Part shown: positions 1 to 64,000 of the stretch, one piece after another
Numbering within the stretch: the first letter of the stretch is position 1
How the letters are laid out: each line of letters begins with the position of its first letter
From: a phage
Direction: 5' to 3' (one strand)
Length of the DNA: 64,000 nucleotides
Sequence record: PZ445451.1
Translations under genes and position numbers: made by a program
The notes under the pieces: model-generated
The model's database searches: none
Seen by the model: the letters and a program-made list of their open reading frames with translations, nothing else
What the model was told of the DNA's origin: nothing

Positions 1-9474: not shown

Positions 9475-9494
9475 AGTTTCTAACAGGAGCATAA

Positions 9495-10901
9495 ATGGCA
9501 ACTTTTCGTGATAAGGTAGTTTCCGTAACCCTTACCTACGGTGCTACTTCAATTAGTGAAACACAGTTTGATATCCCTCTAATTCTTACAGGGCATAACG
9601 TTACTGGCAATCTTGTAGATTATTTCACTTCTTCAGACGCACTTCTGCAAGCAGGTTTTGGCACTGCCGATCCAGCTTATAAAATGGCAAAACTACTATT
9701 TGACGGTCTGTTCGCACCAGAACAAGTTATCGTCGGTAAGCGTGATGTTTCTAAAACAACTCTAACTCCAGTAGTTGAAGATAGTGCAACTTACGTTATC
9801 ACTATTAAAGCAAATTCAAAAAGCAAGGACTTCAAGTTTGTTGCCGATGATACTGCAACTGCTCAAGAGATTGTTGTTGGTTTAACAGAAATGATCAACG
9901 CAGACATAGTGTATAAAGAATTCTTCACTGTGTCAAACGATGGTAGTGTTATCACTGTAACCCCAGTTGCAGGTAAATACGCTACTATGGATAGTTCAGG
10001 ATTCACAACTAAAGTAGAATATGCAAATGATATCTTAGAAGATATTGCTAAAATTGCAGATTATGAAAACAGTTGGTTCTGGTTACTATCTGATTCTCAC
10101 GCAGAACAAGATATTATCGATCTAGCAGGTTATGTAGAAGAGCACGATAAAGTGTATTTCTTCTCTACCTCGCAACCAGGTGTTCTAACTAAAGAAGAAG
10201 ATAACATTCTAGAACGCTTAGGTGATATGGGCTACAATAACACTTGTATGGCATTGTGGATGACTAACGCTGATACAGTGTTCCCAGAGGCTGCTGTAGT
10301 TGGTTCTATCTGCTCTGCAACACCAGGTACTACTACCCTGCATGGTAAAACCCTTGTTGGTATCGAGATTGAAAAACTTGGTCAGACAGCAGAAAACTTT
10401 ATCGTTCAACAGAATGGTAATATTTACCGTAAAGAACACGGTGTTCTGTTCTACCGTGATGGTTTCATGGTTAGTGGTTTCTATGTTGACTATGTGGTAC
10501 ACGCTCTGTGGTTCAAAGCTCGTGTAGAAGAATCTCTGTTCGCTCTATTTAAACAGCAATCTATGCTTGGTAGTGGTGTTAGAGCAACTTCTGCTGGTCT
10601 TGCTTTGATTCGTCAGGCTGTTACTGCAAACCCAATCCAAGTAGGTATTAACAATGGTTCTATTGCCAATGAGGTAGTAACTTCAGAGGAAACAGGACTT
10701 CTGGTAAGCCTTAAACCTACTATCTATATCCCATCTCGTGCAGATATGACTGATGCTCAAATCAATGCACGTTTGGTTGATGGTATGGTTATTGAATACG
10801 TATACGCTGGATTCTTCCACTATGTTAAAGTGCAGGTAAACGTTCTGACGAACCGCACTGCAAATAGCCAGAATTCCAATAGCTCTACTGTATCTTCATA
10901 A
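9495..10901 (+). CDS. Tail sheath protein (putative)
   Basis: 468 aa ORF followed by a ~160 aa tube-size gene, chaperone pair and tape measure (canonical contractile-tail order); strong RBS; terminator hairpin downstream. Confidence 0.5.
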   Translation: MATFRDKVVSVTLTYGATSISETQFDIPLILTGHNVTGNLVDYFTSSDALLQAGFGTADPAYKMAKLLFDGLFAPEQVIVGKRDVSKTTLTPVVEDSATYVITIKANSKSKDFKFVADDTATAQEIVVGLTEMINADIVYKEFFTVSNDGSVITVTPVAGKYATMDSSGFTTKVEYANDILEDIAKIADYENSWFWLLSDSHAEQDIIDLAGYVEEHDKVYFFSTSQPGVLTKEEDNILERLGDMGYNNTCMALWMTNADTVFPEAAVVGSICSATPGTTTLHGKTLVGIEIEKLGQTAENFIVQQNGNIYRKEHGVLFYRDGFMVSGFYVDYVVHALWFKARVEESLFALFKQQSMLGSGVRATSAGLALIRQAVTANPIQVGINNGSIANEVVTSEETGLLVSLKPTIYIPSRADMTDAQINARLVDGMVIEYVYAGFFHYVKVQVNVLTNRTANSQNSNSSTVSS

Positions 10902-10907
10902 TTAAAA

Positions 10908-10930
10908 GCAGCGGGGGAAACCCCGCTTAT
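10908..10930 (+). terminator. Hairpin terminator (GAAA tetraloop) after the sheath gene
   Basis: agcgggg-gaaa-ccccgct stem-loop with a weak U tract. Confidence 0.45.
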
Positions 10931-10959
10931 ATGAAAAGTAGTATAAAAGGAGATCCACT

Positions 10960-11439
10960 TTGGATAAAATGCTTACTGGCGTAATGGCCTATGATCCTTC
11001 TCAAGTAATCCTGTCTTTGGGTGGTTGGGAACCTTGGGGTTTCGCCGCAGATACCAAAATTGTTATTAACAAAACTAACGATATCATCAACCCATATTCA
11101 GGTACTGATGGTGACGTTTCCTTGGCGCTTAGTCGTAACCGTTTAGGTACGCTAACAATGTCACTGCAACGTACTTCCCCAGCAAACGAAGTTCTTGCTG
11201 CTTATGCACAAACGATGTATTCTACTCGTCAAGTAGCATTTAGCGTATATCTAGAAGACCCTCGCGGATATTATATCAGCACAATTGGTTGGATTCAAAG
11301 CCAACCGGACGACACTATTGGTGAAACTATTCAAGAAAACCAATGGGTAATTGGTCTTAAAGATGCAAGCCTACTTCGTTCTACTGTAGGTGTTGGTGTT
11401 AACGCACTTAACTCTATTAGTGCTCTAACTATTCAGTAA
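10960..11439 (+). CDS. Tail tube protein (putative)
   Basis: 159 aa ORF between sheath and chaperone genes; TTG start 7 nt after AAAAGGAG. Confidence 0.5.
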   Translation: MDKMLTGVMAYDPSQVILSLGGWEPWGFAADTKIVINKTNDIINPYSGTDGDVSLALSRNRLGTLTMSLQRTSPANEVLAAYAQTMYSTRQVAFSVYLEDPRGYYISTIGWIQSQPDDTIGETIQENQWVIGLKDASLLRSTVGVGVNALNSISALTIQ

Positions 11440-11443
11440 TAAA

Positions 11444-11468
11444 AAGGGCAGAAATGCCCTTTATTTTA
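11444..11468 (+). terminator. Rho-independent terminator after the tube gene
   Basis: aagggc...gccctt stem followed by tattttaaa. Confidence 0.55.
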
Positions 11469-11481
11469 AAGAGAGGAAATA

Positions 11482-11964
11482 ATGGAACAACAAAAAGATA
11501 ATACTATTGCAAAATTTGCTCGTCCAGAAGTAATGGTTGAAATTGATCTGGATGAAGGACGCAGTGTAAAATTTAGAGTTCTCAAGTGGAGTCCGACTAA
11601 AGTTTTTGAAAGGATTCCAGAACTAGGTAGTGTACTGGCTGTTCCTATGACAATGTATAATACTGCTCTTATGTCAGCAGACGAAGATCTAGAAGCTCGT
11701 ATTGCTATGGCACTGATCCAATTATTCAGTGGTCTGGAAGAAAAAAACTTAGCTGCATTCTTACGTAAAATTTTAGATGAAGTTTACACAGAAGCAGGAC
11801 ACAGTGTTTCCGATAATTTTGATGAATTGTTTTTTGCTCACCCAGAATTAGTTGTTGACTTAGCTGCAAAAGTTCTTGAGGTGAACTATGCCCCTTTTTT
11901 CAAACGAGGTTTCGGAAAACTGTTGACCCAATTTCAAGGAATAGAGACTCTAGCGAAGAGTTAA
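11482..11964 (+). CDS. Tail assembly chaperone (lambda G-like)
   Basis: 160 aa acidic protein between tube and tape measure; contains a slippery heptamer near its 3' end. Confidence 0.6.
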   Translation: MEQQKDNTIAKFARPEVMVEIDLDEGRSVKFRVLKWSPTKVFERIPELGSVLAVPMTMYNTALMSADEDLEARIAMALIQLFSGLEEKNLAAFLRKILDEVYTEAGHSVSDNFDELFFAHPELVVDLAAKVLEVNYAPFFKRGFGKLLTQFQGIETLAKS

Positions 11965-12239
11965 GTCCGGCAATTAAATCAGCAATTGAAATTGCCTCAC
12001 AAACCCTTAGCTTGACATGGTATGAAGTAATTCTTTGTAAGGTAATTAAGAATACCTCCGAAACCTTGTCCTCGTTAGATAATTATGGTGTAGATTATCT
12101 ACTTAAAATTTATGAATATTTAACATTTGAAGACTATGTACAAGATCTTCACGTTAAAGATGCGGATATTAAACGTGGTCAACAGAGAACAATAAGAGAA
12201 CTGGATACGGCTATGAAAAAATTAATTCCAGATTCATAA
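11482..12239 (+). CDS. Tail assembly chaperone frameshift fusion product (G-T-like, about 252 aa), predicted
   Basis: -1 shift at 11895-11901 joins the 11482 frame to the frame of track ORF 12012..12239 with no intervening stops; conserved arrangement upstream of tape measure genes. Confidence 0.5.
11895..11901 (+). promoter_or_regulatory. Programmed -1 ribosomal frameshift slippery heptamer T_TTT_TTC
   Basis: Heptamer in X_XXY_YYZ register at codons F139-F140; the -1 frame is open from here to the stop at 12239. Confidence 0.55.
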
Positions 12240-12258
12240 GTAATACGGAGGATTACCC

Positions 12259-14238
12259 TTGTTAGAAATTAACACTTCCAAGATTAAGAATACAGTAACG
12301 TTTACTGTAGATAAAGACAGTTTAAAAAATACTAAAGACGCAATTAAAAACCTTAAAACTTTTACAGAATCTATTGAACCATCTTTAAATATGACTAAAA
12401 TGCGTCGTCAGTTTAAAAGTATGGAAGAGTATGCTAAAAGAATAAGGCAGCAAATGTCAGGTCTTGGCGGCGGTAATCCTCCACCAATCCCACCAACCGG
12501 AGGTTCAAGTGGTGGTGGAAAAGGAGGAAGTGGTAGAGGTGGTTCTGGATCTTCTGGAGGACGTAAGACACCAGAGGAAAGAGCCGCAGAAGCCGCCGCT
12601 AAACGTGCAGCACTTGCTAATATGAAGCAAGACGATTTTAGTTTTAAAGCTATGCCTTTTACAAAAGCAGACAGCAGAATTCTAGAAAAATCTAAAAAGA
12701 TTGTAGAAGAAACTGTTGAACTTTATCGTAAAGGTGTAATCACTAGCCAACAAATGAATAATACTTTGGCTAGACAGTTAGAAGAACTACGAAGATCTCA
12801 TAGAGAGAAGAATGCACAACTTCTTGATGAAGAGAGAGCTAGACGTAGAATTGCCCGTCTGCAAGAAGCAGAAGATAAAAGAAGACAGCGTATCCGAGAA
12901 AGAGAAAGAAAGGATTTCGAACGTCAGCAAAGAAGAGAGAAAGAAGCAAGACAACGAGATAGACAACGTAAGCTATCTGGTGTAGGTAATGCTGCTATTG
13001 CTCTTAACCCTGCTATGTTTGGTGCTGCTCTTTTAGGTGCTGGTTTATATCAAGGTATAAGCAAAATAGCTGAAAATATTACAGCGGCGGCAGAACGTAT
13101 TAATATGGTTAGTAAAGGTGGTCAGAACGTACAGGTAAACCCTAACGCAATTTTAACAATGCGTACTTGGGGTGAAATGAACGGTGTAGACTCTGCCAGC
13201 ATTATTAAAGCCATTGACAATATTAAAGACGTTCGTGAACGTTTAGGTAATACTGTACTCCACTCTGAATTTGATGAAAAATCAGGTAAATGGAAAGGTG
13301 GAGATAGTGGTATTAATGAAATCATGAACCAATTTGGTTGGTCGAAAGAAGATGTTGCTAAATTCCAGAACAGACCTCTAGACTTTGTTCAAGCACTTGT
13401 TAATGAAGGTCAAAAAAGAGGAATGAACTCCGCGCAAATTGGTCGTTTGATGGAAAACCTTGGTGATGACTTAATGCACTACCAACGTATGTTTTTGGAT
13501 AACGGTAAAGAGTACATGAAAGTCTTGGATATGTTAAAAAATTCAGGAGCAACTCTTAACGATGAAAACATCAAAGCAGCACAAGATTTTGTTAAACTAA
13601 GAGCACAAATTAGTGCAGCAGGAGAAGGTTTTACCAATAACTTACTTGTAGGGTTTATGGATGGTTTAAAATCTGCACCAGATTTTGCAGAAAATATGAA
13701 AACTTTCCAAGAAGCTGCTCGTGGTCTTGGTGAAATGTCTGGTAGTATTGTAAGTAGCCTTGCAAAAATTGCGAAATATTTCCTTGATTTTTCAAATAAG
13801 GTTGGGCCAAAAAACAATACTAAAGAAGCTGTAAGAGATTATTATAATGGTACGCAGTATGGGTACGATGCACAGGTTGGTGGTAATCCTTGGGCTTATT
13901 GGCCTATTGGAAGAGATCAATATAAACCTGAAAATCAACCTTTAGGTGACTTTGATAGTAGTTTCTTAACTAGTGCCTTAAACCCAAGTGCTTCTAGTAT
14001 CGGTTATAATAGACCTGATTTAACAGCATCTATGCTAACACCACGCCAAGGTGTTCCAGTACCGTTAAGTGTAGAGAATACGGTTGTTATCCCAGACAAC
14101 GCATTCCAGATTAATGTTATTCCAGATGGCTATGGTTTTAGTAATTATCTAGATGCGACAATGAATACCAGTTTTAGTAACTTCTCACAAGGTTTAACTC
14201 TTCAGTTAAGCAGTGGACAATCTTCTACTGGTGGTTAA
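12259..14238 (+). CDS. Tail tape measure protein
   Basis: 659 aa; Gly-rich N-terminal region, highly charged Arg/Glu/Gln coiled coil (RRRIARLQEAEDKRRQRIRERERKD), hydrophobic segment; downstream of the chaperone pair; TTG start with GGAGGA RBS. Confidence 0.65.
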   Translation: MLEINTSKIKNTVTFTVDKDSLKNTKDAIKNLKTFTESIEPSLNMTKMRRQFKSMEEYAKRIRQQMSGLGGGNPPPIPPTGGSSGGGKGGSGRGGSGSSGGRKTPEERAAEAAAKRAALANMKQDDFSFKAMPFTKADSRILEKSKKIVEETVELYRKGVITSQQMNNTLARQLEELRRSHREKNAQLLDEERARRRIARLQEAEDKRRQRIRERERKDFERQQRREKEARQRDRQRKLSGVGNAAIALNPAMFGAALLGAGLYQGISKIAENITAAAERINMVSKGGQNVQVNPNAILTMRTWGEMNGVDSASIIKAIDNIKDVRERLGNTVLHSEFDEKSGKWKGGDSGINEIMNQFGWSKEDVAKFQNRPLDFVQALVNEGQKRGMNSAQIGRLMENLGDDLMHYQRMFLDNGKEYMKVLDMLKNSGATLNDENIKAAQDFVKLRAQISAAGEGFTNNLLVGFMDGLKSAPDFAENMKTFQEAARGLGEMSGSIVSSLAKIAKYFLDFSNKVGPKNNTKEAVRDYYNGTQYGYDAQVGGNPWAYWPIGRDQYKPENQPLGDFDSSFLTSALNPSASSIGYNRPDLTASMLTPRQGVPVPLSVENTVVIPDNAFQINVIPDGYGFSNYLDATMNTSFSNFSQGLTLQLSSGQSSTGG

Positions 14239-14244
14239 TGCATA

Positions 14245-14275
14245 AAGCCTCGCTTCGGCGGGGCTTTTTATTTGT
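14245..14275 (+). terminator. Rho-independent terminator (UUCG loop) after the tape measure gene
   Basis: gcctcgc-ttcg-gcggggc stem-loop followed by tttttatttg. Confidence 0.65.
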
Positions 14276-14276
14276 C

Positions 14277-14306
14277 TTGACAAAGAGTTGTTTTTCGTGA
14301 TAAAAT
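14277..14306 (+). promoter_or_regulatory. Sigma70-like promoter with extended -10 (TTGACA-N18-TGaTAAAAT)
   Basis: Perfect -35 hexamer; TG dinucleotide upstream of a 5/6 -10; immediately after a terminator and upstream of the baseplate gene block. Confidence 0.5.
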
Positions 14307-14353
14307 GAGTGATAAGGGAGAATGTTTCTTATCACATTAAGAGGTAAAATTAT

Positions 14354-15064
14354 ATGGCAGCAAACACTCCAGAACAACACGTTCAAGCGGTTTATAAAGC
14401 GGAACAAGATATAAACTCTACAAAAAACACAAATAACTCTGCCTCTACTGTGAAAGGGGAGAATGGTTTTTGTATTTTAGCAAGCGTTTACAATAGTGCA
14501 AGTGATCAATATATTCAAAACTACCAAGCTATAGTTTTTGATGCTGTTCCAAATATCGGTGTAAAACGTCAAGCAGATGTTACTAGCTATCCTGTAGAAA
14601 ATGGTGCTAATGTATCGGATCACGTTCAAGTTAAGAATAATACTTTCTCTTTATCAGGAATGATTACAGAGACACCTGTAAGATTAATGCGAGATATGCT
14701 ATATAGTGCTGGTATTAACGGTACTCGTATCAGTCAAGCAATTACTTACTTAGATAAAATATTCGATGAAAGACAGCCTATCATTTTAATAACAGAACAT
14801 AAGGTGTATGAGAATGTTATTTTGAAAGGCATATCATATGAATATCAAACAGAATATGCAATGCAATTTGACTTGGAATTTGAACAAGTAAGATTAGTTT
14901 CCTACGGGGAAACAAATGCTATTGCACTTAAGACAAAACCAAATAAGAATACAGGTGTTAAAAACAAGAAAGGTACTAGTCCAGATGCTGATTTGGATGC
15001 AAGAACAGGGAAAGCAACTGGTACAGAACATCTTAGTGATCACAGTGCAGATGGTAAAAAATAA
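14354..15064 (+). CDS. Hypothetical tail/baseplate protein
   Basis: 236 aa ORF with AAGAGG RBS, first gene after tape measure. Confidence 0.4.
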   Translation: MAANTPEQHVQAVYKAEQDINSTKNTNNSASTVKGENGFCILASVYNSASDQYIQNYQAIVFDAVPNIGVKRQADVTSYPVENGANVSDHVQVKNNTFSLSGMITETPVRLMRDMLYSAGINGTRISQAITYLDKIFDERQPIILITEHKVYENVILKGISYEYQTEYAMQFDLEFEQVRLVSYGETNAIALKTKPNKNTGVKNKKGTSPDADLDARTGKATGTEHLSDHSADGKK

Positions 15065-15075
15065 GGAGAAAATTT

Positions 15076-15495
15076 TTGGCTATTTCATCTTATTCAAAGA
15101 TCAGTAGAAGCACATCTAATAGTGGCTACAATGCAGTATTTATTGATCGAAATTTAGGTTATTATTCTTGGTACTTACCTACAGAACAGTACCCAGACCA
15201 AACATATACGGTAACTCTCGATGGAGTAGATTATGATATACGTTTGAGATGGAATACAAGAGATCAAGCGTGGCAAATGCAATTAGGATTATCAGGAGAC
15301 AATCCTAGTGTAACTTTTAAAGTAACCAATGGTTTAGATCTTCTAGAACCATATAAGTATATAGAATCTGTGCCGGATGGTCAACTTTATTTGGTAGATA
15401 CTGTTAAAATAAACGGTAGACCTAATTACTATGACACAGGTGTAGATAAAAGATTTGCTTTGGTTTATATCGACGCTCTTCCATATCAAGCATGA
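15076..15495 (+). CDS. Hypothetical tail/baseplate protein
   Basis: 139 aa ORF, TTG start 6 nt after AAGGAG. Confidence 0.4.
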   Translation: MAISSYSKISRSTSNSGYNAVFIDRNLGYYSWYLPTEQYPDQTYTVTLDGVDYDIRLRWNTRDQAWQMQLGLSGDNPSVTFKVTNGLDLLEPYKYIESVPDGQLYLVDTVKINGRPNYYDTGVDKRFALVYIDALPYQA

Positions 15496-15511
15496 TAAAA
15501 GGAGTTTTTAA

Positions 15512-16522
15512 ATGGCAGAAGAAAGAAATTACACAAAAGCTCCTGCACCCAATCTAAACAGAGCATACAAACTGTTAATAGGTACAGCTACTAATACTAA
15601 AGAAAAAAGGACAAAAAATTCCTCTTTCAAATCTACAGTAGACTTAGATACTAAACTAGGGGATGCTAAAAAATCAACCCCTAATTTGTATGTTATTACG
15701 GAGCACCAAATATCTTTCACAATAAGAAAAGATAATAATAAAGATCCTAATCAAGCCGAGATAACTATTTATAACCTAAGTGATGATACTGTTAATTATA
15801 TTAACAAAGGTATTCGTAACAACTTGGCTGTTGCTTTGGCAGTAGGTTATGAAGGTCAAGAGTTAATTATGATCTTTAAGGGAACGGTGCAATGGGTGAG
15901 TGATACTTTTAACAATACAGACAGACGTACAGTGTTACATTGTCTGGATGGTGGTATTAACATCTCCGAAGCAAGGACAAGCCGAAGTTATCCGAAAGGT
16001 ACAAAAGTAAGTAAGGTTGTTAAAGATTTAGTTAAAGATCTAGGTACTACAGAAGGTAATATTCACGTAGACACAGAGAAAACTTTATCATCTGCAACAG
16101 CTATGTGTGGGAACACATCACATTACTTAGAAAGTATCTGTAAAGGTATTGATCATAATGTGTCAATACAAGATGGATCTGTTTACGTAACACCAAGATC
16201 ACAAATGTCTAGTGCAAGATGCGCATATATTAGTGCAGAAACAGGTTTAATTGGTAGTCCAGAACCTTTCCACAACGATATTAAACCGACACAAAAAGTA
16301 ACTAAATCTTCTAAGAAAGCTAAAAAGCCTACAGATGGTGTTAAGTTCAGATGTGAGATGAACGGTGCTATCCTACCAGAAAAAACTGTTTGGCTCAAGA
16401 GCCATAACTACGATGGTGGTTTTAAGGTAGTATCTGTTGTTCATACAGGAGATAGGGAAGGTAAAGACTGGACAACTGAAGTAGAGTCTGTATCTGTATC
16501 TGCAATTATTAAGAAGGGCTAG
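15512..16522 (+). CDS. Baseplate hub protein (putative)
   Basis: 336 aa ORF directly upstream of the spike gene, matching Mu gp44 / P2 gpD-type order; positional inference only. Confidence 0.35.
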   Translation: MAEERNYTKAPAPNLNRAYKLLIGTATNTKEKRTKNSSFKSTVDLDTKLGDAKKSTPNLYVITEHQISFTIRKDNNKDPNQAEITIYNLSDDTVNYINKGIRNNLAVALAVGYEGQELIMIFKGTVQWVSDTFNNTDRRTVLHCLDGGINISEARTSRSYPKGTKVSKVVKDLVKDLGTTEGNIHVDTEKTLSSATAMCGNTSHYLESICKGIDHNVSIQDGSVYVTPRSQMSSARCAYISAETGLIGSPEPFHNDIKPTQKVTKSSKKAKKPTDGVKFRCEMNGAILPEKTVWLKSHNYDGGFKVVSVVHTGDREGKDWTTEVESVSVSAIIKKG

Positions 16523-16524
16523 AA

Positions 16525-17262
16525 ATGGATGCTTTAAATTTTGTAACAGCAATCCGTGGATTAATCAACGAGCAAGTTGCGGAAGTACATACATCTTTAC
16601 CTGTAAGGGTAATTGGTGTAGATTATGGATCTAAGACAGTAACTTTAGAATCTATCGTAAAAAATACCAGGTCTACTGAAGATGAAATAGATTACCCAAC
16701 ATTCCACGATGTTCCTTTTATGGTAAATGGTGGTGGTACAGGTAGAATTTCATTTCCAATTAAAGCAGGAGATATTGGTGTTGTTGTCTTTTCAGAAAGA
16801 GATCCGTCGAATGCTTTCCAGACAGATGGAGATACAGCCAGCAGCGGAACATTAATTCAACCTTGTGGTTTGTATCCAGCCTGTTTTATTCCTAAGATAG
16901 CAACAGCTACAGATTCTTCAGAAGAAGTAGATTCTGAAAAAGTTGTTATCTCAAATAACAAGCAAACTTACGCTTCGTTTGATCCTAACGGTAATATATC
17001 TGTGTACAACACACAAGGTATGAAAATAGATATGACACCAAACAGTATCGTTCTTACTGATGCAGGAGGAGGAAAACTTACACTGCAAGGTGGGACTATG
17101 ACATATAAAGGTGGTACTGTAAATTTAAACGGTTTAACAATCACACCTGACGGTCGTATGAAAGATAGTGGTGGCATTGGTTTACACACACATACACACC
17201 CTGTACGCGGTGTTGAAACTGGTGGTAGCACTGTTACTTCCGACAAACCAAATGGAGGTTAA
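16525..17262 (+). CDS. Baseplate central spike protein (gpV-like)
   Basis: 245 aa; Gly-rich C-terminal region with HTHTHP (HxH-type metal-binding apex motif); located before the gp25-like gene. Confidence 0.5.
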   Translation: MDALNFVTAIRGLINEQVAEVHTSLPVRVIGVDYGSKTVTLESIVKNTRSTEDEIDYPTFHDVPFMVNGGGTGRISFPIKAGDIGVVVFSERDPSNAFQTDGDTASSGTLIQPCGLYPACFIPKIATATDSSEEVDSEKVVISNNKQTYASFDPNGNISVYNTQGMKIDMTPNSIVLTDAGGGKLTLQGGTMTYKGGTVNLNGLTITPDGRMKDSGGIGLHTHTHPVRGVETGGSTVTSDKPNGG

Positions 17263-17265
17263 CAG

Positions 17266-17901
17266 ATGGGAATACCATTTGATTTAAAACTTGATGGTTC
17301 TAATGATTTAGTGATGGTGGATGGTGATTTAACACTAACCACAACTAAAAGTGAAATTGCAGCACAGACGCTTGGAATAACACTTAGAACTTTCCGTGGA
17401 GAATGGTTCCTCAACTCTAATTTTGGGGTTCCATATCTGCAAGAGATTATTGGTGTTGCCAAGAAGAAAGAGATTGTTGATCGCATTTTCTTATCAACTA
17501 TCGCAAGTAATGTTTATATAGATAATATTAATTCCTACACATCCTCTTATGATAGAGATGATAGGTATTACTCAATGAACGTTACTGTTACAGTTGGTGA
17601 ACAAGTTGTTAGTGCTTTATTCAGTACACAGCCGTCTGAAGAATATATCTATCCAGAAGCTGGTGATGATAATGCAGCAATCACTTGTGAAGCATTTGAA
17701 ATTGTTGAATCTGCAAATAGACTCTATCGCTTTATTAACATTGTTGGTCTTCCTAAAGATACTTACTCTACTTGGTGGAATGAGTGGTCTAACGAGGCAT
17801 TGCTTGAAAAATACCTTGTTAACGAAGCCAATAAAGGTCTTGCAACCAATTACAACTATGCTATAACAGCAACAATGGGAGCTACAAATAATAATGGCTG
17901 A
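17266..17901 (+). CDS. Baseplate wedge protein (gp25/GpW-like domain)
   Basis: N-terminal region ITLRTFRGEWFLNSNFGVPYLQEI resembles the gp25/GpW signature (L.T..GE....FG). Confidence 0.5.
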   Translation: MGIPFDLKLDGSNDLVMVDGDLTLTTTKSEIAAQTLGITLRTFRGEWFLNSNFGVPYLQEIIGVAKKKEIVDRIFLSTIASNVYIDNINSYTSSYDRDDRYYSMNVTVTVGEQVVSALFSTQPSEEYIYPEAGDDNAAITCEAFEIVESANRLYRFINIVGLPKDTYSTWWNEWSNEALLEKYLVNEANKGLATNYNYAITATMGATNNNG

Positions 17902-18367
17902 TTTAACTACAATCAAGGTGTCTGATCTACCTGTAACAACATCTGTTTCAGACACAGATTATTTTGTAACAGATCAATCAGGCATCACTAAGAAAACATC
18001 ATTACGTGTTCTTCTTGCGGGTGCTGGTGTTACACGAAATCGTCTTTCTGCAAGGGGTACTGTCACAAATACCCTAGCTTTAGATATTAGCACGGCAGAG
18101 TATTTCTCTGCCACTTTATCTAGTCCAACTTGCAGTATTTCATTTAGTAATATTCCAGTTACAACTAACATTGTTCAAAACTTTACTCTATCCCTACGTC
18201 AAGGCAGTGGAGCAAATAAAGTAACGTGGCCTCAATCTGTTAAATGGAGTTTTGGTCGCGCTCCTATTTTGAGTTATAAGCAGGGAGCTACAGATATTTT
18301 TGAATTTGTTAGTTATGATAATGGAGCTACCTGGATAGGTAGTTTAGTGATGGCAGGAGTGATTTAA
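17894..18367 (+). CDS. Hypothetical baseplate/tail protein
   Basis: 157 aa ORF overlapping its neighbours by a few nt (translational coupling). Confidence 0.4.
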   Translation: MADLTTIKVSDLPVTTSVSDTDYFVTDQSGITKKTSLRVLLAGAGVTRNRLSARGTVTNTLALDISTAEYFSATLSSPTCSISFSNIPVTTNIVQNFTLSLRQGSGANKVTWPQSVKWSFGRAPILSYKQGATDIFEFVSYDNGATWIGSLVMAGVI

Positions 18368-21243
18368 TGTCAAGAATTAAGCACAGAATTGACAATGTTT
18401 TTCAACTGATCGATGGACATATTCAGTTCTTAGATCGTAATACAGGTTTAACTGTAGATCCTACAGTGCAACATTATGTATTAAACCCACAAAACGTTCT
18501 AGCTAATAACAGACACTTTATAAACTGGACTGCTCAAGAAGGGCAACCAAACGGGGATGCTACAACAGAAGGTCAATCCGTGCTTATTCTTGGTTGCGCT
18601 TATGCATACCTAGCTTCCGGCGATACAAAGTATTTAGACTCTGCTAAAAAATATTGGCAAGCCTATATAGATTACTTCTTTGGTGGTCAACCTATCCCAG
18701 ATCCGCCAGCAAAGTATCGCCCTAACTGGATTATTAACGGTAAAGAACCACGTCTTGCACATTATCCTCTTACAGATGATGGCTACCCTACACACGGAGG
18801 TTTTAAGGGTAGCTTAATGACGTGGACTAACGGTAGAACAGTTATTCCTCATGGTGCTCCTCATTGGGGAGAATACCTTGACAAAGCATGGTTTGCTTTT
18901 AATGGTAATCTAGGATGGAACTCTGTAAATGCTACAGTATATGCTGTTAATGCAGATGGTACAACAGATTGGTCTAAGAAGGGAGATCAATGGGATGTTG
19001 ATTGGATCATTGATCGTCTAGGACGTAAAGTTGATTGGGATGGAAATATCTTAGAAGAAGGTTTTCCAACATCTCAATACGGAACAGTTCAACTAAAAAA
19101 TACTTCTGTAAATGGTACATATAAATTTAACTACGCGACTTGTAACCCTGTTGAACACGGTGGTTATTTAATGGAGCGTAACACTATGTGGCATAACAGA
19201 CCAGTTAACGTTCCGGTAGAAATGGGCTTTCAGGATAATGCGTCAGATGCCGAAACTTGGTGGTGTGATGCTAATTACCTGATGTACCAAATTACAGGGG
19301 AAAGAAAATATTGGCTATGCTGGCAGTCTTCACTGTTAGTGTGTCAAGATTATTCAAACATTGATATGTTTGATAAATTCTTCCGTAAGTCTACATATGC
19401 AACTATTCCGTTTACAGATGGCATCTCTTACGATTATTCGTATCCATCTACAGCAATACCTAAATATTCAAGAGATACTTTAGGTTATATTGTTATTAGA
19501 CAAGATGTTGCTGCTCAAACAACATTAGAACAGCAATCTATTTGGTTTAAAGTTGATCAGAACTCTAAGTTACGAGTTCAGTTCCAAGGTGTAGATGACG
19601 CAGGACATGGTATCCTTTTCCGTCCAGAATTGGAGCTAAGTAAGACCAAAGATGAAAATAACACAGTAACTTACCGTTGTGGCTTACCACTAGGTACAGC
19701 TAATATGACAAGCATGGATATTCCATTATCCAGCTTTATGAGAAGTACCCCTCCAAATGGTGGAACATATATTATCGCAGATCCGCGAATTATTGTTGAC
19801 TGGGGTGACAATACTGTGGTACAATATAAGTATGTAACAGGTATTGCTGGAACTAATAATGACCAGATTGTTACTGCATCAATGGATACGGATGGTGGTG
19901 TTACTGTTGGTTTTTGGTTAACTCCTACATCAAAAGCTAATGTTAAGTCTATTACATATAGAACATATGAAGATGACTTTAACATGACTATCACGGATGC
20001 TCAAGGTTGGAGATGGTGGGCTATGCTGCCTAAAACGCAAGGGGCATGGAGTACGAAGACTTTATCAGCCTCTGCTTTTAAGTTAAGTGCTTACCAGCCT
20101 AATCATCCAGAAACAGATCCTAAACCTTCAGCAATAAATCTTACTGCTGTAGATCAGGTAAATTTAGTTCTTGATACGGCTCCTGTCAATGGTTTAACAG
20201 GAACAATAGATTTCTATTGTATTAACGATGTACCTGAAAGATATTCGTCATCTTCTGGTGATGATTATACCATGTACTTCCGTATTACTGTACAGGCTTC
20301 AAGTCCTCATACTGCTAAGTTAGGTGATTGTACTATTATTGACTATAAGTTAAATAGTCTTAATTACACACCAGGAATAATTCCATTCTCTAATATCAGT
20401 GACCCAAACACTGCATTATACGATGGATGGCGTGGTATTCCATACCCAGGATACCAGTATCCTTCCTTATACTGTTTCGCAGGTAGGGATATTGATTGGA
20501 CACGTTTAAACAACAGTATTGATTTCTTGTATGATGCTCAAATGTGGTTTTATAACACGTTTGATCCTGTGATGCCTGGGCCTATGGCACAAGCATATGT
20601 GTGGGATCGTTGGGATGCAAGAAAATACGGTGAACCTAATACGTTTACAATGAAACACTGGAATGAAAAAGCGTGGGATGGTTATGAAGCTCGTGCATTC
20701 TACTGTGCTTGTCATGCTGTATACGAACTTGTACAAAGAGGAGAAACACCTCCTGAAAAACTAGTAACTGTTTGTAAAAATTGGATCAACTACCTTAAAT
20801 GTTTCCAAGACAATAATGATGGAAGAACACCAACTATCTTTAATCCAGATGGTACAGTTCTTGCACCTATAGATGACTTTACTAGTCATATGTCTGCACT
20901 GTTTATGGCGGGTTGTTCAATCATGGGCTTGGCAGGTTATGATTCACAAATTCCAAACATTGGTATTGTAGCAGACAGATGTTTTGATCTGATTCAGCAA
21001 AACTATATTGTGCTTTCCCCTAACCATCCGATGAATGGTTCCTGGAGTGTTGCACCACGCCCAGATTCAGATAACGGAATGTTCTTTGGTTTCCATGCTG
21101 GAGAACTATTACGTGGTTTTGGTTTATATGCCTTGTATCGTAAACTAAACCCTCAAAACGCTTTACCAATTTTGGATAATAGTAACATACCAACACTAAC
21201 TGTTCTAACTATGAATGATATTAGTGTTGATGTAACCAAATAA
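18367..21243 (+). CDS. Large virion-associated protein (958 aa), possible carbohydrate-active tail protein
   Basis: Very Trp/Tyr/Asn/Asp-rich sequence in the tail module; function not recognisable by eye. Confidence 0.4.
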   Translation: MSRIKHRIDNVFQLIDGHIQFLDRNTGLTVDPTVQHYVLNPQNVLANNRHFINWTAQEGQPNGDATTEGQSVLILGCAYAYLASGDTKYLDSAKKYWQAYIDYFFGGQPIPDPPAKYRPNWIINGKEPRLAHYPLTDDGYPTHGGFKGSLMTWTNGRTVIPHGAPHWGEYLDKAWFAFNGNLGWNSVNATVYAVNADGTTDWSKKGDQWDVDWIIDRLGRKVDWDGNILEEGFPTSQYGTVQLKNTSVNGTYKFNYATCNPVEHGGYLMERNTMWHNRPVNVPVEMGFQDNASDAETWWCDANYLMYQITGERKYWLCWQSSLLVCQDYSNIDMFDKFFRKSTYATIPFTDGISYDYSYPSTAIPKYSRDTLGYIVIRQDVAAQTTLEQQSIWFKVDQNSKLRVQFQGVDDAGHGILFRPELELSKTKDENNTVTYRCGLPLGTANMTSMDIPLSSFMRSTPPNGGTYIIADPRIIVDWGDNTVVQYKYVTGIAGTNNDQIVTASMDTDGGVTVGFWLTPTSKANVKSITYRTYEDDFNMTITDAQGWRWWAMLPKTQGAWSTKTLSASAFKLSAYQPNHPETDPKPSAINLTAVDQVNLVLDTAPVNGLTGTIDFYCINDVPERYSSSSGDDYTMYFRITVQASSPHTAKLGDCTIIDYKLNSLNYTPGIIPFSNISDPNTALYDGWRGIPYPGYQYPSLYCFAGRDIDWTRLNNSIDFLYDAQMWFYNTFDPVMPGPMAQAYVWDRWDARKYGEPNTFTMKHWNEKAWDGYEARAFYCACHAVYELVQRGETPPEKLVTVCKNWINYLKCFQDNNDGRTPTIFNPDGTVLAPIDDFTSHMSALFMAGCSIMGLAGYDSQIPNIGIVADRCFDLIQQNYIVLSPNHPMNGSWSVAPRPDSDNGMFFGFHAGELLRGFGLYALYRKLNPQNALPILDNSNIPTLTVLTMNDISVDVTK

Positions 21244-21251
21244 GGAAAATA

Positions 21252-23411
21252 ATGAAACAGGCTATTTTTACTGTAACTCGAAATACGAGAGTAAATGCCA
21301 GTTCATTCAGCTATAAGACCGTCGATGGAACGGCGGTCGCTGGTAGAGATTATGTAGCTAAACAGGGAACAGTAACGTTCCCTTCTGATGCAGATTCTGC
21401 TACTGTAGTGGTTGATGTATATGAACGTCCGGCAAACTCTTTAGATCTTTATTTTACTCTTGAGATTACTAGCATAAGTCAAAATAACATGATGATCAAC
21501 GAAGAAATTCGTTGTGTTATTACGACTGATCAATCGAATACAACCCCGCTAACTTGGCCTGTTGTGAAGTCTAGAATGTTTGATCCTAAGTTTTGGACAA
21601 TAGATTCTCAAGCAACAGAAAGTTGTTCTATTATCTCTAATGGTGATTCTTTCACAGCAAGAATGGTTAATAGGACAGTGGCTGGTCTTGCTGGGATTAT
21701 TTGGTCAACTTACGATAAATATGATCACAAAGGATTAGGCTACCAAGAACATTCTGATTTAAGTAAAGAAAAACTTTGGTTTAAAATGGAACTTAGTCAA
21801 GGTGTTCCTGGATTAAAAGAAGAAAAATTAATGCCATCCTTAACAGTGACACTGAAGGATGAAACAGTTCATTATGTATCTCTAAACTTTTATGCAGAAG
21901 AAGTTTCAGAGGACGGTAAAACAGCAATAATCAAATTAGATTTCTCAAATTTAAAATCTGGGTCAGAAAATGATATTGTTGTTGACACTACACAAATAGA
22001 TAACATGTTCTTCTCCTTGATCTCCGCAAGGTATCAAGAAATTGAAGATGTTATACCTGTAGACAATATGGATCTTTCCTTTAAGTTTACCATACTAGAG
22101 CCTGATACTGGTTACAGTATGATGAATATGGGTAATTTAAATGTTCCGGCGCACACCATAAGAATGTGTACATCTTATGATGATATGTATAACCTAACCC
22201 CAGAGCGAGTTATTTCTAACACCTATAGATTAGGTTATAGAGATATGATTAACCATTATAATGGTATGTCACACTATTATCAATTTAGTTGGGATGCTGG
22301 ATCTAATAAATGGGCTTTGAACAGAACAGAATATTTAAACCCAGCAACAGAAGCCTGGTTTGATAATTTCCACGCTAATGCAAAAGCTATGGGCTACACA
22401 GTAATGAACTCCTTAAGTTTTGAACTTATGAGTACAGTGTGTCCTGTAGAATGGGTACAACATGCTTGGAATGATGATCTTGCTGCTACAGGTTATGAGC
22501 CACCAAGTTATGTTTTATCTCCTTCAATTGATGAAGGGATGAATTATTTACAAGGTGTAATAAATAAGATAGCTTCTATATCCGCTGCTAATGATCTTCC
22601 GGTTATTATTCAGGTTGGTGAACCGTGGTGGTGGTATAACACAGCTACCAATCTACCGTGTATTTATGATTATACAACCAAAGTTGCATTTAATAATGAA
22701 ACTGGATTATATGCACAAGATGTTGGTACAGTTAAGAATTATAAAACTGGTACACCATATGATGAATATTATGCATTCCTATCTAAAACATTAGGACTAC
22801 GTGTTGCTAAGTTTGCAACGGATACTAGATTAGCATATCCTGGAGCGAAAGTTACATTGTTACCATTTGTGCCATCCATTTTGGGTAATGGTATGATGGA
22901 GTTTGTTAACTTTCCTAAAGATTATTATATCCCAGAAAACTTTGACTTTTATTGTTCAGAATGTTATGATTGGTTGTTGGAAGGTAAGATGGAAAGATCT
23001 TTCGACGCTATCACAATACCTAATGAGCAACTAGGTTTTAGTTATGATAAGATACATTATCTTGCAGGGTTTGTTCCAGATGCAACTCTAGCACCATTAT
23101 ATGGCTTTGATCCTGAATCAGACTACAGAACATATTTGTGGAAAATGATTATAGGTAATATTGTATTGAATGACCAGAAGTTTGTTGGTTTATATCAATA
23201 CATATGGGCTTATCCACAAATAATGCATGATTCAATAACTGTTCTTAATTCAAAATCCCAAGTTTTTTATATGGGTAATGTGCCTTTGAATTGCTATTTG
23301 CAAGATATCACTCTTAAACAGGTAAATGTTACGATTGCTACTATAAGCGGAATTACATTAGCCACTAAATCTGGAGAAGATTTAGTAACAACACAAAAAT
23401 TTTATATATAG
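21252..23411 (+). CDS. Large virion-associated protein (719 aa), possible carbohydrate-active tail protein
   Basis: Aromatic-rich ORF in the tail module with AAGGA RBS. Confidence 0.4.
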   Translation: MKQAIFTVTRNTRVNASSFSYKTVDGTAVAGRDYVAKQGTVTFPSDADSATVVVDVYERPANSLDLYFTLEITSISQNNMMINEEIRCVITTDQSNTTPLTWPVVKSRMFDPKFWTIDSQATESCSIISNGDSFTARMVNRTVAGLAGIIWSTYDKYDHKGLGYQEHSDLSKEKLWFKMELSQGVPGLKEEKLMPSLTVTLKDETVHYVSLNFYAEEVSEDGKTAIIKLDFSNLKSGSENDIVVDTTQIDNMFFSLISARYQEIEDVIPVDNMDLSFKFTILEPDTGYSMMNMGNLNVPAHTIRMCTSYDDMYNLTPERVISNTYRLGYRDMINHYNGMSHYYQFSWDAGSNKWALNRTEYLNPATEAWFDNFHANAKAMGYTVMNSLSFELMSTVCPVEWVQHAWNDDLAATGYEPPSYVLSPSIDEGMNYLQGVINKIASISAANDLPVIIQVGEPWWWYNTATNLPCIYDYTTKVAFNNETGLYAQDVGTVKNYKTGTPYDEYYAFLSKTLGLRVAKFATDTRLAYPGAKVTLLPFVPSILGNGMMEFVNFPKDYYIPENFDFYCSECYDWLLEGKMERSFDAITIPNEQLGFSYDKIHYLAGFVPDATLAPLYGFDPESDYRTYLWKMIIGNIVLNDQKFVGLYQYIWAYPQIMHDSITVLNSKSQVFYMGNVPLNCYLQDITLKQVNVTIATISGITLATKSGEDLVTTQKFYI

Positions 23412-23419
23412 GAGTAAAA

Positions 23420-25294
23420 ATGTCAACTACAATTACTAATTTACCCGAAACATCAAAAGTTAATGGTTCTGATTACCTGGTTTTAGACCAATCTGATAAG
23501 ACTGTTAAAAGCACAGTTTCCAAATTTCTTACTGACACTGGGGTGGTTTTAGCCACCCAGTTGAAAGATACAGATGGAGCAGATTTAATACAATCCTCAA
23601 ATGGTAATACTGTTCAGGAAGAGTTGAATAACAATCTTCTTAATGATCGTGAACAGTGGCGTCGTAGTCTTGCTGAGGCAGGGTTAACACTTGTTGATGG
23701 TAGCTTTGAGGAGGGTGCTACATTAAATAATAATACTGATGCTGTTTGGTATATTGCAGCGGGCCAGTGTTATTCCTGGGATGGTGCATTCCCTAAAACT
23801 GTAGCTGCTGGCTCAACACCTACATCATCTGGTGGAGTTGGATTGGGTGCGTGGGTTAGTGTTGGTGATGCTTCATTGAGAAAAGAACTATCATCTAACT
23901 ATGGTGCTGGTCTTATTAAAACAACAAATGGCGACAGTGTTCAGTCAGAACTTGATACTTTGCGGTTATCTGATAGTGCTGAGAAAATTGCAGCCAACCT
24001 GTTATTAGGCTCCGCAAAAGTTATTGACTCCGTATCCAGTGCCGATTCTTTTATCCTCCCATCCTTCGCTACGTTAGAAGGGGGAGATAATTTCTTAACC
24101 GGCTTCATAGGAACAACCTACCAGAAAAACAAAACTATTCGTAAATCAAGTAATACAACTGTTACGTTAACAAACCAAGACCCAACCGCCAGTAGTCAAA
24201 CCGTCGACGCTGTAGTATACCAGGATCCGTCCTGGCCTGGCGGCAGAGTATTCCCCCAAAAATCGGCATTAAAGCATATTACTGTTGAGGGTAACTCTGC
24301 TGCCAACCCCAGTCAGGCCGGATTTTTCGTATTACAAGCTGGAGTAGTTGACATTGAGAATGTAGATTTCATCAACTGCACCTATGCAATATGGGCTAAA
24401 GATATCTGGCAAAGCCGTATCTCCAGGGTATTCTCCAACAACGGAAAGATTCGTCTGGATAATGGTACGTCTGTGGTACTTACCGGGTGTGGACTTGCGT
24501 CAGCAGACACAGGGAGAACGGGCGCATTCGACCTTACGGGCATGAAGTATTCTACGCTTATTGGTTGTACATCAGACCATACTACCAATACTGCATATTC
24601 ATTCGACGCTTGCGAAGGGATTGTGCTTGACGCTTGCGGATGTGAGGGCGCCAACACCACCACGGCTAATGCCGGAACAGCTCTGGCTTTTAAAGATAAC
24701 AATCATAATATAGTGGTCAATGCTTTCACATGTTTTCCGGTAGCCGATCAGGGGCCAGCGCTAATATCGTTTGGCAGTAATAATCAGGTAACTCTAAACT
24801 CGTTCGAGGTTATACCAGGAATTACATATAACGGGGACATATACCTTTATGGAGCTAATTCCCATATCACTATAAATGGTGGGCGTTTCGGTTCATCCGG
24901 TAATGCTATGCCTATTGTTATTGCTTCAGCAGCCGCCGTTGGTTCTACGGTGACATACCATCATCGGCGCGGTATCACGTACACCTACAGAGTAACAGAG
25001 GCTGGGGTTGTATCTCCGGTACAACATTTCAGGCCTATTGTGTCTGCTATTATTGCTGCCTCTGGGGATGTTGTTTCAGGGTTTGGCGTTAACAGTGTAA
25101 CTAAAAATAGTACTGGCTCTTACACTATTAACTTCACCAGTGAAGTAGCCACCGGATATCATATACAGCAGCTTTCGAGCTTCGGATTTCAGCAGGTAAG
25201 CACATTTGATAATACATCATTAACGGTTACACTCATAAGCCCAGATAAGATACCAACTGATTCTGCATTCTCAATAAATATAAATGGATGGTAA
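23420..25294 (+). CDS. Tailspike protein (beta-helix type, putative depolymerase)
   Basis: N-terminal anchor-like sequence (MSTTITNLPETSKVNGSDYLVLDQSDKTVK); Gly/Thr/Asn/Cys-rich repetitive region typical of right-handed beta-helices; terminator downstream. Confidence 0.55.
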   Translation: MSTTITNLPETSKVNGSDYLVLDQSDKTVKSTVSKFLTDTGVVLATQLKDTDGADLIQSSNGNTVQEELNNNLLNDREQWRRSLAEAGLTLVDGSFEEGATLNNNTDAVWYIAAGQCYSWDGAFPKTVAAGSTPTSSGGVGLGAWVSVGDASLRKELSSNYGAGLIKTTNGDSVQSELDTLRLSDSAEKIAANLLLGSAKVIDSVSSADSFILPSFATLEGGDNFLTGFIGTTYQKNKTIRKSSNTTVTLTNQDPTASSQTVDAVVYQDPSWPGGRVFPQKSALKHITVEGNSAANPSQAGFFVLQAGVVDIENVDFINCTYAIWAKDIWQSRISRVFSNNGKIRLDNGTSVVLTGCGLASADTGRTGAFDLTGMKYSTLIGCTSDHTTNTAYSFDACEGIVLDACGCEGANTTTANAGTALAFKDNNHNIVVNAFTCFPVADQGPALISFGSNNQVTLNSFEVIPGITYNGDIYLYGANSHITINGGRFGSSGNAMPIVIASAAAVGSTVTYHHRRGITYTYRVTEAGVVSPVQHFRPIVSAIIAASGDVVSGFGVNSVTKNSTGSYTINFTSEVATGYHIQQLSSFGFQQVSTFDNTSLTVTLISPDKIPTDSAFSININGW

Positions 25295-25298
25295 CAAC

Positions 25299-25325
25299 AA
25301 CCCCGCTTCGGCGGGGTGTTTTAAA
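25299..25325 (+). terminator. Rho-independent terminator (UUCG loop)
   Basis: ccccgc-ttcg-gcgggg followed by tgttttaaaa. Confidence 0.6.
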
Positions 25326-25347
25326 ACTACAACATGAGGACTAACCC

Positions 25348-25653
25348 ATGAATAAGATGTTCACACAGCCCACTGGCCCAGTGGCTAAACAGGTTAATAA
25401 ACAAGCCATTGCCCGTAAGTTTGGTGTTAAGCAGAATGAAGTAGTTTACTTCGCTGTAGGTGCTGTACTAAGTGGATATAAGATTATCTATGATAAGGAG
25501 ACGCAAAGGGCGTATTCCCTACCTACTGATATTGCCCCAGGTATTACTGCCATTAGTCTTAGTGCTGCTGTACTTGTGCATTCAGCGGGTTCTGTAGACC
25601 TTGGGGAATTAGCTGTATATCGTGATTTAAAAAGTAATGAGAACGCACCATGA
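25348..25653 (+). CDS. Hypothetical protein
   Basis: 101 aa ORF with GAGGA RBS. Confidence 0.4.
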   Translation: MNKMFTQPTGPVAKQVNKQAIARKFGVKQNEVVYFAVGAVLSGYKIIYDKETQRAYSLPTDIAPGITAISLSAAVLVHSAGSVDLGELAVYRDLKSNENAP

Positions 25654-25895
25654 GAAAATTTTTAATAGGTATGTTTTGTACATATCCTGATAATAAAGTC
25701 AGTTCTACTAAAGTTTGGAATGCTATTGGTATGATTGTTATGTCCAGTATGTTTATTTATTTGGGAATTGATAAAGAAATTCCTGAGTGGATGGGCTGGG
25801 CTTTTGTTTTTATGATCACACCCTCCAGACTAATGAAGAGTTTAATAGATTTACGTTGGGGCAGATCACCTGCCCCTGATAAGGAGGATAACTAA
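25650..25895 (+). CDS. Small membrane protein (two predicted TM helices)
   Basis: 81 aa; hydrophobic stretches IGMIVMSSMFIYLGI and WMGWAFVFMI; ATGA start/stop overlap. Confidence 0.4.
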   Translation: MRKFLIGMFCTYPDNKVSSTKVWNAIGMIVMSSMFIYLGIDKEIPEWMGWAFVFMITPSRLMKSLIDLRWGRSPAPDKEDN

Positions 25896-27382
25896 TGGCA
25901 GATTATGGTTTAACAGATGCTGGTTTTGTCATTCCAACGTTTGATGATATTCTAAATAATTATATGACAGCATTGAAAAACACTTTCGGTGCAGATACAG
26001 CTACATCTGAAGATACTGTCTTTGGTCAACTGTTTCGTATTATTGCATATACAGATTACACTCTTTGGGAAGGTATGCAAGGTGTTTACAATACCCAAAC
26101 CTTAGATGGTGCAGAAGGTATTTACCTTGATGAAATTTTCTCTAAAAGGGGTTTTTATCGTAAAGCTGCTTCTGCTGGTAGTGGTTATGCTTATGTTAAA
26201 TCTAACAATAAGGCAGCTTGGACTTATGAGCTAAGCACAGATGTTTATTTTAATGCCGATAACGATTTGACATATTATGTCAGTGCACCAACAATGTTGA
26301 ATGCTAAGATTGGAGCGTATACCATTTCTAAAGCAAACGCAACAGCTTCTGGTGAAACTTCTATTACTTTCTACATTCAAAGTGCTATTGATGGTGGTCT
26401 TAACAGTAAAACACTAAGTCCTAGCAATACAAACTTTATTTTAGATCTCACGAATTTCATTAAAGCTAACGTATCAACAACAGATCGTGCTTTAGTATGG
26501 AATGATGCTAGTAATGTTTACATGGGTTATAATCCAGAAGATAATGTTAACCCAATAGGTCTAGTAACACCAGTGAAATTTTACGCATCTATTGCAATAG
26601 GTACAAAATGGAGTGAAATTCCAGTTACGTGTTCAGACGTTGGTTATAATCCAGTAGGCACAGAAAGTATCACAGGTATTTCTTCAACGTTTACAGGCTT
26701 TTTAGATACAGGTAACTTCTATCAATTCTCTCCAGGTACAGATGTTGAAACAGATGCAGAATTCCGTTCTCGTTTCAATGATAATATGGATGAAGCTAAT
26801 GCTGCTACTCGTGCTGCTATTGTTAAAGCCCTGTTACTGACAGATGGTGTGACAAAGGTTAAGATTTATGATAACCCTACACTACACGATCAGGAACATG
26901 CTCCAGCTATGACATTCCAGACTATTGTGTATGGTGGTACAGCAGAAGAAGTTGCACAGGTTATTTATAATACTAAACCTATTAACACCTTAACTTATGG
27001 TACGACAGCAATTACTATCGTAACAGAAGATGGCGGTCAAGAAGTAATTCGTTTTTCTCCTGGTGACAATGCTGAATATTCACTTAAACTAGTATATCAA
27101 ACTGGCAATGGTAGTGTGTTAAGTACAACAGAAAGAGAAAACATTGTTTCTGCTCTTTCAAATCTACAGGCTTATTTTGAGCTAGGGTCAACAGTAACTA
27201 ACGATCAGATAAAAGGTGTAATTTATTCTGCACTTGCGTTCGGACGCTTGACTTCTCTCCGTGTTTATGTTAAACTTAATACTGAGGATGACAGTAAATA
27301 TAATGAGGGAGATATCACTCCAGCGTACAATGTTGTACCATCCTTTGACCTTGATAATATTTCCTACGAGTACGGAGTCTAA
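25895..27382 (+). CDS. Baseplate wedge protein (Baseplate_J / gp6-like)
   Basis: 495 aa; region GIYLDEIFSKRGFYRKAASAGSGYAYV resembles the Baseplate_J conserved block (LD..g...G..R..A..A.G). Confidence 0.5.
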   Translation: MADYGLTDAGFVIPTFDDILNNYMTALKNTFGADTATSEDTVFGQLFRIIAYTDYTLWEGMQGVYNTQTLDGAEGIYLDEIFSKRGFYRKAASAGSGYAYVKSNNKAAWTYELSTDVYFNADNDLTYYVSAPTMLNAKIGAYTISKANATASGETSITFYIQSAIDGGLNSKTLSPSNTNFILDLTNFIKANVSTTDRALVWNDASNVYMGYNPEDNVNPIGLVTPVKFYASIAIGTKWSEIPVTCSDVGYNPVGTESITGISSTFTGFLDTGNFYQFSPGTDVETDAEFRSRFNDNMDEANAATRAAIVKALLLTDGVTKVKIYDNPTLHDQEHAPAMTFQTIVYGGTAEEVAQVIYNTKPINTLTYGTTAITIVTEDGGQEVIRFSPGDNAEYSLKLVYQTGNGSVLSTTERENIVSALSNLQAYFELGSTVTNDQIKGVIYSALAFGRLTSLRVYVKLNTEDDSKYNEGDITPAYNVVPSFDLDNISYEYGV

Positions 27383-27384
27383 AA

Positions 27385-28014
27385 ATGGCAGTGAGTGTTG
27401 ACCATGTGACAACGTGGGATAGTATCAATGAAGATGTTAAAGACCTACTGATTGAAGATTTTAAATCTTCTCCGAACATTGTCAAACTACTCTATATCAT
27501 TTCTAGCGAAAAACAAAAGATAGATCAGGCAATGATCTATCTTGCCAAACACCGCTTAATCTCTACTGCAACTGGTAAGTATTTAGATCTTATTGGTGAA
27601 GAGATGGGGATGGAAAGAAATGGTGCTACAGATGAAGAGTATCGTACAATATTAAAAATCAGGGCTTATCGTGTTGCGTCTTCTGGTACGCGAGATGATA
27701 TCATTGATATGTTCGCTCGTTTTACAGGAACAGAAAAAGAAACGATCAATACATACGTTGGATTAAATAAAACATTCGACGTATTCTTTTATAATTTGTG
27801 TCTACAATCCGATCAGGCAGTAGCACAGTTACTTAACGTTTTCCCGATCCTAAGTAGTTATCGCTTAGGTGCGAAAGCGGGTGCAGCCTTTGGTTTCACT
27901 TCCTATTATGCCACAACTCCACCTCATGGTATAGGTGGTTTAGGTTCTCTTTACACAGAGGCTGAAGGAGATGATACAGGGCGAATGACTATGCTGATAG
28001 CTCAAATAGAATAA
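27385..28014 (+). CDS. Baseplate protein (gpI-like, putative)
   Basis: 209 aa ORF immediately after the J-like gene; positional inference only. Confidence 0.35.
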   Translation: MAVSVDHVTTWDSINEDVKDLLIEDFKSSPNIVKLLYIISSEKQKIDQAMIYLAKHRLISTATGKYLDLIGEEMGMERNGATDEEYRTILKIRAYRVASSGTRDDIIDMFARFTGTEKETINTYVGLNKTFDVFFYNLCLQSDQAVAQLLNVFPILSSYRLGAKAGAAFGFTSYYATTPPHGIGGLGSLYTEAEGDDTGRMTMLIAQIE

Positions 28015-28027
28015 GGAGTTACTCTTA

Positions 28028-29011
28028 ATGGCAAAGCCACAATACTACCCTGACTGGGCGACACAAACAGTAACCCTCCCAGGAACGGGAAACACAAACA
28101 AAATTAGACCAAAAGAAACCATCCGTAATGTTGGTATGGACTTTGGTCAGATTATGACTTGTGAAGAAATGAACTGGATCTTAAACAATATTGGGTCTTG
28201 GATTCGCTATATGCAAGATGAATTCTTCCCAACATTGCCTACTACATATCTTCCTATAGTCGGTACTAAAATTACAATGGCAGGTGATGCTGCAGGTGAA
28301 GTTACATGGAATGGTAATGCTGCTGTAACATTATCTATTCAAGTAGTAGATAACAGCCATAATCACTTATCAGCTAACATTACAGACGCAACATCAAACC
28401 AAGTTGTAGGGAATGTCCTTGTTAAGCGTGATAATGGTGGTGCTATCTATGCAGGTGATATTTACACTTGTGGTACAGGTGCTACAGATCCTGCAACATT
28501 ATTTTTTAGAAACTACAACGGACAAACAGTAGGTAATATGTCCTCTGAACCAGGTGCAGGTGGTCAACTCTATATTTATAGAATAAACCCATCAACTGGA
28601 GGAACATCTTGTGGAGTCCGTTTGTACGATGCAGGTTATGTTTTAATAGACAATCCTCGTTCTAATTCTGGTCAAGATACTGGCAATGGTAATGCTCTTG
28701 TAAGATTAGATTATCTTAACTCAAGACTAAACTCATTGCAAAGTACACTGCAAAATAATATTAACAACGTTAATAGCAACTTGCAAGGCCAAATTAATAG
28801 CATTAACAATAGAGTTTCTTCTGTTGTGTCTGCTATCCGTCTTGGAACACGTATCCAAGCTGGTGTGTCTGAGTCTCGTTTCTATGCTGGTCACGTGATC
28901 ACAGGTTGGGGTTTTGGTGACAAGAAAGAACTTCGTGGTGCTTGGTATTGGTCAGCCCCGCTACAATATTATATTAACGGTAGCTGGATAACAGTAACCA
29001 ACGTTTCGTAA
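28028..29011 (+). CDS. Tail fibre protein
   Basis: 327 aa, Gly/Asn/Thr-rich; immediately followed by a tail fibre assembly chaperone gene. Confidence 0.5.
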   Translation: MAKPQYYPDWATQTVTLPGTGNTNKIRPKETIRNVGMDFGQIMTCEEMNWILNNIGSWIRYMQDEFFPTLPTTYLPIVGTKITMAGDAAGEVTWNGNAAVTLSIQVVDNSHNHLSANITDATSNQVVGNVLVKRDNGGAIYAGDIYTCGTGATDPATLFFRNYNGQTVGNMSSEPGAGGQLYIYRINPSTGGTSCGVRLYDAGYVLIDNPRSNSGQDTGNGNALVRLDYLNSRLNSLQSTLQNNINNVNSNLQGQINSINNRVSSVVSAIRLGTRIQAGVSESRFYAGHVITGWGFGDKKELRGAWYWSAPLQYYINGSWITVTNVS

Positions 29012-29020
29012 GGAGAGTCT

Positions 29021-29572
29021 ATGAAAAAAGACGTTATTTTTACAGGTTTTGAATTGTATGAACCAGAATTAACAGAAGAAAATATTCTTTATCTTTCTGT
29101 TGGTGGTGGTTTTTTGCAAGACAAAGATGGTAACGACTGGTATCAGCTTCAAAAAACTTTGATGGTAGAATATCCCGACGCTTATTTTATTACCTTAGAT
29201 GATAATAATATTGTACGTGGTGCTACTAAAGATGTTACTACCTATTTCCCTGCCGGACAATCTATTTTAGTTACATATAATGTACCAGATAAAATAGAAG
29301 ATGAAAGTAATATTGGCTCTTGGCAATATGTTGAAGGTAAGTTTGTTCCTCACAATAATCTTGCTATTGAAGATGCTACTCTTAAGTTAGAAAAGGAGCT
29401 AACTTGGGCTACGAATCAAGTGTCTGCGATTCAAGATTTAGAGGAATTACAAGGTTTATCTGAAGAACAAAAAGATTGGTTAGGAAAAGTTAAACTCTAT
29501 CGTGCAACATTAATTCAAATTAACGTTGAAGATGCACCTAATATAACTTGGCCTACAAAACCTAAGAAATAG
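29021..29572 (+). CDS. Tail fibre assembly chaperone (Tfa-like)
   Basis: 183 aa; C-terminal KLYRATLIQINVEDAPNITWPTKP matches the Tfa C-terminal signature (W..yR..L..vd....p.i.WP..P). Confidence 0.7.
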   Translation: MKKDVIFTGFELYEPELTEENILYLSVGGGFLQDKDGNDWYQLQKTLMVEYPDAYFITLDDNNIVRGATKDVTTYFPAGQSILVTYNVPDKIEDESNIGSWQYVEGKFVPHNNLAIEDATLKLEKELTWATNQVSAIQDLEELQGLSEEQKDWLGKVKLYRATLIQINVEDAPNITWPTKPKK

Positions 29573-29581
29573 GGGCAATGT

Positions 29582-29923
29582 ATGGAGCTAACAGAAGTAT
29601 GGGATATCGCTAAAGAGGCGATTATCCCTCTTATTGGCGTAATCTGGGTGGTCTTCAAACAGAAGATAGATGATATGGCAAGTGATTTGGATAAAATGGA
29701 AGACAAATACCGCGAACTAGAAAAGAAGTTGGTGTTTGTTGAATCCACTTATGCTACCAAAGCAGAACTTGCTCAAATGCTTAACCAGATCAACTCTACA
29801 TTAATGGCAAATAATACTGCCTTAGAACAGAAGATTGAAAAAATAATGGATTTAAAAAATGCTCCTGTTCAATTAATGTTAGAGGAGATTACGAAGCGCA
29901 CACAAAGTAAGGACAAAAATTAA
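29582..29923 (+). CDS. Membrane-anchored coiled-coil protein (unknown function)
   Basis: 113 aa; N-terminal TM segment IIPLIGVIWVVF followed by a heptad-like charged region. Confidence 0.35.
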   Translation: MELTEVWDIAKEAIIPLIGVIWVVFKQKIDDMASDLDKMEDKYRELEKKLVFVESTYATKAELAQMLNQINSTLMANNTALEQKIEKIMDLKNAPVQLMLEEITKRTQSKDKN

Positions 29924-32337
29924 TGGCGAATTTTCCAACATATCCTGCTACGACACTAGAACAAGGTGTTGATCTGGTTATATTCTCGTCTAACCAGATG
30001 CATGATGTTATTAATGGGGATGCTACAGCAACTGTAGAAACCGAAACAGGTTTAATACCTACACTGCGTAAAGCACTTGTTGATAACTTCTTCTTTAAGA
30101 GTCCTGTTGCTTGGTCAGCAGGATCAACTGAAACTGTATTTAACCAGTTACGTTATTTTGAAAACGGTATCTTGAGTGGATACTATTATGCCCCATCTGC
30201 CACTACTGCTAACCCTGTACCTATGCAGGGTACACCTGTAGGAGATAGTAACTGGACTCTGTACGCTCTTAAAACTGAACAGTTAGCTTCAGATGTGTAT
30301 CCTTGGTATTTTAAAGGTGCTACAGGATATGAAACAGAAATCAGTCCTCCTTATATCTTTGATAATGCTATTGTCACCATTAATGGTGTAATTCAGATTC
30401 AAGGTGAAGCATTTACTATCAAAGATAGTAAAATTATTCTGGCAGAACCATTAGGTTTAGATCCGTCTACTGGTCTACCTAACAAATTGTTTGCTTTTAT
30501 TGGTAAAACAACAGCCTCTACTTCTTACGTAGAGAAAAACCTTTTGTCATCTACTACTGGTGCAGCAATGGTTGGTCTTCCATCTGGAGGCAACCTGTTA
30601 CAAGCTCAATACTTTGTAACGCCTGAGCAGTTTGGTGCAATTGGGGATGGAGTTACCGATGATACTCAAGCAATTTTAAAAACCATTACTTTCGCTAACA
30701 CGAATAACATTCAAGTACGTGCAGATAAGAATTATAGATTCACAAGCTCAATTGCTATGTCTGGTATTCGTTGGTATGGTGGTACATTCACTGGTAACGG
30801 TGGAACAATGATTTCTACTGTGTCCTGTTGGATTGAAAACGTTCGCTTTGAAAAATGTTATGTTAAGATGTTAGGTGGGGATTGCCGATTCTATCGTAAT
30901 ATCTTCTCCAACGCAACATCTACAGCAGCATTCTTAATGCAAGCAATGACAAGTGAAGGTACGTTGGACTTCAGTTACAACGAAATGTATGGTTGTAAAT
31001 ATGCGATCCTGCAACAAGGTACTGGAGAAGTAATGACCTACGGGCGTTACTCTAACAACTATATTCACGATATTAAAGGTGATGCTATTGAACTTAACGT
31101 AGTTCAAAAACACTACACTGAAGGTTTGATTATCGAGAATAACCACATTGCTAACGTAGATGCTTCTGGACAAGGGGCAAACTGGGGTATTGGTATTGGT
31201 GTAGCAGGTAGTGGCCCATATGGTGTTGATGTTCCTGATTCACAATATGTACGTAATTTCAGTATCGTTGGGAATAGGGTTTACAATTGCCGTCAATGTT
31301 TACACGTTGAAATGGGTAAAAACTTCACAATACGTGATAATGAAGTTTATCCTAACACAGCAGTTTCAACAGGTACAGGTTTAACTACTTGTGGTGTTGC
31401 ATTATACGGATGCCAAGATTTTGAAGTTGATGGTTTAACTGGTTATCTGCTTAATGACCCATCTGTTTCAACACGCATGGTCTTTATTGACTGGGGTGTT
31501 AACAGTGGAAGATATGCGGGGCCACCAATTAACTTTACAATTAAGAATTTGGATATTCCAGAATCTTCAATTGAGATTGCAACATCTGGATCAGATGACT
31601 GGGAAAACTCTACAATTGTTAGTAATATCAATTGTAATGTTTTTAAATGGCGTGGGCTACCATCTAGCTCTACCTTTAATAATATTCGTTGCCGTAGTAT
31701 TGACTTTATTGGTCAACACGGAAGCGGAGAAGGAAGTGGTGGCGGTTTCTATACTCGCAGTCAATTCACGTATATGAAGTGGGTAGGATGCACAGCACTT
31801 AGCGGAGATGAAACAACAGTTTCTTTTGCTAAAATCTACACTGATCGTTGCGATCAGGTTGGAAATAATTTTGGTGTTCCAACTGCTGTTGATGGTACAG
31901 GTCATCGTGGGCCAGTTTTAACTACTATTTCTGAACAATATTTTACAGCTTATGATGAATTCCCAGGTGGGCGTGAATTCCCTACTGGAACAGTTATTCA
32001 TTGTGCAAGCGGTAAAAAACATGTTGTTACAGTAGGTGGTGCTTTCTTTAGTGACAACGAGAAAATAAAAGCAACTGTTACAGGTCAAACCTATCTACAG
32101 TCTAATGCTTTAAACTGGGCTAGTAATGGCTACGCTAAAGCAGCAGGTACTAAGATTGTTATTCCAGGTGCAGGTGCAAATGGCGGCGATCTTGTGACAA
32201 CTATAGCACGTGCTACATACGTGACAAATAGTTTGTACACAATAGATATTGCAGATCCAATTGTAACACCTACAGCAGAGAATACACAAATTAAAGCTCT
32301 GAATCCTGTTACTTTTGTTACTGTCAACAATGCTTAA
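29923..32337 (+). CDS. Tailspike protein with pectate-lyase-type beta-helix (putative depolymerase)
   Basis: 804 aa; motif PEQFGAIGDGVTDDTQAI is the classic N-terminal signature of pectate-lyase-3 / GH28-like beta-helix tailspikes; N-terminal anchor domain. Confidence 0.65.
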   Translation: MANFPTYPATTLEQGVDLVIFSSNQMHDVINGDATATVETETGLIPTLRKALVDNFFFKSPVAWSAGSTETVFNQLRYFENGILSGYYYAPSATTANPVPMQGTPVGDSNWTLYALKTEQLASDVYPWYFKGATGYETEISPPYIFDNAIVTINGVIQIQGEAFTIKDSKIILAEPLGLDPSTGLPNKLFAFIGKTTASTSYVEKNLLSSTTGAAMVGLPSGGNLLQAQYFVTPEQFGAIGDGVTDDTQAILKTITFANTNNIQVRADKNYRFTSSIAMSGIRWYGGTFTGNGGTMISTVSCWIENVRFEKCYVKMLGGDCRFYRNIFSNATSTAAFLMQAMTSEGTLDFSYNEMYGCKYAILQQGTGEVMTYGRYSNNYIHDIKGDAIELNVVQKHYTEGLIIENNHIANVDASGQGANWGIGIGVAGSGPYGVDVPDSQYVRNFSIVGNRVYNCRQCLHVEMGKNFTIRDNEVYPNTAVSTGTGLTTCGVALYGCQDFEVDGLTGYLLNDPSVSTRMVFIDWGVNSGRYAGPPINFTIKNLDIPESSIEIATSGSDDWENSTIVSNINCNVFKWRGLPSSSTFNNIRCRSIDFIGQHGSGEGSGGGFYTRSQFTYMKWVGCTALSGDETTVSFAKIYTDRCDQVGNNFGVPTAVDGTGHRGPVLTTISEQYFTAYDEFPGGREFPTGTVIHCASGKKHVVTVGGAFFSDNEKIKATVTGQTYLQSNALNWASNGYAKAAGTKIVIPGAGANGGDLVTTIARATYVTNSLYTIDIADPIVTPTAENTQIKALNPVTFVTVNNA

Positions 32338-32340
32338 TTA

Positions 32341-32363
32341 AAAAGGGGCGAAAGCCCCTTTAT
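32341..32363 (+). terminator. Rho-independent terminator (GAAA loop)
   Basis: aaggggc-gaaa-gcccctt followed by tataaaa. Confidence 0.55.
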
Positions 32364-32378
32364 AAAAGGAGTAGTAAA

Positions 32379-34340
32379 GTGATTTTAACACGTCCAAATA
32401 GTGCCATTGCAGACATGGTAGAGTCTCGCTATAGAAAGCGTAGAAGTTTTGCAAGTGGTTTTACCTTAAGAGATGCTCGTGAAGCATTGCTCTTTGAAGC
32501 TGACGGTAACTACTATCAGTGGAAAGGTTCTCTACCTAAAGTTGTACCTGCTAACTCTACTCCTACATCTACTGGAGGGATTTCAGATACAGCTTGGAAA
32601 AATGTGGGTAATGCAGATGACATTGCTCAAATAGAATCAGAATTAGATGCTATTGAAGCTGAAATTGAAGATCTTAGAGAATCCATTCCAGAAGCTGGTA
32701 AATCAGCTTACCAGATTGCCGTAGACAATGGTTTCCAAGGTACTGAGACAGACTGGTTGGCTTCTTTAAAAGGTGATCCAGGTGCTCCATTAAAGCTGCT
32801 AGGGACGCTATCTAATACCAACCAATTACCTGCAACTGGAAACAATGCAGGAGATGCATGGATTGTAGGCGAGAATATGTATGCTTGGGATGGTACTGCT
32901 TGGAGAAAAGTAAACTCACAGGGGCCAGAAGGTAAATCTGCTTATGAAGTATGGCTTGCAGCAGGAAATGAAGGTACAGAACTAGATTATCTTGCTTCAA
33001 TTAAAGGTGATAAAGGGGAGCCTGGCCCAGAGGGGCCACAAGGTGTGCCAGGTAATAATGCTAATGGTTTTGATTACCAAGGCGCAGCTAATTCCGTTTC
33101 AGATCTTCCTTCTGCATCTCATGGAAACACATCTCAAGCATGGAGTGTTGGTACATATCTATACGTGTCAAACGGTGTAGAATGGATCAATATGGGCGCT
33201 ATAGTGGGGCCAAAAGGAGATAAAGGCGACAAAGGAGATAAGGGTAATACTGGTGATTCAGCTTATCAAGTCTGGTTAAATGCTGGTAACGTTGGTACTA
33301 TTGACGAATATATTGCCTCTCTGAAAGGAGAAAAAGGTGATAAGGGAGACAAGGGTGATCAAGGTGTACAGGGTATACAAGGCTTGACGGGGCCAACTGG
33401 CGCAGGGTTGACCATTATTGATATTCTGACTAACACTTCTGAACTACCACAAACTGGAGAAGATGGTGATGGTTATCTAATCAATAATGAACTTTGGGTC
33501 TGGTTGCAAGGAGCCACAGAGTGGACAAATGTTGGTCGTTTAGCTGGTACTCCAATCACTGCAAAAGGACACGTTGCGTCTGCAAGTGCGCTTCCTCCTA
33601 CAGCCAATTACGGTGATGCTTATCTGACGGAAGATACAGGTCATCTTTACATTTACACCTATAATGAACAAACTCAAACTGCTGAATATGTAGATATGGG
33701 TAGTTTGAAAGGTGATAAGGGTGAAAAAGGTGACGCTGGTACTAACGGTACAGACGGTGCAACTTGGATTGTTAAAACAACAGATCCAATCTCTAGTGAT
33801 GGTAAACAAGGTGATTATGCCTTTAATATCTCCACTGGTGAGGTGTTCTTAAAAACATCTGCAACTGTCTGGTCTTCTCAAGGTACACTACCTAGTATCA
33901 CAGATGCACCTAGTGATGGTAAGACTTATGCTCGTAAAGATGGGGCATGGGAAGAACTCACTAATTCTGTAGATGGTCAAGATATAGTTCCAACAAAAGT
34001 AACAACTAATTTTATAGAGGTTACAGCATATACCAACAATTCTGTTACAGGGGACTGGACACCTCCAGGAACACATAACATGAATGTGTTGAATCTTACT
34101 GGTAACGCTACTATAAAAGCATGGCCTGGTGTCGAAGATAGTACAAAACCTAAACCATTCTCTGCAATAGTTTATCTTATCCAAGATGCCACTGGAGGTC
34201 GTACTGTTACTTTAGATCCATCTTACAAAGTAATTGGTTCCAGTGATATTAATACAGATCCTAACGGAGTAACAATACTACAACTAACATATTGTGGTGT
34301 TGGTGATTACGTGGATGCTATTGTTGCTAAACGCACATAA
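32379..34340 (+). CDS. Collagen-like repeat tail fibre protein
   Basis: 653 aa; several Gly-X-Y tracts (GDKGDKGDKGNTG, GEKGDKGDKGDQGVQGIQGLTGPTG) interleaved with a repeated module SAYQ.W..AGN.GT..DYLAS.KG; GTG start with AAAGGAG RBS. Confidence 0.65.
   Translation: MILTRPNSAIADMVESRYRKRRSFASGFTLRDAREALLFEADGNYYQWKGSLPKVVPANSTPTSTGGISDTAWKNVGNADDIAQIESELDAIEAEIEDLRESIPEAGKSAYQIAVDNGFQGTETDWLASLKGDPGAPLKLLGTLSNTNQLPATGNNAGDAWIVGENMYAWDGTAWRKVNSQGPEGKSAYEVWLAAGNEGTELDYLASIKGDKGEPGPEGPQGVPGNNANGFDYQGAANSVSDLPSASHGNTSQAWSVGTYLYVSNGVEWINMGAIVGPKGDKGDKGDKGNTGDSAYQVWLNAGNVGTIDEYIASLKGEKGDKGDKGDQGVQGIQGLTGPTGAGLTIIDILTNTSELPQTGEDGDGYLINNELWVWLQGATEWTNVGRLAGTPITAKGHVASASALPPTANYGDAYLTEDTGHLYIYTYNEQTQTAEYVDMGSLKGDKGEKGDAGTNGTDGATWIVKTTDPISSDGKQGDYAFNISTGEVFLKTSATVWSSQGTLPSITDAPSDGKTYARKDGAWEELTNSVDGQDIVPTKVTTNFIEVTAYTNNSVTGDWTPPGTHNMNVLNLTGNATIKAWPGVEDSTKPKPFSAIVYLIQDATGGRTVTLDPSYKVIGSSDINTDPNGVTILQLTYCGVGDYVDAIVAKRT
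33220..33365 (+). repeat. In-frame tandem 9 bp repeats (GAT AAR GGN) encoding collagen-like Gly-X-Y tracts
   Basis: Repeated gataaaggcgacaaaggagataagggt-type units inside the fibre gene. Confidence 0.6.
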
Positions 34341-34343
34341 TCA

Positions 34344-34368
34344 AAGCCCCTTCGGGGGCTTATTGTTT
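34344..34368 (+). terminator. Rho-independent terminator (UUCG loop)
   Basis: agcccc-ttcg-ggggct followed by tattgttt. Confidence 0.55.
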
Positions 34369-34379
34369 AAGGAGATTAA

Positions 34380-37199
34380 ATGTATCCTATTCCTCTATTT
34401 ATGTCAACAACACCAGCTTCAGTAGTAACAGCTACATCTATAACTACTTCCTCTATTGGTATTGCAATAGTTGGTGGTAAAAAACAACTGACATACACAG
34501 TTACACCGGAAGATGGTGCATTATTTGATATAGCTTTTTCATCTTCAGATAATACCAAAATGGTTATAGATAATAGTGGTATGATGGAGTTTGTTGCCGA
34601 AGGTGGTTTTGATGCAATAATGACAGCTAAAAATAATTTAGGTGCTGTCTTAACTGATCAATCTGGTGGTTATGCTTCAGAATTAAGTGTGTACACTGAA
34701 AGTCTATCGGCTATGGATGTAGGCACTACTCAACAGTTAGTTGCTACAATCAGTCCAGAAGGTGCTAAAGACCTTCCAGATATGGTAATTACATACACCA
34801 CAACAGATCCAGAAGTAGCTACTGTAAGCCCTACAGGGTTAATAACTGCTCTTAAAGATGGCGGTTGCCGTATAGGTTGTACTGCAACGTATCAAGGAAC
34901 AGTTGTGGCCTCTGATAGGTCTTATTTAGGTGTTAATGCTATTCCTGTTATTTCTAATGTAACAGCCGTGGCAAACAGTTATGGAGACGTTCGTGTTGCT
35001 TGGGATGTAACTGATCCACTAGACGGTGATACTTATACTGTAGAAGTATTAGATTTAAGTGATAATAGTGTTCAGTGGACTACAACAACCACGAATACTC
35101 ATGCTTACTTTGATATCTCTGACTCTATTCCTCTTTATGGGTTTGCTCCAACATACCTTAAAATTAGCGTTAAGAGCACCAAAGCAGCAGCCGTTATCTT
35201 TAATAACTCAATAGCTACAGATGATTCATTCATTAAAGAAGTTATTGTCTTTGCTGGACAAGATAACGTAAATGCACACTTTACAGAACTATCTGGTGCA
35301 AATAAAGCAGCAATGAGTAGCACAACAGCCCGTAATGCATATGCTGCGCAACGTGGTTTAGCAAATGCTGAAGTTCTTCCGTTAAATACAGCTTCTGGAT
35401 CATCAGCAGCAGATAAATATGCTGACGATAAAGCTGGAACAGGTACACCAGACAATTACTGGTATGATCTGGATAACACAGCAGATGGGCCATGCTTAAC
35501 TAACTTTATCACTAAAGTCACACCTTATGCAAGTAAGGTTAAAGCAATTATTTGGGGACAAGGTGAAAATGATGCTGTATCAGCATCTTCGACTGTTGCA
35601 GGTAGGTACAGTAACACTACACGTTACCATGATGCTACGATAGCTATCTTTGATAAGATGCGTACAATAGTTCCTGCTTCTCAAGCAAAAATTGTTTGGC
35701 AGATCCTAGGACGTTCTTATTTATATGGTGTAGAAGTTAATGGTGTGGATTGGCAGAAGTACAGAAATGTACAAAGAACCATCTCTACAGCACGTGATGA
35801 TGTTATCATTGGTTCTTGGGTAGATGGTGCTGAACGTTACAGTGGCTATGTTTATGAAGAAGGTATTGATGGTCGTATCCATTATGTTTCTTCTGTATAC
35901 CAAACAGCAGCTACAAAACTTGCTAAATCGGCAGCAGACGGTACAGACTTAACATCAACGTCACCTGTTTGGGTTGATATGGCTGTTCCAACTGGAGCAA
36001 CAGCCACTTCCCAATCTAATCAAGATACAATTTTAGCATGGGATGCTCAAGGCTATAGTAAACACTACTTCCGTAATATTAACGTCTTAACCGCATCTGT
36101 ATTAACTGAACAAACGCTTAATACGAACAGTTATACGTTTACCTATGCAGATCAAGTAGAACAATATGGTTTTGCAGCAGGAACTGCTATATTTGATGTT
36201 GCATATTATGACGAAGCAAATGATGTGTTATCTCCTTTAGTACGTTTTAATGTTAATATTACAGCAGGAACCGAAGAAGATAAACCTGTCGTGATGGACT
36301 ATGATTTGACGCAAGAAACTCTCCCATCAGATGTTAAGGTTAATGGTGGGAACTCTTTTGCTCGTGCCTCTGGAGATAAACTTGTAGCCACTAACACCTT
36401 GGTTGCCCCGTTGGAGTATGTTGGTACTACCCCTGTAGGTAGACGTGTAACAGCTAACACAGCTACACAAATTTTTGTCAACAACGCCTTAACAAGTGCA
36501 AGCCCGTGGGTAAAGACCAACTTAACTGTTGCAGCTTCATCTGATAACTCTCCGGCTGGAACTACTGCTAATGTATTCAAATTAACTCCGACTACAACCT
36601 CTGGTAGTCATATCTTAACTGCAACATATACTAACGCGTACAACATATCTGCCGGACGTAACTGGTCTGCCTCTGTTTTCTTGAAAGCGAACGGGATTAC
36701 TAAGGCCAAACTAAGATTAAAAGCAGGAACTGAAGTTAATGAGGGTACTTTTGATTTAGCAGCAGGTACATTCACAGGAAGTGAAGCTAATATTATATCT
36801 ATGGGCAACGGTTGGTATCGTGCTATTCTGCATAAAACAGGGATAGCCAAACAGTCCTCCATAAGTTTTGAAATAATTGCCTTGGATGCAACTGGTGCGG
36901 AGATTTTCGCTGGAAATGGTACTAGTAACCTTGCAGTTTGGTTGCCACAGCTTGAAGGTGCTTCTACAGGAGAAACATCAAAAGCTGGATCGCCTTATGT
37001 CTGCACATATCCTGGAAATTTAGGAGGAGTATCCTTCACTATACCAAGGAACGGACATACTGGTGTGGATGTTTACTATTCCAACGGAGACGTTGTTCGT
37101 GACGTATTCTCTGGTACGGCATCTACTTGGACAATAAACTACTCCAGCTTGTACGATTGGGGATCAGTCTTTATTACAGGTTTGAAATATTACGACTAA
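34380..37199 (+). CDS. Tailspike/tail fibre with two Big_2 Ig-like domains and a SASA-type carbohydrate esterase domain
   Basis: 939 aa; N-terminal Big_2-like repeats (TQQLVATISPEGAKD...ATVSPTGLITALKDG); GQDN(V) and WGQGENDA motifs resemble the GQSN / QGESD motifs of sialate-O-acetylesterase-type domains; C-terminal beta-rich region. Confidence 0.55.
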   Translation: MYPIPLFMSTTPASVVTATSITTSSIGIAIVGGKKQLTYTVTPEDGALFDIAFSSSDNTKMVIDNSGMMEFVAEGGFDAIMTAKNNLGAVLTDQSGGYASELSVYTESLSAMDVGTTQQLVATISPEGAKDLPDMVITYTTTDPEVATVSPTGLITALKDGGCRIGCTATYQGTVVASDRSYLGVNAIPVISNVTAVANSYGDVRVAWDVTDPLDGDTYTVEVLDLSDNSVQWTTTTTNTHAYFDISDSIPLYGFAPTYLKISVKSTKAAAVIFNNSIATDDSFIKEVIVFAGQDNVNAHFTELSGANKAAMSSTTARNAYAAQRGLANAEVLPLNTASGSSAADKYADDKAGTGTPDNYWYDLDNTADGPCLTNFITKVTPYASKVKAIIWGQGENDAVSASSTVAGRYSNTTRYHDATIAIFDKMRTIVPASQAKIVWQILGRSYLYGVEVNGVDWQKYRNVQRTISTARDDVIIGSWVDGAERYSGYVYEEGIDGRIHYVSSVYQTAATKLAKSAADGTDLTSTSPVWVDMAVPTGATATSQSNQDTILAWDAQGYSKHYFRNINVLTASVLTEQTLNTNSYTFTYADQVEQYGFAAGTAIFDVAYYDEANDVLSPLVRFNVNITAGTEEDKPVVMDYDLTQETLPSDVKVNGGNSFARASGDKLVATNTLVAPLEYVGTTPVGRRVTANTATQIFVNNALTSASPWVKTNLTVAASSDNSPAGTTANVFKLTPTTTSGSHILTATYTNAYNISAGRNWSASVFLKANGITKAKLRLKAGTEVNEGTFDLAAGTFTGSEANIISMGNGWYRAILHKTGIAKQSSISFEIIALDATGAEIFAGNGTSNLAVWLPQLEGASTGETSKAGSPYVCTYPGNLGGVSFTIPRNGHTGVDVYYSNGDVVRDVFSGTASTWTINYSSLYDWGSVFITGLKYYD

Positions 37200-37200
37200 T

Positions 37201-37230
37201 AAAAAAGGAGCCATTAGGCTCCTTTTCTTT
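37201..37230. terminator. Bidirectional terminator at the convergence of + and - transcription units
   Basis: Stem ggagcc / ggctcc with loop atta, flanked by aaaaaa on one side and ttttctttt on the other. Confidence 0.65.
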
Positions 37231-37234
37231 TATC

Positions 37235-37666
37235 TTAATCAGTGAAAATTACGCTTACATCTTCTTTAGAAAAGAGTTTATGATCTTCACCTTTTGTCTC
37301 AAGAGTTTCATACAGGTTAAGAAGTTCTGAAACATCTTTCTCTACCAGTTTCTTCAATGTTGCAATTTTCTGTTTGCGATTCTTAATACGTTCAGCTACA
37401 ACCTTACGTTGGTATCCAGCAGTACGATAACCTGAGAAAGTTACACCAGTGAGACTTGCAGTTACAGGATCGTAATGACGTTCAATCTGAAATTTATTAA
37501 AAGGTACAGCGTCATCACGAATAATCTTACCGCCATTACTTACTTGACGAAGACCAGTAACTTGTTCCAGTCGTGCCATAGAAATCTTTGGAGATAGACC
37601 AGAATCCAGGTTCATACCGTTGTTAATCAGTGCTTTCAGGGTGATTTTGCTGTTCAGTGTACTCAT
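37235..37666 (-). CDS. Hypothetical protein
   Basis: 143 aa ORF; GGAGG about 9 nt upstream of the ATG; 5' end overlaps the 3' end of the methyltransferase gene by about 44 nt. Confidence 0.45.
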   Translation of the reverse strand: MSTLNSKITLKALINNGMNLDSGLSPKISMARLEQVTGLRQVSNGGKIIRDDAVPFNKFQIERHYDPVTASLTGVTFSGYRTAGYQRKVVAERIKNRKQKIATLKKLVEKDVSELLNLYETLETKGEDHKLFSKEDVSVIFTD

Positions 37667-38354
37667 TTAGTCGTTCCTCCGCTTGCTTAAAAATATTTAC
37701 ATCGGCTTCACAGCCTAAGTATTCTCTACCTGTTAAAAGTGCCGCAACTTGTGTTGTTGCACTTCCAGAGAAGAAGTCTAAGATTACATCTCCTTCGTTG
37801 GTATGTATATTAATAAGGTCACAAAACAAAGTCAAGTGTTTTTGTGTTGGATGAAAACGATCTGCTCCTTGATAGATAGGATACTCAAACACACCCTTAT
37901 GGTAGGAAGCATTGAAGGTTGGCTTCGAACCTTTAACACAAACAATAGCCATCTCTTTAGCGTTACTAAGATAGTTAACACCGCTGTTGATGGGTACAGG
38001 GTTTGTTTTAATCCATTCAATAGTACGGAACATACGAAAACCAAGCGGTTCAAGGATTTCACGTAGCTCCTGGATCTTCCAGATATCATACCAAACTATG
38101 CAAGTACCACCTTTTCTAAGCACCCTATAGGCTTCTTTGAATACTTCTTTAAAGTAAGGAATATCTACAACATCCCAATCACCAAAGTTGTAAGATACAC
38201 GGAATCTATCTGTATCTTTTCCAGTAGGCTCTCCAGATTGAAAATTTGTGTCACGAGAAATAGCATATGGTGGATCAGTAAGAATCAAATCTACACTATT
38301 GCTTTCGAGGGTTTGCAGGTAGTTTAATGCGGTGTTGTTTACAAATTCGCTCAT
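37623..38354 (-). CDS. DNA methyltransferase (beta-class N6-adenine/N4-cytosine amino-MTase), orphan
   Basis: 243 aa; N-terminal DPPY catalytic motif followed by a C-terminal AdoMet-binding motif (DFFSGSATT) in the beta-class order; no restriction endonuclease gene adjacent. Confidence 0.7.
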   Translation of the reverse strand: MSEFVNNTALNYLQTLESNSVDLILTDPPYAISRDTNFQSGEPTGKDTDRFRVSYNFGDWDVVDIPYFKEVFKEAYRVLRKGGTCIVWYDIWKIQELREILEPLGFRMFRTIEWIKTNPVPINSGVNYLSNAKEMAIVCVKGSKPTFNASYHKGVFEYPIYQGADRFHPTQKHLTLFCDLINIHTNEGDVILDFFSGSATTQVAALLTGREYLGCEADVNIFKQAEERLNEYTEQQNHPESTD

Positions 38355-38371
38355 TATATCTCCTTCAAAGA

Positions 38372-38393
38372 AAAGGAGCCGTTAGGCTCCTTA
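38372..38393 (-). terminator. Hairpin terminator, near-identical copy of the 37201-37230 hairpin
   Basis: Stem ggagcc / ggctcc with loop gtta; a U-rich tract follows on the - strand; lies between the SSB and methyltransferase genes. Confidence 0.5.
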
Positions 38394-38414
38394 TATTTAC
38401 ACAATATTTAATTA

Positions 38415-39362
38415 TTAGAAACAGTGCAGGAAGTTTCGACCATACTGCAAACCAATAGGAGCAAATGGGATATCATCATCGAAATCTTGAACAACAGGTT
38501 CTGGTTCTTTCGGTGCTGGCTCTTTCTTCTCTACTTTTTTAGTTTCTTTCTTAACTTCTTGTACTGGGATAGACATTCCACGGATAGCAGCAGCTACTTT
38601 ATCAGACAAAGCAAGAACTTCACGAGCAGCTTCAATAATCTCTTCTGCCGTTACAGTTTTACCTGTATGATCACGACAAGCGTTAAGAATTGCGTGTCCA
38701 ACTGAAGCACCAAGATCATAGTCAGTTACATCAACGCCACGATCTTTAGCAATTTCAGCTTTCAGAGTAACAGTTGCAGATTGTACCACACCAGCCAAGT
38801 CGAAAGCATCACCTTTCACACCAGCACGTAGAAGCTCCAGAGCGCCGTTTACAGCGTGTCCTGTTTCAATCCCTACGGTATCACGTTTTTTGTAGTTAGG
38901 CTTGCTACCGTCATTATTAGAGGGCTTATTTCCACCTTTTGAAGAGGATTGTGCTTGCTGAACACCTTCTGTTGAAAGAATAGTGATTTTACCTTTAGAG
39001 GAATTATAGTATGTTTTGCCATTCCATTCAGAAGGTTTAACATCCATAGTTAGTTCTACACCTTTTTCGATAGTAACCCATTTATCACCATCTTTAACTT
39101 GCAGGTTTTCATGTTCTGGGTGCAGTTTAACTTCACCTAAGCTAACCCAAACACCTTTATCATCAGCACCAGCACCTTTCTCTTTAATAAGCAGAGATGC
39201 TTTGTGAGTTGATTCAATTTTCTTATCTGGTTGACCTGCAACCTTAATATAAGAGACTTTCATTTCATCAAACTTATCCAGTTTGACATATTCAACGATA
39301 CCTTCAGCCCAGAATGCTTCTTTTTTAGTACGACGGTCGATTTCAGAATTAATTACTGGCAT
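38415..39362 (-). CDS. ssb: Single-stranded DNA-binding protein
   Basis: 315 aa; ends with the acidic amphipathic tail DFDDDIPF characteristic of SSBs; sits in the replication module. Confidence 0.6.
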   Translation of the reverse strand: MPVINSEIDRRTKKEAFWAEGIVEYVKLDKFDEMKVSYIKVAGQPDKKIESTHKASLLIKEKGAGADDKGVWVSLGEVKLHPEHENLQVKDGDKWVTIEKGVELTMDVKPSEWNGKTYYNSSKGKITILSTEGVQQAQSSSKGGNKPSNNDGSKPNYKKRDTVGIETGHAVNGALELLRAGVKGDAFDLAGVVQSATVTLKAEIAKDRGVDVTDYDLGASVGHAILNACRDHTGKTVTAEEIIEAAREVLALSDKVAAAIRGMSIPVQEVKKETKKVEKKEPAPKEPEPVVQDFDDDIPFAPIGLQYGRNFLHCF

Positions 39363-39378
39363 AAATTCTCCTCTATAA

Positions 39379-39777
39379 TTACATTACTTTAACACAAAAC
39401 TCTCGTAAAAGAGTAGCGTCAGTTTCTTCCAACAGGTATTTACCAAGACCAATACCAAATCCTATTTCACCACTTTCAAAATGGAGGATTTGTATCTTTT
39501 CTCCACCAAGGTTAATTACTTTTGCTTTTCCAGGATTATCCAAAACATCTCGTATTGTATCCTGTAGTAACATAAGCTCACGTTTTGTGATAGTGGTTTC
39601 AGATATCTCTTTGTTTTCTACTCTCACTGTTAAACGATTGTATCCACCAAAGAGACATAGTATTTGAATAAAAAAGGTATTATCTTGAGGTTCAACATCT
39701 TTTTTAGTTAGTTCAAGACGATTAGTTTCTCTACTGTAGAACGTCTCGACTAAGATTTTAGAACGATTATCTGTCAT
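39379..39777 (-). CDS. Hypothetical protein
   Basis: 132 aa ORF on the replication-module strand. Confidence 0.4.
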   Translation of the reverse strand: MTDNRSKILVETFYSRETNRLELTKKDVEPQDNTFFIQILCLFGGYNRLTVRVENKEISETTITKRELMLLQDTIRDVLDNPGKAKVINLGGEKIQILHFESGEIGFGIGLGKYLLEETDATLLREFCVKVM

Positions 39778-39820
39778 TCAAGTCCTCATAATAACACATA
39801 ATTGTAAGGTTTGTCAACAC

Positions 39821-40435
39821 TTAAATCTTAAATTCTTCGTTGTTAAGTGAATCCAGTGTACGTACTTCTGGTTCTTTGGGGATGAAAACGTCTTTTACAA
39901 AGCGGAACATAGGGAAACGTTCTGCCATTTTACGGACGTGTGCTTCTTTACCTGTGTAGCGGTGATTAATAGTACAAATATTAGTTTTCAGCGCAAATTC
40001 AAAATCTGGATGATATACATAATTTTGACCATCCCAGTAACACAGGCAAATAGCTACGTCAAAGTTCCATACGATTTCACTGCGTACACCTTCTTCCATG
40101 ATCATAAAGTTAAACTTAAGATCTTTATAGTATGCTTCAAATACCCATTTCAAATGTGGTAGTTCGGCATAAGTGTGTTCTGTTTGCTTAGTAAGTTGTT
40201 TAACATTACGTGCACCAACACCCAACATCAAAAATTTCTCTACTAGTACGAGTGTATTGTGGTTAGGCATACGCAAGTAAATATCAATATCTTGCGCAGG
40301 TTTCTCTAATCGCCAATCACGTACAGCGCCGCCAGCTACAATTGCAAACGGATCTACCAGTTGGCACATACGTAATACTTCTAAAGCTCGTACTTTTTGA
40401 TCTTCAATATTCATATTTTCTCCTATCGTTTCCAC
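39821..40435 (-). CDS. Minimal nucleotidyltransferase related to the CCA-adding enzyme / poly(A) polymerase head domain
   Basis: 204 aa; motif FAIVAGGAVRDW...DIDIYL matches the pol-beta-type NTase signature of CCA-adding enzymes (GGaVRD...DhDh); far shorter than full-length CCA enzymes. Confidence 0.55.
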   Translation of the reverse strand: METIGENMNIEDQKVRALEVLRMCQLVDPFAIVAGGAVRDWRLEKPAQDIDIYLRMPNHNTLVLVEKFLMLGVGARNVKQLTKQTEHTYAELPHLKWVFEAYYKDLKFNFMIMEEGVRSEIVWNFDVAICLCYWDGQNYVYHPDFEFALKTNICTINHRYTGKEAHVRKMAERFPMFRFVKDVFIPKEPEVRTLDSLNNEEFKI

Positions 40436-41010
40436 TCTTTGTGTTGTTCTACATGCTCAAGCATTTCATTATATAGTGCTTTAAGATGTGGAACAACTCT
40501 TTCATCTTCAGTTTCAAAGAATTTTGTAAGCTGCTCTGCTTTAGCTTTCAACCAGCAAAGATGCGCTTCAATTTCAGTATTAAAACGTCCCAGCGTTTTT
40601 ATGCGACTGTCTACTTTTATATTGGCTTTGTATTTATTACGATCTTTTTCGTAACTACATCCCACCATAGTCCCATGAGATCTTTTACTTACTCTATAAG
40701 CTAAGAACTTATTAAGATCTCCTGTTACTAAAAGACAGGTATTGGGAGAGTAAACTCTCCCTCCTATAATATCTTTATCAAGTTCTAAGTTTTCCCAGTC
40801 ATCCCAAGTTTGCAACCAGGAATAGAAATTGGAGAACAACTTCCATTCTTCACAAACTGTCACCCCATTATAACAAGGATCACGTTCTTGTTGACAAGGG
40901 GAGTAACACCTCCCCAACATAGACATCCATTTCATATAAGCAGGGTGCATAGTTCCTCTAGGAGATCTTACAGTAAAATCTCCATCAAAAATACCATGAC
41001 CATATACCAT
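40423..41010 (-). CDS. Putative homing endonuclease with AP2-like DNA-binding domain
   Basis: 195 aa; AP2-like block (KYKANIKVDSRIKTLGRFNTEIEAHLCWLKAKAE); Cys/Trp-rich N-terminal region; free-standing gene directly downstream of the polymerase. Confidence 0.4.
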   Translation of the reverse strand: MVYGHGIFDGDFTVRSPRGTMHPAYMKWMSMLGRCYSPCQQERDPCYNGVTVCEEWKLFSNFYSWLQTWDDWENLELDKDIIGGRVYSPNTCLLVTGDLNKFLAYRVSKRSHGTMVGCSYEKDRNKYKANIKVDSRIKTLGRFNTEIEAHLCWLKAKAEQLTKFFETEDERVVPHLKALYNEMLEHVEQHKEWKR

Positions 41011-41039
41011 AAAAACTCCTTATAAAACAATATGTTAGA

Positions 41040-44000
41040 CTAATGACAACTGGCCCATGAGTTACCAACATCGTACCCAGCAGTGAGAGGTACATTAAGA
41101 TTGTAATACTCACCAGCTTTATTAACAGCGATAGATGCTAATTCTCCAGCACGACTGTAGGCTGTAAACCAACCACCTTTCGGAGATTCATGTACGTTCG
41201 CCCAAATCTTGCCAGTACGTTTCTCTTCCTCTTCTTTCCAGGCATTAACTTTATCCAAACATTCTTTATCAATTTTCTTTTGTTCTTCTGGATCATCAAC
41301 TTGAGTCCAACCTAAAGATTCTTTAGAGAACCATTTAAAATGCACCAGATCACGAGTTACTTCAAGTTGTGCTTCATCGTGATATGCAATCATTTGTTGA
41401 ACGAATGACTTATTTTTCCAGTCATCAACAAAAAAGTCAACAGCTAATCCTTCTTCTTCGATAAGATCGTCGTAGATAACCATTGCTCTTTTTGCACAAA
41501 TAACACCACCACTCTGGAACAGAGAGTTAAGTATTGCGTGTGCAGATCGTGTAGGTACTTTTCTACCATCAATACCGAGAATGTATTTCTTACCTGTTTT
41601 AACCCAAAAGTCATGCAGACGTTCTTTAAGAAGCGCAAGAGGTTTTGCAGCTTCCCAGAAAGCATCGTATACAAGCTGTCCTGTATACATATCACTACCT
41701 ATAGTTTTTGCTACTTTTGCAGCTTGAGCACCATAAGTAATACCATACTTAACAGATTTAGCAGGGCTTCGTTCAAACTTACGACCAATAGTGTCAGAAA
41801 TACGTCGAGCCATCATTGTATGAACATCATTAGGTTTTTCCAATAATAGAGCATTACAATATTCGTGTGGTTCCTGCTCGTACCGCCAACAATTCCCTGT
41901 AATCGTGATGCAGTCTTTCTGACGCATAACCCATGTACCGAGTTCTGTTTGTGGACACCAAACATCTTCTACACCCCATTCTTCAATAGTCAGACTTTGA
42001 ACAGGGATGTGAGAGCGGTTAGCCAACGTTGCCACTTTTACTTTCTGGTCTTTCGTATTGAAGGCTACAGAAATATTACCCCCATGAACCAGGTATGAGG
42101 CAGTTAAGGCTGCTTCAAAAAGTTCTCCTGGGTTCTGCGCCCAGCGCCAAACAGGTTTTTGTTTATGTTTGTGCCAGTAACCATCCGCAATCAAAAAACC
42201 TTCCAAGAAAGCCACACGCTCGGCATGAGACATATTAACTACACGTTCTACCCACGGAACATCCCATTTACCTTGTTGAACAGAAGTTAAACTATTTACT
42301 TGATCTTGTTCCATGTTAAATGGAGCATTACAAATAATGTTATCTCCTGTGCAAAGCTCGGCAGTTGTTCTGACTTTAGGCACATAAGTATTCCCTGTAC
42401 TACGAGTATTAACATACCAACGGTGATCTGCTGTTGCACGATAAGTATGGGATTTTCCTTTAATCTCAAACGTCTTACTATTTTTATAGAAGACCTTACC
42501 TTTTACTTTAGTCCATTCTTTAAGTCCTGTTTCTGGGTTATATCCTAAGATTTCATCCCCTTCTTGTAGATCGTGATAACCAACCCAACCTTTACGGGTT
42601 AGTGCTTGTGCATCCATAGGTACACAGTAGTGTGATTCTATTTTTGCCTCAAGAGAATCAAAGTCATAACCAATTTGGAAGTATTTTGGAACTTCTACAC
42701 CAAATAAGTTACGCATTTCATATCCGTACAGAGATGTTACACGTGGGATATTTGCTACTAACCTATGTTTCATACGAGATGTAGCTGCATCACACGTTGC
42801 AGCAGGAGTTGGTATACGACCATCAGCCCTTACTGCTGCCAGATAACCTTTATCGTAATCCTCTTCATCTTCTTCCCAATCAGCACCACCACCTAGAATA
42901 GAGTTCCTACGGTGTTTATACGTAAGATACTGCACAATCTGCGTAGCATAAGGAAACTTTTCACCCAGTGCTTCCAAGTTAGGACAAATATCTTTCTCTT
43001 GCCCTTTTGTAAAGGAAGGGTTCGTAAGCACTTTAACACCACGACCTTTAGCTTTAGCAATACGATCTCTTAGTTTCCATTCCAAAGTTTCTGGTGTGCA
43101 CTCCAGATGATCACATCTGTCCTGGCAGAAGTTAGATGCTAACGTTTGATCAACATAGTCACGAATAGCTTTCTCCATTTGTGCTTCATCTTTCTTAATC
43201 TTAGTGCCAGATTTAAGAGTGATATCTTTATCTTTGTATTCAGATGGACTCCAACCTAAACCAACTAACCAGTTTTTAATATGTGTAGTGTCGTCTAAAG
43301 TAGCAGGTACTGTAGGATCACAAATAGGTTCTTCTGCTGGAATAGGGAGTTTAAACTCTTTACCTAAAGCAAATAACCACCAACCATCTTCTTTTTGTAC
43401 AAGTTCACCAGAATGTTTCTCTGCAAACTTTATCATGTTACTTGAAGGTTCACCATTCTTTTTAAACTGTAGTTTAGGTGGAATGAATGATTTCAAATAA
43501 CCTTTGGTAGCAGGTTTAGGAGGTAGCACAGGTTCTGCCTCTAAACGACATGCTTCCATTCGAGCATCCAGATCACGAATATTATCTTCTGCTTGTTTCA
43601 TATTGAAAGCAAAGCCACGGTGCTCTTGACGTGTAATAATATCAGCTACACGTTGTTCTAAGTTAAATGGTTCAGACCACTTATTATAATCACCCCACTC
43701 TTCCATCAAATAACGGAACACTGCGGTGTTAGCTTTGTTATCGTAAATACAGTAATACAGCATATCTGCTGCAAATGTTTTAAATCTTTCAGTTTCAGGG
43801 ATGTTTTTTCTAAAATCAATTTTAACATCCCCTCCAGCTTTCTTAGATAACTCTGCCAGACTATGACCACCGAAGCGATCAGGGTTTAGTGTCTTACTTA
43901 AGATCATAGTATCACAAATTTCAATGTTACTATTACCCCAAGTATTGTACTTAATACTGTAGTTGAGTTTAAAAAATAATTTAATTGCCAGTAAGTCGAA

Positions 44001-44354
44001 GTTAATGATGTTGTGTCCAACTACTTTGGTAATTTTATAGTTTGAATTACCTTTAAATTTACCTGTTCCATTTACAAAATCAGGAAAATCTTTAAGAGGG
44101 AAATGGGTATATTCTAAATGCTCATATTCCTCCAATCGGTATTCATACTTTCCGTCAGTCTCAATATACGGACGACCATCGAAAAGATATTTATCACCAT
44201 CATGGAAAGCAATAATCTCTCCAGTATCATGACTTTCGCACACAATACAGTGCATTGCAAAACTATCTTTTAAACGATATGGACTTGCCAAGTAATCTAC
44301 ACTTTCGTCATTAAGCAAGTTGTTACTTTCAATGTCGAAAGTAAAAGCTCCCAT
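41040..44354 (-). CDS. DNA polymerase, family A (3'-5' exonuclease + polymerase), intein-containing
   Basis: Exo I FDIES and Exo II HNIINFD motifs; motif A DFDSLEAKIESHY interrupted right after HY; motif B-like KSVKYGITYG; motif C-like YHDE; strong AAGGAGGG RBS. Confidence 0.8.
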   Translation of the reverse strand: MGAFTFDIESNNLLNDESVDYLASPYRLKDSFAMHCIVCESHDTGEIIAFHDGDKYLFDGRPYIETDGKYEYRLEEYEHLEYTHFPLKDFPDFVNGTGKFKGNSNYKITKVVGHNIINFDLLAIKLFFKLNYSIKYNTWGNSNIEICDTMILSKTLNPDRFGGHSLAELSKKAGGDVKIDFRKNIPETERFKTFAADMLYYCIYDNKANTAVFRYLMEEWGDYNKWSEPFNLEQRVADIITRQEHRGFAFNMKQAEDNIRDLDARMEACRLEAEPVLPPKPATKGYLKSFIPPKLQFKKNGEPSSNMIKFAEKHSGELVQKEDGWWLFALGKEFKLPIPAEEPICDPTVPATLDDTTHIKNWLVGLGWSPSEYKDKDITLKSGTKIKKDEAQMEKAIRDYVDQTLASNFCQDRCDHLECTPETLEWKLRDRIAKAKGRGVKVLTNPSFTKGQEKDICPNLEALGEKFPYATQIVQYLTYKHRRNSILGGGADWEEDEEDYDKGYLAAVRADGRIPTPAATCDAATSRMKHRLVANIPRVTSLYGYEMRNLFGVEVPKYFQIGYDFDSLEAKIESHYCVPMDAQALTRKGWVGYHDLQEGDEILGYNPETGLKEWTKVKGKVFYKNSKTFEIKGKSHTYRATADHRWYVNTRSTGNTYVPKVRTTAELCTGDNIICNAPFNMEQDQVNSLTSVQQGKWDVPWVERVVNMSHAERVAFLEGFLIADGYWHKHKQKPVWRWAQNPGELFEAALTASYLVHGGNISVAFNTKDQKVKVATLANRSHIPVQSLTIEEWGVEDVWCPQTELGTWVMRQKDCITITGNCWRYEQEPHEYCNALLLEKPNDVHTMMARRISDTIGRKFERSPAKSVKYGITYGAQAAKVAKTIGSDMYTGQLVYDAFWEAAKPLALLKERLHDFWVKTGKKYILGIDGRKVPTRSAHAILNSLFQSGGVICAKRAMVIYDDLIEEEGLAVDFFVDDWKNKSFVQQMIAYHDEAQLEVTRDLVHFKWFSKESLGWTQVDDPEEQKKIDKECLDKVNAWKEEEEKRTGKIWANVHESPKGGWFTAYSRAGELASIAVNKAGEYYNLNVPLTAGYDVGNSWASCH
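41892..42626 (-). mobile_element. Intein (about 245 aa) with LAGLIDADG homing-endonuclease motif in the polymerase motif A region
   Basis: Starts with Cys after ...IESHY (CVPMDAQALTRKGW); block B TADHRWYV; LAGLIDADG-like VAFLEGFLIADGYW (about 42180-42209); ends ...ITITGN followed by Cys; extein resumes CWRYEQEPHEY...DVHT, aligning with family A sequence after motif A. Confidence 0.7.
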
Positions 44355-44421
44355 TCTCCCTCCTTAAAATATTTCTAAAGTCTTAATTTGTTAATACTGT
44401 ACCACAAATTAATTGTTTTGT

Positions 44422-44445
44422 AAAGGGGCTTTCGCCCCTTCTTGT
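44422..44445 (-). terminator. Stem-loop downstream of the 44445 gene (putative terminator or processing site)
   Basis: aggggc / gcccct 7 bp stem; no clear U tract on the - strand. Confidence 0.3.
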
Positions 44446-44840
44446 TATTTATTGTCAGCACTTAGTTGTACTTTAATAAGGCAATTAGGGACACCATTGG
44501 TATTTCTCAAGCCTACACGGTCAATTTTAACTGTTCCTGTTAAGCCACTAAAAGTGGAAACAATGTTATTAATGTTTTCATCCTTACTAGCGATATCAAG
44601 AACAACTTTATCACTAACATTTTTCAGCATACGATCTACAAGCTCTCCCACAAAACCACTGGTAGTTTGAATGAGAAGGTATAGGCAACCATCCTCAAAC
44701 CACAAATGTTCACCATAAGCATAACCGTATGGTTCTAATTCTAATCCGTCTTGAAATTTAAACTTAGCAATAGTTTTCGTATAATCATATGCTAAAGCAG
44801 AAGGGCATACCCCATAGAGGATGTTTTCGTTGTCTTTCAT
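44445..44840 (-). CDS. Hypothetical protein (start moved to internal ATG)
   Basis: Track ORF start 44969 lies inside the primase-helicase gene; the internal Met (MKDNENILYG...) sits about 11 nt downstream of the primase-helicase stop. Confidence 0.4.
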   Translation of the reverse strand: MKDNENILYGVCPSALAYDYTKTIAKFKFQDGLELEPYGYAYGEHLWFEDGCLYLLIQTTSGFVGELVDRMLKNVSDKVVLDIASKDENINNIVSTFSGLTGTVKIDRVGLRNTNGVPNCLIKVQLSADNK

Positions 44841-44850
44841 ATTTTTCTCC

Positions 44851-46623
44851 TTAATAAGAACCAGCAGAAATATTTTCTGGGTTACTTGTGTATTGATCGT
44901 AATCGTGAAGTGTAGCTGTTTTAATCTCATAGAAGAAACTACCTGCTGCACCAGTCTCTGAGAACTCACGGTTCTTTAGGATGTAGCAATATGTGCGGTT
45001 ACGTTCCATAGGATCTTCAGCTTGTTTATCACGCTCCAGCGCAATTGTGATACCAGCACCTTTAGCAAGGAAGCTACTACCCATTGCATCATCTTCTACA
45101 ATATGCTCATTACTATTGTTAGAAGACTTTTTAACGTGTGAAATTACAACAATGGTTATTGCGTACTCTTTCATAATGCGTTTGAGCCACGTCGCAAGTT
45201 CCTCTTGTTGTGACACGTCCATACCAGAAAGCAAATCAGAATAAGGGTCGATAACAAGAATGGTTACTCCGAAATAAATAATCATTTCCAGAACCTTCTC
45301 TTTAATCACATCTACGTTAGCTCCACGATCATCACAAACATAGAAACGTGGTGTTCCATCTTCCCGTTCGTAAAAATCACGAATCTTTTCTTCATTATCT
45401 TTTAAAATCTTTTCCTTCTCTTCTTTCGTTTTACGGTGAAGAGGGATATGCAAGAATGAAGACAGTAAGTTACGAGAATACTTCTTATACGTTGCCTCCA
45501 AAGATAAAATACCAAGAGTATGTTCTGGGTGTGCAAGAATAATGTGTTTCGTAATCTCGTTAACCAACAGTGTCTTACCGATACTTGTTTTTGCAAGTAT
45601 AACAGTAATTTCTTCTTCTACCAAGCCTCCACCTAACATATTCGAAGCAACACGCATGAATGGAGGAAGGGTGATCATTTTAGCTTCCAAGCATTCCAAG
45701 GCTGCTTCATACAGTACGTTAGAAGCGTAAACACCAGCAGGTGTGTACAGTTTAGCTTTGAAAAAGCGATCAATAAAATGATCAATTTTTCCTTCTACTA
45801 GTGCTTGGTTAGGATCTTTAACATCCGTTAGTTCCATCACGTAAACTTTATTACGTGGTAAGATTTTAACACATTTCTCAACTGCTGCACGTCCAGCTTC
45901 ATCATTATCCATACATAGAACAATCTTTTTAAATTGATCTAAGAATTTATAACGATGTTGAAGCTGCTTATGCAGAGATGTTTCGCCACAAGTACCAGAT
46001 ACTACAGCAGGAACAGGATATTTACCACCCTTGTTATAATCTTTTAGCATCTGTGTTGCAGCCAGCATATCGTGTTCACCACCAACGATTAGAATAGTAC
46101 CGCTGTGGTTACGATATTTAAACTCCCCAAAAAGATCACAATCCTTTCCTGTTTCACCGATAGGATGTGAGAAATCTTTTGGATCGATACGTTGTTTATA
46201 CCCAGCAATATTGTAATCTTTAGTTGTAGGGTATAGTGTTGAAATTACTTCGCCAGTAGCTTCATCGTACATATAGCGTACACCGAAAGGCTTAGAGATA
46301 TCTTCACGAATACCGCGATAACCTTTTGGATTAGTTCCAGTGCTGGCTTTTAGTTTATCATGTACTTCTGGATTAAACTCACTACCCAAGATATCCTCCT
46401 CTTCAATTTCTTCGCCGTGTGCATTTAACCATTTTTGATCAGGGATAGTAAAGCCACAAGAAAAACAATGTGCGCCTCGATGGTCTTCATCGGCATCTAA
46501 GCCATATACCATCAAATTGTTTTGTGATCGATCACGCCCTCCTTTCATACAACGAGGACACCCAGTATGTCCTTCTTGACTTAGATCAATGTTATACCCA
46601 TATTTATTTACAACATAAGACAC
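44851..46623 (-). CDS. DNA primase-helicase (Zn-ribbon, TOPRIM, DnaB-like helicase)
   Basis: 590 aa; N-terminal Zn-binding CPRCMKGG...CFSCGF; central acidic primase-like region; Walker A ILAKTSIGKT and Walker B-like ILVIDPYSDL in the C-terminal half. Confidence 0.7.
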   Translation of the reverse strand: MSYVVNKYGYNIDLSQEGHTGCPRCMKGGRDRSQNNLMVYGLDADEDHRGAHCFSCGFTIPDQKWLNAHGEEIEEEDILGSEFNPEVHDKLKASTGTNPKGYRGIREDISKPFGVRYMYDEATGEVISTLYPTTKDYNIAGYKQRIDPKDFSHPIGETGKDCDLFGEFKYRNHSGTILIVGGEHDMLAATQMLKDYNKGGKYPVPAVVSGTCGETSLHKQLQHRYKFLDQFKKIVLCMDNDEAGRAAVEKCVKILPRNKVYVMELTDVKDPNQALVEGKIDHFIDRFFKAKLYTPAGVYASNVLYEAALECLEAKMITLPPFMRVASNMLGGGLVEEEITVILAKTSIGKTLLVNEITKHIILAHPEHTLGILSLEATYKKYSRNLLSSFLHIPLHRKTKEEKEKILKDNEEKIRDFYEREDGTPRFYVCDDRGANVDVIKEKVLEMIIYFGVTILVIDPYSDLLSGMDVSQQEELATWLKRIMKEYAITIVVISHVKKSSNNSNEHIVEDDAMGSSFLAKGAGITIALERDKQAEDPMERNRTYCYILKNREFSETGAAGSFFYEIKTATLHDYDQYTSNPENISAGSY

Positions 46624-46635
46624 AGGATTCTCCTA

Positions 46636-46905
46636 CTAAAATGATTCGTTTGTCTCCATAATATATTGCATTTCCAAATCTTCCATATGTTTCTTAAATT
46701 GGTAAACAATTTCCGATGGGGAAATATCTATATCAAAAAGTTCTTTTGTACCAGAATAAAATCTAATACCATCAACAATAAGACCACCATAATAATCCCA
46801 ATCACTTTCTCGTGAGAAAGGGTTAGGTTCTTCATAATAGTAATCTACTTCAACAATAATAGGCTCTTTATTATCTTGTTTATACTCAAAATCAAAAGTG
46901 TTCAT
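46636..46905 (-). CDS. Hypothetical protein
   Basis: 89 aa acidic ORF, start/stop coupled to its neighbours. Confidence 0.35.
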   Translation of the reverse strand: MNTFDFEYKQDNKEPIIVEVDYYYEEPNPFSRESDWDYYGGLIVDGIRFYSGTKELFDIDISPSEIVYQFKKHMEDLEMQYIMETNESF

Positions 46906-47849
46906 TATAAATCCTCGATAAGCAGTCTGCGGGTTTCATTTAAATCATCAATATTGTAGTTATCTCTTACATACTTAGCAAGAGCCAATCCTTTCTCAAT
47001 ACAAACATCAGGAGATTCGATTAAGTATTCTACAATATCTTTCCACTCTTTAACTGAATCAGCAAAGAAGATTAGATCTTTAAATTCTTCAGTATAATAG
47101 TTCTCTCGTGGCGAACAAACGAGTGGCAAACCTTTAGCACCAGCTTCAAGAATTTTTAAATTACTTTTGGCATTATTAAAATGATTATTTACTAACGGAG
47201 CTATGGAGATTTGATGACCATCGTATGCTTCCATATAACACTCATAAGGACGAATACCTTCATAAACACAATCTGGTTGAATATTTTCTTTAATTTGCAA
47301 CCATTGAGCACTACTCAACTCTTCGTGATCTCTACGAAATCCACATAAAGTTAAATCTTTACCAAAATCAGGAAGAATTGCTAAATCATGTTTATGTGTT
47401 TCACTTCCCGCCCAAACCAGTGGACTTTTAGAATAACGATCTTTAGTAAGAACAAACTGTCCTTCATCAAAAGGTAATCCGTTAGGCACAATATGTACAT
47501 TATCATTGTATTGGCTTAATTCAACCTTTAATGCCGGAGTTGTTGTAGTTACAAGATCGCTTCTTTCAAGGAACCATTTTAGGTCATCTCGGATTTGATT
47601 TTCAAATAGTCCTTCAAGCATATGCCCTTCAGGAATAATTAAAGAATCATCCAGATCCATTACCAATTTAAACCCAAGTTGTTTAAGAGCCAGGAAACCT
47701 GGCTTTCCACGTGTTGGTACTCCATTGAACACAAAAATATTATGCTTAGGATTAATGGTCAGTTTGCGTTTATATGGCAAAATGATTCTATGAAAATCAC
47801 ATACACTATACTTTTCATTTCCGCGTGTGTCAAGAATAATATTAGGCAT
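46905..47849 (-). CDS. Glycosyltransferase-like protein (GT-B-like), paralog A
   Basis: 314 aa; C-terminal NNAKSNLKILEAGAKGLPLVCSP resembles the GT1/GT4 donor-binding motif; paralogous to the next gene. Confidence 0.5.
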   Translation of the reverse strand: MPNIILDTRGNEKYSVCDFHRIILPYKRKLTINPKHNIFVFNGVPTRGKPGFLALKQLGFKLVMDLDDSLIIPEGHMLEGLFENQIRDDLKWFLERSDLVTTTTPALKVELSQYNDNVHIVPNGLPFDEGQFVLTKDRYSKSPLVWAGSETHKHDLAILPDFGKDLTLCGFRRDHEELSSAQWLQIKENIQPDCVYEGIRPYECYMEAYDGHQISIAPLVNNHFNNAKSNLKILEAGAKGLPLVCSPRENYYTEEFKDLIFFADSVKEWKDIVEYLIESPDVCIEKGLALAKYVRDNYNIDDLNETRRLLIEDL

Positions 47850-47860
47850 ATAACTCCTTG

Positions 47861-48835
47861 TTAAAGACTTTCAATAACTTGACGACGCAGTTCATTGGCA
47901 TCTGCAAGATTATAATTAAGACGAACGTGTTCTGCAAGCATCATACCACGATCTTCTGTGTATCTAGGGTTCCTCATTAGCTTGACAACTTCATAATGCC
48001 AAGATGCTTTAGAGTCTGCATAGATAACAGCCTTTGCATCTACCGGATTGAAGTACGGCAGCACAGGAGAACAGATAATAGGAAGACCCTTTGCACCTGC
48101 TTCCAAAATCTTCAAATTGCTTTTACAGTTGTTGAAGTCATTATCTACCAGAGGAGCAATTGCAATACTGTGACCGTCATACACAGACATATACTCACCT
48201 AAATTTTTAATAGCTGGTTTATACTGTGCATTTGGAATTTTACGTTTTATTTTAACCCACTCCGCAGTAGTTAGATACTGACTGTTATTTCCAACAGGTG
48301 CAGAAGGATACACTTCATACCCTGCAATTGTCAATAGTGTATCATCAAATGTATTAGCTACAAGAGATAAATCAGGTTCATGGCTTGCTCCTCCAGCCCA
48401 AACAATAGGCGTGTCAGAATAACGGTCTTTTGTTAAAGTAAATTGACCTTCGTCGTAAGGCAGTGCGTTTCTAATAACGACAACATTACGATTTAAATGA
48501 CGAATTTTGTAAGCTAGGTATTCTGTTGTTACTGTAACAACATCTGCTAACTTAACCATCTCTACAATAGTTTTTGAGTGATTAGTAAATACGCCAGCCA
48601 TATAATGTTCAGGATTAAGCGAATAAAAATCATCTAAATCAACAATAATCTTAACACCTTGTGCCTTCAGGCGTTTAACTTCGTCTGATCCACGAGAATA
48701 CACTCTATTAAAAACTAAAACGTCTTTCTTAGGCTTAAACGTATTTCCCGCAAATGGCATTACAATACGATGGTAATCACAACCACTGCCTAACTTATTA
48801 TCACACTTAAGTACAGGAGTATTAGGATTTACCAT
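47861..48835 (-). CDS. Glycosyltransferase-like protein (GT-B-like), paralog B
   Basis: Shares CD(Y/F)HRI, APLV(D/N)N.FNN.KSNLKILEAGAKGLP and other blocks with paralog A; start set at the internal Met (MVNPNTPVLKCD) that aligns with the paralog and avoids overlap. Confidence 0.5.
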   Translation of the reverse strand: MVNPNTPVLKCDNKLGSGCDYHRIVMPFAGNTFKPKKDVLVFNRVYSRGSDEVKRLKAQGVKIIVDLDDFYSLNPEHYMAGVFTNHSKTIVEMVKLADVVTVTTEYLAYKIRHLNRNVVVIRNALPYDEGQFTLTKDRYSDTPIVWAGGASHEPDLSLVANTFDDTLLTIAGYEVYPSAPVGNNSQYLTTAEWVKIKRKIPNAQYKPAIKNLGEYMSVYDGHSIAIAPLVDNDFNNCKSNLKILEAGAKGLPIICSPVLPYFNPVDAKAVIYADSKASWHYEVVKLMRNPRYTEDRGMMLAEHVRLNYNLADANELRRQVIESL

Positions 48836-49508
48836 ATTTTTGAGCCTCCTCATAAGAGATAAAAGTTTTACCATTGCGAAGATCCTCCAGTGATTGTTTA
48901 TATTGTTCCCAGTTTACACCAATCCCCTGTTCTTTCTCTTCTTTTGACAGATTCGCAAAAGGTAAAGGATTATCTCCAAACACATCGTCAGGATGGATAA
49001 ACGCCATAATTCGAATAGGACATGGTACACCGAGAATGCCTCGGTTCAAACCTGCCAGTGGAACGCGCTGAATCCACTCTGCATCTTCATATCCATAACC
49101 GTGGGTGTATGAGCGGAAATAGCCAGCTTTCTCAATAACTGCACGGGAATACATACCAAACTGGCACATACCTAGTTCCCAAATAACCACCTCCCCTTCA
49201 ATACCTTTTACTTTATCTTTAAAGTATTCAGGCATACCAAAGAAATCCCAACCATTTTCCTTTGCCTGTTTTACAAAATATGTTTCCCACCCTGGAACAA
49301 CAGGGTAGCAATCATCATCAAAAATAAACCAGTAGTCATACCCTTCATCATAAAACTTTTTCATCAGTTCATTACGGGCATATGCAACACCTTTTCGTTC
49401 ACGATCATACTGTACAACAAAAGTAGCATTAGGATCAGTCACAAGATAATCTTTAAGAGGACGCTTACCTACAGTAATAACACCAACACCAATTTTTGTA
49501 TTTTCCAA
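48822..49508 (-). CDS. Glycosyltransferase family 2-like protein (GT-A fold)
   Basis: 228 aa; DxD motif in FIFDDDCYP; YGYEDAEW block typical of GT2 enzymes. Confidence 0.5.
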   Translation of the reverse strand: MENTKIGVGVITVGKRPLKDYLVTDPNATFVVQYDRERKGVAYARNELMKKFYDEGYDYWFIFDDDCYPVVPGWETYFVKQAKENGWDFFGMPEYFKDKVKGIEGEVVIWELGMCQFGMYSRAVIEKAGYFRSYTHGYGYEDAEWIQRVPLAGLNRGILGVPCPIRIMAFIHPDDVFGDNPLPFANLSKEEKEQGIGVNWEQYKQSLEDLRNGKTFISYEEAQKYGKS

Positions 49509-49517
49509 AATAACTCC

Positions 49518-50081
49518 TTAAATAATTTTATTCATGTCTTGACAATGTAAAAGGTGTGAAACAGCTTTTCTAGGATCATCATTACCTAAACGGTAGGTGT
49601 GAAATAAATATAACCCACGTAATAAACCTAGCCTTTTGTTGTTAGCATGTAATGCTTTAGAGAAAATTATATCAAACTGTATTGACCTTTCCTCAAAAGG
49701 GATTTCATTCCACAGACTCTTACGAAAGAGAAGAAAGAATCCTGCTAAGATAGCATCTGTAGGTACTTCCTCTATTGAGTTTCCCCATTCTAGATGTGCT
49801 CTTTTTGCAATCTCAATGTGGTGTAATATATTCGGATCTTCACTTCTTTCATTATTAAATAATTGATATGTTGATCCCAATCTGTTACAAGATGCACCAA
49901 GAACATCAAAATCAGGATTTGAACGGACAATTGATTCCAGCCAAGCAGGTTGTTCTGGAAGAAGAAACATTGTATCAATGTCTCTTAGGCAAATCCAACT
50001 ATCTTCTGGTAAGACACTTATTGTGTCATTGATACCTTTTCCAATATCTCCAGAAAGATAGGGAGTTATGTGAAATATCAT
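49518..50081 (-). CDS. Hypothetical protein, possibly GT-A-like
   Basis: 187 aa; ICLRDIDTMF DxD-like motif; adjacent to three glycosyltransferase-like genes. Confidence 0.35.
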   Translation of the reverse strand: MIFHITPYLSGDIGKGINDTISVLPEDSWICLRDIDTMFLLPEQPAWLESIVRSNPDFDVLGASCNRLGSTYQLFNNERSEDPNILHHIEIAKRAHLEWGNSIEEVPTDAILAGFFLLFRKSLWNEIPFEERSIQFDIIFSKALHANNKRLGLLRGLYLFHTYRLGNDDPRKAVSHLLHCQDMNKII

Positions 50082-50138
50082 ACTCCCTCCGTATTATTAC
50101 TTTAGCATTTTTAGACTAAAAAGTCAAAATGGTTTTAC

Positions 50139-50333
50139 CTATTGATTACGTTTTGCGAGTTCCATTTGGATAGCTAAACTGTGATCTCGTGCTTCCATAT
50201 ACTCTTTATATGTTTCATTAAGATGATCACGACAAACATCACGCAGTTTAATCAGTTTATCTGTAGGGATACCACTAAGATCATCCCAAGATTTTACAAC
50301 TTCACCAGTATCATTGATCCCAATGGTTTTCAT
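50139..50333 (-). CDS. Hypothetical small protein
   Basis: 64 aa ORF in the - strand gene array. Confidence 0.3.
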   Translation of the reverse strand: MKTIGINDTGEVVKSWDDLSGIPTDKLIKLRDVCRDHLNETYKEYMEARDHSLAIQMELAKRNQ

Positions 50334-50589
50334 CTACAACCTCCTTAATTGCTACAGCACAGTTTTTGCAGATACACTGCCCTTTACCTTTAGAAATCTG
50401 GATGTAAGGTTCATTTTCATTTTCGCCCTTACGTGAGTCATATATTACAGAATTGAAGCACACAACGCAAATATTTTTTAAGATTGTATACTTATCAACT
50501 TTCTTTTTTGTTTTAAAGTTAACTTCAATAACATCAGCCATCAGTGTAACACTCCCAGTATATTGCTTTGTGACATAACCATAGAACAT
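50311..50589 (-). CDS. Hypothetical Zn-ribbon protein
   Basis: 92 aa with CVVC...CICKNC cysteine pairs. Confidence 0.35.
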   Translation of the reverse strand: MFYGYVTKQYTGSVTLMADVIEVNFKTKKKVDKYTILKNICVVCFNSVIYDSRKGENENEPYIQISKGKGQCICKNCAVAIKEVVDENHWDQ

Positions 50590-50819
50590 TCAACATTATC
50601 GTGACTACGTGAAAAACGTTCCCAAACATCTTCATCGACTCGTAAAGCTATACAAGGATAGACGTTATCATTGATCATTTCAATTGAATAAACATCCACA
50701 TTGTCTTCGTCTTCGATGAACATCATTGCAAACTGTTCTAAATGTTTCCTAATGTAATGTACATCCTCTTCTGTAAGACCAATAACAAGATAACTTGCAA
50801 CGATAACGCCATCTTTCAT
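50541..50819 (-). CDS. Hypothetical protein
   Basis: 92 aa ORF; 5' region overlaps the upstream gene. Confidence 0.3.
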   Translation of the reverse strand: MKDGVIVASYLVIGLTEEDVHYIRKHLEQFAMMFIEDEDNVDVYSIEMINDNVYPCIALRVDEDVWERFSRSHDNVECSMVMSQSNILGVLH

Positions 50820-50829
50820 CTATATCTCC

Positions 50830-51339
50830 TTAGCGATAGAATTGATGTTCTTTGTAGCGGTACACTAGAACCATATCTTTTTCCCAGTGTGCTCTTATTG
50901 TAGATTTTTTAAAGTATAATGCTCCTTTTGTAATATCTAATGCAATTCGTAATTCTGGAAAATGCGTATCGAGATAAAGTAGACGTTCTGCTATAGCCTT
51001 AGCTTCCTTCCACTTATCACGTTCCATAACGTTGAATGTCTTTGTGTAAGAGAATTGTCCTTTTTGAAACAAAACTTCTTTTATAGTATCAGGGAAATAT
51101 GAATCTCTAGCCCTATTCAATACTACATTACCAACAGCAGACATACCGCGCTTTCCTTGATTACGACTTTCTGCATAGATTGCACAAGCTAATAGATTTT
51201 CTTTACTATCACGCTTTGTACACTTGTGAACTACTTTAGCAGTTTTTACGTTTGCAGCTTCGGCTTGCGCCACAACAGGTGTAAATGTAAAAGCAGTTAA
51301 GGATAGTAACGCAATTGCGACAAAGGTTTTTATTGACAA
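50830..51339 (-). CDS. Cell-wall hydrolase, SleB/CwlJ-like (putative endolysin) with N-terminal signal peptide
   Basis: 169 aa; signal-like N-terminus MSIKTFVAIALLSLTAFTFTPVVAQA; core CAIYAESRNQGKRGMSAVGNVVLNR resembles the SleB-family hydrolase domain. Confidence 0.55.
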   Translation of the reverse strand: MSIKTFVAIALLSLTAFTFTPVVAQAEAANVKTAKVVHKCTKRDSKENLLACAIYAESRNQGKRGMSAVGNVVLNRARDSYFPDTIKEVLFQKGQFSYTKTFNVMERDKWKEAKAIAERLLYLDTHFPELRIALDITKGALYFKKSTIRAHWEKDMVLVYRYKEHQFYR

Positions 51340-51431
51340 ACTTGCCTCCTATTTTGTTAAACGAACTTTTATTGTAACACAGAAGAGGCTGTTTTGCAAG
51401 TGGAGGGGGATTATCCCCCTCTTAGACTCTG

Positions 51432-52034
51432 TTAGATATTGTAAACCTTTGTATGAGTTACTACACCATCTTCTACAAAATCAATACGTTCTTGATCCGT
51501 AACTAGTGCAGACAACACTTTAAATTTAATTTTTACACGTTCAAAAGCTGGTTGACCATCTTTAAGATAATTATGTTCGGTTGTCACTGTCTTGTTTACA
51601 AAATCAACTTTCGCTTTACCGTTTTCGCGCAAGTGGAATGTTTTTCCTGCTTTATACACAATTTCAACATTACCTTCGAGAGTAATTCCTTCAAAAAGTT
51701 CACCCTCTTCTTCATTTTCTTCACTTTTGAACAGACGACGAAACTCTTCCATATCAAGATAAACAACATCTTCAGAACAACTATCAGTAAGGTATGTCTT
51801 ACCATCCATTAACCCGAAATATTGCCAGATCGCAGAATAAACATCACTAGTTGATCCAAGGGTTTCCCTGAGTTTAGTTCCACGGATTACCTCATAAACT
51901 TCAAAACTGAAACCAGACTGCAAAGCATTAAACAGTACATCACTAACTTCTAAAGCATAATCTTCATTGTTGTCAATATCCACAAGAAAATTGCCGCTAC
52001 GAATAAGTTTTTGACCTTCTAAAGTAATACCCAT
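51432..52034 (-). CDS. Hypothetical protein
   Basis: 200 aa acidic ORF; GC-rich hairpin downstream. Confidence 0.4.
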   Translation of the reverse strand: MGITLEGQKLIRSGNFLVDIDNNEDYALEVSDVLFNALQSGFSFEVYEVIRGTKLRETLGSTSDVYSAIWQYFGLMDGKTYLTDSCSEDVVYLDMEEFRRLFKSEENEEEGELFEGITLEGNVEIVYKAGKTFHLRENGKAKVDFVNKTVTTEHNYLKDGQPAFERVKIKFKVLSALVTDQERIDFVEDGVVTHTKVYNI

Positions 52035-52057
52035 TGTTTTCTCCTCTTCTATTTAAA

Positions 52058-52080
52058 ATATGCGCCCCGAAGGGCGCTAT
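52058..52080 (-). terminator. Hairpin terminator downstream of the TerD-like gene
   Basis: gcgccc-cgaa-gggcgc stem-loop. Confidence 0.4.
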
Positions 52081-52086
52081 GATTTA

Positions 52087-52683
52087 TTACTCGAACCAAT
52101 CGTCGCCAGCGCCAAACGCTTTAACTACATCGTAAATGTCAAGCCCAGCTTTACCTACACCATATGCTTTCAGTTTCCATTCACTGTCTTCCCGTACCAG
52201 GGAGGCAACGTGGCAAATGGTGTTACCTGCAAGTTCTGGAGCCAAGAAGTCAAAGTCCAGCAGTTCAACATTACGTTCATCATCGAAGATTTTAAGGAAA
52301 CCTTCGGTAGCGTGACCAAGGCGTTTCTTACCCGTTTCGTCATCAATAGTAATTACGAATGCAATTTCCTGTGCTTCAGCAGAGATATTATCCAGTGTAA
52401 CATCAATCTGCTCCATTTGTCCTACACCGTCACGAACATCTTCACCTGCAAAAGTAGAACGTTCAGGATCAAATTTCTGTGCGTAGCATACCAGGTGGCG
52501 AGGAGACAACAGTTCCGGCAGACCAGATGCATTGTGTCGGCAAATCAGAGCACTAACATCCAGATCCAGTTTTTCGTTAGATTTCCAAGAGAATTCCAGA
52601 CGAATACGTTTCAGTGCTGGTGCGATCTTTTTCAGAGAAACTTTTTCGCTAGAACCTTTTTTCAGGGAAATTTTCTGAGTCAT
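52087..52683 (-). CDS. terD: TerD-family protein (tellurite-resistance / stress-response domain)
   Basis: 198 aa; colinear with bacterial TerD in N-terminal ISLKKG...VSLKK, DLDVSA, hydrophobic IAFVITIDD block and C-terminal EWKLKAYGVGKAGL. Confidence 0.7.
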   Translation of the reverse strand: MTQKISLKKGSSEKVSLKKIAPALKRIRLEFSWKSNEKLDLDVSALICRHNASGLPELLSPRHLVCYAQKFDPERSTFAGEDVRDGVGQMEQIDVTLDNISAEAQEIAFVITIDDETGKKRLGHATEGFLKIFDDERNVELLDFDFLAPELAGNTICHVASLVREDSEWKLKAYGVGKAGLDIYDVVKAFGAGDDWFE

Positions 52684-52755
52684 AATTTATTATCTCCTTT
52701 GTTGTTAATTTACGTTGTCTATTTTACTAATCTTTTCTACAAAGTCAAGCGTTTT

Positions 52756-53550
52756 TTACGCTTTTGCTCCAAATTTTTTAACCCACTCACCAAACTCTTC
52801 GGATAGTAGTTTATCGTAAAGTTCTTCGTCAGACAAGGACAAATCTGCAATACCGATAAAATCAACATTATCATATTCTTTTGCCAAGTCTTTCAGGAAT
52901 TTAAAGTTTGCATTACCTACACCAACCATAAACCAGTAAACAGGTGTATTGCGGTGTTTGTTCAGTAAGCTACGTACTGCTGAAGTATCCATGTTCTCCC
53001 CGTCAGTTTGGAAGAAAATCATTGCAGGAGTACGATCAACTTGTGCATCAGTATCTACAACCTGTTCTACAACAGTACGTGTAACTTCTACAAGTTCTTT
53101 TTTACCAGTTAGTTTAGCAAGGAAACCCTTAGCCGGAACTTCTTCATACTCAACGACTTCGCGTGTAATATTTTTCATAGGTACACTACCGAAGTATGTA
53201 TCATAGATCTCTTGCATTACTGGGGCATAAGCTGTACCACCATTGATGCAAACATTAGACATACAAGAGCCGACATAATCATCATATACATCAGCCGTTG
53301 CAGGAGGCAGTTCAAAAGAAGAACTATTGAAAGCCCACATGTCAATCTGTGCATTATCATCAAACTTCATACCAAACGGCAGCAGCTTACCTACAAAATC
53401 ACTAACAGTGCCATCACGATACAGCTCACACATACTACCCGAAATGTCTAAGGCGCTACCGACACGAAGAACAACATCGTTAATCTTTTTCTTACGCAGA
53501 GATACAGTAAGAGTTTCTTGACGTTTTTTAAGACTGATTTTATTGGACAT
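52756..53550 (-). CDS. vWA-domain protein (TerY/TerF-like)
   Basis: 264 aa; MIDAS motif DISGSM after a hydrophobic strand, later FFQTDGENMD; N-terminus ISLKK...VSL resembles the TerD N-terminus. Confidence 0.55.
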   Translation of the reverse strand: MSNKISLKKRQETLTVSLRKKKINDVVLRVGSALDISGSMCELYRDGTVSDFVGKLLPFGMKFDDNAQIDMWAFNSSSFELPPATADVYDDYVGSCMSNVCINGGTAYAPVMQEIYDTYFGSVPMKNITREVVEYEEVPAKGFLAKLTGKKELVEVTRTVVEQVVDTDAQVDRTPAMIFFQTDGENMDTSAVRSLLNKHRNTPVYWFMVGVGNANFKFLKDLAKEYDNVDFIGIADLSLSDEELYDKLLSEEFGEWVKKFGAKA

Positions 53551-53551
53551 A

Positions 53552-53821
53552 TTATTTCTCCTTTCTGAGTGTAATGTTAGTAACTTCTAAATCCACTTCT
53601 ACCATTTCTGTATCATATGAAATACAGCTAAGTTGACCTCTTTGTGAACCGTTCAGACACATCGCTTGGTTTGTATTAACCTTAATAAACACTAAGTTTC
53701 TGAACGTATCTAAACCAGAATCTTGATAGGCAACATAATATACAAATGTATCACCTGCGTCAAGTTCTCCAAAACATTTAGGTTCATCTGATTTGTCGTC
53801 TTTGATATTAAATTTAAGCAC
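53552..53821 (-). CDS. Hypothetical protein
   Basis: 89 aa ORF coupled to its neighbours. Confidence 0.3.
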   Translation of the reverse strand: MLKFNIKDDKSDEPKCFGELDAGDTFVYYVAYQDSGLDTFRNLVFIKVNTNQAMCLNGSQRGQLSCISYDTEMVEVDLEVTNITLRKEK

Positions 53822-54377
53822 TATCTCCTCCTTTACCTACTTTCCAACCTAAATAGAAAGCCTCTCTGGTGATTTTTTGCAACTCGTTTAAAGAGATAGT
53901 TACAACTAAATCATCTTCAATTTCTAGCTTTGAGTCTTCTTCTGTCTCAATGCAAGTATTATGCACTTTGTGGTAAGGATTGTCAACACGTTTAAATTTA
54001 TTATTTTCAGTGCTGAAGAAGCAATCTGGATCTTCTTCTCCATCACCCCAACCCTGGTTAGGGTCTTCTTCAGATCTTTCTGTTGGGATTTCACCTGTAA
54101 AGTGCTCTTCTAACACCATAGCAATACCATCCCCAAGATCGGAAGAGAACATCAAATTACAAACTTCTTCCCAAGGCATAGACCACTTGAATCTTTTACG
54201 ATTGCCATGTTTATCTTCTTCGTTAGAGAAAACACTACCATAGCTATCATAATTGCCATACATCTCTTCAACAACTTTACCACCTTTCAAAAGAAATAGG
54301 TAGCAAGGAGAGCCATCGAAAGAGGTAGAAAGAGCAGCATTACCAGACTCTTTGCACAAGAAACTAAAACATCCCAT
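53814..54377 (-). CDS. Hypothetical acidic protein with a C-terminal motif shared with the next gene
   Basis: 187 aa; C-terminal ISLNELQKITREAFYLGWKVGKGG resembles the N-terminal HLTREELQTIMEDAFIDGWKQGQE of ORF 54377..54577. Confidence 0.35.
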   Translation of the reverse strand: MGCFSFLCKESGNAALSTSFDGSPCYLFLLKGGKVVEEMYGNYDSYGSVFSNEEDKHGNRKRFKWSMPWEEVCNLMFSSDLGDGIAMVLEEHFTGEIPTERSEEDPNQGWGDGEEDPDCFFSTENNKFKRVDNPYHKVHNTCIETEEDSKLEIEDDLVVTISLNELQKITREAFYLGWKVGKGGDSA

Positions 54378-54577
54378 TATACACCAGCCTTAAGATCAAT
54401 TATAGCCAAAGTTGTTTCAGAGTGTGTTTGCTCGTCTACAGGTGCAGTCATATGATAATACAAAAAATCTTCAACATCATACCAATCTGACTCTTGACCT
54501 TGTTTCCAACCATCAATGAAAGCATCTTCCATAATGGTTTGTAACTCTTCACGAGTTAAGTGAATATCTTTACTCAT
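54377..54577 (-). CDS. Hypothetical small protein
   Basis: 66 aa; shares the L..ELQ.I...AF..GWK.G motif with the downstream gene. Confidence 0.3.
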   Translation of the reverse strand: MSKDIHLTREELQTIMEDAFIDGWKQGQESDWYDVEDFLYYHMTAPVDEQTHSETTLAIIDLKAGV

Positions 54578-54810
54578 TACACATTCTCCTCTTTTACCAA
54601 TTCCATCGTTGAACTATCAAAACCATCTTTAGAAGAATAGGTATAGACAGAACGTAGTTCTCGCAGGACAGTAAATACATTAGGATCATCTAACCAAGCA
54701 TCCTGGAGGAGAACATAACGATCTTCATTGTCGTACTGGACAGCGATCATAGAACCAGACAGTTTGTAAATTTTAATATTCATAATATATTTCTCCTTAA
54801 AGTAGACCAC
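54577..54810 (-). CDS. Hypothetical small protein
   Basis: 77 aa ORF. Confidence 0.3.
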   Translation of the reverse strand: MVYFKEKYIMNIKIYKLSGSMIAVQYDNEDRYVLLQDAWLDDPNVFTVLRELRSVYTYSSKDGFDSSTMELVKEENV

Positions 54811-55900
54811 GTTTAACAGTTTGAATCATACCATCTTCAAGAGATTGCACTTCTTGAATGTAATCAATACGAGCAGCACGGGCTTCAGTGTTGATTCGGT
54901 TAGTTTCTTCCAACATTTTAACTAAGTTTTCTTGATCACGACGTAATGTTTCAATATCCAATACTTGACGATTAGCAAGTTGTGTAGCTTCAATCTGGTT
55001 TTGTGCAGCCAGATCACTACCCATTGCAATAGCAGCATTAAATTCATTCAGTACGTTGTTCTGTGTATCGGCTGCTTTCTTCTGGCGTAGACTTTCAATA
55101 TACATAGAAAAGTTTGCAGAGTAAGCAGGGATAACGTTATTCACAATATTACGGGCTGATCGCATCAAACTTGCAGATACTTTCTGCATACTTTGTACAC
55201 GTGGCCCCATCTGAACACAGAGTAAACGTAAGGCTTTCAGGTCTGCAATACGAATTTCAAGCAGATCCATAGTATCACGAGTACGTTTACGCTCTTCTAC
55301 TTCATTTTCAGGTAGTGTATTAAGGCGAACTTCTTCTTTTTCATAAGTAGCTGTTAGAAGCTCTATATCCCTGTTTAAGCTAAGAGCATATTTTGCAATA
55401 GCCTCTTCTAAACGTTGCAGATATCGTAAAGAATCTTCTTCTTTTTTCAAGTCTGTTTGGAGTATCTTTACCAAACCTTCAATACGGTTATTGATGGTGT
55501 CAAATTCTCCAAACAAATCTTCTTTCATACCTAAAACTTTCTTAACTAGTTTACCTAAACCTTTAGATTGTTTAATAGAGTTAGGATCAAGTTGCTTTGC
55601 TTGCTTAATAAGTGCAGTTAAACGTTCACTCATTTCATCTCCCTGAGATGAACGCTGGTGTTTAAGCACTTCAGCATTAAGGTTACGAAGAGTAAGTCCT
55701 GCATCAGCACCAACCTGTTCAATCTCTTCACGAGACATTGGAGGCAGCATTTGTACAGGGCGTGCAACAGCAGGGGCATATACAGGACTTGCATCCATAG
55801 CACTTGGAGCAAACAAAGACTTACTTTTTTCTGTTGTTGCCGTGAATACACTCATTTCAGACGGTTTGCTTTTTACGGCACTGATAAAAGGACTGGACAT
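54797..55900 (-). CDS. TelA-like (toxic anion resistance family) protein, putative
   Basis: 367 aa largely alpha-helical/coiled-coil protein of TelA-like size and composition, within a TerD/TerC neighbourhood; assignment by eye only. Confidence 0.4.
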   Translation of the reverse strand: MSSPFISAVKSKPSEMSVFTATTEKSKSLFAPSAMDASPVYAPAVARPVQMLPPMSREEIEQVGADAGLTLRNLNAEVLKHQRSSQGDEMSERLTALIKQAKQLDPNSIKQSKGLGKLVKKVLGMKEDLFGEFDTINNRIEGLVKILQTDLKKEEDSLRYLQRLEEAIAKYALSLNRDIELLTATYEKEEVRLNTLPENEVEERKRTRDTMDLLEIRIADLKALRLLCVQMGPRVQSMQKVSASLMRSARNIVNNVIPAYSANFSMYIESLRQKKAADTQNNVLNEFNAAIAMGSDLAAQNQIEATQLANRQVLDIETLRRDQENLVKMLEETNRINTEARAARIDYIQEVQSLEDGMIQTVKRGLL

Positions 55901-55968
55901 TCAATTTCCTCCATATTCTTTAGTAGATGGTGATACCTCTGTACCACCATCATAACACAAATTAAGTA

Positions 55969-56820
55969 TTAAACAAACATATCTAAATAATTTGTAGTAA
56001 TAAATGCTCCATCTGCTTCCAGATTAACATAACCAGTAGCATTAGTGGTTAAGAAATCCAGATCGAAGGACTCTTTAACACCACGTACCTCAACACGAGA
56101 AATATCGAATACAGGTAGTGTAACAGCCTCTTCGTGCAATACCGTACCTTTGTAGGTTGCCTTAATGATAAACTTGATATTACCCGTTCCCGCATCATAC
56201 AAAACACTTTCAAAGCCTTTGAGAGTATACTTATCACCAGAGGTGAAGTGCAAAGTTGCTTTGTTTACAGTACGTTTTTTACGAGGAGTTCCTTTCACAC
56301 GTTTATGATCACTACGTTTTTTGTATTTAGGAATGAATACAAACGATACACTCTCAAGAAAGGTATCAACATCAAGGATTTTAATATCCTCTGTTGCAGC
56401 AAATTTTGAAGTCGTTGCATCAAAATGCTTTTCCCTGCGATCATACATAAAGATATCAAAACGATCTTCTAAATCAAACAAATTATGTATCTTAATTTCA
56501 GAATGTTTGCACATTGCAGCAACCTTAAACTCTTCAAAACGTGGGTGTTCTACAAGCTCTTCAAGTTTTACACCAAAGACAGTATATTGCTTCGAAGTCT
56601 TTTCTGGTGTTGGCATTACAGAAGCATAGTCCCCGATTGCGCTCTTAAAGCAAAATTGCTCTTGACCTGTATTTTTACCAACGAATTTACAGTATTCGTC
56701 ATCGTGCATACTTTCTTTGGTAGTACCAACAAACTCAAAACCATCTTTATTCTTCTCAAGAATTTCTTGATTAAAGATCCAACCTTCCAGGCGATACACT
56801 TTACCAACTTCTAGTTTCAT
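55969..56820 (-). CDS. Hypothetical protein
   Basis: 283 aa ORF within the Ter-like gene neighbourhood. Confidence 0.4.
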   Translation of the reverse strand: MKLEVGKVYRLEGWIFNQEILEKNKDGFEFVGTTKESMHDDEYCKFVGKNTGQEQFCFKSAIGDYASVMPTPEKTSKQYTVFGVKLEELVEHPRFEEFKVAAMCKHSEIKIHNLFDLEDRFDIFMYDRREKHFDATTSKFAATEDIKILDVDTFLESVSFVFIPKYKKRSDHKRVKGTPRKKRTVNKATLHFTSGDKYTLKGFESVLYDAGTGNIKFIIKATYKGTVLHEEAVTLPVFDISRVEVRGVKESFDLDFLTTNATGYVNLEADGAFITTNYLDMFV

Positions 56821-56855
56821 CTGTTTCTCCTTCTTATTTAATCTGTATTAAATTA

Positions 56856-57446
56856 TTAACGACGACGTGAGCTACTAAAACTACGTTTCGACGAAGAATA
56901 ACTTTTCGAAGACTTACTATAAGAGCTAATAGGACTTGAGTAAGACTTACGAGCAGAGTAATCACTATTCACTTTTGTTGTTGATGGGCGTGAATACGTT
57001 TGTACACTTTGCTGCTTAATTGTGTTTTGTTTAGTGGTTGTATATGTATTTACAGGTTTATCATAAAAACTACGCTTTTGTGTTGTATATGATTTACTGT
57101 TAGTTGTAGGAGCAGCATTGTTATTAATAATGGTTGTATTGCTACCGCCATCTCTATAACCACCACCGCCACTATTACCACTCAACATATGACCAAGAAG
57201 CATACCTGTAGCAAATTCACCTACACCAGAAGAACTACTACCACCTCCTTGCACAACAACTGTTGAAGGTTGTGCAGGTGCTGCTTGAACAACTTGAGGT
57301 GCAGGTTGATTTACATATTGTTCATCTACCATCTGATTTGGTGTTTGTTGGTAACGTTGATTTTGTACATTTTCAGAATCATCACAACCTACCAGCAATG
57401 CACTACCTAATACAACTGCAACAATAAAAGATTTAATGTTTTTCAT
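56856..57446 (-). CDS. Lipoprotein (lipobox LLVGC), Gly-zipper-like segment and Ser/Tyr/Lys-rich low-complexity tail
   Basis: Signal peptide MKNIKSFIVAVVLGSALLVGC; GGGSSSSGVGEFATGMLLGHMLSG; C-terminal SYSKSSKSYSSSKRSFSSSRRR; start placed at the Met preceding the signal peptide. Confidence 0.5.
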   Translation of the reverse strand: MKNIKSFIVAVVLGSALLVGCDDSENVQNQRYQQTPNQMVDEQYVNQPAPQVVQAAPAQPSTVVVQGGGSSSSGVGEFATGMLLGHMLSGNSGGGGYRDGGSNTTIINNNAAPTTNSKSYTTQKRSFYDKPVNTYTTTKQNTIKQQSVQTYSRPSTTKVNSDYSARKSYSSPISSYSKSSKSYSSSKRSFSSSRRR

Positions 57447-57639
57447 TTGTAACCCTCTCATTTAAAGTCTCAACACAATTTTTAAAATCCCTAGAGAAAC
57501 AATACATCTGTTCTCCGTTCCTGTTGATAGTAATTGTATGGTTATCAATGTATGTTGTCAAGATAAAAATCAAACAAAATAACCCTAAAGCAAAACAAAT
57601 ATTTTCAAACAGAATCCAAAGAACACGTAAAACCACCAT
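57433..57639 (-). CDS. Small membrane protein
   Basis: 68 aa with hydrophobic N-terminal LRVLWILFENICFALGLFCLIFILTTYI. Confidence 0.35.
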   Translation of the reverse strand: MVVLRVLWILFENICFALGLFCLIFILTTYIDNHTITINRNGEQMYCFSRDFKNCVETLNERVTNEKH

Positions 57640-57653
57640 CAGATCACCTCAAC

Positions 57654-57673
57654 AAAGCCCCCGAAGGGGCTTA
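57654..57673 (-). terminator. Hairpin terminator downstream of the TerC-like gene
   Basis: agcccc-cgaa-ggggct stem-loop. Confidence 0.4.
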
Positions 57674-57678
57674 ATGAA

Positions 57679-58656
57679 TTAAGCAACAGTCTGGTCTTCT
57701 TTTTCAGGGAAGATTAAACTTGCAATAACACCCAGCCCCAGAGTACCTAACACAATATACATACTGATCGTCGGATCAATGTGTGCTGGCAGGAAACTCA
57801 CTTTTGCGTGCAGAGTTTCTGCAAACGGGTGATACATCAGTTTTACACCCACAAATACCAGGACTACGATAACTGCTTTCTCCAGATGAACCAAATATTT
57901 CAGTGCAACACTAAGGACAAAGAACAGAGCACGTAGACCTAAAATTGCACACAGCATTGAAGAAAATACAAGCAGAGGTTCTTGTGTCACTGCAATTACT
58001 GCTGGAACAGAGTCTACTGCAAAGATTACGTCAACCATTTCCATTACAAACACACAAACCAGAGCCGGAGTTGCTACACGAACACCATTTTTGATTGTGA
58101 AGAACTTCTCACCATCCATCTGATCAGATACAGGGAACAGCTTACGAACAATGCGAGTAACCCAGTGTTTAGAGTAATCAACTTCTGCGTCATTATCTCC
58201 AGCGAATACCATTTTAGCTGCACAGAAAAGGATGACCGCACCGAAGAAGATATTAACATACCAGCCCAAACTCAACAAGTAAGTGCCTACTGCTACAAAC
58301 ACACCTCGGAAGACAATCGCACCTGCAATACCCCAAAGTAGAATCTTGTGTTGCAAGTGTGTGCTTTTAATACCAAAACTTGCGAATACTGCCACAAATA
58401 CTACTAAGTTATCTACAGAAAGAGATTTCTCCAACACATACCCACTCAAGAACAAGCTCGCAAAATCAGCACCGTGTTGGAAGTATACAAAACCATAGTA
58501 GGCTAATGATACCCCAATCCAGAAAATTGACCAACCAACTGCCGATTTAAATGAAATCTCTTTGTTTTCTCTGTGTCCAAAGAAATCAATACAAATCGAC
58601 AACACTAAAATACCCACTAAAACAACCACATCAATAATTGGGAAACCCAGTTGCAT
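57679..58656 (-). CDS. terC: TerC-family integral membrane protein
   Basis: 325 aa, multiple TM helices; motif EKSLSVDNLVVFVAVF typical of the TerC/Alx family. Confidence 0.65.
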   Translation of the reverse strand: MQLGFPIIDVVVLVGILVLSICIDFFGHRENKEISFKSAVGWSIFWIGVSLAYYGFVYFQHGADFASLFLSGYVLEKSLSVDNLVVFVAVFASFGIKSTHLQHKILLWGIAGAIVFRGVFVAVGTYLLSLGWYVNIFFGAVILFCAAKMVFAGDNDAEVDYSKHWVTRIVRKLFPVSDQMDGEKFFTIKNGVRVATPALVCVFVMEMVDVIFAVDSVPAVIAVTQEPLLVFSSMLCAILGLRALFFVLSVALKYLVHLEKAVIVVLVFVGVKLMYHPFAETLHAKVSFLPAHIDPTISMYIVLGTLGLGVIASLIFPEKEDQTVA

Positions 58657-58733
58657 TCTCTTCTCCTCTTTAATGCGGAGGACAATCCTCCGCTCTATGT
58701 CTTATACTATAAACTGTTTTTAAAGAAAGTCAA

Positions 58734-58982
58734 CTAGTTCAGTTCTGTAATTTTAAGTTTATCTTCTTTGTTAATGATAGGGAAAGCTACAGCATCACCT
58801 ACATCATCAATAAAGCAAATAGCAAGACCACCTTCCACTTTGCTAACCTGACCGTTAAAGGCATGATACGGGGCAGGAACTTCATCCCCATCTTCAATGA
58901 GAATAGCCTCGTAAACCTTGCCGATAGTACAATCACGGGTGTTTATAAATTTTTCAAGCACTTCAACATTTACTTTACGCAT
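58734..58982 (-). CDS. Hypothetical protein
   Basis: 82 aa ORF; GC hairpin between it and terC. Confidence 0.35.
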   Translation of the reverse strand: MRKVNVEVLEKFINTRDCTIGKVYEAILIEDGDEVPAPYHAFNGQVSKVEGGLAICFIDDVGDAVAFPIINKEDKLKITELN

Positions 58983-58996
58983 ATAAAGATCCTCTC

Positions 58997-59203
58997 TTAT
59001 TTGTTAGATTGAAAGATACCACGGAGTACCGCAAGAATGAACGTCACACAGACTACACTCCAAAACGTTACAGGAACATGATGCCAGTCTAAGCCGATAA
59101 TGTCAATCATATAATTGTATGCTAAAAGCAGTAGCCAACTAGGGATTAACACAATCAAGAACACAACAATAAAACAACCTAATACTGCTAAAACACCTGC
59201 CAT
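58997..59203 (-). CDS. Small membrane protein
   Basis: 68 aa, two hydrophobic helices. Confidence 0.35.
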   Translation of the reverse strand: MAGVLAVLGCFIVVFLIVLIPSWLLLLAYNYMIDIIGLDWHHVPVTFWSVVCVTFILAVLRGIFQSNK

Positions 59204-59212
59204 ACTTTCTCC

Positions 59213-59929
59213 TTATTTCAGTTTGTAAACAATTACATTTAAACCTTTGTTTACTAGAGTTTCTTCGATCATAAGTTTTACAATATTCCAAGAACCTCCA
59301 GCCAAACCACAACCAAGCATTGGTAAACCTACAATTTTACCGCCTGAAGATACAACATCGTCTCCCATACTATCTAGCGCATTGTAGATAGCTTCATAAT
59401 TCAGGTCACGCTTACCTTCCTCACGACTACTATAACCATATTGTCCATATAAATTATAAATTGTCAAATTGTTTTCTGTATATTTGGTAAACGTACCTAA
59501 TTTTTTATAATCACCACGTTTAGTGGCACAATCTGCTTTAAACGCACCAGGCCACTTGCTTTTAATTTTTGGTGCAATACCACTACCCATAGTGCAAAAA
59601 CAGTTACAGCAGTGTGCTATAGCGTCTATATCGCCTCTCTCGGCTGCTGCTAAAAGATCACCGTATACCTCAACGATACCTGCTGGATAACTTGTTACAA
59701 TTTCATCTTCCCAGTACATTTTCTCTACACCACCGATCAGTGCAAAGTTTTGTGTAATGCGATCATCAATATAGTTAAGACCTGAAACATACACAGCGTA
59801 TTCATCCTGTGCTGTAATACCTTGCACACGAATTCTTAAGACACCATCTTTATCTGTTGCTACACGCCCAAAATCTTTTTCTGTAATATTGGTGATAGGA
59901 TCTCCGAAAGTCATTACTTTATTAGACAT
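59213..59929 (-). CDS. Macro-domain protein (ADP-ribose binding/processing), putative
   Basis: Blocks AIAHCCNCFCTMGSGIAPKI and KIVGLPMLGCGLAGGSW resemble the macro-domain Gly-rich ADP-ribose-binding loops; start set at the internal ATG with AAAGGGGA RBS just after the upstream stop. Confidence 0.5.
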   Translation of the reverse strand: MSNKVMTFGDPITNITEKDFGRVATDKDGVLRIRVQGITAQDEYAVYVSGLNYIDDRITQNFALIGGVEKMYWEDEIVTSYPAGIVEVYGDLLAAAERGDIDAIAHCCNCFCTMGSGIAPKIKSKWPGAFKADCATKRGDYKKLGTFTKYTENNLTIYNLYGQYGYSSREEGKRDLNYEAIYNALDSMGDDVVSSGGKIVGLPMLGCGLAGGSWNIVKLMIEETLVNKGLNVIVYKLK

Positions 59930-60779
59930 AATAATCCCCTTTAACATTAGATTTGTTGATAATGTTGCTTTCAAAAAATTGACGTAGGAAATCAAAGTTC
60001 TCTTTGTATTTTTCAACGTTATTGTAACCTTCTGCAAGGCAACCAAAGAACAGTTGTTCTACATAATACAAAGGAAGTTGTGAAAGTGCAATTTTAAAAT
60101 CAACTTCGCTTTGACTCATTAGATACTTAATAGGACGAACCAAACATTTAGCATCAGTTTCTTGCTTAATCATTTTAATAAAAGCTGCCAGATTGTTGAT
60201 ATAGTTGAAGTTAAGTGCAGCTTCGGTATTGGCTTCTGTACCTTCATACTTTGCAAAGTACAGGAAAAACGTATCGTTTTCAACACCTTCTTTGTCTAAA
60301 ATTTCAATAAGTTTTTCTTCGTGTGTTCCTGTAATATTAACATCATCAATGAAAATCAGAGTTTTATTACCCCAGAAATCACGATTGATAGAGAAAGTGT
60401 CACCATCGATCAAAGCCTTACGATCTTCTTTGCTAAGAAATCCATAATCATTAATGTAGCTCACTTTACGATGAACGATATCCCACTCCACTGCTTTACC
60501 TCCTTTGATAGAGATTAGGTAGTTGAGGTGATCTACAAAATGTTCAGATAACACTGTAGCTGCATTTTTCACATAGTTATATGGAGATGGAATAACAACA
60601 AAACTTTCATTTACCAGTCGTTCTTCATACTTAGAAAAGAAACTTTCAGCCAGAATGCGCCCCATTCTTTTTGCTGCCTGGTTACTGCCAAACTTTAGCT
60701 TGGAATAATCTGCAATGTTAAATTTTGCTTCCTTCAGGTTAGTAAAAGTATTAGCAAAATGTTGAATTTGATTACGCAT
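59922..60779 (-). CDS. Type I phosphoribosyltransferase-like protein
   Basis: 285 aa; PRPP-binding motif KTLIFIDDVNITGTHEE (hhhhDDhhtTG.T) preceded by a hood-like N-terminal region. Confidence 0.55.
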   Translation of the reverse strand: MRNQIQHFANTFTNLKEAKFNIADYSKLKFGSNQAAKRMGRILAESFFSKYEERLVNESFVVIPSPYNYVKNAATVLSEHFVDHLNYLISIKGGKAVEWDIVHRKVSYINDYGFLSKEDRKALIDGDTFSINRDFWGNKTLIFIDDVNITGTHEEKLIEILDKEGVENDTFFLYFAKYEGTEANTEAALNFNYINNLAAFIKMIKQETDAKCLVRPIKYLMSQSEVDFKIALSQLPLYYVEQLFFGCLAEGYNNVEKYKENFDFLRQFFESNIINKSNVKGDYYV

Positions 60780-61428
60780 TAATAAGTTCCTCTTTTTTAA
60801 GTTTAGCCAACAAGTCTTCTGGATTAATAATATGACAGAACTTCATCCCTATGTCAACAGCTTTTCCATCATAGATCAAACTATCTCCAACGTGTAAGAT
60901 CTCCTCTGGTGCGAGATCAAACGTTACCATTTCATCAAAAGAGAGTTTAAAAAACCTGGGATCTGGTTTACACAAGCAAAACTCATCAGAAAAATGCATA
61001 AAGTCAAATGGTAATTTTGTCAAGCCAGAATATACAGCTAAGAAACTACCAGGTACAAAATTGGTATTGCTTTTAATACTCAAAGAATAGGTTGAACTTA
61101 GCTCTTCCAACTTCTTGCAAAGTTCAGGGTTTAATGTTGGAGGATGTTTTATAAACATTGCTAAACAGTCTCTTTTTAACCCATCCACCTTATCAAGATC
61201 AATGTTCAAATGAGCAGAAAGTGTTTCCCAAGCATTTCTAGATGTTCCACAAATGCCTTTTTCTGCTTTTAAATCCAAGAGAGTTTTTACCTCTTTATAT
61301 ACGGTAGCTGCTTCTACCTCAGAACAAGAGGCATACTCGGCAATAACCTTGTTGCGTTCTTCTGCATACAAAGGATTAGCAGTAATAAGAGTATTCCATA
61401 CATCAAAAGAAATATGCTTAACAGTCAT
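60772..61428 (-). CDS. HAD-superfamily hydrolase (phosphatase-like)
   Basis: 218 aa; motif I ISFDVWNTLI near the N-terminus and motif IV-like HVGDSLIYDGKAV near the C-terminus. Confidence 0.55.
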   Translation of the reverse strand: MTVKHISFDVWNTLITANPLYAEERNKVIAEYASCSEVEAATVYKEVKTLLDLKAEKGICGTSRNAWETLSAHLNIDLDKVDGLKRDCLAMFIKHPPTLNPELCKKLEELSSTYSLSIKSNTNFVPGSFLAVYSGLTKLPFDFMHFSDEFCLCKPDPRFFKLSFDEMVTFDLAPEEILHVGDSLIYDGKAVDIGMKFCHIINPEDLLAKLKKEELINA

Positions 61429-61429
61429 T

Positions 61430-61585
61430 TTAATCCTCCGTCCAAAAGAATATCATCTGCTTAATTTTATTAATCTCTTGATGTAGTAACTTTCCAGCAT
61501 GTGATTGATCTTTAATATTGACAGCAAGAATTTCAAGCTCCGTCAGTTTTTCTTGGATAGCTTTATATTCATCATCTGTAAGCAT
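61430..61585 (-). CDS. Small hypothetical protein (about 52 aa, below the ORF-track cutoff)
   Basis: ATG preceded by AAGGGGA; stop abuts the HAD gene start; translation begins MLTDDEYKAIQEKLTELEILAVNIKDQ. Confidence 0.3.
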   Translation of the reverse strand: MLTDDEYKAIQEKLTELEILAVNIKDQSHAGKLLHQEINKIKQMIFFWTED

Positions 61586-61596
61586 TTTCTTCCCCT

Positions 61597-61800
61597 TTAG
61601 AATGGTAATCTTTGTATATCACTTATCCCCACACCAAGAAGTCTAGCAATATCCTTATCTAAAAGCAACTCTTTTTGTTCTAAAATGTTAATCAGATCTC
61701 CTAATACTTCTTTAATGTCACGATCATTTTTAGCAACGTGACCACCTGCTGTATCAACTTTATCTTTAAAAACAAAATAATGATCCATAATACCCTCCAT
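61597..61800 (-). CDS. Hypothetical small protein
   Basis: 67 aa ORF. Confidence 0.35.
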   Translation of the reverse strand: MEGIMDHYFVFKDKVDTAGGHVAKNDRDIKEVLGDLINILEQKELLLDKDIARLLGVGISDIQRLPF

Positions 61801-61807
61801 ATAAATA

Positions 61808-61830
61808 AAGGAGGCTTTCGCCTCCTTTTA
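61808..61830 (-). terminator. Hairpin terminator downstream of the ATPase gene
   Basis: aaaggaggc-tttc-gcctccttt 9 bp stem. Confidence 0.45.
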
Positions 61831-61834
61831 TCAC

Positions 61835-62995
61835 TTAGTAAGAACGACCACCAAACACATACTCTGTGTAGTTTTTACGTTCTTTGTTTTTAATAACAAC
61901 TTCAATGTTGTTACCTTTATCATCGGTGAACATAAAGTGATAACCGTCACCACCCATTGTACGAATGTGTTTTTCATCATACGTTAGCAAGATACGGTCT
62001 ACACCCCAGTAGTAGTCACCTTCTTCATCTTTATCTTCTACGGTAACAATCCCTTCCATTTCAGGAAGATGCTCTTCACCTAGTTTATGGTCTACAGCTA
62101 CAACATAACGATTACCGCTAAACAAACCTTGTGCTGTCATACCGTCAATATCGGTATCTGACGAAACATCTCCTGTACGATCTACACCGTTAACTTTCAG
62201 AAGTTTAACCTCTTTTGCAGCATAGCGGTGTTCAGTAATACTGATACCCATCAATGCAAGTGCATCAGAGAATTTGTCATTAGGGTAACGGTTAAGTTCT
62301 TCTACTAATGACTGAACAATATCAAAGTTCAAATCCACGGAGAGATTATAAAGCGTTTCAAAATCTGGTAAGAAGGCTTTGTTCTCCAGATTTTTAGCCA
62401 GATAATCATCCATAGTAGCTTTAGGTAGTTTCTTATAGCTAAAACTGTAGAAAATACGGCTAGGACGATTACGCAAAAATTCTGATACATAACCATCATT
62501 TTTAGTCAATACAAACAGTTTGTCGTAGCCACCAACACCATCCAGCAGGGTAAGCAAACCATCTTGTGCATCTTTTTCAGCATACAGTTTATCAAATTCA
62601 TCGATCATAATCATCACAGGTTGTGTGATTTTAGACATAAAATTGATAAAGCCTTCACCATTAAAAGCACTACCGATAGAAATAGTAGGAATACCCATTT
62701 CACGAAGAGCAGAAGACAGCATTTTAGCTTGCAAAGTTTTACCGCTACCTTTCGTACCTTCAAGGAGAACACCTGTGTTTTTACCTTTGCGGCTAAGGAA
62801 CGTTTTGATAATACGTTCTGATTTATCATCAGTATCACCGTATGTTACTGAAGGGACTTCCATATCGTTTTTAGGATACAGGAAGAACTCACCACTTTGA
62901 GTAACACCTACACCAAAAGTTCCTGCTGGAATTTCTTCAATATCTGTACCAGATTTCTGACGCAGAAAGATTTGATTGCCGAATACTGTAAACAT
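61835..62995 (-). CDS. P-loop NTPase (AAA-like ATPase) of unknown role
   Basis: 386 aa; Walker A GTKGSGKT, Walker B VMIMIDEFD. Confidence 0.5.
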   Translation of the reverse strand: MFTVFGNQIFLRQKSGTDIEEIPAGTFGVGVTQSGEFFLYPKNDMEVPSVTYGDTDDKSERIIKTFLSRKGKNTGVLLEGTKGSGKTLQAKMLSSALREMGIPTISIGSAFNGEGFINFMSKITQPVMIMIDEFDKLYAEKDAQDGLLTLLDGVGGYDKLFVLTKNDGYVSEFLRNRPSRIFYSFSYKKLPKATMDDYLAKNLENKAFLPDFETLYNLSVDLNFDIVQSLVEELNRYPNDKFSDALALMGISITEHRYAAKEVKLLKVNGVDRTGDVSSDTDIDGMTAQGLFSGNRYVVAVDHKLGEEHLPEMEGIVTVEDKDEEGDYYWGVDRILLTYDEKHIRTMGGDGYHFMFTDDKGNNIEVVIKNKERKNYTEYVFGGRSY

Positions 62996-63015
62996 AGTTT
63001 TCTCCTCTATTTAAT

Positions 63016-63486
63016 TTAGTCAGATTCCCAAATGTTGTCTTTCTTAACCCACATTCGTTGATTATCTGAACCTCTATAACGTTTCGTTGTTGGTTGATTC
63101 ATATCATACTTACCATCTATCACTATGTCAACCAGTTTTTTAATTTTCTCTGGAATTTCTTCAAAAAGATATCCTGTATATAAGACAATATCTTTTTTGT
63201 TTCCAAAACAATCTCTTACCTTCTCAAGAACATACTCTACAGTGTCAATGTTCTCTTTGTCAAGAGGTTCACCACCTAAAACTGTTAATCCTTTAATGAA
63301 AGGTCGAGATAAATCTTCCAAGATAAGATCTAATGTTTCAGCAGTGAACTCTTGTCCGTAGTTATACGACCAGGCTTTCTGGTTAAAGCAGCCACGGCAA
63401 CCGTGGCTACAACCGCTCACCCACAAAGAGCATCTTACACCGTCACCGTTGAGCATGTCAACAGGTTCATATCCGGCGTAATTCAA
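63016..63486 (-). CDS. nrdG: Anaerobic ribonucleotide reductase activating protein (radical SAM)
   Basis: 156 aa; CxxxCxxC cluster in CSLWVSGCSHGCRGCFN; located immediately downstream of the nrdD 3' end with a 4-nt overlap. Confidence 0.75.
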   Translation of the reverse strand: MNYAGYEPVDMLNGDGVRCSLWVSGCSHGCRGCFNQKAWSYNYGQEFTAETLDLILEDLSRPFIKGLTVLGGEPLDKENIDTVEYVLEKVRDCFGNKKDIVLYTGYLFEEIPEKIKKLVDIVIDGKYDMNQPTTKRYRGSDNQRMWVKKDNIWESD

Positions 63487-64000
63487 AAGTGTTTCTCCCT
63501 TTCTAGTACCTCTTGCATTTTACCTTTATTATAAGGGCGAGAGTTAGGAGCAGAAAGGTATCCTGACACTCTTCTGATCACAGATATGGATTCTTCTTCA
63601 TGATTTCCACAACTTGGACACTCGAAGCCTTTAGCTGTTGCCTTAAATTCACCATGAAAACCACATTTGAAACACTGATCTACAGGTTGGTTCACGCCAA
63701 AATAAGGAATTTTGTTGTAGGCATAATCTACAAGAGTTTCCAGTGCTTGCAAGTTATTTTTAAGGTTTGGTGTTTCTACATAACCTATGTTCCCACCATT
63801 ACTAATTTGTGCAAAACCTTCCTCATAATCCCATTTTTGGAACGGGGTAGTGTGCATCCATACAGGTTGATGGAAAGAGTTTGTCAAGTAGTCACGATCA
63901 ATAGAACCAGGATAGCGATCATTTAATGCTTTGGCAAATTTATAGCACAAGGATTCTGCTGGTGTTCCATACAAACTAAAAGCTAAACCAGAACGTTCTT
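63483..64000 (-). CDS. nrdD: Anaerobic ribonucleotide reductase NrdD, C-terminal part (gene continues beyond the window end)
   Basis: C-terminal Zn-ribbon CFKCG...CPSCGN and glycyl-radical motif RRVSGYL; reading frame is open to position 64000. Confidence 0.75.
   Translation of the reverse strand, partial: ERSGLAFSLYGTPAESLCYKFAKALNDRYPGSIDRDYLTNSFHQPVWMHTTPFQKWDYEEGFAQISNGGNIGYVETPNLKNNLQALETLVDYAYNKIPYFGVNQPVDQCFKCGFHGEFKATAKGFECPSCGNHEEESISVIRRVSGYLSAPNSRPYNKGKMQEVLEREKHF

What the first reader, a model, noticed from the sequence alone, without database searches (positions are those of the whole stretch)
41892..42626. Intein with LAGLIDADG motif inserted in motif A of the family A DNA polymerase
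Polymerase motif A (DFDSLEAKIESHY) is followed by about 245 residues that begin with Cys, contain a Hint block-B-like TADHRWYV and a LAGLIDADG-like FLEGFLIADGYW, and end in ...ITITGN before Cys. Only after this does the expected post-motif-A sequence resume (CWRYEQEPHEY...DVHT). The predicted C-terminal residues are GN rather than the canonical HN, implying a non-canonical splicing chemistry or a variant intein. At 245 aa it is small for an endonuclease-bearing intein, so the endonuclease may be degenerate.
Basis: partly seen in the sequence, partly recalled or inferred. Interest (0 to 1): 0.6.

Follow-up and report, generated by a model that had tools for sequence, protein, structure and literature searches.

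The report
Intein in phage DNA polymerase gene
The phage's DNA polymerase gene is interrupted by a real 245-residue self-splicing protein element (an intein), which the public record of this phage already annotates; it is ordinary in kind but has an unusual mix of catalytic residues and only half of the usual homing endonuclease.

Summary
Window 42626..41892 encodes 245 residues, Cys1 to Gly-Asn245, followed by Cys+1, inside a 1104-aa T7-like family A DNA polymerase gene (41040-44354). The window is 100% identical to Escherichia phage PaulScherrer (MZ501100), whose record already annotates an "intein-containing DNA polymerase precursor", with the intein shifted by one codon. Six sister phages 98-99% identical in the polymerase gene lack exactly these 735 bases and read ESHY|CWRY. 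The model has a Hint fold that matches solved inteins. The intein belongs to a large, mostly metagenomic phage family (2255 clusters). In 154 representatives Cys1, His68, Cys224 and Asn245 are invariant, and Thr65, Trp70, Thr243 and Gly244 are each present in 153. "GN" is therefore a family hallmark, not a defect. Trp70/Cys224/Thr243 are the WCT triplet of class 3 inteins, here combined with an invariant Cys1; which cysteine starts splicing is unresolved. The approximately 85-residue insert is one LAGLIDADG half-domain. It is under strong purifying selection (dN/dS 0.04), so it is not decaying. The intein is also far less diverged between phage genera than its host gene, which points to horizontal transfer. 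Verdict: a real intein, already annotated, of moderate interest.

The parts
41040..44354 (-). Precursor gene: intein-containing T7-like family A DNA polymerase, 1104 aa
   Evidence: ORF list. Pfam DNA_pol_A E 7.8e-11 on the C-extein. The spliced sequence aligns to T7 DNA polymerase at E 1.6e-18. 100% identical to MZ501100 locus bas60_0044, 'intein-containing DNA polymerase precursor'.
42627..44354 (-). N-extein, 576 aa: exonuclease and N-terminal polymerase part, ending in motif A
   Evidence: 99.2% nt identity to the intein-free EmilieFrey allele.
42627..42665 (-). Polymerase motif A, DFDSLEAKIESHY; the first Asp aligns with the motif A Asp of T7 DNA polymerase (GIDASGLELRCLAHF)
   Evidence: That this T7 residue is the catalytic Asp475 is from established knowledge, not a tool result.
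41892..42626 (-). Intein, 245 aa, Cys1 to Gly244-Asn245
   Evidence: Translation. Exactly this stretch is missing in six intein-free Justusliebigvirus alleles. Hint fold. Family boundaries are C1 in 154/154, GN in 153/154 and S/T/C at +1 in 154/154.
42624..42626 (-). Cys1 codon (block A nucleophile)
   Evidence: invariant in 154/154 family representatives.
42417..42434 (-). Block B, TADHRW: Thr65 (B:7), His68 (B:10), Trp70 (B:12, the 'W' of the WCT triplet)
   Evidence: T in 153/154, H in 154/154, W in 153/154.
42012..42266 (-). Inserted single LAGLIDADG half-domain (intein residues 121-205; alpha-alpha-beta-beta-alpha-beta-beta)
   Evidence: AlphaFold2 models (insert-only model has pLDDT about 90 over the core). 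Ten of the first twelve Foldseek hits are LAGLIDADG-fold proteins: nine LAGLIDADG enzymes (I-CeuI, PI-SceI, I-Vdi141I, bI3 maturase, I-MsoI, I-OnuI and others) plus WhiA, at E 0.025-0.1. dN/dS is 0.04.
42180..42206 (-). The only LAGLIDADG motif, LEGFLIADG (residues 141-149; Asp148 is the expected metal-binding acid)
   Evidence: A regex scan of all six frames of the window finds only this one. D148 is present in 76% and G149 in 95% of 154 representatives. Weak Pfam LAGLIDADG_3 hit, E 0.084.
41892..41969 (-). Blocks F and G, EDVWCPQTELGTWVMRQKDCITITGN: Cys224 (F:4), Thr243 (G:5), Gly244 (G:6), Asn245 (G:7)
   Evidence: C224 in 154/154, T243 in 153/154, G244 in 153/154, N245 in 154/154. [quoted passage not shown]
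41889..41891 (-). Cys+1 codon, the first C-extein residue and second nucleophile
   Evidence: Retained as Cys in the intein-free alleles (ESHY|CWRY).
41040..41891 (-). C-extein, 283 aa plus stop: motif B (KSVKYGITYGA), motif C region, C-terminal His

Best explanation
This is a genuine intein, and almost certainly one that splices, in the DNA polymerase gene of a phi92-like coliphage (the window is phage PaulScherrer).

The 1104-aa precursor is translated with a 245-aa Hint-domain element wedged directly after polymerase motif A. Inferred mechanism: the Hint domain folds and brings the two junctions together. Cys1, assisted by Thr65 and His68, forms a thioester with Tyr576. The N-extein is passed to Cys+1. 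Asn245 cyclises and releases the intein. An S-to-N shift then yields an 859-aa polymerase that reads ...ESHY-CWRYEQ..., differing from the natural intein-free EmilieFrey allele at one residue. Asn cyclisation proceeds without the usual helper histidines, because G:6 is Gly and F:13 is Val.

The intein belongs to a large phage family with a fixed signature: Cys1, TxxHxW, VWC at block F, and TGN at the C terminus. This adds the class-3 WCT triplet to a class-1 N-terminal nucleophile. I rate Cys1-initiated (class 1) splicing, with Cys224 as an essential active-site helper, at about 0.6. I rate Cys224-initiated (class 3) splicing at about 0.3.

Between the Hint halves sits one LAGLIDADG half-domain. 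It is maintained by selection. It most likely still supports homing, for example as a homodimer like I-CreI; I rate this at about 0.45. The intein has moved between phage genera.
For: Shown by tool results:
- The window is 100% identical to MZ501100, which annotates an intein.
- Six Justusliebigvirus alleles lack exactly the 735 nt; for EmilieFrey, the one translated, the exteins are 858/859 aa identical.
- The AlphaFold2 model has a Hint fold (pLDDT 84-95 in most blocks of the Hint halves). It matches 37 solved Hint-fold chains at E<=1e-3, nearly all inteins plus a few BIL and Hedgehog domains, including class 3 inteins.
- The family has 2255 clusters at E<=1e-3.
- Catalytic positions are invariant or nearly so in 154 representatives.
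- A family profile finds solved inteins, the best being the AceL NrdHF class 3 intein at E 3.6e-5.
- The insertion site aligns to T7 DNA polymerase motif A.
- Between PaulScherrer and ESCO5, intein dN/dS is 0.022 and insert dN/dS is 0.04. Against KP13-16, synonymous sites are saturated while pN is only 0.10 in the insert.
- Between genera, intein dS is 0.48 while extein dS is 1.6-4.2. Nucleotide identity is 91.7% for the intein against 73-79% for the exteins.
- The insert has a LAGLIDADG fold.
- Members of 240-270 aa never carry two motifs, whereas those of 300-400 aa often do.
- P0006 is a natural insert-less version of P0002, so the insert is probably not needed for splicing.

From the literature:
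- Penultimate Gly works in a phage intein (PMC5050341).
- Cys is the second commonest residue at F:4 (PMC4031507).
- WCT inteins with Ser1 or Cys1 exist (PMC2807308).

Inferred, not shown:
- Splicing itself. The argument is that the phage is viable although its polymerase active site is interrupted.
- The order of nucleophiles.
- Endonuclease activity.
Against: - There is no experimental evidence of splicing or DNA cleavage for this protein.
- Pfam and NCBIfam models do not recognise the Hint part of this copy. Single-sequence matches to solved inteins are not significant (E 0.3-0.7).
- No co-conversion tract or fixed flanking difference separates five intein-plus from six intein-minus alleles.
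- The target site shows no palindromy above chance (6 of 11 pairs; 1198 of 2000 shuffles do as well). Neither of these two results supports recent endonuclease-driven homing by a homodimer.
- Foldseek E-values for the insert alone are 0.025 or worse.
- Asp148 is absent in 24% of representatives.
- The class 1 versus class 3 choice rests only on conservation logic.
Confidence: 0.9

Rival explanations
1. It splices by the class 3 pathway. Cys224 (block F:4), not Cys1, attacks the N-terminal junction first and forms a block F branched thioester, which is then passed to Cys+1. Cys1 would be dispensable or would have another role, for example a redox-sensitive disulfide with Cys224.
For: - The complete WCT triplet is present and essentially invariant: W70 in 153/154, C224 in 154/154, T243 in 153/154.
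- The spacings are as in proven class 3 inteins (PMC5222942).
- 74% of family members have Ser or Thr at +1, which is the class 3 preference (PMC2807308).
- The best profile match among solved structures is a class 3 intein, and class 3 inteins are among the top fold matches.
- PMC5222942 states that class 3 inteins do not require an N-terminal Cys, Ser or Thr, citing Tori and Perler 2011.
Against: - Cys1 is invariant in 154/154 and the class 1 block B Thr65 is present in 153/154. If Cys1 were dispensable it should drift, as it has in canonical class 3 inteins.
- This copy has Cys+1, which is rare in class 3.
- By the operational definition, no Cys at the N-end (PMC7891396), it is not class 3.
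- Class 1 inteins follow closely in the same profile search.
- Class 1 inteins with Cys at F:4 are known (PMC3196547, PMC4031507).
Confidence: 0.3
2. The intein splices, but its LAGLIDADG half-domain is no longer a nuclease. It would be kept for folding, solubility or DNA binding. The intein would then spread passively by phage recombination, or through breaks made by another enzyme such as the HNH-type endonuclease gene immediately downstream of the polymerase gene.
For: - There is only one motif, where all characterised intein endonucleases that I know of have two (my own knowledge; one motif shown).
- No co-conversion tract was found and the target is not palindromic.
- 24% of family members lack the motif Asp.
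- A free-standing HNH endonuclease-like ORF lies at 40423-41010 (PHROG 953, E 7e-75).
- Polymorphisms are shared between intein-plus and intein-minus alleles, which shows frequent recombination at this locus.
Against: - Purifying selection on the insert is strong (dN/dS 0.04).
- Natural insert-less relatives exist (P0006, P0008, P0009), so the Hint domain does not need the insert.
- Gly149 (95%) and Gln164 (96%) are highly conserved and Asp148 is kept in 76% of the 154 representatives; all three are invariant in the 46- and 21-sequence alignments.
- The small residues Gly143 and Ala147, which LAGLIDADG helices use to pack against a partner helix, are retained.
- The intein is much younger than its host gene between genera.
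- The HNH ORF is present next to both intein-plus and intein-minus alleles and matches only the C-terminal half of its profile.
Confidence: 0.4
3. The 245 residues are an ordinary, non-splicing domain insertion of this polymerase lineage, or a dead intein that stays in the mature protein.
For: No curated Pfam or NCBIfam intein model reaches threshold on this sequence. Splicing has not been observed.
Against: - The insertion follows motif A directly, in the active-site region.
- Homologues 98-99% identical at the nucleotide level lack it exactly, codon for codon.
- It has a Hint fold.
- All splicing residues are invariant across 154 diverged relatives that sit in many different host proteins and sites. 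That pattern is expected only if self-excision is selected.
Confidence: 0.03

Closest known systems
The annotated intein of Escherichia phage PaulScherrer (Bas60), GenBank MZ501100, locus bas60_0044, and the same allele in phi92, PD06, SD2 and others
   Same: It is the same sequence: 100% nt identity over the gene. The product is annotated 'intein-containing DNA polymerase precursor' with mat_peptide features. The BASEL paper says inteins were identified by comparative genomics (PMC8594841).
   Different: The deposited intein feature is shifted one codon 3' (Val2 to Cys+1) relative to the chemically required Cys1 to Asn245. Most sister records, including phi92, PD06, ESCO5 and ZCKP1, call the gene only 'DNA polymerase I' or 'hypothetical protein'. 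No paper in the searched library describes its residues, class or endonuclease.
Class 1 phage inteins with a penultimate Gly, e.g. the mycobacteriophage Bethlehem gp51 (RDF) intein
   Same: A phage-borne, Cys1-initiated intein with Gly instead of His before the terminal Asn. In Bethlehem gp51 the Gly version splices, and G316H causes precursor accumulation (PMC5050341).
   Different: The present family also fixes Trp at B:12, Cys at F:4 and Thr at G:5, and lacks His at F:13. The host protein and insertion site differ.
Class 3 inteins (MP-Be DnaB, Msm DnaB-1, MchDnaB1, AceL NrdHF)
   Same: The WCT triplet is at the same block positions, with the same 21-residue spacing from Cys F:4 to the terminal Asn. 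They share a phage association and a Ser/Thr preference at +1 across the family (PMC2807308, PMC5222942). Like AceL NrdHF, this intein lacks both helper histidines, F:13 and G:6 (PMC7891396).
   Different: Cys1 is invariant here, whereas class 3 inteins are defined by lacking it (PMC2807308, PMC7891396). This copy has Cys+1. The hosts are mainly family A polymerases rather than helicases and terminases. The mechanism is untested.
Intein-borne double-motif LAGLIDADG endonucleases (PI-SceI, PI-PfuI, Tli/Pho VMA inteins) and the related 324-aa intein in motif B of phage nieznany polymerase
   Same: A LAGLIDADG fold is inserted between the Hint halves at the usual position. The nieznany intein shares the C1 / TxxHxW / Cys F:4 / TGN / C+1 signature, and its second motif aligns with the single motif here.
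   Different: There is only one half-domain of about 85 residues instead of two, so any nuclease activity would need dimerisation, as in I-CreI, I-MsoI or I-CeuI. I found no described intein with this arrangement (and my own knowledge).

Membership tests
Intein (Hint-domain protein-splicing element) | In-frame insertion that is precisely absent from otherwise near-identical homologues | tested here: met
   EmilieFrey, ALITA, muut, alia, inny and arall lack exactly 735 nt. EmilieFrey, the allele translated, reads ESHY|CWRY and its exteins are 858/859 aa identical.
Intein (Hint-domain protein-splicing element) | Hint fold | tested here: met
   AlphaFold2 pLDDT is 84-95 in most blocks of the Hint halves. 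There are 37 solved Hint-fold chains, nearly all inteins, at Foldseek E<=1e-3, with TM (target-normalised) up to 0.76.
Intein (Hint-domain protein-splicing element) | N-terminal Cys/Ser nucleophile and block B Thr-x-x-His | tested here: met
   Cys1, Thr65 and His68 are present. In the family they occur in 154/154, 153/154 and 154/154.
Intein (Hint-domain protein-splicing element) | C-terminal Asn followed by Cys/Ser/Thr at +1 | tested here: met
   Asn245 and Cys+1 are present. In the family, N occurs in 154/154 and +1 is S 70, T 44, C 40.
Intein (Hint-domain protein-splicing element) | Penultimate His (G:6); common but not obligatory | tested here: not met
   The residue is Gly244, and Gly occurs in 153/154 of the family. 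Functional inteins without this His are documented (PMC5050341, PMC4031507).
Intein (Hint-domain protein-splicing element) | Actual self-excision with extein ligation | not testable with these tools
   Needs expression followed by Western blot or mass spectrometry. Splicing is inferred from phage viability and from selection on the catalytic residues.
Class 3 inteins | Trp B:12, Cys F:4, Thr G:5 (WCT triplet) | tested here: met
   W70, C224 and T243 are present, in 153, 154 and 153 of 154 representatives. Block positions were assigned from spacing to His68 and Asn245 (PMC2807308, PMC5222942).
Class 3 inteins | No Cys/Ser/Thr nucleophile at intein position 1 | tested here: not met
   Cys1 is present here and in 154/154 representatives. 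The definitions are in PMC2807308 and PMC7891396.
Class 3 inteins | Ser or Thr at +1 | tested here: not met
   This copy has Cys+1, although the family is 74% Ser/Thr.
Class 3 inteins | Obligate Cys F:4 nucleophile and block F branched intermediate | not testable with these tools
   Needs C1A, C224A and N245A mutants and thiol-lability assays.
Class 3 inteins | Sequence kinship with established class 3 inteins (reported to be monophyletic) | tested here: inconclusive
   The best solved match of the family profile is the class 3 AceL NrdHF intein (E 3.6e-5). Class 1 NrdJ-1 and DnaX inteins and BIL domains follow at 3e-4 to 8e-4. The Msm and Mch DnaB class 3 inteins are not found at E<=1.
LAGLIDADG homing endonuclease, intein-type | Two LAGLIDADG motifs (blocks C and E) in one chain | tested here: not met
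   There is one motif only. It aligns with the second motif of the nieznany relative.
LAGLIDADG homing endonuclease, intein-type | Alpha-beta-beta-alpha-beta-beta core fold with an acidic residue ending the motif helix | tested here: met
   The insert-only model has H37-51, E52-57, E60-67, H71-84, E88-92 and E100-105. Its top hits are I-CeuI, PI-SceI, I-Vdi141I, I-MsoI, I-OnuI and I-DmoI, but at E 0.025-0.3. Asp148 is conserved.
LAGLIDADG homing endonuclease, intein-type | Site-specific DNA cleavage of the intein-free allele | not testable with these tools
   Indirect signs are mixed. There is a horizontal-transfer signal, but no co-conversion tract or palindromic target.
Family A (T7-like) DNA polymerase as host | Motifs A and B align with a solved family A polymerase | tested here: met
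   T7 DNA polymerase matches at E 1.6e-18, with motif A and motif B (AKSVKYGITYGA opposite AKTFIYGFLYGA) aligned. Pfam DNA_pol_A scores above its cut-off.

The most novel reading that the evidence does not exclude
This intein may represent a large, undescribed phage intein family (more than 2000 clusters) that is a natural hybrid of class 1 and class 3. Both Cys1 and the block F Cys would be functionally required, and Asn cyclisation would occur without either helper histidine. Such a family would be the kind of intermediate that structural work argued was improbable for the origin of class 3 inteins (PMC7664689). In addition, its single LAGLIDADG half-domain may be an active endonuclease that works as an intein homodimer, an arrangement not described for inteins.
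Probability: 0.3. Interest if true: 0.65.

Novelty: already known. Interest (0 to 1): 0.35.

Why it matters
As an object it is ordinary. An intein in a phage replication gene is expected, and the source GenBank record already annotates this one.

The practical value is corrective:
- Most sister genomes, including the type phage phi92, label the gene simply as polymerase or hypothetical.
- The one detailed annotation is off by one codon.
- A 2024 paper states that no inteins are reported in coliphages (PMC11162368).

The scientific value lies in the family. It has an invariant Cys1 together with the class 3 WCT triplet and a Gly-Asn end, and it occurs in a cultivable E. coli phage that has natural intein-free sister strains. 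That makes a convenient system for three questions:
- Which cysteine starts splicing.
- Whether a one-motif LAGLIDADG domain inside an intein can still drive homing.

At 245 aa, with Cys/Cys junctions, the intein could also interest protein engineers.

Tried and rejected
- Plus-strand reading of the given coordinates gives stop codons. The feature is on the minus strand.
- Curated models: Pfam gives only a sub-threshold LAGLIDADG_3 hit and NCBIfam and PHROGs give nothing for the intein. The family is poorly covered by these libraries; only 4 of 21 members touch PF14890.
- A single-sequence search of PDB sequences gave only E 0.3-0.7. A family profile was needed.
- Co-conversion tract: five intein-plus and six intein-minus Justusliebigvirus alleles share their polymorphisms and have no fixed flanking differences. 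This gives no support for, and no refutation of, recent homing.
- Palindromy of the target site: 6 of 11 pairs, no better than shuffles.
- A partner half-domain elsewhere: there is no other LAGLIDADG-like motif in the 64-kb window. The rest of the 150-kb genome was not scanned.
The equivalence of Gln164 with I-CreI Gln47 therefore remains my inference from secondary-structure position.
- Tori and Perler 2011 (PMC3133030), which tested WCT inteins that have an N-terminal nucleophile, is not held. The supplement of Tori 2010 listing such inteins is not held either. What I say about that work is second-hand (PMC3196547, PMC5222942) or from memory.
- Residue distances in the AlphaFold model (Cys1, Cys224, His68) could not be measured because model coordinates are not exposed.
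- GC content is only slightly higher in the intein (0.415 versus 0.37-0.39), which is not informative.
- The reading 'ordinary domain insertion' was rejected on the intein-free alleles and the Hint fold.
Full report
**1. The observation**

The given coordinates, read on the plus strand, contain stops. On the minus strand they give 245 uninterrupted codons, CVPMDAQALT...CITITGN. These lie inside a 1104-aa ORF at 41040-44354, as residues 577-821. DFDSLEAKIESHY comes before the segment and CWRYEQEPHEY...NDVHT comes after it. TADHRW is at intein residues 65-70, LEGFLIADG at 141-149 and ITITGN at 240-245.

**2. What the window is**

The gene is 100% identical over 3315 nt to Escherichia phage PaulScherrer (Bas60, MZ501100; Stephanstirmvirinae, Justusliebigvirus). 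It is 99.2% identical to phage phi92. The PaulScherrer record already calls the product 'intein-containing DNA polymerase precursor' and carries mat_peptide features for the polymerase and the intein. The BASEL paper states that inteins were identified by comparative genomics (PMC8594841).

The deposited intein feature corresponds to residues 578-822 (Val to Cys), one codon 3' of the chemically required Cys1 to Asn245. The ambiguity arises because a TGT codon sits at both junctions. Most other records with the same allele label it only 'DNA polymerase I' or 'hypothetical protein'.

**3. Is it an intein?**

*Intein-free alleles.* EmilieFrey, a sister phage, has an 859-aa polymerase that reads ESHY|CWRYEQ. 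Its exteins are 858/859 residues identical to those of the window. Five further Justusliebigvirus alleles (ALITA, muut, alia, inny, arall) have the identical 735-nt gap.

*Fold.* An AlphaFold2 model (mean pLDDT 76; 84-95 in most blocks of the two Hint halves) gives 37 solved Hint-fold chains, nearly all inteins, at Foldseek E<=1e-3. They include Ssp DnaB, the Tli and Pho VMA inteins, and the class 3 AceL NrdHF, MchDnaB1 and Msm DnaB inteins.

*Family.* An exhaustive HMMER scan of 1.84 billion cluster representatives finds 2255 clusters at E<=1e-3, 823 at <=1e-10 and 78 at <=1e-30. From the 158 sequences in hand I extracted 154 complete elements. All 154 begin with Cys. 153 end in Gly-Asn. All are followed by Ser (70), Thr (44) or Cys (40).

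*Hosts.* The elements sit in many different host contexts:
- The same motif A site in other polymerases (...HY|TYKYDNG).
- The motif B site (...AKxxxYA|TLYGAG).
- The TGR..|SPN..QIP site.
- Primase-like proteins.
- Small PF19846 proteins.

The only thing that stays constant across these hosts is the element with its junction residues. That is what self-excision predicts.

*Insertion site.* The spliced sequence aligns to T7 DNA polymerase at E 1.6e-18, with GYDFDSLEAKIESHYCWRYE opposite GIDASGLELRCLAHFMARFD. The intein therefore follows motif A by 12 residues after the aligned aspartate. An unspliced polymerase would have its active site split.

Curated libraries miss the Hint part of this copy. 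Single-sequence PDB matches are not significant. A 21-sequence family profile does reach solved inteins.

**4. The GN ending and the catalytic signature**

Gly244 is not a lesion of this copy. It is fixed in the family, in 153 of 154 representatives. Penultimate Gly is documented in the splicing-proficient mycobacteriophage Bethlehem gp51 intein, where G316H causes precursor accumulation. Phage class 1 inteins in general conserve this His poorly (PMC5050341).

Trp70 lies two residues after the block B His. Cys224 is in VWCPxTE, 21 residues before Asn245. Thr243 lies two residues before Asn245. These occupy blocks B:12, F:4 and G:5, and are present in 153, 154 and 153 of 154 representatives. 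[quoted passage not shown] F:13 is Val, so both histidines that normally assist Asn cyclisation are missing, as in the class 3 AceL NrdHF intein (PMC7891396).

Yet Cys1 (154/154) and the class 1 Thr-x-x-His (153 and 154) are also fixed. Class 3 is defined by the absence of an N-terminal nucleophile (PMC2807308) and operationally by 'no cysteine at the N-end' (PMC7891396). On that criterion, membership of class 3 fails.

The literature records three WCT inteins with Ser1 or Cys1 in InBase (PMC2807308). It also records that class 1 inteins with Cys at F:4 exist and are polyphyletic (PMC3196547), and that Cys is the second commonest residue at F:4 (PMC4031507). The key follow-up paper (Tori and Perler 2011) is not held.

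My reading is as follows. The invariance of Cys1 argues that it is used, which favours a class 1 route (about 0.6). A Cys224-initiated route remains open (about 0.3). Sequence kinship does not settle the matter. The best solved match of the family profile is a class 3 intein (E 3.6e-5), but class 1 inteins follow within a factor of ten to twenty.

**5. The insert**

Between the Hint halves lie about 105 residues. Both models give helix, helix, two strands, helix, two strands for residues 121-205. The insert-only model, built with a 46-sequence alignment, has pLDDT of about 90 over this core.

Its best structural matches are almost all LAGLIDADG proteins: WhiA, I-CeuI, PI-SceI, I-Vdi141I, the bI3 maturase, I-MsoI, I-OnuI, I-AniI and I-DmoI. 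The E-values are 0.025-0.3, so this evidence is supportive rather than significant on its own.

There is exactly one LAGLIDADG motif. It aligns with the second motif of a 324-aa relative in phage nieznany, which has two. So the domain is half of the usual intein endonuclease, which explains the small size.

It is not decaying, for four reasons:
- The 240-260-aa one-motif form is the commonest architecture among the representatives, in 107 of 154. This sample is biased towards similarity to the query.
- Gly149 (95%), Gln164 (96%) and Lys120 (87%) are highly conserved and Asp148 is kept in 76%. Asp148, Gly149 and Gln164 are invariant in two sub-alignments.
- dN/dS for the insert between PaulScherrer and ESCO5 is 0.04. 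Against Klebsiella phage KP13-16, synonymous sites are saturated (pS 0.85) while pN is 0.10.
- Natural insert-less relatives exist (P0006 versus P0002; P0008; P0009). The Hint domain therefore does not need the insert, which makes selection for a function of the insert itself more likely.

A single half-domain could cut DNA only as a dimer, as I-CreI does. I found no description of such an intein. I have no direct evidence for dimerisation, and the target site is not palindromic beyond chance.

**6. Mobility**

Thirty-five of the 77 phage records that match the intein protein carry it at 80% or more amino-acid identity. In the nucleotide search with the whole gene, 34 of 122 matching records cover at least 80% of it, that is, include the intein. 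Its presence is scattered among genomes 98-99% identical in the polymerase gene.

Between PaulScherrer (Justusliebigvirus) and ESCO5 (Phapecoctavirus), the intein is 91.7% identical in nucleotides and 97.6% in amino acids. The exteins are 73-79% identical in nucleotides. dS is 0.48 for the intein against 1.6-4.2 for the exteins. The intein was therefore exchanged between the genera after they diverged. In KP13-16 it is as diverged as its host gene.

No co-conversion tract distinguishes intein-plus from intein-minus alleles, so the route remains open. It could be self-homing, general recombination, or breaks made by another nuclease. A free-standing HNH-endonuclease-like ORF lies immediately downstream of the polymerase gene, at 40423-41010 (PHROG 953, E 7e-75). 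It is present beside both kinds of allele.

**7. Comparison and verdict**

As an object it is already known, because it is annotated in the source record. Penultimate Gly and Cys at F:4 both have precedents.

Three things appear to be undescribed in the literature I could search:
- The family-wide combination of an invariant Cys1 with the WCT triplet and Gly-Asn.
- The conserved one-motif LAGLIDADG insert.
- The size and polymerase-centred distribution of the family.

These make it a good experimental system, but they are not a surprise of kind. Interest is 0.35. The most novel reading not excluded is a class 1/class 3 hybrid mechanism together with a dimeric intein endonuclease. I give it probability 0.3 and interest 0.65 if true.

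Noticed in passing
window 40423-41010 (-): The 195-aa ORF directly downstream of the polymerase gene is 'hypothetical protein' in GenBank. It matches PHROG 953 'HNH endonuclease' at E 7e-75, but only profile positions 198-399 of 420, and it has no Pfam hit. It lies beside both intein-plus and intein-minus polymerase alleles. It may be a free-standing, possibly truncated, homing endonuclease acting at this locus.
   Followed up: partly
window 41889-42626 (-); MZ501100 42564-43298: The GenBank mat_peptide 'intein' of PaulScherrer is shifted one codon 3' (Val2 to Cys+1) relative to Cys1 to Asn245. A TGT codon at both junctions makes the alignment-based boundary ambiguous.
   Followed up: yes
L003 (phage nieznany, MN850598) gene 1105-4674, intein aa 633-956: A second, related intein of 324 aa (about 35% identity) has two LAGLIDADG motifs and the same C1 / TxxHxW / Cys F:4 / TGN / C+1 signature. 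It sits in polymerase motif B (KYG|CTYGAQ) and is unannotated. The motif A site in this phage is empty and reads HY|TWRY.
   Followed up: partly
P0002 versus P0006 (metagenomic proteins): These two proteins share the same extein and the same Hint halves, but P0006 lacks the LAGLIDADG insert. It is a natural mini-intein derivative within the family.
   Followed up: partly
family representatives P0010-P0158: The family occupies at least three conserved sites of family A polymerases: after motif A, in motif B, and in TGR..|SPN..QIP. It also occurs in primase-like (SGGGY|CYW) and small PF19846 proteins. Precomputed Pfam annotation is blank for most of them.
   Followed up: partly
window 39821-40435 (-): This 204-aa ORF, annotated hypothetical in PaulScherrer, matches phage nucleotidyltransferase families (PHROG 1614, E 2e-34; weak Pfam PolyA_pol head domain). 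The syntenic gene in ESCO5 and nieznany is annotated tRNA nucleotidyltransferase / poly(A) polymerase.
   Followed up: no
phage database hits to window 41040-44354: Five records labelled as Campylobacter phages, with host given as Campylobacter jejuni, match this coliphage polymerase gene, and four of them carry the intein. This may reflect mislabelled hosts or contaminating coliphages.
   Followed up: no
PMC11162368 (Arch Virol 2024): [quoted passage not shown] The phi92-like and phAPEC8-like coliphages carry this polymerase intein, and two GenBank records annotate it.
   Followed up: yes

What the first reader, a model, noticed from the sequence alone, without database searches (positions are those of the whole stretch)
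46905..50081. Cluster of four glycosyltransferase-like genes, including a tandem paralog pair, inside the replication module
Two adjacent paralogous GT-B-like genes (shared CD[YF]HRI and KSNLKILEAGAKGLP blocks), a GT2-like gene with DxD motif (FIFDDDCYP, YGYEDAEW) and a fourth possible GT-A-like ORF lie between the primase-helicase and lysis genes. Their location among DNA-metabolism genes in a lytic phage suggests covalent sugar modification of phage DNA as a restriction-evasion mechanism; glycosylation of virion proteins or host envelope is an alternative. Any hydroxymethylase or other base-modification enzymes would have to lie outside this window.
Basis: partly seen in the sequence, partly recalled or inferred. 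Interest (0 to 1): 0.6.

Follow-up and report, generated by a model that had tools for sequence, protein, structure and literature searches.

The report
Phage sugar-transferase cassette, likely virion glycosylation
Four real sugar-transferase genes sit here in coliphage PaulScherrer, but comparison with many other phages suggests they decorate the virus particle's coat and tail proteins with sugars rather than modifying its DNA.

Summary
The window is Escherichia phage PaulScherrer (Bas60, a phi92-like Justusliebigvirus). There are four adjacent minus-strand glycosyltransferase (GT) genes: two GT-B paralogs (41% identical) and two GT-A enzymes, both supported by structure prediction. GenBank already annotates them as GTs.

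The DNA-glycosylation reading is poorly supported. I found no ThyA-type hydroxymethylase or TET dioxygenase in the genome. The published phenotype is exceptional sensitivity to restriction systems. The same cassette also occurs in temperate prophages.

The cassette, in the order small GT-A, GT-A, GT-B, recurs in about 20 unrelated small phages inside the head-assembly module. Across six capsid-protein families, 32 of 33 distinct capsid tails linked to the cassette end in Ser/Thr, against 10 of 62 in relatives without it (p≈2e-15). In the three cassette-bearing prophages examined, the tail-tube protein also ends in -PTT.

Mycobacteriophage Che8, the proven case of virion glycosylation, has the same Ser-ending tails. 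In PaulScherrer and relatives that carry the cassette, the head decoration protein ends in -TS; the three cassette-free relatives checked end in L, I or G.

Best explanation (about 0.55): O-glycosylation of exposed virion proteins at their C-termini, probably using rhamnose made by the phage's own rmlABCD genes. This is inference and needs mass spectrometry.

The parts
49518..50081 (-). GT4: 187-aa minimal GT-A glycosyltransferase, first gene of the cassette (bas60_0051, PHROG 14179)
48822..49508 (-). GT3: 228-aa GT-A glycosyltransferase (bas60_0050, PHROG 2456), TTG start
47861..48874 (-). GT2: GT-B glycosyltransferase paralog (bas60_0049). True start probably Met14 at 48835 (324 aa).
   Evidence: PHROG 7162 E 3e-149. 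Many homologues carry PF13524/PF13692. Homologue lengths of 315-324 aa and an RBS favour 48835.
46905..47849 (-). GT1: second GT-B paralog (bas60_0048), a duplication specific to most Stephanstirmvirinae
   Evidence: 41% identical to GT2, E 2e-83. Pfam Glyco_trans_1_2 at 26.8 bits, above the cut-off of 25. Other lineages carry one copy.
46636..46905 (-). 89-aa ORF of unknown function (PHROG 4240). It always follows the last GT-B gene in Stephanstirmvirinae-like loci. Membership of the cassette is uncertain.
   Evidence: Gene maps; PHROG hit. It is absent from the prophage versions of the cassette.
5464..5856 (+). Head decoration protein: proposed (inferred) acceptor, C-terminus ...KVVFTS
   Evidence: It ends in -TS in three GT+ lineages (PaulScherrer, phAPEC8, Klebsiella 05F01). 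In GT- relatives CR3, GAP31 and Aeromonas 4L372D it ends in L, I or G.
9495..10901 (+). Tail sheath protein: possible second acceptor, with the S/T/N-rich C-terminal extension ...NSQNSNSSTVSS
   Evidence: The extension is present in PaulScherrer and 05F01, but absent in phAPEC8 (GT+) and Aeromonas 4L372D (GT-). The evidence is weak.
5878..6879 (+). Major capsid protein, C-terminus ...KLTTA. This is the acceptor candidate by analogy with small phages, but its tail does not distinguish GT+ from GT- in this lineage.

Best explanation
The four genes are a phage glycosylation cassette, in the order small GT-A, GT-A, GT-B, with the GT-B duplicated here. I propose that it builds a short O-linked oligosaccharide on exposed virion proteins at their extreme C-terminal Ser/Thr.

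Proposed mechanism. The soluble enzymes act in the infected cytoplasm on newly made structural subunits. One GT primes the C-terminal Ser/Thr hydroxyl and the others extend the chain. They would use host UDP-sugars and probably dTDP-L-rhamnose from the phage's own rmlABCD genes, which lie outside the window. In PaulScherrer the most likely acceptor is the head decoration protein (...VVFTS), and possibly the Ser/Thr-rich tail of the sheath protein. The outcome would be a glycan coat on the particle. Its role might be shielding or stability, or keeping particles from sticking to glycan-binding surfaces.

Shown here: GT folds and catalytic motifs; conservation of the cassette and its gene order; its location in head modules in other phages; covariation with Ser/Thr protein termini.

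Inferred: the acceptor, the sugars, which enzyme does which step, and the biological role.
For: 1. Cassette conservation. The three genes occur in the same order in Serratia, Enterobacter and Pseudomonas prophages (hhalign E 1e-53 to 1e-64) and in many IMG/VR contigs.

2. Position. In about 20 small-phage loci the GT genes lie between terminase/portal and the major capsid gene, or directly after the capsid gene. Among neighbours pooled from 22 such loci, the commonest Pfam families are portal (9), capsid (10), connector (9), prohead protease (6), terminases, Methyltransf_24 (11) and TOD1_MUCI70 (8). Thymidylate synthase and Tet_JBP did not appear in the listed families; singleton families were only partly listed, so each could occur at most once per set.

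3. Covariation. 32 of 33 distinct capsid-protein tails next to the cassette end in Ser/Thr. Only 10 of 62 do in relatives without it (Fisher p 2e-15; within families p 0.007-0.05). In Pseudomonas prophages with 86-93% identical capsid proteins, only the two cassette-bearing versions end in ...APTT or ...SSTT.

4. Tail-tube proteins of cassette-bearing prophages also end in -PTT. 62 of 66 relatives without the cassette do not end in Ser/Thr.

5. Benchmark. Mycobacteriophage Che8 virions are glycosylated on capsid and tail-tube proteins by phage GTs (PMC12363180 and PMC11256854, citing Freeman 2023). Its capsid and tail proteins end in ...KTGS and ...SDGS; Boomer's end in ...PDGS and ...SDGS. 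Boomer gp102 is a homologue of GT3.

6. In this lineage the decoration protein ends in -TS in three cassette-bearing genera, but not in three relatives without the cassette.

7. The enzymes are soluble.

8. The genome encodes rmlABCD.
Against: There is no direct evidence of glycoprotein in any phi92-like virion. I could not read the phi92 proteomics and cryo-EM paper.

In PaulScherrer the cassette lies among replication genes, not head genes. Its capsid protein ends in Ala.

The acceptor assignment in this lineage rests on only 3 versus 3 genomes.

The covariation statistics count related sequences, so the pooled p-value is inflated. 'GT-negative' means only that my three profiles found nothing within 5-10 kb.

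Che8's own GTs (gp108-110) are not detectably related to these families, so the parallel is functional rather than orthologous.

DNA-hypermodification clusters can also sit near structural genes (preprint 10.1101/2023.12.21.572611).
Confidence: 0.55

Rival explanations
1. Modification of a host envelope glycan (LPS core, enterobacterial common antigen, the NGR glycan or an undecaprenyl-linked intermediate) during infection or lysogeny. The purpose would be to block superinfection or stop progeny adsorbing to debris.
For: Phi92-like phages bind the NGR/ECA glycan and the LPS core. Temperate prophages carry the cassette, and seroconversion is a classic prophage trait. Structural neighbours include teichoic-acid and undecaprenyl-linked glycan GTs such as TarP, TarS, RmlT and AvpGT. 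The phage supplies dTDP-rhamnose.
Against: This does not explain why capsid and tail-tube C-termini switch to Ser/Thr with the cassette, or why the cassette sits inside head modules. There is no flippase or membrane GT of the GtrABC type, and all four proteins are soluble. In prophages the genes lie in late operons, which are not expected to be expressed in lysogens.
Confidence: 0.15
2. Glycosylation of phage DNA. This would be either global or limited to sites made by the phage Dcm-like C5-methyltransferase plus an unrecognised oxidase.
For: The cassette is adjacent to primase/helicase and DNA polymerase. GT3 has a weak match to Pfam TAGT (E 6.7e-5) and to PHROG 842, the T-even beta-glucosyl-HMC alpha-glucosyltransferase (5e-5). 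It shares the general R...DDD...ED motif of DNA GT-A enzymes. The genome has a C5-methyltransferase. DNA rhamnosylation has been speculated in the literature. Site-specific modification would not be detected by the six restriction systems tested.
Against: The phages are exceptionally sensitive to restriction. There is no ThyA-type hydroxymethylase and no Tet/JBP or 2OG oxygenase among the larger unannotated proteins, and the thymidylate synthase is ThyX-type. The TAGT match is below the gathering score and covers only profile positions 37-96 of 205. GT3 is closer to PHROG 1579 (1e-10). There are no T4 AGT or BGT matches. No T-even DNA GT was named among the top 50 BFVD matches, several of which are unnamed. 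The cassette occurs in temperate prophages without precursor enzymes in view. Thymidylate synthase and TET are at most rare near GT4-family genes.
Confidence: 0.08
3. Synthesis of a soluble glycoconjugate or modification of another macromolecule, for example a small-molecule glycoside, glycosylated tRNA or a host protein, serving host takeover or counter-defence.
For: The cassette lies in the early/middle region with many takeover-type genes such as the macrodomain, PRTase, NAD salvage and Ter-like genes. GT-B relatives in general act on small molecules.
Against: No specific support. It does not explain the head-module location or the covariation with protein tails.
Confidence: 0.1

Closest known systems
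Virion O-glycosylation in actinobacteriophages (Che8, Corndog, Myrna; Freeman et al. 2023, Cell Host Microbe, known to me via PMC12363180 and PMC11256854)
   Same: Phage-encoded soluble GT sets. The exposed capsid and tail-tube subunits are the targets. The Che8 and Boomer target proteins end in ...GS, matching the Ser/Thr-terminal rule found here. GT3 is homologous to the N-domain of the cluster-F GT Boomer gp102. Methyltransferase genes often accompany the GTs.
   Different: The hosts are Gram-negative. The cassette composition differs (minimal GT-A plus GT-A plus compact CgeB-like GT-B). Che8 gp108-110 are not detectably related. In PaulScherrer the likely acceptor is a decoration protein or the sheath of a myovirus. 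Nothing has been shown experimentally here.
T-even DNA glucosyltransferases and TET-associated GTs (T4 alpha-GT and beta-GT, T6 beta-glucosyl-HMC alpha-GT, Pfam PF20691; Pyle et al. preprint 10.1101/2023.12.21.572611)
   Same: Phage-encoded GT-A and GT-B enzymes, sometimes several in a row, sometimes close to DNA-metabolism or structural genes. They share the general GT-A motif R...DDD...ED.
   Different: There is no hydroxymethyl-base pathway in the genome, no family-level match, and the phage is sensitive to restriction.
Capsid glycosylation machinery of giant viruses (PBCV-1 A064R and related; Mimivirus fibril glycosylation)
   Same: The virus encodes both the sugar-nucleotide synthesis (including rhamnose) and cytoplasmic GTs that decorate its own capsid. 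PBCV-1 and Mimivirus GTs appear among the structural neighbours.
   Different: These are eukaryotic viruses with unrelated capsid proteins and linkage chemistry. The similarity is at fold level only.
Prophage seroconversion systems (GtrABC, TarP)
   Same: Phage-borne GTs carried by temperate phages. TarP is a structural neighbour.
   Different: Gtr systems are membrane proteins that act on the periplasmic face. Those systems sit in lysogenic-conversion positions, not in head operons.

Membership tests
GT-B fold glycosyltransferases, Pfam Glyco_trans_1_2 / Glyco_trans_1_4 (CgeB-like) | Sequence match to the C-terminal nucleotide-sugar-binding Rossmann domain at or above the curated threshold | tested here: met
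   GT1 scores 26.8 bits against a cut-off of 25. GT2 is below the cut-off (14-18 bits), but it is 41% identical to GT1, and dozens of homologues carry precomputed PF13524/PF13692.
GT-A fold glycosyltransferases (GT2-like) | Single Rossmann-like alpha/beta/alpha fold with an Asp-x-Asp metal and nucleotide-sugar site | tested here: met
TET-associated glycosyltransferase (Pfam PF20691), DNA 5hmC glycosyltransferases | Full-length profile match above the gathering score | tested here: not met
   GT3 scores 23.3 bits against a cut-off of 27.5, and only profile positions 37-96 of 205 are matched.
TET-associated glycosyltransferase (Pfam PF20691), DNA 5hmC glycosyltransferases | Partnered with a C5-methyltransferase plus Tet/JBP dioxygenase, or with a ThyA-type hydroxymethylase | tested here: not met
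   A Dcm-like methyltransferase is present. No Tet_JBP, 2OG oxygenase or ThyA homologue was found among 44 larger unannotated proteins, and the thymidylate synthase is ThyX. Proteins under about 130 aa and those already annotated were not rescanned.
T4 alpha- and beta-glucosyltransferase families | Sequence match to the T4 AGT or BGT Pfam families | tested here: not met
   No such family was reported for any of the four proteins at E<=1.
Phage virion O-glycosylation systems (Che8 type) | Phage-encoded soluble GTs | tested here: met
Phage virion O-glycosylation systems (Che8 type) | Exposed structural subunits carry the acceptor Ser/Thr at the C-terminus | tested here: inconclusive
   Strong across small phages: 32 of 33 against 10 of 62, and the tail tubes too. 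In PaulScherrer only the decoration protein (-TS) and the sheath tail fit; the capsid protein ends in Ala.
Phage virion O-glycosylation systems (Che8 type) | Glycans demonstrated on virion proteins | not testable with these tools
   Needs mass spectrometry or glycostaining. I found no report in the searchable literature.
Phage virion O-glycosylation systems (Che8 type) | Homology of the GTs to the experimentally implicated GTs (Che8 gp110, Corndog gp38) | tested here: not met
   Che8 gp108-110 give no hit to the GT3, GT4 or GT-B profiles at E<=10. Only Boomer gp102, from the same phage cluster, is a GT3 homologue. Corndog gp38 was not tested.
GtrABC-type seroconversion | Membrane-embedded flippase, bactoprenol GT and serotype-specific GT | tested here: not met
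   No hydrophobic segments (maximum 19-residue Kyte-Doolittle score <=1.21). No Gtr families in Pfam.

The most novel reading that the evidence does not exclude
A mobile three-enzyme cassette (minimal GT-A, GT-A, compact GT-B) and a C-terminal Ser/Thr 'glyco-tag' on capsid, decoration and tail proteins form a widespread virion O-glycosylation system. It would operate in phages of Gram-negative bacteria, including therapeutic-type E. coli phages such as phi92 and phAPEC8. The presence of the cassette would predict the tag, and the tag the cassette.
Probability: 0.45. Interest if true: 0.75.

Novelty: new variant of a known kind. Interest (0 to 1): 0.6.

Why it matters
If these phages coat their particles with rhamnose-containing glycans, virion glycosylation would extend from actinobacteriophages, the only phages where it has been proven, to broad-host-range coliphages and many prophages of Proteobacteria and Bacteroidota.

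That bears on phage therapy, because Justusliebigvirus and Phapecoctavirus phages are used therapeutically and glycan shields alter antibody recognition. It also bears on particle stability and adsorption.

It would correct current annotations. The repeated claim of 'rhamnose DNA modification' in Stephanstirmvirinae would be retired. Some 'DNA methylase' calls next to such cassettes are probably sugar O-methyltransferases.

The Ser/Thr-terminus rule gives a cheap, testable predictor of which proteins are glycosylated.

Tried and rejected
1. Searches of PDB sequences with the single proteins and with profiles found nothing useful for any of the GTs. Fold search was needed instead.

2. NCBIfam gave no hits.

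3. Neither Freeman 2023 (PMC10527164) nor the phi92 paper (PMC3457257) is held. What I say about Che8 rests on citing papers and on my own reading of its protein termini.

4. I tested whether Boomer gp105, taken as the counterpart of the essential Che8 gp110, is a GT4 homologue. It is not.

5. A capsid-protein alignment spanning several families was too diverse for locus retrieval, so I used single capsid proteins instead.

6. I considered that the second GT-B copy tracks the rml genes. I rejected this because Klebsiella phage 05F01 has rmlABCD with only one GT-B.

7. I considered the capsid-protein tail as the acceptor in PaulScherrer. It does not discriminate (KLTTA against KFTA, TFA and MTSV in GT- relatives).

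8. I checked nine discordant loci (Ser-ending capsid protein, no cassette). One Glycos_transf_2 match turned up among their pooled neighbours. The rest look like background.

9. Literature searches found no report of virion glycosylation or of DNA modification in phi92-like phages.
Full report
**Identity of the window.** Region 46600-50400 is 100% identical to Escherichia phage PaulScherrer (Bas60, MZ501100.1; Stephanstirmvirinae, Justusliebigvirus, phi92-like). It is 98-99% identical to about 55 other phages, including phi92. Window coordinate equals record coordinate minus 675. GenBank already annotates the four ORFs as 'putative disaccharide synthase' (twice) and 'putative glycosyltransferase' (twice).

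**Observation.** Four co-directional minus-strand ORFs are present. In transcription order they are GT4 (50081-49518, 187 aa), GT3 (49508-48822, 228 aa), GT2 (48874 or 48835-47861) and GT1 (47849-46905).

- GT1 and GT2 are paralogs (41% identity, E 2e-83). They belong to a compact CgeB-like GT-B family (Pfam Glyco_trans_1_2/1_4; PHROG 7162).
- GT4 has no Pfam family. It folds confidently (pLDDT 93) into a minimal GT-A with an invariant DxD.
- None of the four has a hydrophobic segment.

**Testing the DNA-glycosylation idea.** Olsen et al. 2020 had already speculated on it for these phages, because the phages also encode dTDP-rhamnose synthesis. PaulScherrer carries rmlABCD at record 119205-122466, outside the window.

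- Maffei et al. 2021 then showed that the phi92-like phages are exceptionally sensitive to all the restriction-modification systems tested, 'despite' this machinery.
- I scanned the 44 larger unannotated proteins of the whole genome against Pfam. I found no ThyA homologue and no Tet/JBP or other 2OG oxygenase. The annotated thymidylate synthase is ThyX-type.
- A Dcm-like C5-methyltransferase exists. Site-limited modification therefore cannot be formally excluded.
- GT3 matches the TET-associated GT family only below threshold and only over its N-terminal third. It is closer to a mycobacteriophage GT family (PHROG 1579, 1e-10) than to the T-even DNA GT family (PHROG 842, 5e-5).

**The cassette elsewhere.** Homologues of the GT-B occur in prophages of Serratia, Enterobacter and Pseudomonas. 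In each, homologues of GT4 and GT3 precede it in the same order.

- In the two enterobacterial prophages the trio lies between the lysis genes and the small terminase gene.
- In the Pseudomonas prophage it directly follows the major capsid gene.
- In Cellulophaga phage phi18:2 a fused GT4-domain protein lies between the minor capsid and prohead protease genes.

I fetched 42 loci with the GT4 profile and mapped them with local HMMs. About 20 small-phage loci have GT4-family genes inside the head module, either between terminase/portal and the capsid gene or just after the capsid gene. GT3-like, GT-B and Methyltransf_24 genes often accompany them.

Pooled Pfam annotation of neighbours from 22 diverse loci is dominated by portal, capsid, connector, prohead protease and terminase families. 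Methyltransf_24, TOD1_MUCI70 and sugar-modifying enzymes are also common. Thymidylate synthase and Tet_JBP did not appear in the listed families; because singleton families were only partly listed, each could occur at most once per set.

**A covarying feature.** Every capsid protein encoded next to a cassette ends in Ser or Thr (for example ...SGT...PTT...TTT...GTT...NLT...SGS). This holds across three capsid-protein families. As a control I retrieved relatives of six of these capsid proteins from IMG/VR with 10-kb flanks.

- Counting distinct tails, 32 of 33 cassette-linked capsid proteins end in Ser/Thr.
- Only 10 of 62 do in relatives that have at least 5-6 kb of sequence on both sides and no cassette (one-sided Fisher p 2e-15; within-family p 0.007-0.05 in four families).
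- The clearest case is the Pseudomonas prophage family. Among capsid proteins 86-93% identical to the query, 18 cassette-free tail variants end in A, P, G, D or E. The two cassette-bearing variants end in ...APTT and ...SSTT.
- Tail-tube proteins behave the same way. They end in ...SEPTT...LEPTT and ...ANPTT in cassette-bearing prophages, whereas 62 of 66 cassette-free relatives do not end in Ser/Thr.
- Among nine discordant loci, one additional GT2-family match was found in the pooled neighbours. The rest look like background.

Two caveats apply. The sequences are related, so the pooled p-value is inflated. 'Cassette-free' means only that my three profiles found nothing in the flanks.

[quoted passage not shown] 2023). 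From memory, which I could not verify because the paper is not held, the glycans are O-linked at the C-termini.

- Che8's capsid and major tail proteins end in ...NKTGS and ...YSDGS. Boomer's end in ...VPDGS and ...YSDGS. These fit the rule found here.
- Boomer gp102 is a clear homologue of GT3 (hhalign 99.3%, E 3e-20).
- Che8 gp108-110 are not detectably related to the three families. The resemblance is therefore one of mechanism, not of orthology.

**PaulScherrer itself.** Its capsid protein ends in ...KLTTA, which does not differ meaningfully from GT-free relatives.

- The head decoration protein ends in -TS in PaulScherrer and phAPEC8 (...VVFTS) and in the divergent Klebsiella phage 05F01 (...ILATS). 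All three carry the cassette and rmlABCD.
- In the cassette-free relatives CR3, GAP31 and Aeromonas 4L372D it ends in ...GSVL...VTSI and ...KVVG.
- The tail sheath carries a Ser/Thr/Asn-rich C-terminal extension in PaulScherrer and 05F01, but not in phAPEC8.
- The decoration protein is therefore my first candidate acceptor and the sheath a second. The sample is small.

**Conclusion.** The four genes are genuine glycosyltransferases, and this was already annotated. The DNA-modification interpretation is unlikely (about 0.08). The best-supported explanation (about 0.55) is O-glycosylation of exposed virion proteins at C-terminal Ser/Thr. The cassette is mobile and conserved, and this would be a Gram-negative-phage variant of the system proven in mycobacteriophages. 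Host-envelope glycan modification (about 0.15) and other targets (about 0.1) remain possible. Everything about the acceptor, the sugars and the biological role is inferred. Virion mass spectrometry would settle it.

Noticed in passing
window 50830-51339 (-): A SleB-like cell-wall hydrolase (Pfam Hydrolase_2, E 6.5e-20) with an N-terminal signal-like hydrophobic segment. It is annotated 'hypothetical protein'. The phage's annotated endolysin and spanins are elsewhere in the genome.
   Followed up: partly
window 52087-55900 (-): A tellurite-resistance-like gene set (TerD at 52087-52683, vWA-TerF-like at 52756-53550, plus TelA and TerC family hits). It is unannotated in GenBank and also present in a related metagenomic phage (L014).
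   Followed up: partly
outside the window: MZ501100.1 128024-128995: The annotated 'thymidylate synthase' is a divergent ThyX-type enzyme (Pfam Thy1, E 4e-9). phmmer finds no match to any PDB sequence.
   Followed up: partly
window 47861-48874 (-): The annotated start of the second GT-B gene overlaps the upstream gene by 53 nt. Homologue lengths (315-324 aa) and a GAGGAGG ribosome-binding site favour the internal Met at 48835.
   Followed up: partly
window 46636-46905 (-): An 89-aa ORF (PHROG 4240, unknown function) always sits between the last GT-B gene and the primase/helicase in Stephanstirmvirinae-like loci. It is absent from the prophage versions of the cassette.
   Followed up: no
GenBank MG065639, MG065645, MG065656, MG065689: Records named 'Campylobacter phage' are about 98.5% identical to this E. 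coli phage over the region. The host assignment is probably wrong, or the records are contaminated.
   Followed up: no
L006 6868-7335 (Cellulophaga phage phi18:2 gp38) and many IMG/VR loci: Methyltransf_24 genes accompany GT4-family genes in many small phages. In phi18:2 the gene is annotated 'DNA methylase'. These are more likely sugar O-methyltransferases belonging to the glycan pathway.
   Followed up: partly
window 41040-44354 (-): The DNA polymerase gene is interrupted by an intein. A second intein lies in the UvrD/Rep helicase outside the window.
   Followed up: no
window 59213-61428 (-): Adjacent macrodomain, PRTase_3-type phosphoribosyltransferase and HAD-like genes. With the NAMPT, PRPP synthetase and sirtuin genes elsewhere in the genome, they suggest an NAD/ADP-ribose counter-defence module.
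   Followed up: no

What the first reader, a model, noticed from the sequence alone, without database searches (positions are those of the whole stretch)
50830..51339. SleB-type endolysin carrying an N-terminal signal peptide, with no obvious adjacent holin
The putative endolysin belongs to the SleB/CwlJ hydrolase type and starts with a cleavable-looking signal sequence, implying Sec-dependent export (secretory or signal-anchor-release type) rather than holin-dependent release. The flanking small ORFs on the - strand are not obviously holins, and the two small membrane proteins embedded in the tail cluster (25650-25895, 29582-29923) are candidate holin or spanin-like components located elsewhere.
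Basis: partly seen in the sequence, partly recalled or inferred. Interest (0 to 1): 0.35.

Follow-up and report, generated by a model that had tools for sequence, protein, structure and literature searches.

The report
Secreted second cell-wall hydrolase of phage
The gene is real and encodes an exported SleB/CwlJ-type cell-wall hydrolase, but it is a known accessory enzyme of phi92-like coliphages, which carry a separate T4-type lysozyme and spanins just outside this window.

Summary
The window is Escherichia phage PaulScherrer (Bas60, MZ501100.1, Justusliebigvirus), record positions 676-64675. The ORF 50830-51339 (-) is gene bas60_0055, the homologue of phi92 gp170.

**What holds up**
- It is a 169-aa protein with one Hydrolase_2 (SleB/CwlJ) domain.
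- A confident model matches only the SleB catalytic domains, and the catalytic Glu57 is invariant.
- The N-terminus looks like a classic cleavable Sec signal (MSIK-TFVAIALLSLTAFTF-TPVVAQA|EA).
- Homologues in T5-like, rV5-like and PVP-SE1-like phages keep such a signal.
- None of the flanking ORFs is a membrane protein.

**What does not hold up**
- Calling it "the endolysin" is not supported. The same genome encodes a full-length, signal-less T4 gp e-type lysozyme (bas60_0207), which the depositors annotated as the endolysin.
- An i-/o-spanin pair lies immediately upstream of window position 1.
- Related lineages each pair this conserved secreted hydrolase with a different canonical endolysin.

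**Best reading:** a Sec-exported accessory lytic transglycosylase that works beside a holin/T4-lysozyme/spanin pathway. Its precise role is untested.

The dual hydrolases, the signal peptide and the 81-aa holin candidate are already in published genome papers. A side finding is a conserved leader that hides the ribosome-binding site in read-through transcripts.

Interest is low: already known.

The parts
50830..51339 (-). bas60_0055 (homologue of phi92 gp170): 169-aa precursor of a secreted SleB/CwlJ-type (Hydrolase_2) cell-wall hydrolase; the stop codon is 50830-50832
51265..51339 (-). Signal-peptide codons, residues 1-25: MSIK / TFVAIALLSLTAFTF / TPVVAQA. Predicted signal peptidase I cut after Ala25; the alternative is after Ala27.
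   Evidence: Sequence features. The architecture is conserved in close relatives, in T5-, rV5- and PVP-SE1-like homologues, and in 99 of 104 family representatives. The model has a helix at 5-19 only.
50833..51237 (-). Folded catalytic domain, about residues 35-169; the catalytic Glu57 codon GAA is at 51169-51171; Cys40 and Cys52 are invariant in close relatives
51344..51350 (-). Shine-Dalgarno sequence AGGAGGC, 5 nt before the TTG start
   Evidence: the GGAGGC core is present in all 9 relatives
51371..51399 (-). Sigma-70-like promoter TTGCAA-N17-TACAAT with an extended -10 TG. Its spacer holds GCCTCTT (51383-51389), complementary to the Shine-Dalgarno sequence.
   Evidence: The scan as a whole is not above chance (34 found against 27 expected), so the site rests on its position and its conservation.
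51403..51421 (-). GC-rich hairpin (8-bp stem GAGGGGGA/UCCCCCUC) after the stop of the upstream gene; it has no U-tract
25650..25895 (+). bas60_0029: 81-aa protein with two transmembrane segments and a charged C-terminus, inside the tail-fibre cluster. It is a holin candidate only.
   Evidence: PMC12210895
29582..29923 (+). bas60_0034: 113 aa, one N-terminal transmembrane segment plus a coiled coil, no Cys (so not a lipoprotein). Its role is unknown and it is not the annotated i-spanin.

Best explanation
bas60_0055 encodes a small exported murein hydrolase.

**Export (inferred).** The precursor is translated from a TTG start with a strong ribosome-binding site. It is taken through SecYEG by a classic N-terminal signal peptide. 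Signal peptidase I cuts it after Ala25 (or Ala27), releasing a basic soluble periplasmic protein of about 16.9 kDa. Its two conserved cysteines can be oxidised there.

**Activity (inferred from fold and invariant Glu57).** Like the SleB catalytic domain, it most likely cleaves the MurNAc-GlcNAc bond as a lytic transglycosylase.

**Role (inferred from genome content and comparative genomics).** It is an accessory wall-degrading enzyme, not the phage's canonical endolysin. That role belongs to the signal-less T4 gp e-type lysozyme bas60_0207. This lysozyme needs a still unidentified holin and works with the Rz/Rz1-type spanins bas60_0001/0002. The secreted enzyme reaches the sacculus without a holin. 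It probably weakens or helps dismantle the wall in parallel with that pathway.

**Expression (inferred).** Expression appears to be gated by its own promoter and by a leader that masks the ribosome-binding site in read-through transcripts.
For: - **Domain, fold and catalytic Glu:**
- **Signal peptide:** the sequence; the conserved architecture despite a variable c-region in 12 close relatives; T5 MKAALLLVAALTFSFSSQA|SHD, rV5-like ..LSLPVVA|APK and PVP-SE1-like ..TTTPVLA|KEN; 99 of 104 representatives have an N-terminal hydrophobic segment, with a median core of 13 residues; 94 of 107 have at least 2 Cys in the mature part.
- **Second hydrolase and spanins in the same genome:**
- **Co-occurrence across the subfamily:** the T4 e-like gene is found at >=95% identity in 56 records and at 60-90% in 78; the SleB-like gene at >=95% in 55 and at 60-80% in 77.
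- **A different canonical endolysin in each related lineage:** LL12 gp90 with a lambda R-like motif by my reading, and its rV5 counterpart Gp89, filed under pfam00959 Phage_lysozyme; PVP-SE1 gp146 (PMC3352856); CB7 M15 peptidase (PMC7344957); T5-like M15C peptidase next to the holin (PMC11180984).
- **Published support:** the CB7 homologue has a signal peptide and is toxic when expressed in E. coli. Two 'lytic proteins' are reported for Stephanstirmvirinae.
- **Genomic setting:** the gene lies in a non-structural minus-strand block with replication, glycosyltransferase and Ter-like genes.
- **Leader gating:**
Against: - No experiment on any phage homologue was found. Activity, export, cleavage and contribution to lysis are all inferred.
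- The conservation pattern can be read the other way: the conserved SleB-like enzyme could be the core lysin and the variable enzymes the add-ons.
- In Seunavirus and Certrevirus, a small holin-like protein with two transmembrane segments sits right after the SleB-like gene. This hints at a dedicated lysis pair there.
- The T4 e-like gene also lies in a non-structural block with no adjacent holin, so gene position does not settle which enzyme drives lysis.
- SleB's natural substrate (muramic-delta-lactam cortex) is absent from E. coli, so the substrate is uncertain.
Confidence: 0.6

Rival explanations
1. It is the phage's principal endolysin, of the secretory type (like Lys44 of Oenococcus phage fOg44). 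It would be exported and processed early and held inactive by the energised membrane. A holin or pinholin would then unleash it by collapsing the proton-motive force. The T4 e-like lysozyme would be auxiliary.
For: - It carries a signal peptide and is conserved in every Vequintavirinae, Stephanstirmvirinae and T5-like genome examined, while the other hydrolase varies.
- A holin-like gene with two transmembrane segments lies directly downstream in Seunavirus and Certrevirus.
- The CB7 homologue is toxic in E. coli.
- RefSeq and several depositors call it 'endolysin'.
Against: - A complete T4 gp e homologue co-occurs across the subfamily; I read its catalytic-triad positions as retained against T4 lysozyme recalled from memory, not from a tool result.
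- In T5-like phages the M15C-type endolysin lies next to the holin, while the SleB-like gene lies far from it.
- There is no holin next to it in PaulScherrer and no homologue of the Seunavirus two-segment protein.
- Periplasmic lytic transglycosylases are not intrinsically lytic in E. coli (own knowledge: Slt70).
Confidence: 0.2
2. It is a signal-anchor-release (SAR) endolysin. The N-terminal segment would not be cleaved. It would tether an inactive enzyme to the inner membrane until depolarisation releases it.
For: The uncharged N-terminal stretch is 22 residues and fairly rich in Ala/Ser/Thr (10 of 22). Two diverged relatives carry a Cys inside the segment.
Against: - Pro21 breaks the helix, and two small-x-small cleavage motifs follow it.
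- The model shows only a 15-residue helix.
- Homologues in T5 and rV5-like phages have hydrophobic cores of 12-15 residues, too short to span a membrane. The family median is 13.
- The c-region varies but keeps cleavable motifs.
Confidence: 0.07
3. It is an exported wall hydrolase whose main job is not lysis. It could remodel the sacculus during infection, for example to allow cell enlargement, to act on septal or denuded glycan, to exclude superinfecting phages, or as part of the membrane-stress (Ter-like) module it sits in.
For: - The synteny TelA / vWA-TerF / TerD / SleB-like / glycosyltransferases is kept in relatives down to 61% identity.
- In rV5- and PVP-SE1-like phages it lies next to rIIA/rIIB.
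- It lies in the early-gene region in T5-like phages.
- It is always accompanied by another, apparently sufficient endolysin.
Against: - The neighbours differ between lineages, so there is no conserved functional partner.
- No phenotype has been reported.
- In T5-like phages the canonical lysozyme/holin pair also maps to the 'early' region, so position says little.
Confidence: 0.13

Closest known systems
phi92 gp170 and its homologues in Stephanstirmvirinae and Vequintavirinae (phAPEC8 gp067, PVP-SE1 gp243, CB7_83, CR3_087), annotated 'putative cell wall hydrolase (SleB)' or 'endolysin'
   Same: Same gene family and same place in the genome. Identity is 98-99% to other Justusliebigvirus, about 75% to Phapecoctavirus and about 35-40% to Vequintavirinae. 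The signal peptide was already noted for CB7_83.
   Different: Nothing substantive. PaulScherrer's own record simply leaves it as 'hypothetical protein'.
Bacillus SleB and CwlJ spore cortex-lytic enzymes (PDB 4F55, 4FET)
   Same: The catalytic-domain fold and the catalytic glutamate. It is a single-domain protein, like CwlJ (PMC12331253).
   Different: About 22% identity. It lacks SleB's N-terminal peptidoglycan-binding domain and falls far below the SleB equivalog cut-off (51.9 against 236.5 bits). The host has no muramic-delta-lactam cortex, and no YpeB/GerQ-type partner was noticed among the annotated products.
T5-like 'SleB putative cell wall hydrolase' (149 aa in T5_ev219)
   Same: A secreted single-domain Hydrolase_2 protein that coexists with a canonical holin/endolysin pair elsewhere in the genome.
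   Different: About 35% identity over the catalytic domain. The Cys positions differ: E-8 and the FPxxxC motif, against E-17 and E-5 here.
Secretory endolysin Lys44 of Oenococcus phage fOg44, and SAR endolysins (P1 Lyz, R21)
   Same: Sec-dependent, holin-independent access to the wall (own knowledge; reviewed in PMC6116005, listed).
   Different: Those are the sole endolysins of their phages and belong to other catalytic families. Here a canonical cytoplasmic lysozyme is also present, and the N-terminus looks cleavable rather than SAR-like.
Translational control of T4 gene e (lysozyme)
   Same: In longer upstream-initiated transcripts the ribosome-binding site is buried in a hairpin. Transcripts started at the gene's own promoter lack the 5' arm (own knowledge, McPheeters et al. 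1986). The same layout is predicted here and in 8 relatives.
   Different: Here it is only predicted. There is no transcript mapping and no covariation. The promoter is sigma-70-like, not a T4-type late promoter.

Membership tests
Pfam Hydrolase_2 (PF07486, SleB/CwlJ catalytic domain) | Profile match above the gathering score | tested here: met
   72.1 bits against a cut-off of 27, E=6.5e-20, covering profile positions 2-100 of 100
Pfam Hydrolase_2 (PF07486, SleB/CwlJ catalytic domain) | SleB catalytic-domain fold | tested here: met
   Model pLDDT 91.6. The only significant PDB matches are 4FET and 4F55 (probability 1.00, TMt 0.73-0.79).
Pfam Hydrolase_2 (PF07486, SleB/CwlJ catalytic domain) | Catalytic glutamate | tested here: met
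   Glu57 aligns to the Glu of SleB 'YGESRGE'. It is invariant in 104 homologues of 27-66% identity.
Pfam Hydrolase_2 (PF07486, SleB/CwlJ catalytic domain) | Lytic transglycosylase activity on peptidoglycan | not testable with these tools
   This needs muropeptide analysis of digests.
SleB proper (spore cortex-lytic enzyme, TIGR02869) | Equivalog score cut-off | tested here: not met
   51.9 bits against a cut-off of 236.5
SleB proper (spore cortex-lytic enzyme, TIGR02869) | N-terminal peptidoglycan-binding domain before the catalytic domain | tested here: not met
   Only Hydrolase_2 is found. Residues 26-37 are a short low-confidence linker.
Canonical holin-dependent endolysin | No export signal; accumulates in the cytoplasm | tested here: not met
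   The N-terminus has signal-peptide features.
Canonical holin-dependent endolysin | Encoded with holin and/or spanins | tested here: not met
   The flanking ORFs have no transmembrane segment. The spanins lie about 51 kb away at record 1-667.
Secretory (signal-peptide) endolysin | Cleavable N-terminal Sec signal | tested here: inconclusive
   All sequence features fit, and they are conserved across lineages. No dedicated predictor or experiment was available.
Secretory (signal-peptide) endolysin | Is the enzyme that lyses the host at the end of infection | tested here: inconclusive
   A complete T4 e-type lysozyme co-occurs in all relatives. Genetics is needed.
SAR endolysin | Uncleaved, weakly hydrophobic N-terminal transmembrane segment of about 20 residues | tested here: not met
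   The core is 16 residues and is followed by Pro and AXA motifs. The modelled helix covers residues 5-19. Homologue cores are 12-15 residues and the family median is 13.
Virion-associated lysin | Encoded in the structural module or found in virions | tested here: not met
   It lies in a non-structural minus-strand block. It is not among the rV5 virion proteins listed in the main text of PMC3606486. The phi92 proteome paper could not be read.

The most novel reading that the evidence does not exclude
The secreted SleB/CwlJ-like enzyme is a distinct, conserved second arm of envelope attack. It is shared by T5-like, rV5-like and phi92-like virulent phages and has a role that the interchangeable canonical endolysins cannot fill, for example holin-independent pre-weakening or remodelling of the sacculus. 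Its synthesis would be gated by a leader that silences translation from read-through transcripts, as in T4 gene e.
Probability: 0.3. Interest if true: 0.5.

Novelty: already known. Interest (0 to 1): 0.22.

Why it matters
This matters mainly as a correction. In these widely used broad-host-range coliphages, the SleB-like gene should not be taken as the endolysin, and lysis should not be assumed to be holin-independent.

An open question remains. Many large virulent phages of Gram-negative hosts keep a secreted SleB/CwlJ-type hydrolase alongside a canonical endolysin, and it is not known why. Which enzyme sets lysis timing is also untested.

PaulScherrer belongs to the BASEL collection, a published set of E. 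coli K-12 phages built for laboratory study, so both questions should be answerable by simple deletions.

Tried and rejected
- **Shallow structure model.** The first AF2 model, built on 12 close homologues, was poor (pLDDT 59.9). It was replaced by the 104-sequence model.
- **Word-indexed homologue search.** It returned only close phage relatives, so the exhaustive representative search was needed.
- **Promoter evidence.** The sigma-70 scan is not above chance for the region (34 found against 27.2 expected). Similar promoters precede both structural and non-structural genes, so the promoter type gives no temporal class.
- **Late-promoter motifs.** T4-like and rV5-like late motifs (TATAAATA, TggTAaAAtA) are not placed before either hydrolase gene.
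- **Consensus RNA folding.** RNAalifold on the 9-sequence leader alignment did not recover the pairing between the ribosome-binding site and its complement. The alignment is out of register and the ribosome-binding site never varies. Only the per-sequence folds show the pairing. One of 7 control leaders (TerC) shows a similar pairing, so the feature is suggestive, not proven.
- **Seunavirus holin-like protein.** No homologue of the two-segment protein that follows the SleB-like gene in Seunavirus exists in PaulScherrer.
- **Unavailable source.** The phi92 genome/proteome paper (PMC3457257) is not held.
- **Holin identification.** Many small membrane ORFs exist in the genome, so the holin cannot be named from sequence alone.
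- **ORF 29582-29923 as a spanin.** This was rejected. The annotated Rz/Rz1-like pair at record 1-667 matches spanin PHROGs strongly (E=3e-40 and 3e-17), whereas this ORF matches one only weakly (E=5e-4).

Full report
**Identity of the window.** A megablast of 49500-53600 gives a 100% match to Escherichia phage PaulScherrer (Bas60, MZ501100.1, 150,425 bp; Stephanstirmvirinae, Justusliebigvirus, the phi92 group). About 54 other records match at 98-99%. I assembled the whole record from fetched loci. The window equals record 676-64675 with one substitution, at window 54474, which is A where the GenBank record has G. The finding is gene bas60_0055, annotated 'hypothetical protein'. It is the homologue of phi92 gp170, which is annotated 'endolysin' in RefSeq and 'putative cell wall hydrolase' in many records.

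- The ORF 50830-51339 (-) encodes 169 aa. It starts at TTG, preceded by AGGAGG with a 5-nt spacer.
- Pfam finds one domain, Hydrolase_2 (SleB/CwlJ), at 72.1 bits against a cut-off of 27. PHROGs places it in 'endolysin' phrog_938.
- phmmer against the PDB aligns AIYAESRNQ...NVVLNR to AVYGESRGE...AVILNR of the SleB catalytic domains 4F55 and 4FET.
- A first AF2 model from 12 close homologues was poor (pLDDT 59.9). With 104 diverse homologues the model reached pLDDT 91.6.
- Foldseek against the PDB returned only the SleB catalytic domains as significant matches (probability 1.00, TMt 0.73-0.79).
- Glu57 and Arg76 are the only invariant residues across those 104 sequences. The glutamate is the residue shown to be essential for SleB's lytic transglycosylase activity (PMC12331253).
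- The protein is not an SleB orthologue. It scores 51.9 bits against a cut-off of 236.5 for the spore_SleB equivalog and lacks the N-terminal peptidoglycan-binding domain. Its single-domain build resembles CwlJ.

**The signal peptide.**
- The N-terminus reads MSIK (n-region, +1 charge), then TFVAIALLSLTAFTF (hydrophobic core), then TPVVAQA|EA (helix-breaking Pro, AQA and AEA motifs, acidic +1 residue).
- From my own knowledge, this resembles the E. coli PhoA (..LLFTPVTKA) and OmpA (..ATVAQA) signals.
- In 12 relatives of 60-98% identity the hydrophobic core is nearly invariant. The c-region varies but keeps a cleavable small-x-small motif.
- More distant homologues have unrelated but equally typical signals: T5-like MKAALLLVAALTFSFSSQA|SHD, rV5-like VKIKIFAIILSALLSLPVVA|APK and PVP-SE1-like ..AFSLTTTPVLA|KEN.
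- Of 104 family representatives, 99 have an N-terminal hydrophobic segment. The median hydrophobic core is 13 residues, which is signal-peptide length, not membrane-anchor length. Of 107 sequences, 94 have at least two Cys in the mature part, which fits a periplasmic protein.
- The model shows a helix only at residues 5-19, followed by coil up to residue 37.
- I therefore favour a cleaved Sec signal over a SAR anchor. No dedicated predictor was available, so cleavage remains inferred.
- The predicted mature protein is 144 aa, 16.9 kDa, pI 9.7.

- Outside the window, at record 118281-118781 (-), lies bas60_0207. The depositors annotated it 'endolysin'.
- It is a 166-aa, signal-less, full-length homologue of T4 lysozyme. 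It begins [37 protein letters not shown]. By my own comparison with T4 lysozyme recalled from memory, its Glu15, Asp24 and Thr30 correspond to the T4 catalytic residues E11, D20 and T26. It matches PF00959, and phmmer against T4L gives E~1e-52 over residues 6-165 versus 2-161.
- An i-spanin/o-spanin pair (bas60_0001/0002, record 1-667) lies immediately upstream of the large terminase gene, which starts at window position 1. Both match Rz-like spanin PHROGs at E=3e-40 and 3e-17. The o-spanin has a lipobox, LMMTGC.
- The phage therefore has the parts of a canonical holin/endolysin/spanin pathway. Only the holin is unassigned.

**Comparative genomics.**
- The two hydrolases co-occur throughout the subfamily.
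  - The SleB-like protein is found at >=95% identity in 55 records and at 60-80% in 77.
  - The T4 e-like protein is found at >=95% in 56 records and at 60-90% in 78.
- Related lineages keep the secreted SleB-like enzyme but pair it with a different canonical endolysin.

| Lineage | Canonical endolysin | Source |
|---|---|---|
| rV5-like (LL12, rV5) | LL12 gp90 (lambda R-like motif by my reading) and its rV5 counterpart Gp89, filed under pfam00959 Phage_lysozyme; named as the endolysin | |
| PVP-SE1 | modular gp146 | PMC3352856, |
| CB7 | M15 peptidase | |
| T5-like | M15C peptidase next to the holin, with the SleB-like gene far away | |
| phi92-like and phAPEC8-like | T4 e-type lysozyme | |

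- This pattern argues that the secreted enzyme has a conserved role that is not redundant with the canonical endolysin. It does not say what that role is, and it can be read the other way (rival 1).

**Gene neighbourhood.**
- The neighbours are not conserved between lineages.
  - In the phi92 group the order is TelA-like, vWA-TerF, TerD, a 200-aa protein, the SleB-like gene, three small soluble proteins, then four glycosyltransferases. This order is kept in metagenomic relatives down to 61% identity.
  - In rV5-like and PVP-SE1-like phages the gene sits directly upstream of rIIA/rIIB.
- In Seunavirus and Certrevirus a small protein with two transmembrane segments follows it. PaulScherrer has no homologue of that protein.

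**What is already published.**
- The CB7 paper states that the Vequintavirinae SleB-like protein has a signal peptide, is toxic on expression in E. coli, and is one of three candidate wall hydrolases (PMC7344957).
- The iGC_PHA_EC001 announcement reports 'two lytic proteins', PF00959 and PF07486 (PMC10793346).
[quoted passage not shown] It points to 61- and 81-residue class II holin-like proteins encoded elsewhere (PMC12210895).
- None of these papers tested function. One states explicitly that which endolysin is used remains to be determined (PMC11180984).

**The two small membrane ORFs.**
- ORF 25650-25895 (81 aa) has two transmembrane segments and a charged tail. It is conserved in the tail module of 372 phage records across both subfamilies. 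It is annotated 'membrane protein' or 'hypothetical' and never 'holin' in the records listed. It is a fair holin candidate and no more.
- ORF 29582-29923 (113 aa) has one N-terminal transmembrane segment and a coiled coil. It contains no cysteine, so the PHROG label 'lipoprotein' cannot apply. Its spanin similarity is marginal (E=5e-4), and a strong spanin pair exists elsewhere.
- A genome-wide hydrophobicity scan finds many other small membrane proteins.

**A side finding: the leader of the gene.**
- The 92-bp intergenic region upstream (51340-51431) contains three elements:
  - a GC hairpin (51403-51421);
  - a sigma-70-like promoter, TTGCAA-N17-TG-n-TACAAT (51399-51371);
  - inside the promoter spacer, GCCUCUU (51383-51389), complementary to the ribosome-binding site AGGAGGC (51344-51350).
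- RNA that includes the promoter region folds so that the ribosome-binding site is paired. In most of the 9 folds, PaulScherrer included, the TTG start region is paired as well. The fold energy is -28.1 kcal/mol for the 101-nt leader, with z=-3.7.
- RNA beginning just after the -10 element lacks the 5' arm.
- The layout, including a CU-rich element in the spacer, is present in all 9 relatives examined: PaulScherrer, phAPEC8, phiWec190 and six metagenomic loci of 61-77% protein identity. Each read-through RNA pairs its ribosome-binding site at -11 to -22 kcal/mol.
- The other promoters I inspected have no such spacer element, except a similar pairing before TerC.
- RNAalifold did not recover the pairing and there is no covariation, so this is a hypothesis. 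It parallels the translational control of T4 gene e (own knowledge). It would make sense for a potentially harmful exported hydrolase.

**Verdict.**
- The gene is a known member of a known family in a published genome. The claims of 'the endolysin' and 'no holin needed' disappear once the rest of the genome is read.
- The most likely mechanism is Sec export, signal-peptidase cleavage and lytic-transglycosylase action in the periplasm, as an accessory to a holin/T4-type lysozyme/spanin pathway.
- My confidence is about 0.85 that it is an exported Hydrolase_2 enzyme and about 0.6 that it is accessory rather than principal.
- Interest is low. The residual open question, why so many large virulent coliphages keep this secreted second hydrolase, could be tested by simple deletions.

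Noticed in passing
window 51340-51431 (- strand): The leader of the SleB-like gene has a GC hairpin and a sigma-70-like promoter. The promoter spacer holds GCCUCUU, complementary to the ribosome-binding site. Read-through RNA is predicted to mask the ribosome-binding site in all 9 diverged relatives, and the TTG start region as well in most of them; promoter-initiated RNA is not. This resembles T4 gene e control. There is no covariation.
   Followed up: partly
outside the window: MZ501100.1 118281-118781 (-), locus L006 17782-18282: A full-length, signal-less T4 gp e-type lysozyme (bas60_0207) is annotated as the endolysin. It lies next to a glutaredoxin and a dTDP-rhamnose biosynthesis operon, with no membrane protein beside it.
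   Followed up: yes
outside the window: MZ501100.1 1-667 (locus L007), immediately upstream of window position 1: An overlapping i-spanin/o-spanin pair (Rz-like PHROGs; o-spanin lipobox LMMTGC) lies directly before the large terminase gene, as in rV5, PVP-SE1 and CB7.
   Followed up: yes
window 52087-58656 (- strand): A Ter-like membrane-stress cluster: TerD (52087-52683), vWA-TerF-like (52756-53550), a TelA-like gene (annotated 'tellurite resistance' in phi92) and TerC (57679-58656). It is followed by genes annotated macrodomain, phosphoribosyltransferase and HAD. The order TelA / vWA-TerF / TerD / SleB-like is kept in metagenomic relatives down to 61% identity.
   Followed up: partly
window 25650-25895 (+): An 81-aa protein with two transmembrane segments, inside the tail-fibre cluster. 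It is conserved in 372 phage records across Vequintavirinae and Stephanstirmvirinae and is not annotated as holin in the records listed. A paper on the relative BME3 proposes an 81-residue class II holin.
   Followed up: partly
window 29582-29923 (+): A 113-aa protein with an N-terminal transmembrane segment and a coiled coil. It falls in PHROG 15210 'lipoprotein' but has no cysteine, so that label cannot be right. Its similarity to Rz-like spanins is weak (E=5e-4).
   Followed up: partly
window 56856-57461 (-): bas60_0065 (201 aa) has a lipoprotein signal (..ALLVGC) with Asp at +2, which predicts retention in the inner membrane. A Gly/Ser/Asn-rich low-complexity region follows. The overlapping small ORF 57433-57639 is also a membrane protein.
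   Followed up: no
window 47861-50081 (-) and upstream: Four consecutive glycosyltransferase or 'disaccharide synthase' genes lie just downstream of the SleB-like gene, and a dTDP-rhamnose pathway lies elsewhere in the genome. The BASEL paper notes that these phages are nevertheless very sensitive to restriction-modification systems, so the glycosylation target is unclear.
   Followed up: no
window 54474: The only difference between the window and GenBank MZ501100.1 across the 64 kb: A in the window, G in the record (record position 55149).
   Followed up: no
locus L013 3024-3197 (Salmonella phage SalP219): In Seunavirus, a 57-aa holin-like protein with two transmembrane segments and a basic tail sits between the SleB-like gene and rIIA/rIIB. 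The CB7 paper reports the same for Certrevirus. PaulScherrer has no homologue.
   Followed up: partly

What the first reader, a model, noticed from the sequence alone, without database searches (positions are those of the whole stretch)
52087..58656. Phage-borne Ter-like (tellurite-resistance-type) stress-response cluster: TerD, vWA, TelA-like, lipoprotein, TerC
A co-oriented block in a lytic phage replication region encodes a protein colinear with bacterial TerD, a vWA protein with an intact MIDAS motif (DISGSM) and TerD-like N-terminus, a TelA-sized helical protein, a lipoprotein, and a TerC-family membrane protein (EKSLSVDNLVVF). In bacteria these families form chromosomal or plasmid Ter operons implicated in membrane-linked stress responses and phage/colicin resistance. 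A phage-encoded set would suggest the phage remodels host envelope or metal-stress physiology during infection, or counters a host system. Interspersed small acidic ORFs share a short duplicated motif (L..ELQ.I...AF..GWK.G), hinting at additional uncharacterised components.
Basis: partly seen in the sequence, partly recalled or inferred. Interest (0 to 1): 0.8.

Follow-up and report, generated by a model that had tools for sequence, protein, structure and literature searches.

The report
Phage-encoded Ter stress-module, already known
This stretch of the E. coli phage PaulScherrer (Bas60, phi92-like) really does carry a compact, conserved set of "tellurite-resistance-type" (Ter) membrane-stress genes, but the same cluster is already annotated in its close relatives and phage Ter clusters are described in the literature; only their role during infection is still untested.

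Summary
On the minus strand, 52087-58656 encodes TerD (Pfam 5e-28), a TerF-type vWA protein with a complete MIDAS motif (1e-38), TelA (2e-33), a lipobox protein and a TerC/Alx-family membrane protein (TIGR03718, above its cut-off), with small acidic ORFs in between.

The window is 100% identical to Escherichia phage PaulScherrer (Bas60, Justusliebigvirus). About 130 Stephanstirmvirinae genomes carry the same block, and it is under strong purifying selection (TerD 7 synonymous/0 nonsynonymous changes, vWA 12/0, TelA 25/2).

The unit is larger than reported. Two terminators (61828-61807 and 52077-52062) bracket about 9.7 kb, which also holds the Ter-associated PRTase_3 + HAD pair and a macrodomain gene.

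It is not new. phi92 and phAPEC8 records say "tellurite resistance". A 2015 analysis of a phage cocktail flagged phi92 gp172/173/178. Iyer et al. 2021 describe phage Ter systems, including PRTase/HAD.

It is a reduced Ter set: no TerB, a single TerD with a degenerate Ca2+ loop, and no riboswitch.

Function is inferred only. I favour an early-expressed inner-membrane complex that changes the envelope or divalent-metal state and excludes competing phages or colicins. Metal or envelope homeostasis is nearly as likely.

One interspersed ORF belongs to a widespread phage family with no known fold and no tie to Ter genes.

The parts
52062..52077 (-). Terminator-like hairpin (GCGCCC-TTCG-GGGCGC plus T-rich tail) that ends the block just after terD
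   Evidence: Consensus scan; sequence read.
52087..52683 (-). TerD-family protein, 198 aa (bas60_0057, orthologue of phi92 gp172). The Ca2+-loop motif is degenerate: GEDVRDGVGQMEQ against GDNRTGEGDGDDE in Klebsiella TerD.
   Evidence: Pfam TerD 5.1e-28. PDB 2KXT 8.6e-15, with alignment. 81% identical to phAPEC8 gp066. 7 synonymous/0 nonsynonymous changes against phage PATM.
52721..52748 (-). Sigma-70-like promoter match (TTGACT-16-TAAAAT) upstream of terD
   Evidence: This is a consensus match only; the total number of such matches in the region does not exceed the shuffled expectation.
52756..53550 (-). Standalone TerF-type vWA protein, 264 aa, with an intact MIDAS motif. It has a 28-aa N-terminal leader (ISLKKRQETLTVSLRK) that resembles the TerD N-terminus.
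   Evidence: Pfam vWA-TerF-like 1.2e-38. The domain starts at residue 29. MIDAS and leader residues are invariant in alignment A2. Closest named bacterial homologue is 33% identical. No hit to any PADLOC model. 12 synonymous/0 nonsynonymous changes.
53552..53821 (-). Acidic 89-aa ORF of unknown function (phrog_11278). phAPEC8 carries two apparent paralogues flanking its vWA gene.
   Evidence: The paralogy with the phAPEC8 ORFs was judged by eye from their translations, not aligned.
53814..54377 (-). 187-aa acidic protein. The N-terminal ~140 aa is a widespread, strongly conserved phage domain (MGCFSF..C, GNYDSYG, DPNQGWG) with no known fold. The C-terminal helix carries the ELQ..AF..GWK.G motif.
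54377..54577 (-). 66-aa acidic ORF (pI 4.2) whose N-terminus repeats the ELQ..AF..GWK.G motif
   Evidence: BLASTP 11/27 identical, E 2e-5. Regex scan finds only two copies in the window. In phAPEC8 a 132-aa ORF carries the same motif preceded by a longer N-terminal part (read by eye).
54577..54810 (-). 77-aa acidic ORF of unknown function (phrog_26823)
54797..55900 (-). TelA-family protein, 367 aa. Disordered N-terminus followed by three very long helices.
   Evidence: Pfam TelA 2e-33. Homologues in 245 phage records. Single-sequence AlphaFold2 model is all-helical but low confidence, pLDDT 59. 25 synonymous/2 nonsynonymous changes.
55969..56820 (-). 283-aa protein with full-length homologues only in the genus. 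Only its C-terminal third is weakly shared with Phapecoctavirus.
   Evidence: Only 2 hits in 5.8 billion proteins. tblastn against phage records. No Pfam or NCBIfam hit.
56856..57461 (-). Predicted inner-membrane lipoprotein (lipobox LLVG-C, Asp at +2). Q/N/S-rich, with a conserved glycine-rich hydrophobic stretch (GGGSSSSGVGEFATGMLLGHMLSG) and a basic tail.
   Evidence: Sequence read. One hydrophobic segment and pI 9.96. phrog_21570. phAPEC8 homologue with its own lipobox and the same glycine-rich stretch.
57433..57639 (-). 68-aa single-pass membrane protein, also present in phAPEC8
   Evidence: Hydrophobic segment 9-27. phrog_17591. phAPEC8 homologue identified by eye from its translation.
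57679..58656 (-). TerC/Alx-family integral membrane protein, 325 aa. Both conserved acidic motifs are present (EKSLSVDNLVVF and EMVDVIFAVDSVPAV).
   Evidence: Pfam TerC 1.7e-38. TIGR03718 at 323 bits against a cut-off of 246. About 9-10 hydrophobic segments. Only ~70% nucleotide identity over fewer than 200 nt to E. coli operon terC.
58675..58733 (-). Sigma-70-like promoter (TTGACT-16-TATAGT, 58733-58706) followed by a hairpin in the 5' untranslated region (GCGGAGGA-TTG-TCCTCCGC, 58693-58675), directly upstream of terC
   Evidence: sequence. The -35 element and the hairpin are conserved in phAPEC8, with an apparent compensatory stem change read by eye from alignment A5. The phAPEC8 record annotates a host-dependent promoter at the same place. 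No Rfam family matches.
58734..59203 (-). Two small ORFs: 82 aa (acidic) and 68 aa (two hydrophobic segments), between the macrodomain gene and terC
59213..59947 (-). Macrodomain protein, with an N-terminal ~100 aa of unknown function. Its best family-level similarity is to the DarG macrodomain. Probably an independent ADP-ribose-processing or counter-defence gene.
   Evidence: Pfam Macro 2.8e-7. PADLOC DarG 8.4e-14 and NCBIfam DarG 4.3e-13, the latter far below its curated cut-off. Annotated as a macrodomain protein in the record. The orthologous gene in phAPEC8, annotated 'phosphatase', is only 157 aa (not scanned for a macrodomain here).
59922..60779 (-). PRTase_3 (ComF-like phosphoribosyltransferase, the Ter-associated type). 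The PRPP-binding loop LIFIDDVNITGTHE is intact.
   Evidence: Pfam PF15610 2.9e-41. The loop is invariant in alignment A4. Found in 157 phage records.
60772..61428 (-). HAD-superfamily hydrolase, overlapping and always paired with PRTase_3. Motif I is FDVWNT: the nucleophile Asp is kept and the Asp at +2 is replaced by Trp.
   Evidence: Pfam HAD 4.5e-6, 27.6 bits against 26.4. Alignment A3 shows D9-V-W11 invariant in five phage lineages. The same gene pair occurs in XaC1, CcrColossus and a Rhizobium phage.
61430..61800 (-). Two small ORFs (51 and 67 aa) at the head of the block
61807..61828 (-). Terminator-like hairpin (AAAGGAGGC-GAAA-GCCTCCTTT plus T-rich tail) after the upstream AAA-ATPase gene. 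It marks the upstream boundary of the block.
   Evidence: sequence. The PATM record annotates a terminator at the corresponding position.

Best explanation
Shown:
- The region is a genuine, conserved, phage-encoded reduced Ter module in E. coli phage PaulScherrer (Bas60; phi92-like; Stephanstirmvirinae).
- It comprises a TerC/Alx-type membrane protein, TelA, a standalone TerF-type vWA protein with an intact MIDAS motif, and one TerD.
- It also contains subfamily-conserved membrane partners (an inner-membrane lipoprotein and a small single-pass membrane protein) and several acidic ORFs.
- It sits in a ~9.7 kb terminator-bounded block that also encodes the Ter-associated PRTase_3/HAD pair and a macrodomain protein.

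Inferred mechanism:
1. Host RNA polymerase transcribes terC through terD early in infection, from the conserved sigma-70-type promoter upstream of terC.
2. TerC inserts into the inner membrane and moves or handles divalent metal (Mn2+, Zn2+ or Ca2+).
3. TelA, the MIDAS-vWA protein and TerD assemble beneath it.
4. PRTase_3/HAD may supply a nucleoside-like ligand.
5. The net effect is a changed envelope and divalent-cation state of the infected cell. This blocks entry of competing phages or colicins (superinfection exclusion), as in the phage-inhibition and colicin-resistance phenotypes of bacterial ter operons. It is not tellurite resistance as such.

Confidence in the identity is about 0.95. 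Confidence in the exclusion mechanism is about 0.35-0.4.
For: Identity:
- Profile-HMM hits above curated cut-offs for TerD, vWA-TerF-like, TelA, TerC and PRTase_3.
- TerD matches solved TerD structures.
- MIDAS residues are invariant.

A functional phage gene set:
- 100% identity to MZ501100.
- TelA, TerD and PRTase_3 each have exactly 132 phage records at >=60% identity.
- Overall pN/pS is 0.086, with no nonsynonymous change in TerD, vWA or HAD against phage PATM.

Operon structure and early expression:
- Terminators at 61828-61807 and 52077-52062.
- A TTGACT-16-TATAGT promoter before terC. It is conserved in phAPEC8, where the record annotates a host-dependent promoter.

Membrane context: TerC has about 9-10 hydrophobic segments. 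There is also a lipobox protein and small membrane proteins, and these are conserved in phAPEC8.

Literature on the mechanism:
- Iyer et al. 2021 (PMC7824862) propose that phage Ter systems, with PRTase/HAD, TerD, TerC, TerF-vWA and TelA, serve in competition with superinfecting phages.
- The R478 ter cluster gives phage inhibition and colicin resistance (Whelan 1995, as cited).
- Deleting terC in K. pneumoniae lowers resistance to phage, Zn and Mn (PMC12054061).
Against: - No experiment on any phage Ter gene was found.
- The exclusion role is extrapolated from bacterial systems that contain TerB and several TerD paralogues, which are absent here.
- The TerD Ca2+ loop is degenerate.
- The HAD lacks the Asp+2 catalytic residue, so the proposed 'nucleoside signal' step is uncertain.
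- The PRTase_3/HAD pair lies away from TerC/TelA in other phages and is separated from terC here by a promoter, so it may be an independent module.
- Promoter and terminator calls are consensus matches whose total numbers do not exceed shuffled expectation.
- Expression timing was not measured.
Confidence: 0.5

Rival explanations
1. Host-maintenance (auxiliary metabolic) role. The phage TerC/TelA/vWA/TerD set buffers divalent-metal (Mn2+, Zn2+, Ca2+) and envelope stress in the infected cell, or metalates periplasmic proteins. This keeps the cell productive until lysis, with no role in excluding other phages.
For: - The TerC protein passes the TerC/Alx metal-homeostasis subfamily model and keeps both conserved acidic membrane motifs (sequence).
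- Bacterial terC contributes to Zn and Mn resistance, and the ter operon is induced by Zn and Mn (PMC12054061).
- TerD is a Ca2+-binding fold (PDB 2KXT match), and the vWA MIDAS is a metal site.
- From general knowledge, not tested here: Alx and MeeF/MeeY are Mn2+ exporters or metalation factors.
Against: - The TerD Ca2+ loop is degenerate.
- No Mn riboswitch precedes the phage terC.
- This reading does not explain why TelA, vWA and the PRTase_3/HAD pair are kept.
- No measurement exists.
Confidence: 0.3
2. Counter-defence role. The block, or its PRTase_3/HAD/Macro part, neutralises a host immune pathway. It might act by making or destroying a nucleotide-derived signal, by removing ADP-ribose marks, or by acting as a decoy for a host Ter system.
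For: - The macrodomain's best hits are to the DarG ADP-ribosyl-glycohydrolase.
- In other phages the PRTase_3/HAD pair, or the Ter genes themselves, lie near NAD/ADP-ribose genes. The pair sits next to an NMNAT/Nudix gene in a Rhizobium phage, and an ADP-ribose-binding protein lies about 8 kb away in XaC1. In phiPsa267 the Ter genes lie a few kb from PRPP synthetase and NAMPT genes.
- About 19% of complete E. coli genomes carry a ter operon that the phage could meet.
Against: - The isolation host, K-12, shows no ter operon hit in the listing. From general knowledge it lacks one.
- The macrodomain scores far below the DarG cut-off (49 against 250 bits).
- Nothing links TerC, TelA, vWA or TerD to a known anti-defence activity.
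- No PADLOC match for the Ter proteins.
Confidence: 0.1
3. No joint system. The Ter-family genes are independent add-on genes that merely lie next to each other in a variable early region and do not work together.
For: - The genes between them differ between genera. The 283-aa ORF has full-length homologues only in its genus, and phAPEC8 has an HExxH protein there instead.
- The 187-aa ORF family occurs elsewhere without Ter genes.
- PRTase_3/HAD are unlinked from TerC/TelA in other phages.
Against: - The four Ter genes recur together in unrelated phage lineages: the phiPsa374 group (TelA, vWA, TerC and TerD adjacent) and phiKp34, Caulobacter and Acinetobacter jumbo phages.
- They also recur together in bacteria (Anantharaman 2012, as summarised).
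- Order and content are conserved across two genera under strong purifying selection.
Confidence: 0.07
4. Literal tellurite or toxic-anion resistance conferred on the host, or a bacterial fragment misassembled into the phage contig.
For: Database labels such as 'tellurite resistance protein' in related records.
Against: - This is a virulent phage, so the host does not survive to benefit.
- TerB and the TerZ/A/E paralogues are absent from the block.
- The authors of the phiPsa374 study reach the same conclusion for their phage.
- GC content is uniform, and the block is present and syntenic in more than 100 independently sequenced phages.
- No E. coli genome holds >=80% of the terC gene.
Confidence: 0.02

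Closest known systems
Orthologous clusters in phage phi92 (gp172-gp187) and phAPEC8 (gp048-gp066), subfamily Stephanstirmvirinae
   Same: Same genes in the same order: HAD, PRTase_3, macro, [promoter], TerC, small membrane protein, lipoprotein, TelA, acidic ORFs, vWA, TerD. Identity is 97-100% to phi92-like phages and 64-81% to phAPEC8. Related records already carry the labels 'tellurite resistance', 'TerD domain protein' and 'VWA domain-containing protein'.
   Different: In the PaulScherrer record itself all Ter genes are 'hypothetical protein'. The genes between TerC and TelA differ between genera: a 283-aa ORF here, and a 197-aa ORF plus an HExxH protein in phAPEC8.
Phage Ter systems described by Iyer, Anantharaman, Krishnan, Burroughs and Aravind 2021 (Acinetobacter phage ME3, Caulobacter jumbo phages). 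Also phiPsa374 (terC/terD/terF/telA) and Klebsiella phiKp34.
   Same: The same four core families, with or without PRTase and HAD. All are virulent phages. The same proposal of a role in inter-phage competition is made.
   Different: Sequence identity is low (TelA 20-25%, TerD ~26%). In several of those phages PRTase_3/HAD lie far from the Ter core. The companion genes specific to this subfamily (lipoprotein, small membrane protein, 187-aa family) are not shared.
Bacterial terZABCDEF operon (IncHI2 plasmid R478, E. coli O157:H7 O-island, K. pneumoniae)
   Same: TerC, TerD-fold and TerF-type vWA families. Documented phenotypes include phage inhibition, colicin resistance and Zn/Mn resistance.
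   Different: No TerB. One TerD instead of five paralogues. The vWA is not fused to a TerD domain. TelA is present (in bacteria it belongs to the separate kilA/telAB or yceH context). The TerD Ca2+ loop is degenerate. Only ~70% nucleotide identity over fewer than 200 nt to E. coli terC.
Bacillus subtilis yceCDEFGH stress operon (TerD paralogues, TerC-like YceF, TelA-like YceH). Recalled from general knowledge, not tested here.
   Same: It combines TerD, TerC and TelA without TerB, which is the bacterial architecture closest to the phage set. One related phage record even labels its TerD 'yceD: general stress protein'.
   Different: Three TerD paralogues and no TerF-type vWA. It is regulated by sigma-W and sigma-B. 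No PRTase_3/HAD neighbours.

Membership tests
TerD family (PF02342) | Full-length match to the TerD beta-sandwich profile above the gathering score | tested here: met
   98.2 bits against 25.3, residues 5-180. PDB 2KXT 8.6e-15 and 3IBZ 3.3e-13.
TerD family (PF02342) | Canonical Ca2+-binding loop, GDN(x)TG(x)G(x)GDDE. The role of this motif is recalled from the Klebsiella TerD structure paper. | tested here: not met
   The aligned loop is GEDVRDGVGQMEQ here against GDNRTGEGDGDDE in 2KXT. phAPEC8 has GDDVRDGTGSMEQ. By contrast, phiPsa267 TerD keeps DNRNG....GQDDEE. The upstream DLD is kept.
vWA-TerF-like (PF10138) | Profile match above the gathering score and a complete MIDAS (DxSxS ... T ... 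D) | tested here: met
   133.8 bits against 29.4. D35, S37, S39, T106 and D183 are conserved in A2.
TerF proper (TerD domain fused to vWA) | An N-terminal TerD domain in the same polypeptide | tested here: not met
   Only a 28-aa leader precedes the vWA domain. Fused TerD+vWA homologues exist (P0180, P0183) but are only 28-30% identical.
TelA family (PF05816) | Near full-length profile match above the gathering score | tested here: met
   116.3 bits against 30; residues 57-362 align to profile positions 13-330 of 332.
TerC/Alx subfamily (TIGR03718, PF03741) | Score above the curated subfamily cut-off; multi-pass membrane protein | tested here: met
   323.3 bits against 246.4. Pfam 132.6 bits against 27.8. 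About 9-10 hydrophobic segments.
TerC/Alx subfamily (riboswitch-controlled members) | A yybP-ykoY Mn2+ riboswitch in the 5' leader | tested here: not met
   No Rfam family reaches its gathering score anywhere in the window. The leader is only 77 nt, holding a promoter and a simple hairpin.
Complete ter operon (terZABCDEF type) | Presence of TerB and of several TerD paralogues (TerZ, A, D, E) | tested here: not met
   Pfam scans covered the minus-strand ORFs of 66 aa or more between 51432 and 61428, apart from four of the small ORFs, which were checked against PHROGs or not at all. They found one TerD and no TerB. The rest of the phage genome outside the window was not scanned.
Ter-associated biosynthetic module (Anantharaman 2012; summarised in PMC7824862) | A PRTase_3 (ComF-like) phosphoribosyltransferase with an intact PRPP loop, next to a HAD hydrolase | tested here: met
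   PF15610 142 bits against 28.7. The IDDVxITGxHE loop is invariant. The HAD gene overlaps it by 8 nt.
HAD phosphatases | Motif I DxDx(T/V), with Asp+2 as the general acid/base | tested here: not met
   Motif I is D9-V-W11-N-T. The Trp at +2 is invariant in five phage lineages (A3). The Pfam score is only just above its cut-off, 27.6 against 26.4.
Ter-associated biosynthetic module, full version | ATP-grasp and TIM-barrel (HpcH-like) enzymes alongside PRTase and HAD (recalled from Anantharaman 2012) | tested here: not met
   No such Pfam domains in any ORF of the block.
TerY-P defence triad (Gao 2020; PADLOC) | A TerY-type vWA with a PP2C phosphatase and a Ser/Thr kinase | tested here: not met
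   The vWA protein has no PADLOC hit at E<=0.01. No kinase or PP2C domains in the block.
DarG antitoxin | Score above the equivalog cut-off, plus a DarT-binding C-terminal domain | tested here: not met
   49.3 bits against a cut-off of 250. Only the macrodomain aligns, residues 127-275.
Bacterial lipoproteins | Signal peptide followed by a lipobox L-x-G/A-C | tested here: inconclusive
   MKNIKSFIVAVVLGSALLVG-C-DD was read from the sequence. The phAPEC8 homologue has LT-A-C. No SignalP/LipoP-type tool was available.

The most novel reading that the evidence does not exclude
The block is a phage-owned conflict system. Under this reading, PRTase_3 and the atypical (Asp+2 to Trp) HAD make a nucleoside-like signal. 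That signal gates a TerC-TelA-vWA-TerD complex, helped by an inner-membrane lipoprotein and a small membrane protein. The vWA protein's conserved TerD-like leader docks onto TerD. The complex then closes the infected cell to rival phages and colicins. If so, Bas60 infecting K-12 (which lacks a ter operon) would be the first tractable system in which the 30-year-old question of what Ter proteins actually do could be answered.
Probability: 0.2. Interest if true: 0.6.

Novelty: already known. Interest (0 to 1): 0.3.

Why it matters
What Ter systems do at the molecular level has been unresolved since the 1990s, in bacteria and in phages alike. This cluster adds no new kind of system. It does show that a compact four-gene Ter core, plus PRTase_3/HAD, is strictly conserved under purifying selection in a whole subfamily of virulent E. 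coli phages. One of these is a member of the publicly distributed BASEL collection (Bas60) that grows on K-12, a host without its own ter operon. That makes clean loss- and gain-of-function tests feasible. Practically, the Ter genes in the PaulScherrer record, now labelled 'hypothetical protein', can be re-annotated.

Tried and rejected
- Mn riboswitch before the phage terC: Rfam found nothing in the whole window.
- TerY-P or another catalogued defence system: no PADLOC hit for the Ter proteins. The only such hit was the DarG macrodomain similarity of the neighbouring macro protein.
- The 283-aa ORF as a hidden Ter component (TerB or ATP-grasp): no Pfam, NCBIfam or PADLOC support. Full-length homologues are confined to the genus.
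- The 187-aa ORF as a Ter-specific accessory: rejected. Its N-domain family (322 clusters) occurs in other phage contigs without Ter genes. A confident model gave no fold match. The afdb50 library was unavailable.
- TelA fold comparison: the single-sequence model had pLDDT 59, too poor to search with.
- The vWA N-terminus as a TerD domain: it is only a short leader.
- Recent capture from E. coli: rejected.
- Local tblastn synteny mapping failed because loci fetched through protein-mode hits were not available to the script sandbox. I used pairwise comparisons and ORF listings instead.
- Anantharaman 2012 and the phi92 genome paper are not held in the library. Their content is cited only through papers that summarise them, or from memory, and is marked as such.
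- Literature searches for experimental work on phage Ter genes found none.

Full report
**What the window is.** Window 52000-58700 is 100% identical to Escherichia phage PaulScherrer (MZ501100.1, Bas60 of the BASEL collection; Stephanstirmvirinae, Justusliebigvirus). It is 97.8-98.4% identical to dozens of phi92-like phages. GC content is uniform at 0.35-0.43 across the window, and the finding's region does not stand out. All genes from about 37 kb to the end of the window are on the minus strand. On one side the block is flanked by the genes for an intein-containing DNA polymerase, a primase/helicase, four glycosyltransferases and a SleB-like cell-wall hydrolase. On the other side are an AAA ATPase and NrdG/NrdD.

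| Coordinates | Assignment | Evidence |
|---|---|---|
| 52087-52683 | TerD | Pfam 5e-28, residues 5-180; matches solved TerD structures 2KXT and 3IBZ |
| 52756-53550 | vWA-TerF-like | Pfam 1e-38 |
| 54797-55900 | TelA | Pfam 2e-33 |
| 57679-58656 | TerC | Pfam 2e-38; TIGR03718 TerC/Alx, 323 bits against cut-off 246 |

- The MIDAS residues D35, S37, S39, T106 and D183 are invariant or nearly so across 13 diverse homologues.
- The 201-aa protein has a signal peptide and lipobox (…ALLVG-C-DD), which suggests inner-membrane retention. Its phAPEC8 homologue also has a lipobox and shares a glycine-rich hydrophobic stretch.
- The small ORFs are acidic, pI 4.2-4.6.
- The duplicated motif is real but short (11/27 identical, E 2e-5). 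It occurs only twice in the window: as the C-terminal helix of the 187-aa protein and at the N-terminus of the adjacent 66-aa protein.
- The 'TerD-like N-terminus' of the vWA protein is a 28-residue leader outside the Pfam vWA domain. It resembles the first strands of TerD (11/20 identical). It is invariant in standalone TerF-type vWA proteins from phages and bacteria (L7, K9, L18, K20). This is a family feature, not a TerD domain.

**Extent of the unit.** Upstream lie three further genes:
- A macrodomain protein (59213-59947).
- PRTase_3 (59922-60779; PF15610, 2.9e-41). This is the ComF-like phosphoribosyltransferase family linked to Ter systems.
- An overlapping HAD hydrolase (60772-61428).

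Minus-strand terminator-like hairpins at 61828-61807 and 52077-52062 bracket about 9.7 kb. Directly upstream of terC there is a TTGACT-16-TATAGT promoter and then a stable hairpin in the 5' leader. The -35 element and the hairpin are conserved in phAPEC8, apparently with a compensatory stem change as read by eye from the alignment. The phAPEC8 record annotates a host-dependent promoter at that position. These are consensus matches, and their overall count is not above the shuffled expectation. I treat early, host-polymerase transcription as an inference.

**Conservation.**
- TelA homologues occur in 245 phage records, PRTase_3 in 157 and TerD in 144. Each gives exactly 132 records at >=60% identity, which fits universal presence in Stephanstirmvirinae.
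- phAPEC8 keeps the same order: HAD, PRTase_3, macro, promoter, TerC, small membrane protein, lipoprotein, …, TelA, motif protein, the 187-aa protein, an 89-aa-like protein, vWA, …, TerD.
- Against phage PATM the block shows pN/pS of 0.086. Synonymous/nonsynonymous counts are TerD 7/0, vWA 12/0, HAD 10/0, TelA 25/2, PRTase_3 11/2 and TerC 5/2. The genes are functional in the phage.
- The nearest named bacterial vWA homologue is 33% identical.
- The phage terC shares only ~70% nucleotide identity over fewer than 200 nt with the E. coli operon terC. That operon gene is present in 1010 of 5426 complete genomes, and none holds >=80% of the phage gene. This is an old phage lineage of Ter genes, not a recent capture or an assembly artefact.

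**How it differs from bacterial Ter operons.**
- No TerB and no further TerD paralogues were found among the ORFs scanned.
- The Ca2+-binding loop of TerD is degenerate: GEDVRDGVGQMEQ against GDNRTGEGDGDDE.
- The vWA is not fused to a TerD domain.
- No yybP-ykoY riboswitch precedes terC.
- The ATP-grasp and TIM-barrel enzymes of the full biosynthetic module are absent.
- The HAD partner keeps the nucleophile Asp but has Trp in place of the Asp+2 acid/base, invariantly in five phage lineages. Its 'phosphatase' label is therefore uncertain. The PRTase PRPP loop is intact.
- The HAD-PRTase_3 pair also occurs away from TerC/TelA in phage XaC1, CcrColossus and a Rhizobium phage. Its functional tie to the Ter core in phages is plausible but not proven.

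**Interspersed ORFs.**
- The N-terminal ~140 residues of the 187-aa protein belong to a strongly conserved, widespread phage family. It has 293 homologues at 50-65% identity, forming 322 clusters, and always starts MGCFSF..C, with GNYDSYG and DPNQGWG motifs.
- Homologues in other phage contigs have no Ter genes nearby.
- The 283-aa ORF has full-length homologues only in its genus.
- The lipoprotein and the 68-aa membrane protein are conserved next to TerC in both genera and are the best candidates for true lineage-specific partners.

**What is already known.**
- Related records label these genes 'tellurite resistance', 'putative stress/toxic anion resistance protein', 'TerD domain protein' and 'VWA domain-containing protein'.
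- A 2015 analysis of the Intesti phage cocktail flagged phi92 gp172 and gp173 as TerD and gp178 as tellurite resistance (PMC4690881).
- Iyer et al. 2021 describe phage Ter systems with PRTase, HAD, TerD, TerC, TerF-vWA and TelA in jumbo 'and certain other related smaller tailed phages'. They propose a role in competition with superinfecting phages (PMC7824862).
- phiPsa374 and phiKp34 carry similar sets. The authors of the phiPsa374 study note that tellurium resistance is unlikely.
- No experimental test of any phage Ter gene was found.
- In the PaulScherrer record itself the four genes are 'hypothetical protein'.

**Mechanism.** Shown: the gene identities, conservation, purifying selection and membrane-protein context. 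Inferred:
1. Early transcription occurs from the terC promoter.
2. TerC inserts into the inner membrane and handles divalent metal. TerC is Alx-like, and bacterial terC affects Zn, Mn and phage resistance.
3. TelA, MIDAS-vWA and TerD assemble beneath it.
4. PRTase_3/HAD possibly supply a nucleoside-like ligand.
5. The outcome is exclusion of secondary phages and colicins, by analogy with the phage-inhibition and colicin-resistance phenotypes of the R478 ter cluster (cited).

I rate this at about 0.35-0.4. The metal/envelope-homeostasis alternative is about 0.3, a counter-defence role about 0.1, 'no joint system' under 0.1, and literal tellurite resistance or misassembly about 0.02.

**Verdict.** This is a correct and careful observation of a real, functional phage Ter module, but it is an already known one. 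Interest is modest at 0.3. The value lies in Bas60 on K-12 being a tractable system for finally testing what Ter proteins do. There are also a few unexplained details: the TerD-like leader on TerF-type vWA proteins, the Trp+2 HAD, the conserved terC leader hairpin, and the MGCFSF protein family.

Noticed in passing
[not shown]
   Followed up: partly
window 59213-59947 (-): A macrodomain protein whose best family-level similarity is to the ADP-ribosyl-glycohydrolase domain of the DarG antitoxin (PADLOC 8e-14; NCBIfam 4e-13, far below its cut-off). It carries an extra ~100-aa N-terminal region that is absent from the much shorter (157-aa) phAPEC8 orthologue, annotated 'phosphatase'. It may be a counter-defence against DNA or protein ADP-ribosylation. 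Bas60 is also reported to encode a NADAR protein (PMC11257639).
   Followed up: partly
window 60772-61428 (-); L002 10352-11008; L003 9333-10001; L005 11316-11990; L006 4093-4785: The HAD hydrolase that always precedes PRTase_3 has motif I FDVW(N/K)T, with Trp in place of the catalytic Asp+2. This is invariant across five phage lineages, so it may not be a conventional phosphatase.
   Followed up: partly
window 58675-58693 (- strand 5' leader of terC); L002 ~12590-12610: A stable hairpin (GCGGAGGA-TTG-TCCTCCGC) lies between the terC promoter and its ribosome-binding site. It is conserved in phAPEC8, apparently with a compensatory stem change (read by eye from the alignment). It matches no Rfam family. 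Some phage records annotate it as a plus-strand terminator.
   Followed up: partly
window 52756-52840 region (vWA residues 1-28) and homologues in alignment A2: Standalone TerF-type vWA proteins from phages and bacteria all start with a conserved leader, ISLxKRxE...(V/I)SLxK, that mimics the first strands of TerD. It may be a TerD-docking element.
   Followed up: partly
window 46905-50081 (-): A run of four glycosyltransferase-like genes lies next to the block. One gives a weak hit to the TET-associated glycosyltransferase family (6.7e-5, below the Pfam cut-off). The BASEL paper mentions a putative dTDP-glycosylation machinery in phi92-like phages, which are nevertheless sensitive to restriction-modification systems.
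   Followed up: no
window 41040-44354 (-): According to the GenBank annotation of the record, the DNA polymerase gene contains an intein.
   Followed up: no
hits H11-H14 (MG065639, MG065645, MG065656, MG065689): Five records named 'Campylobacter phage' with host C. jejuni match in that search, and the four listed (H11-H14) are ~98% identical to this E. coli phage across the whole region. The host labels look wrong, or the preparations were contaminated.
   Followed up: no
L004 785-4672 (phiPsa267) and L006 5857-6420 (Rhizobium phage RHph_TM61): In other phages NAD/ADP-ribose metabolism genes lie close by. In phiPsa267, PRPP-synthetase-like and NAMPT genes lie a few kb from the Ter genes. In the Rhizobium phage, an NMNAT/Nudix gene lies right next to the PRTase_3/HAD pair. 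This may be simple early-region clustering or may hint at a shared pathway.
   Followed up: no
L002 15232-15822 (phAPEC8 gp056): phAPEC8 carries an HExxH-motif (HEIAH, SprT-like) protein between the lipoprotein region and TelA. PaulScherrer instead has the N-terminal part of its 283-aa ORF, which is confined to its genus, at that position.
   Followed up: no
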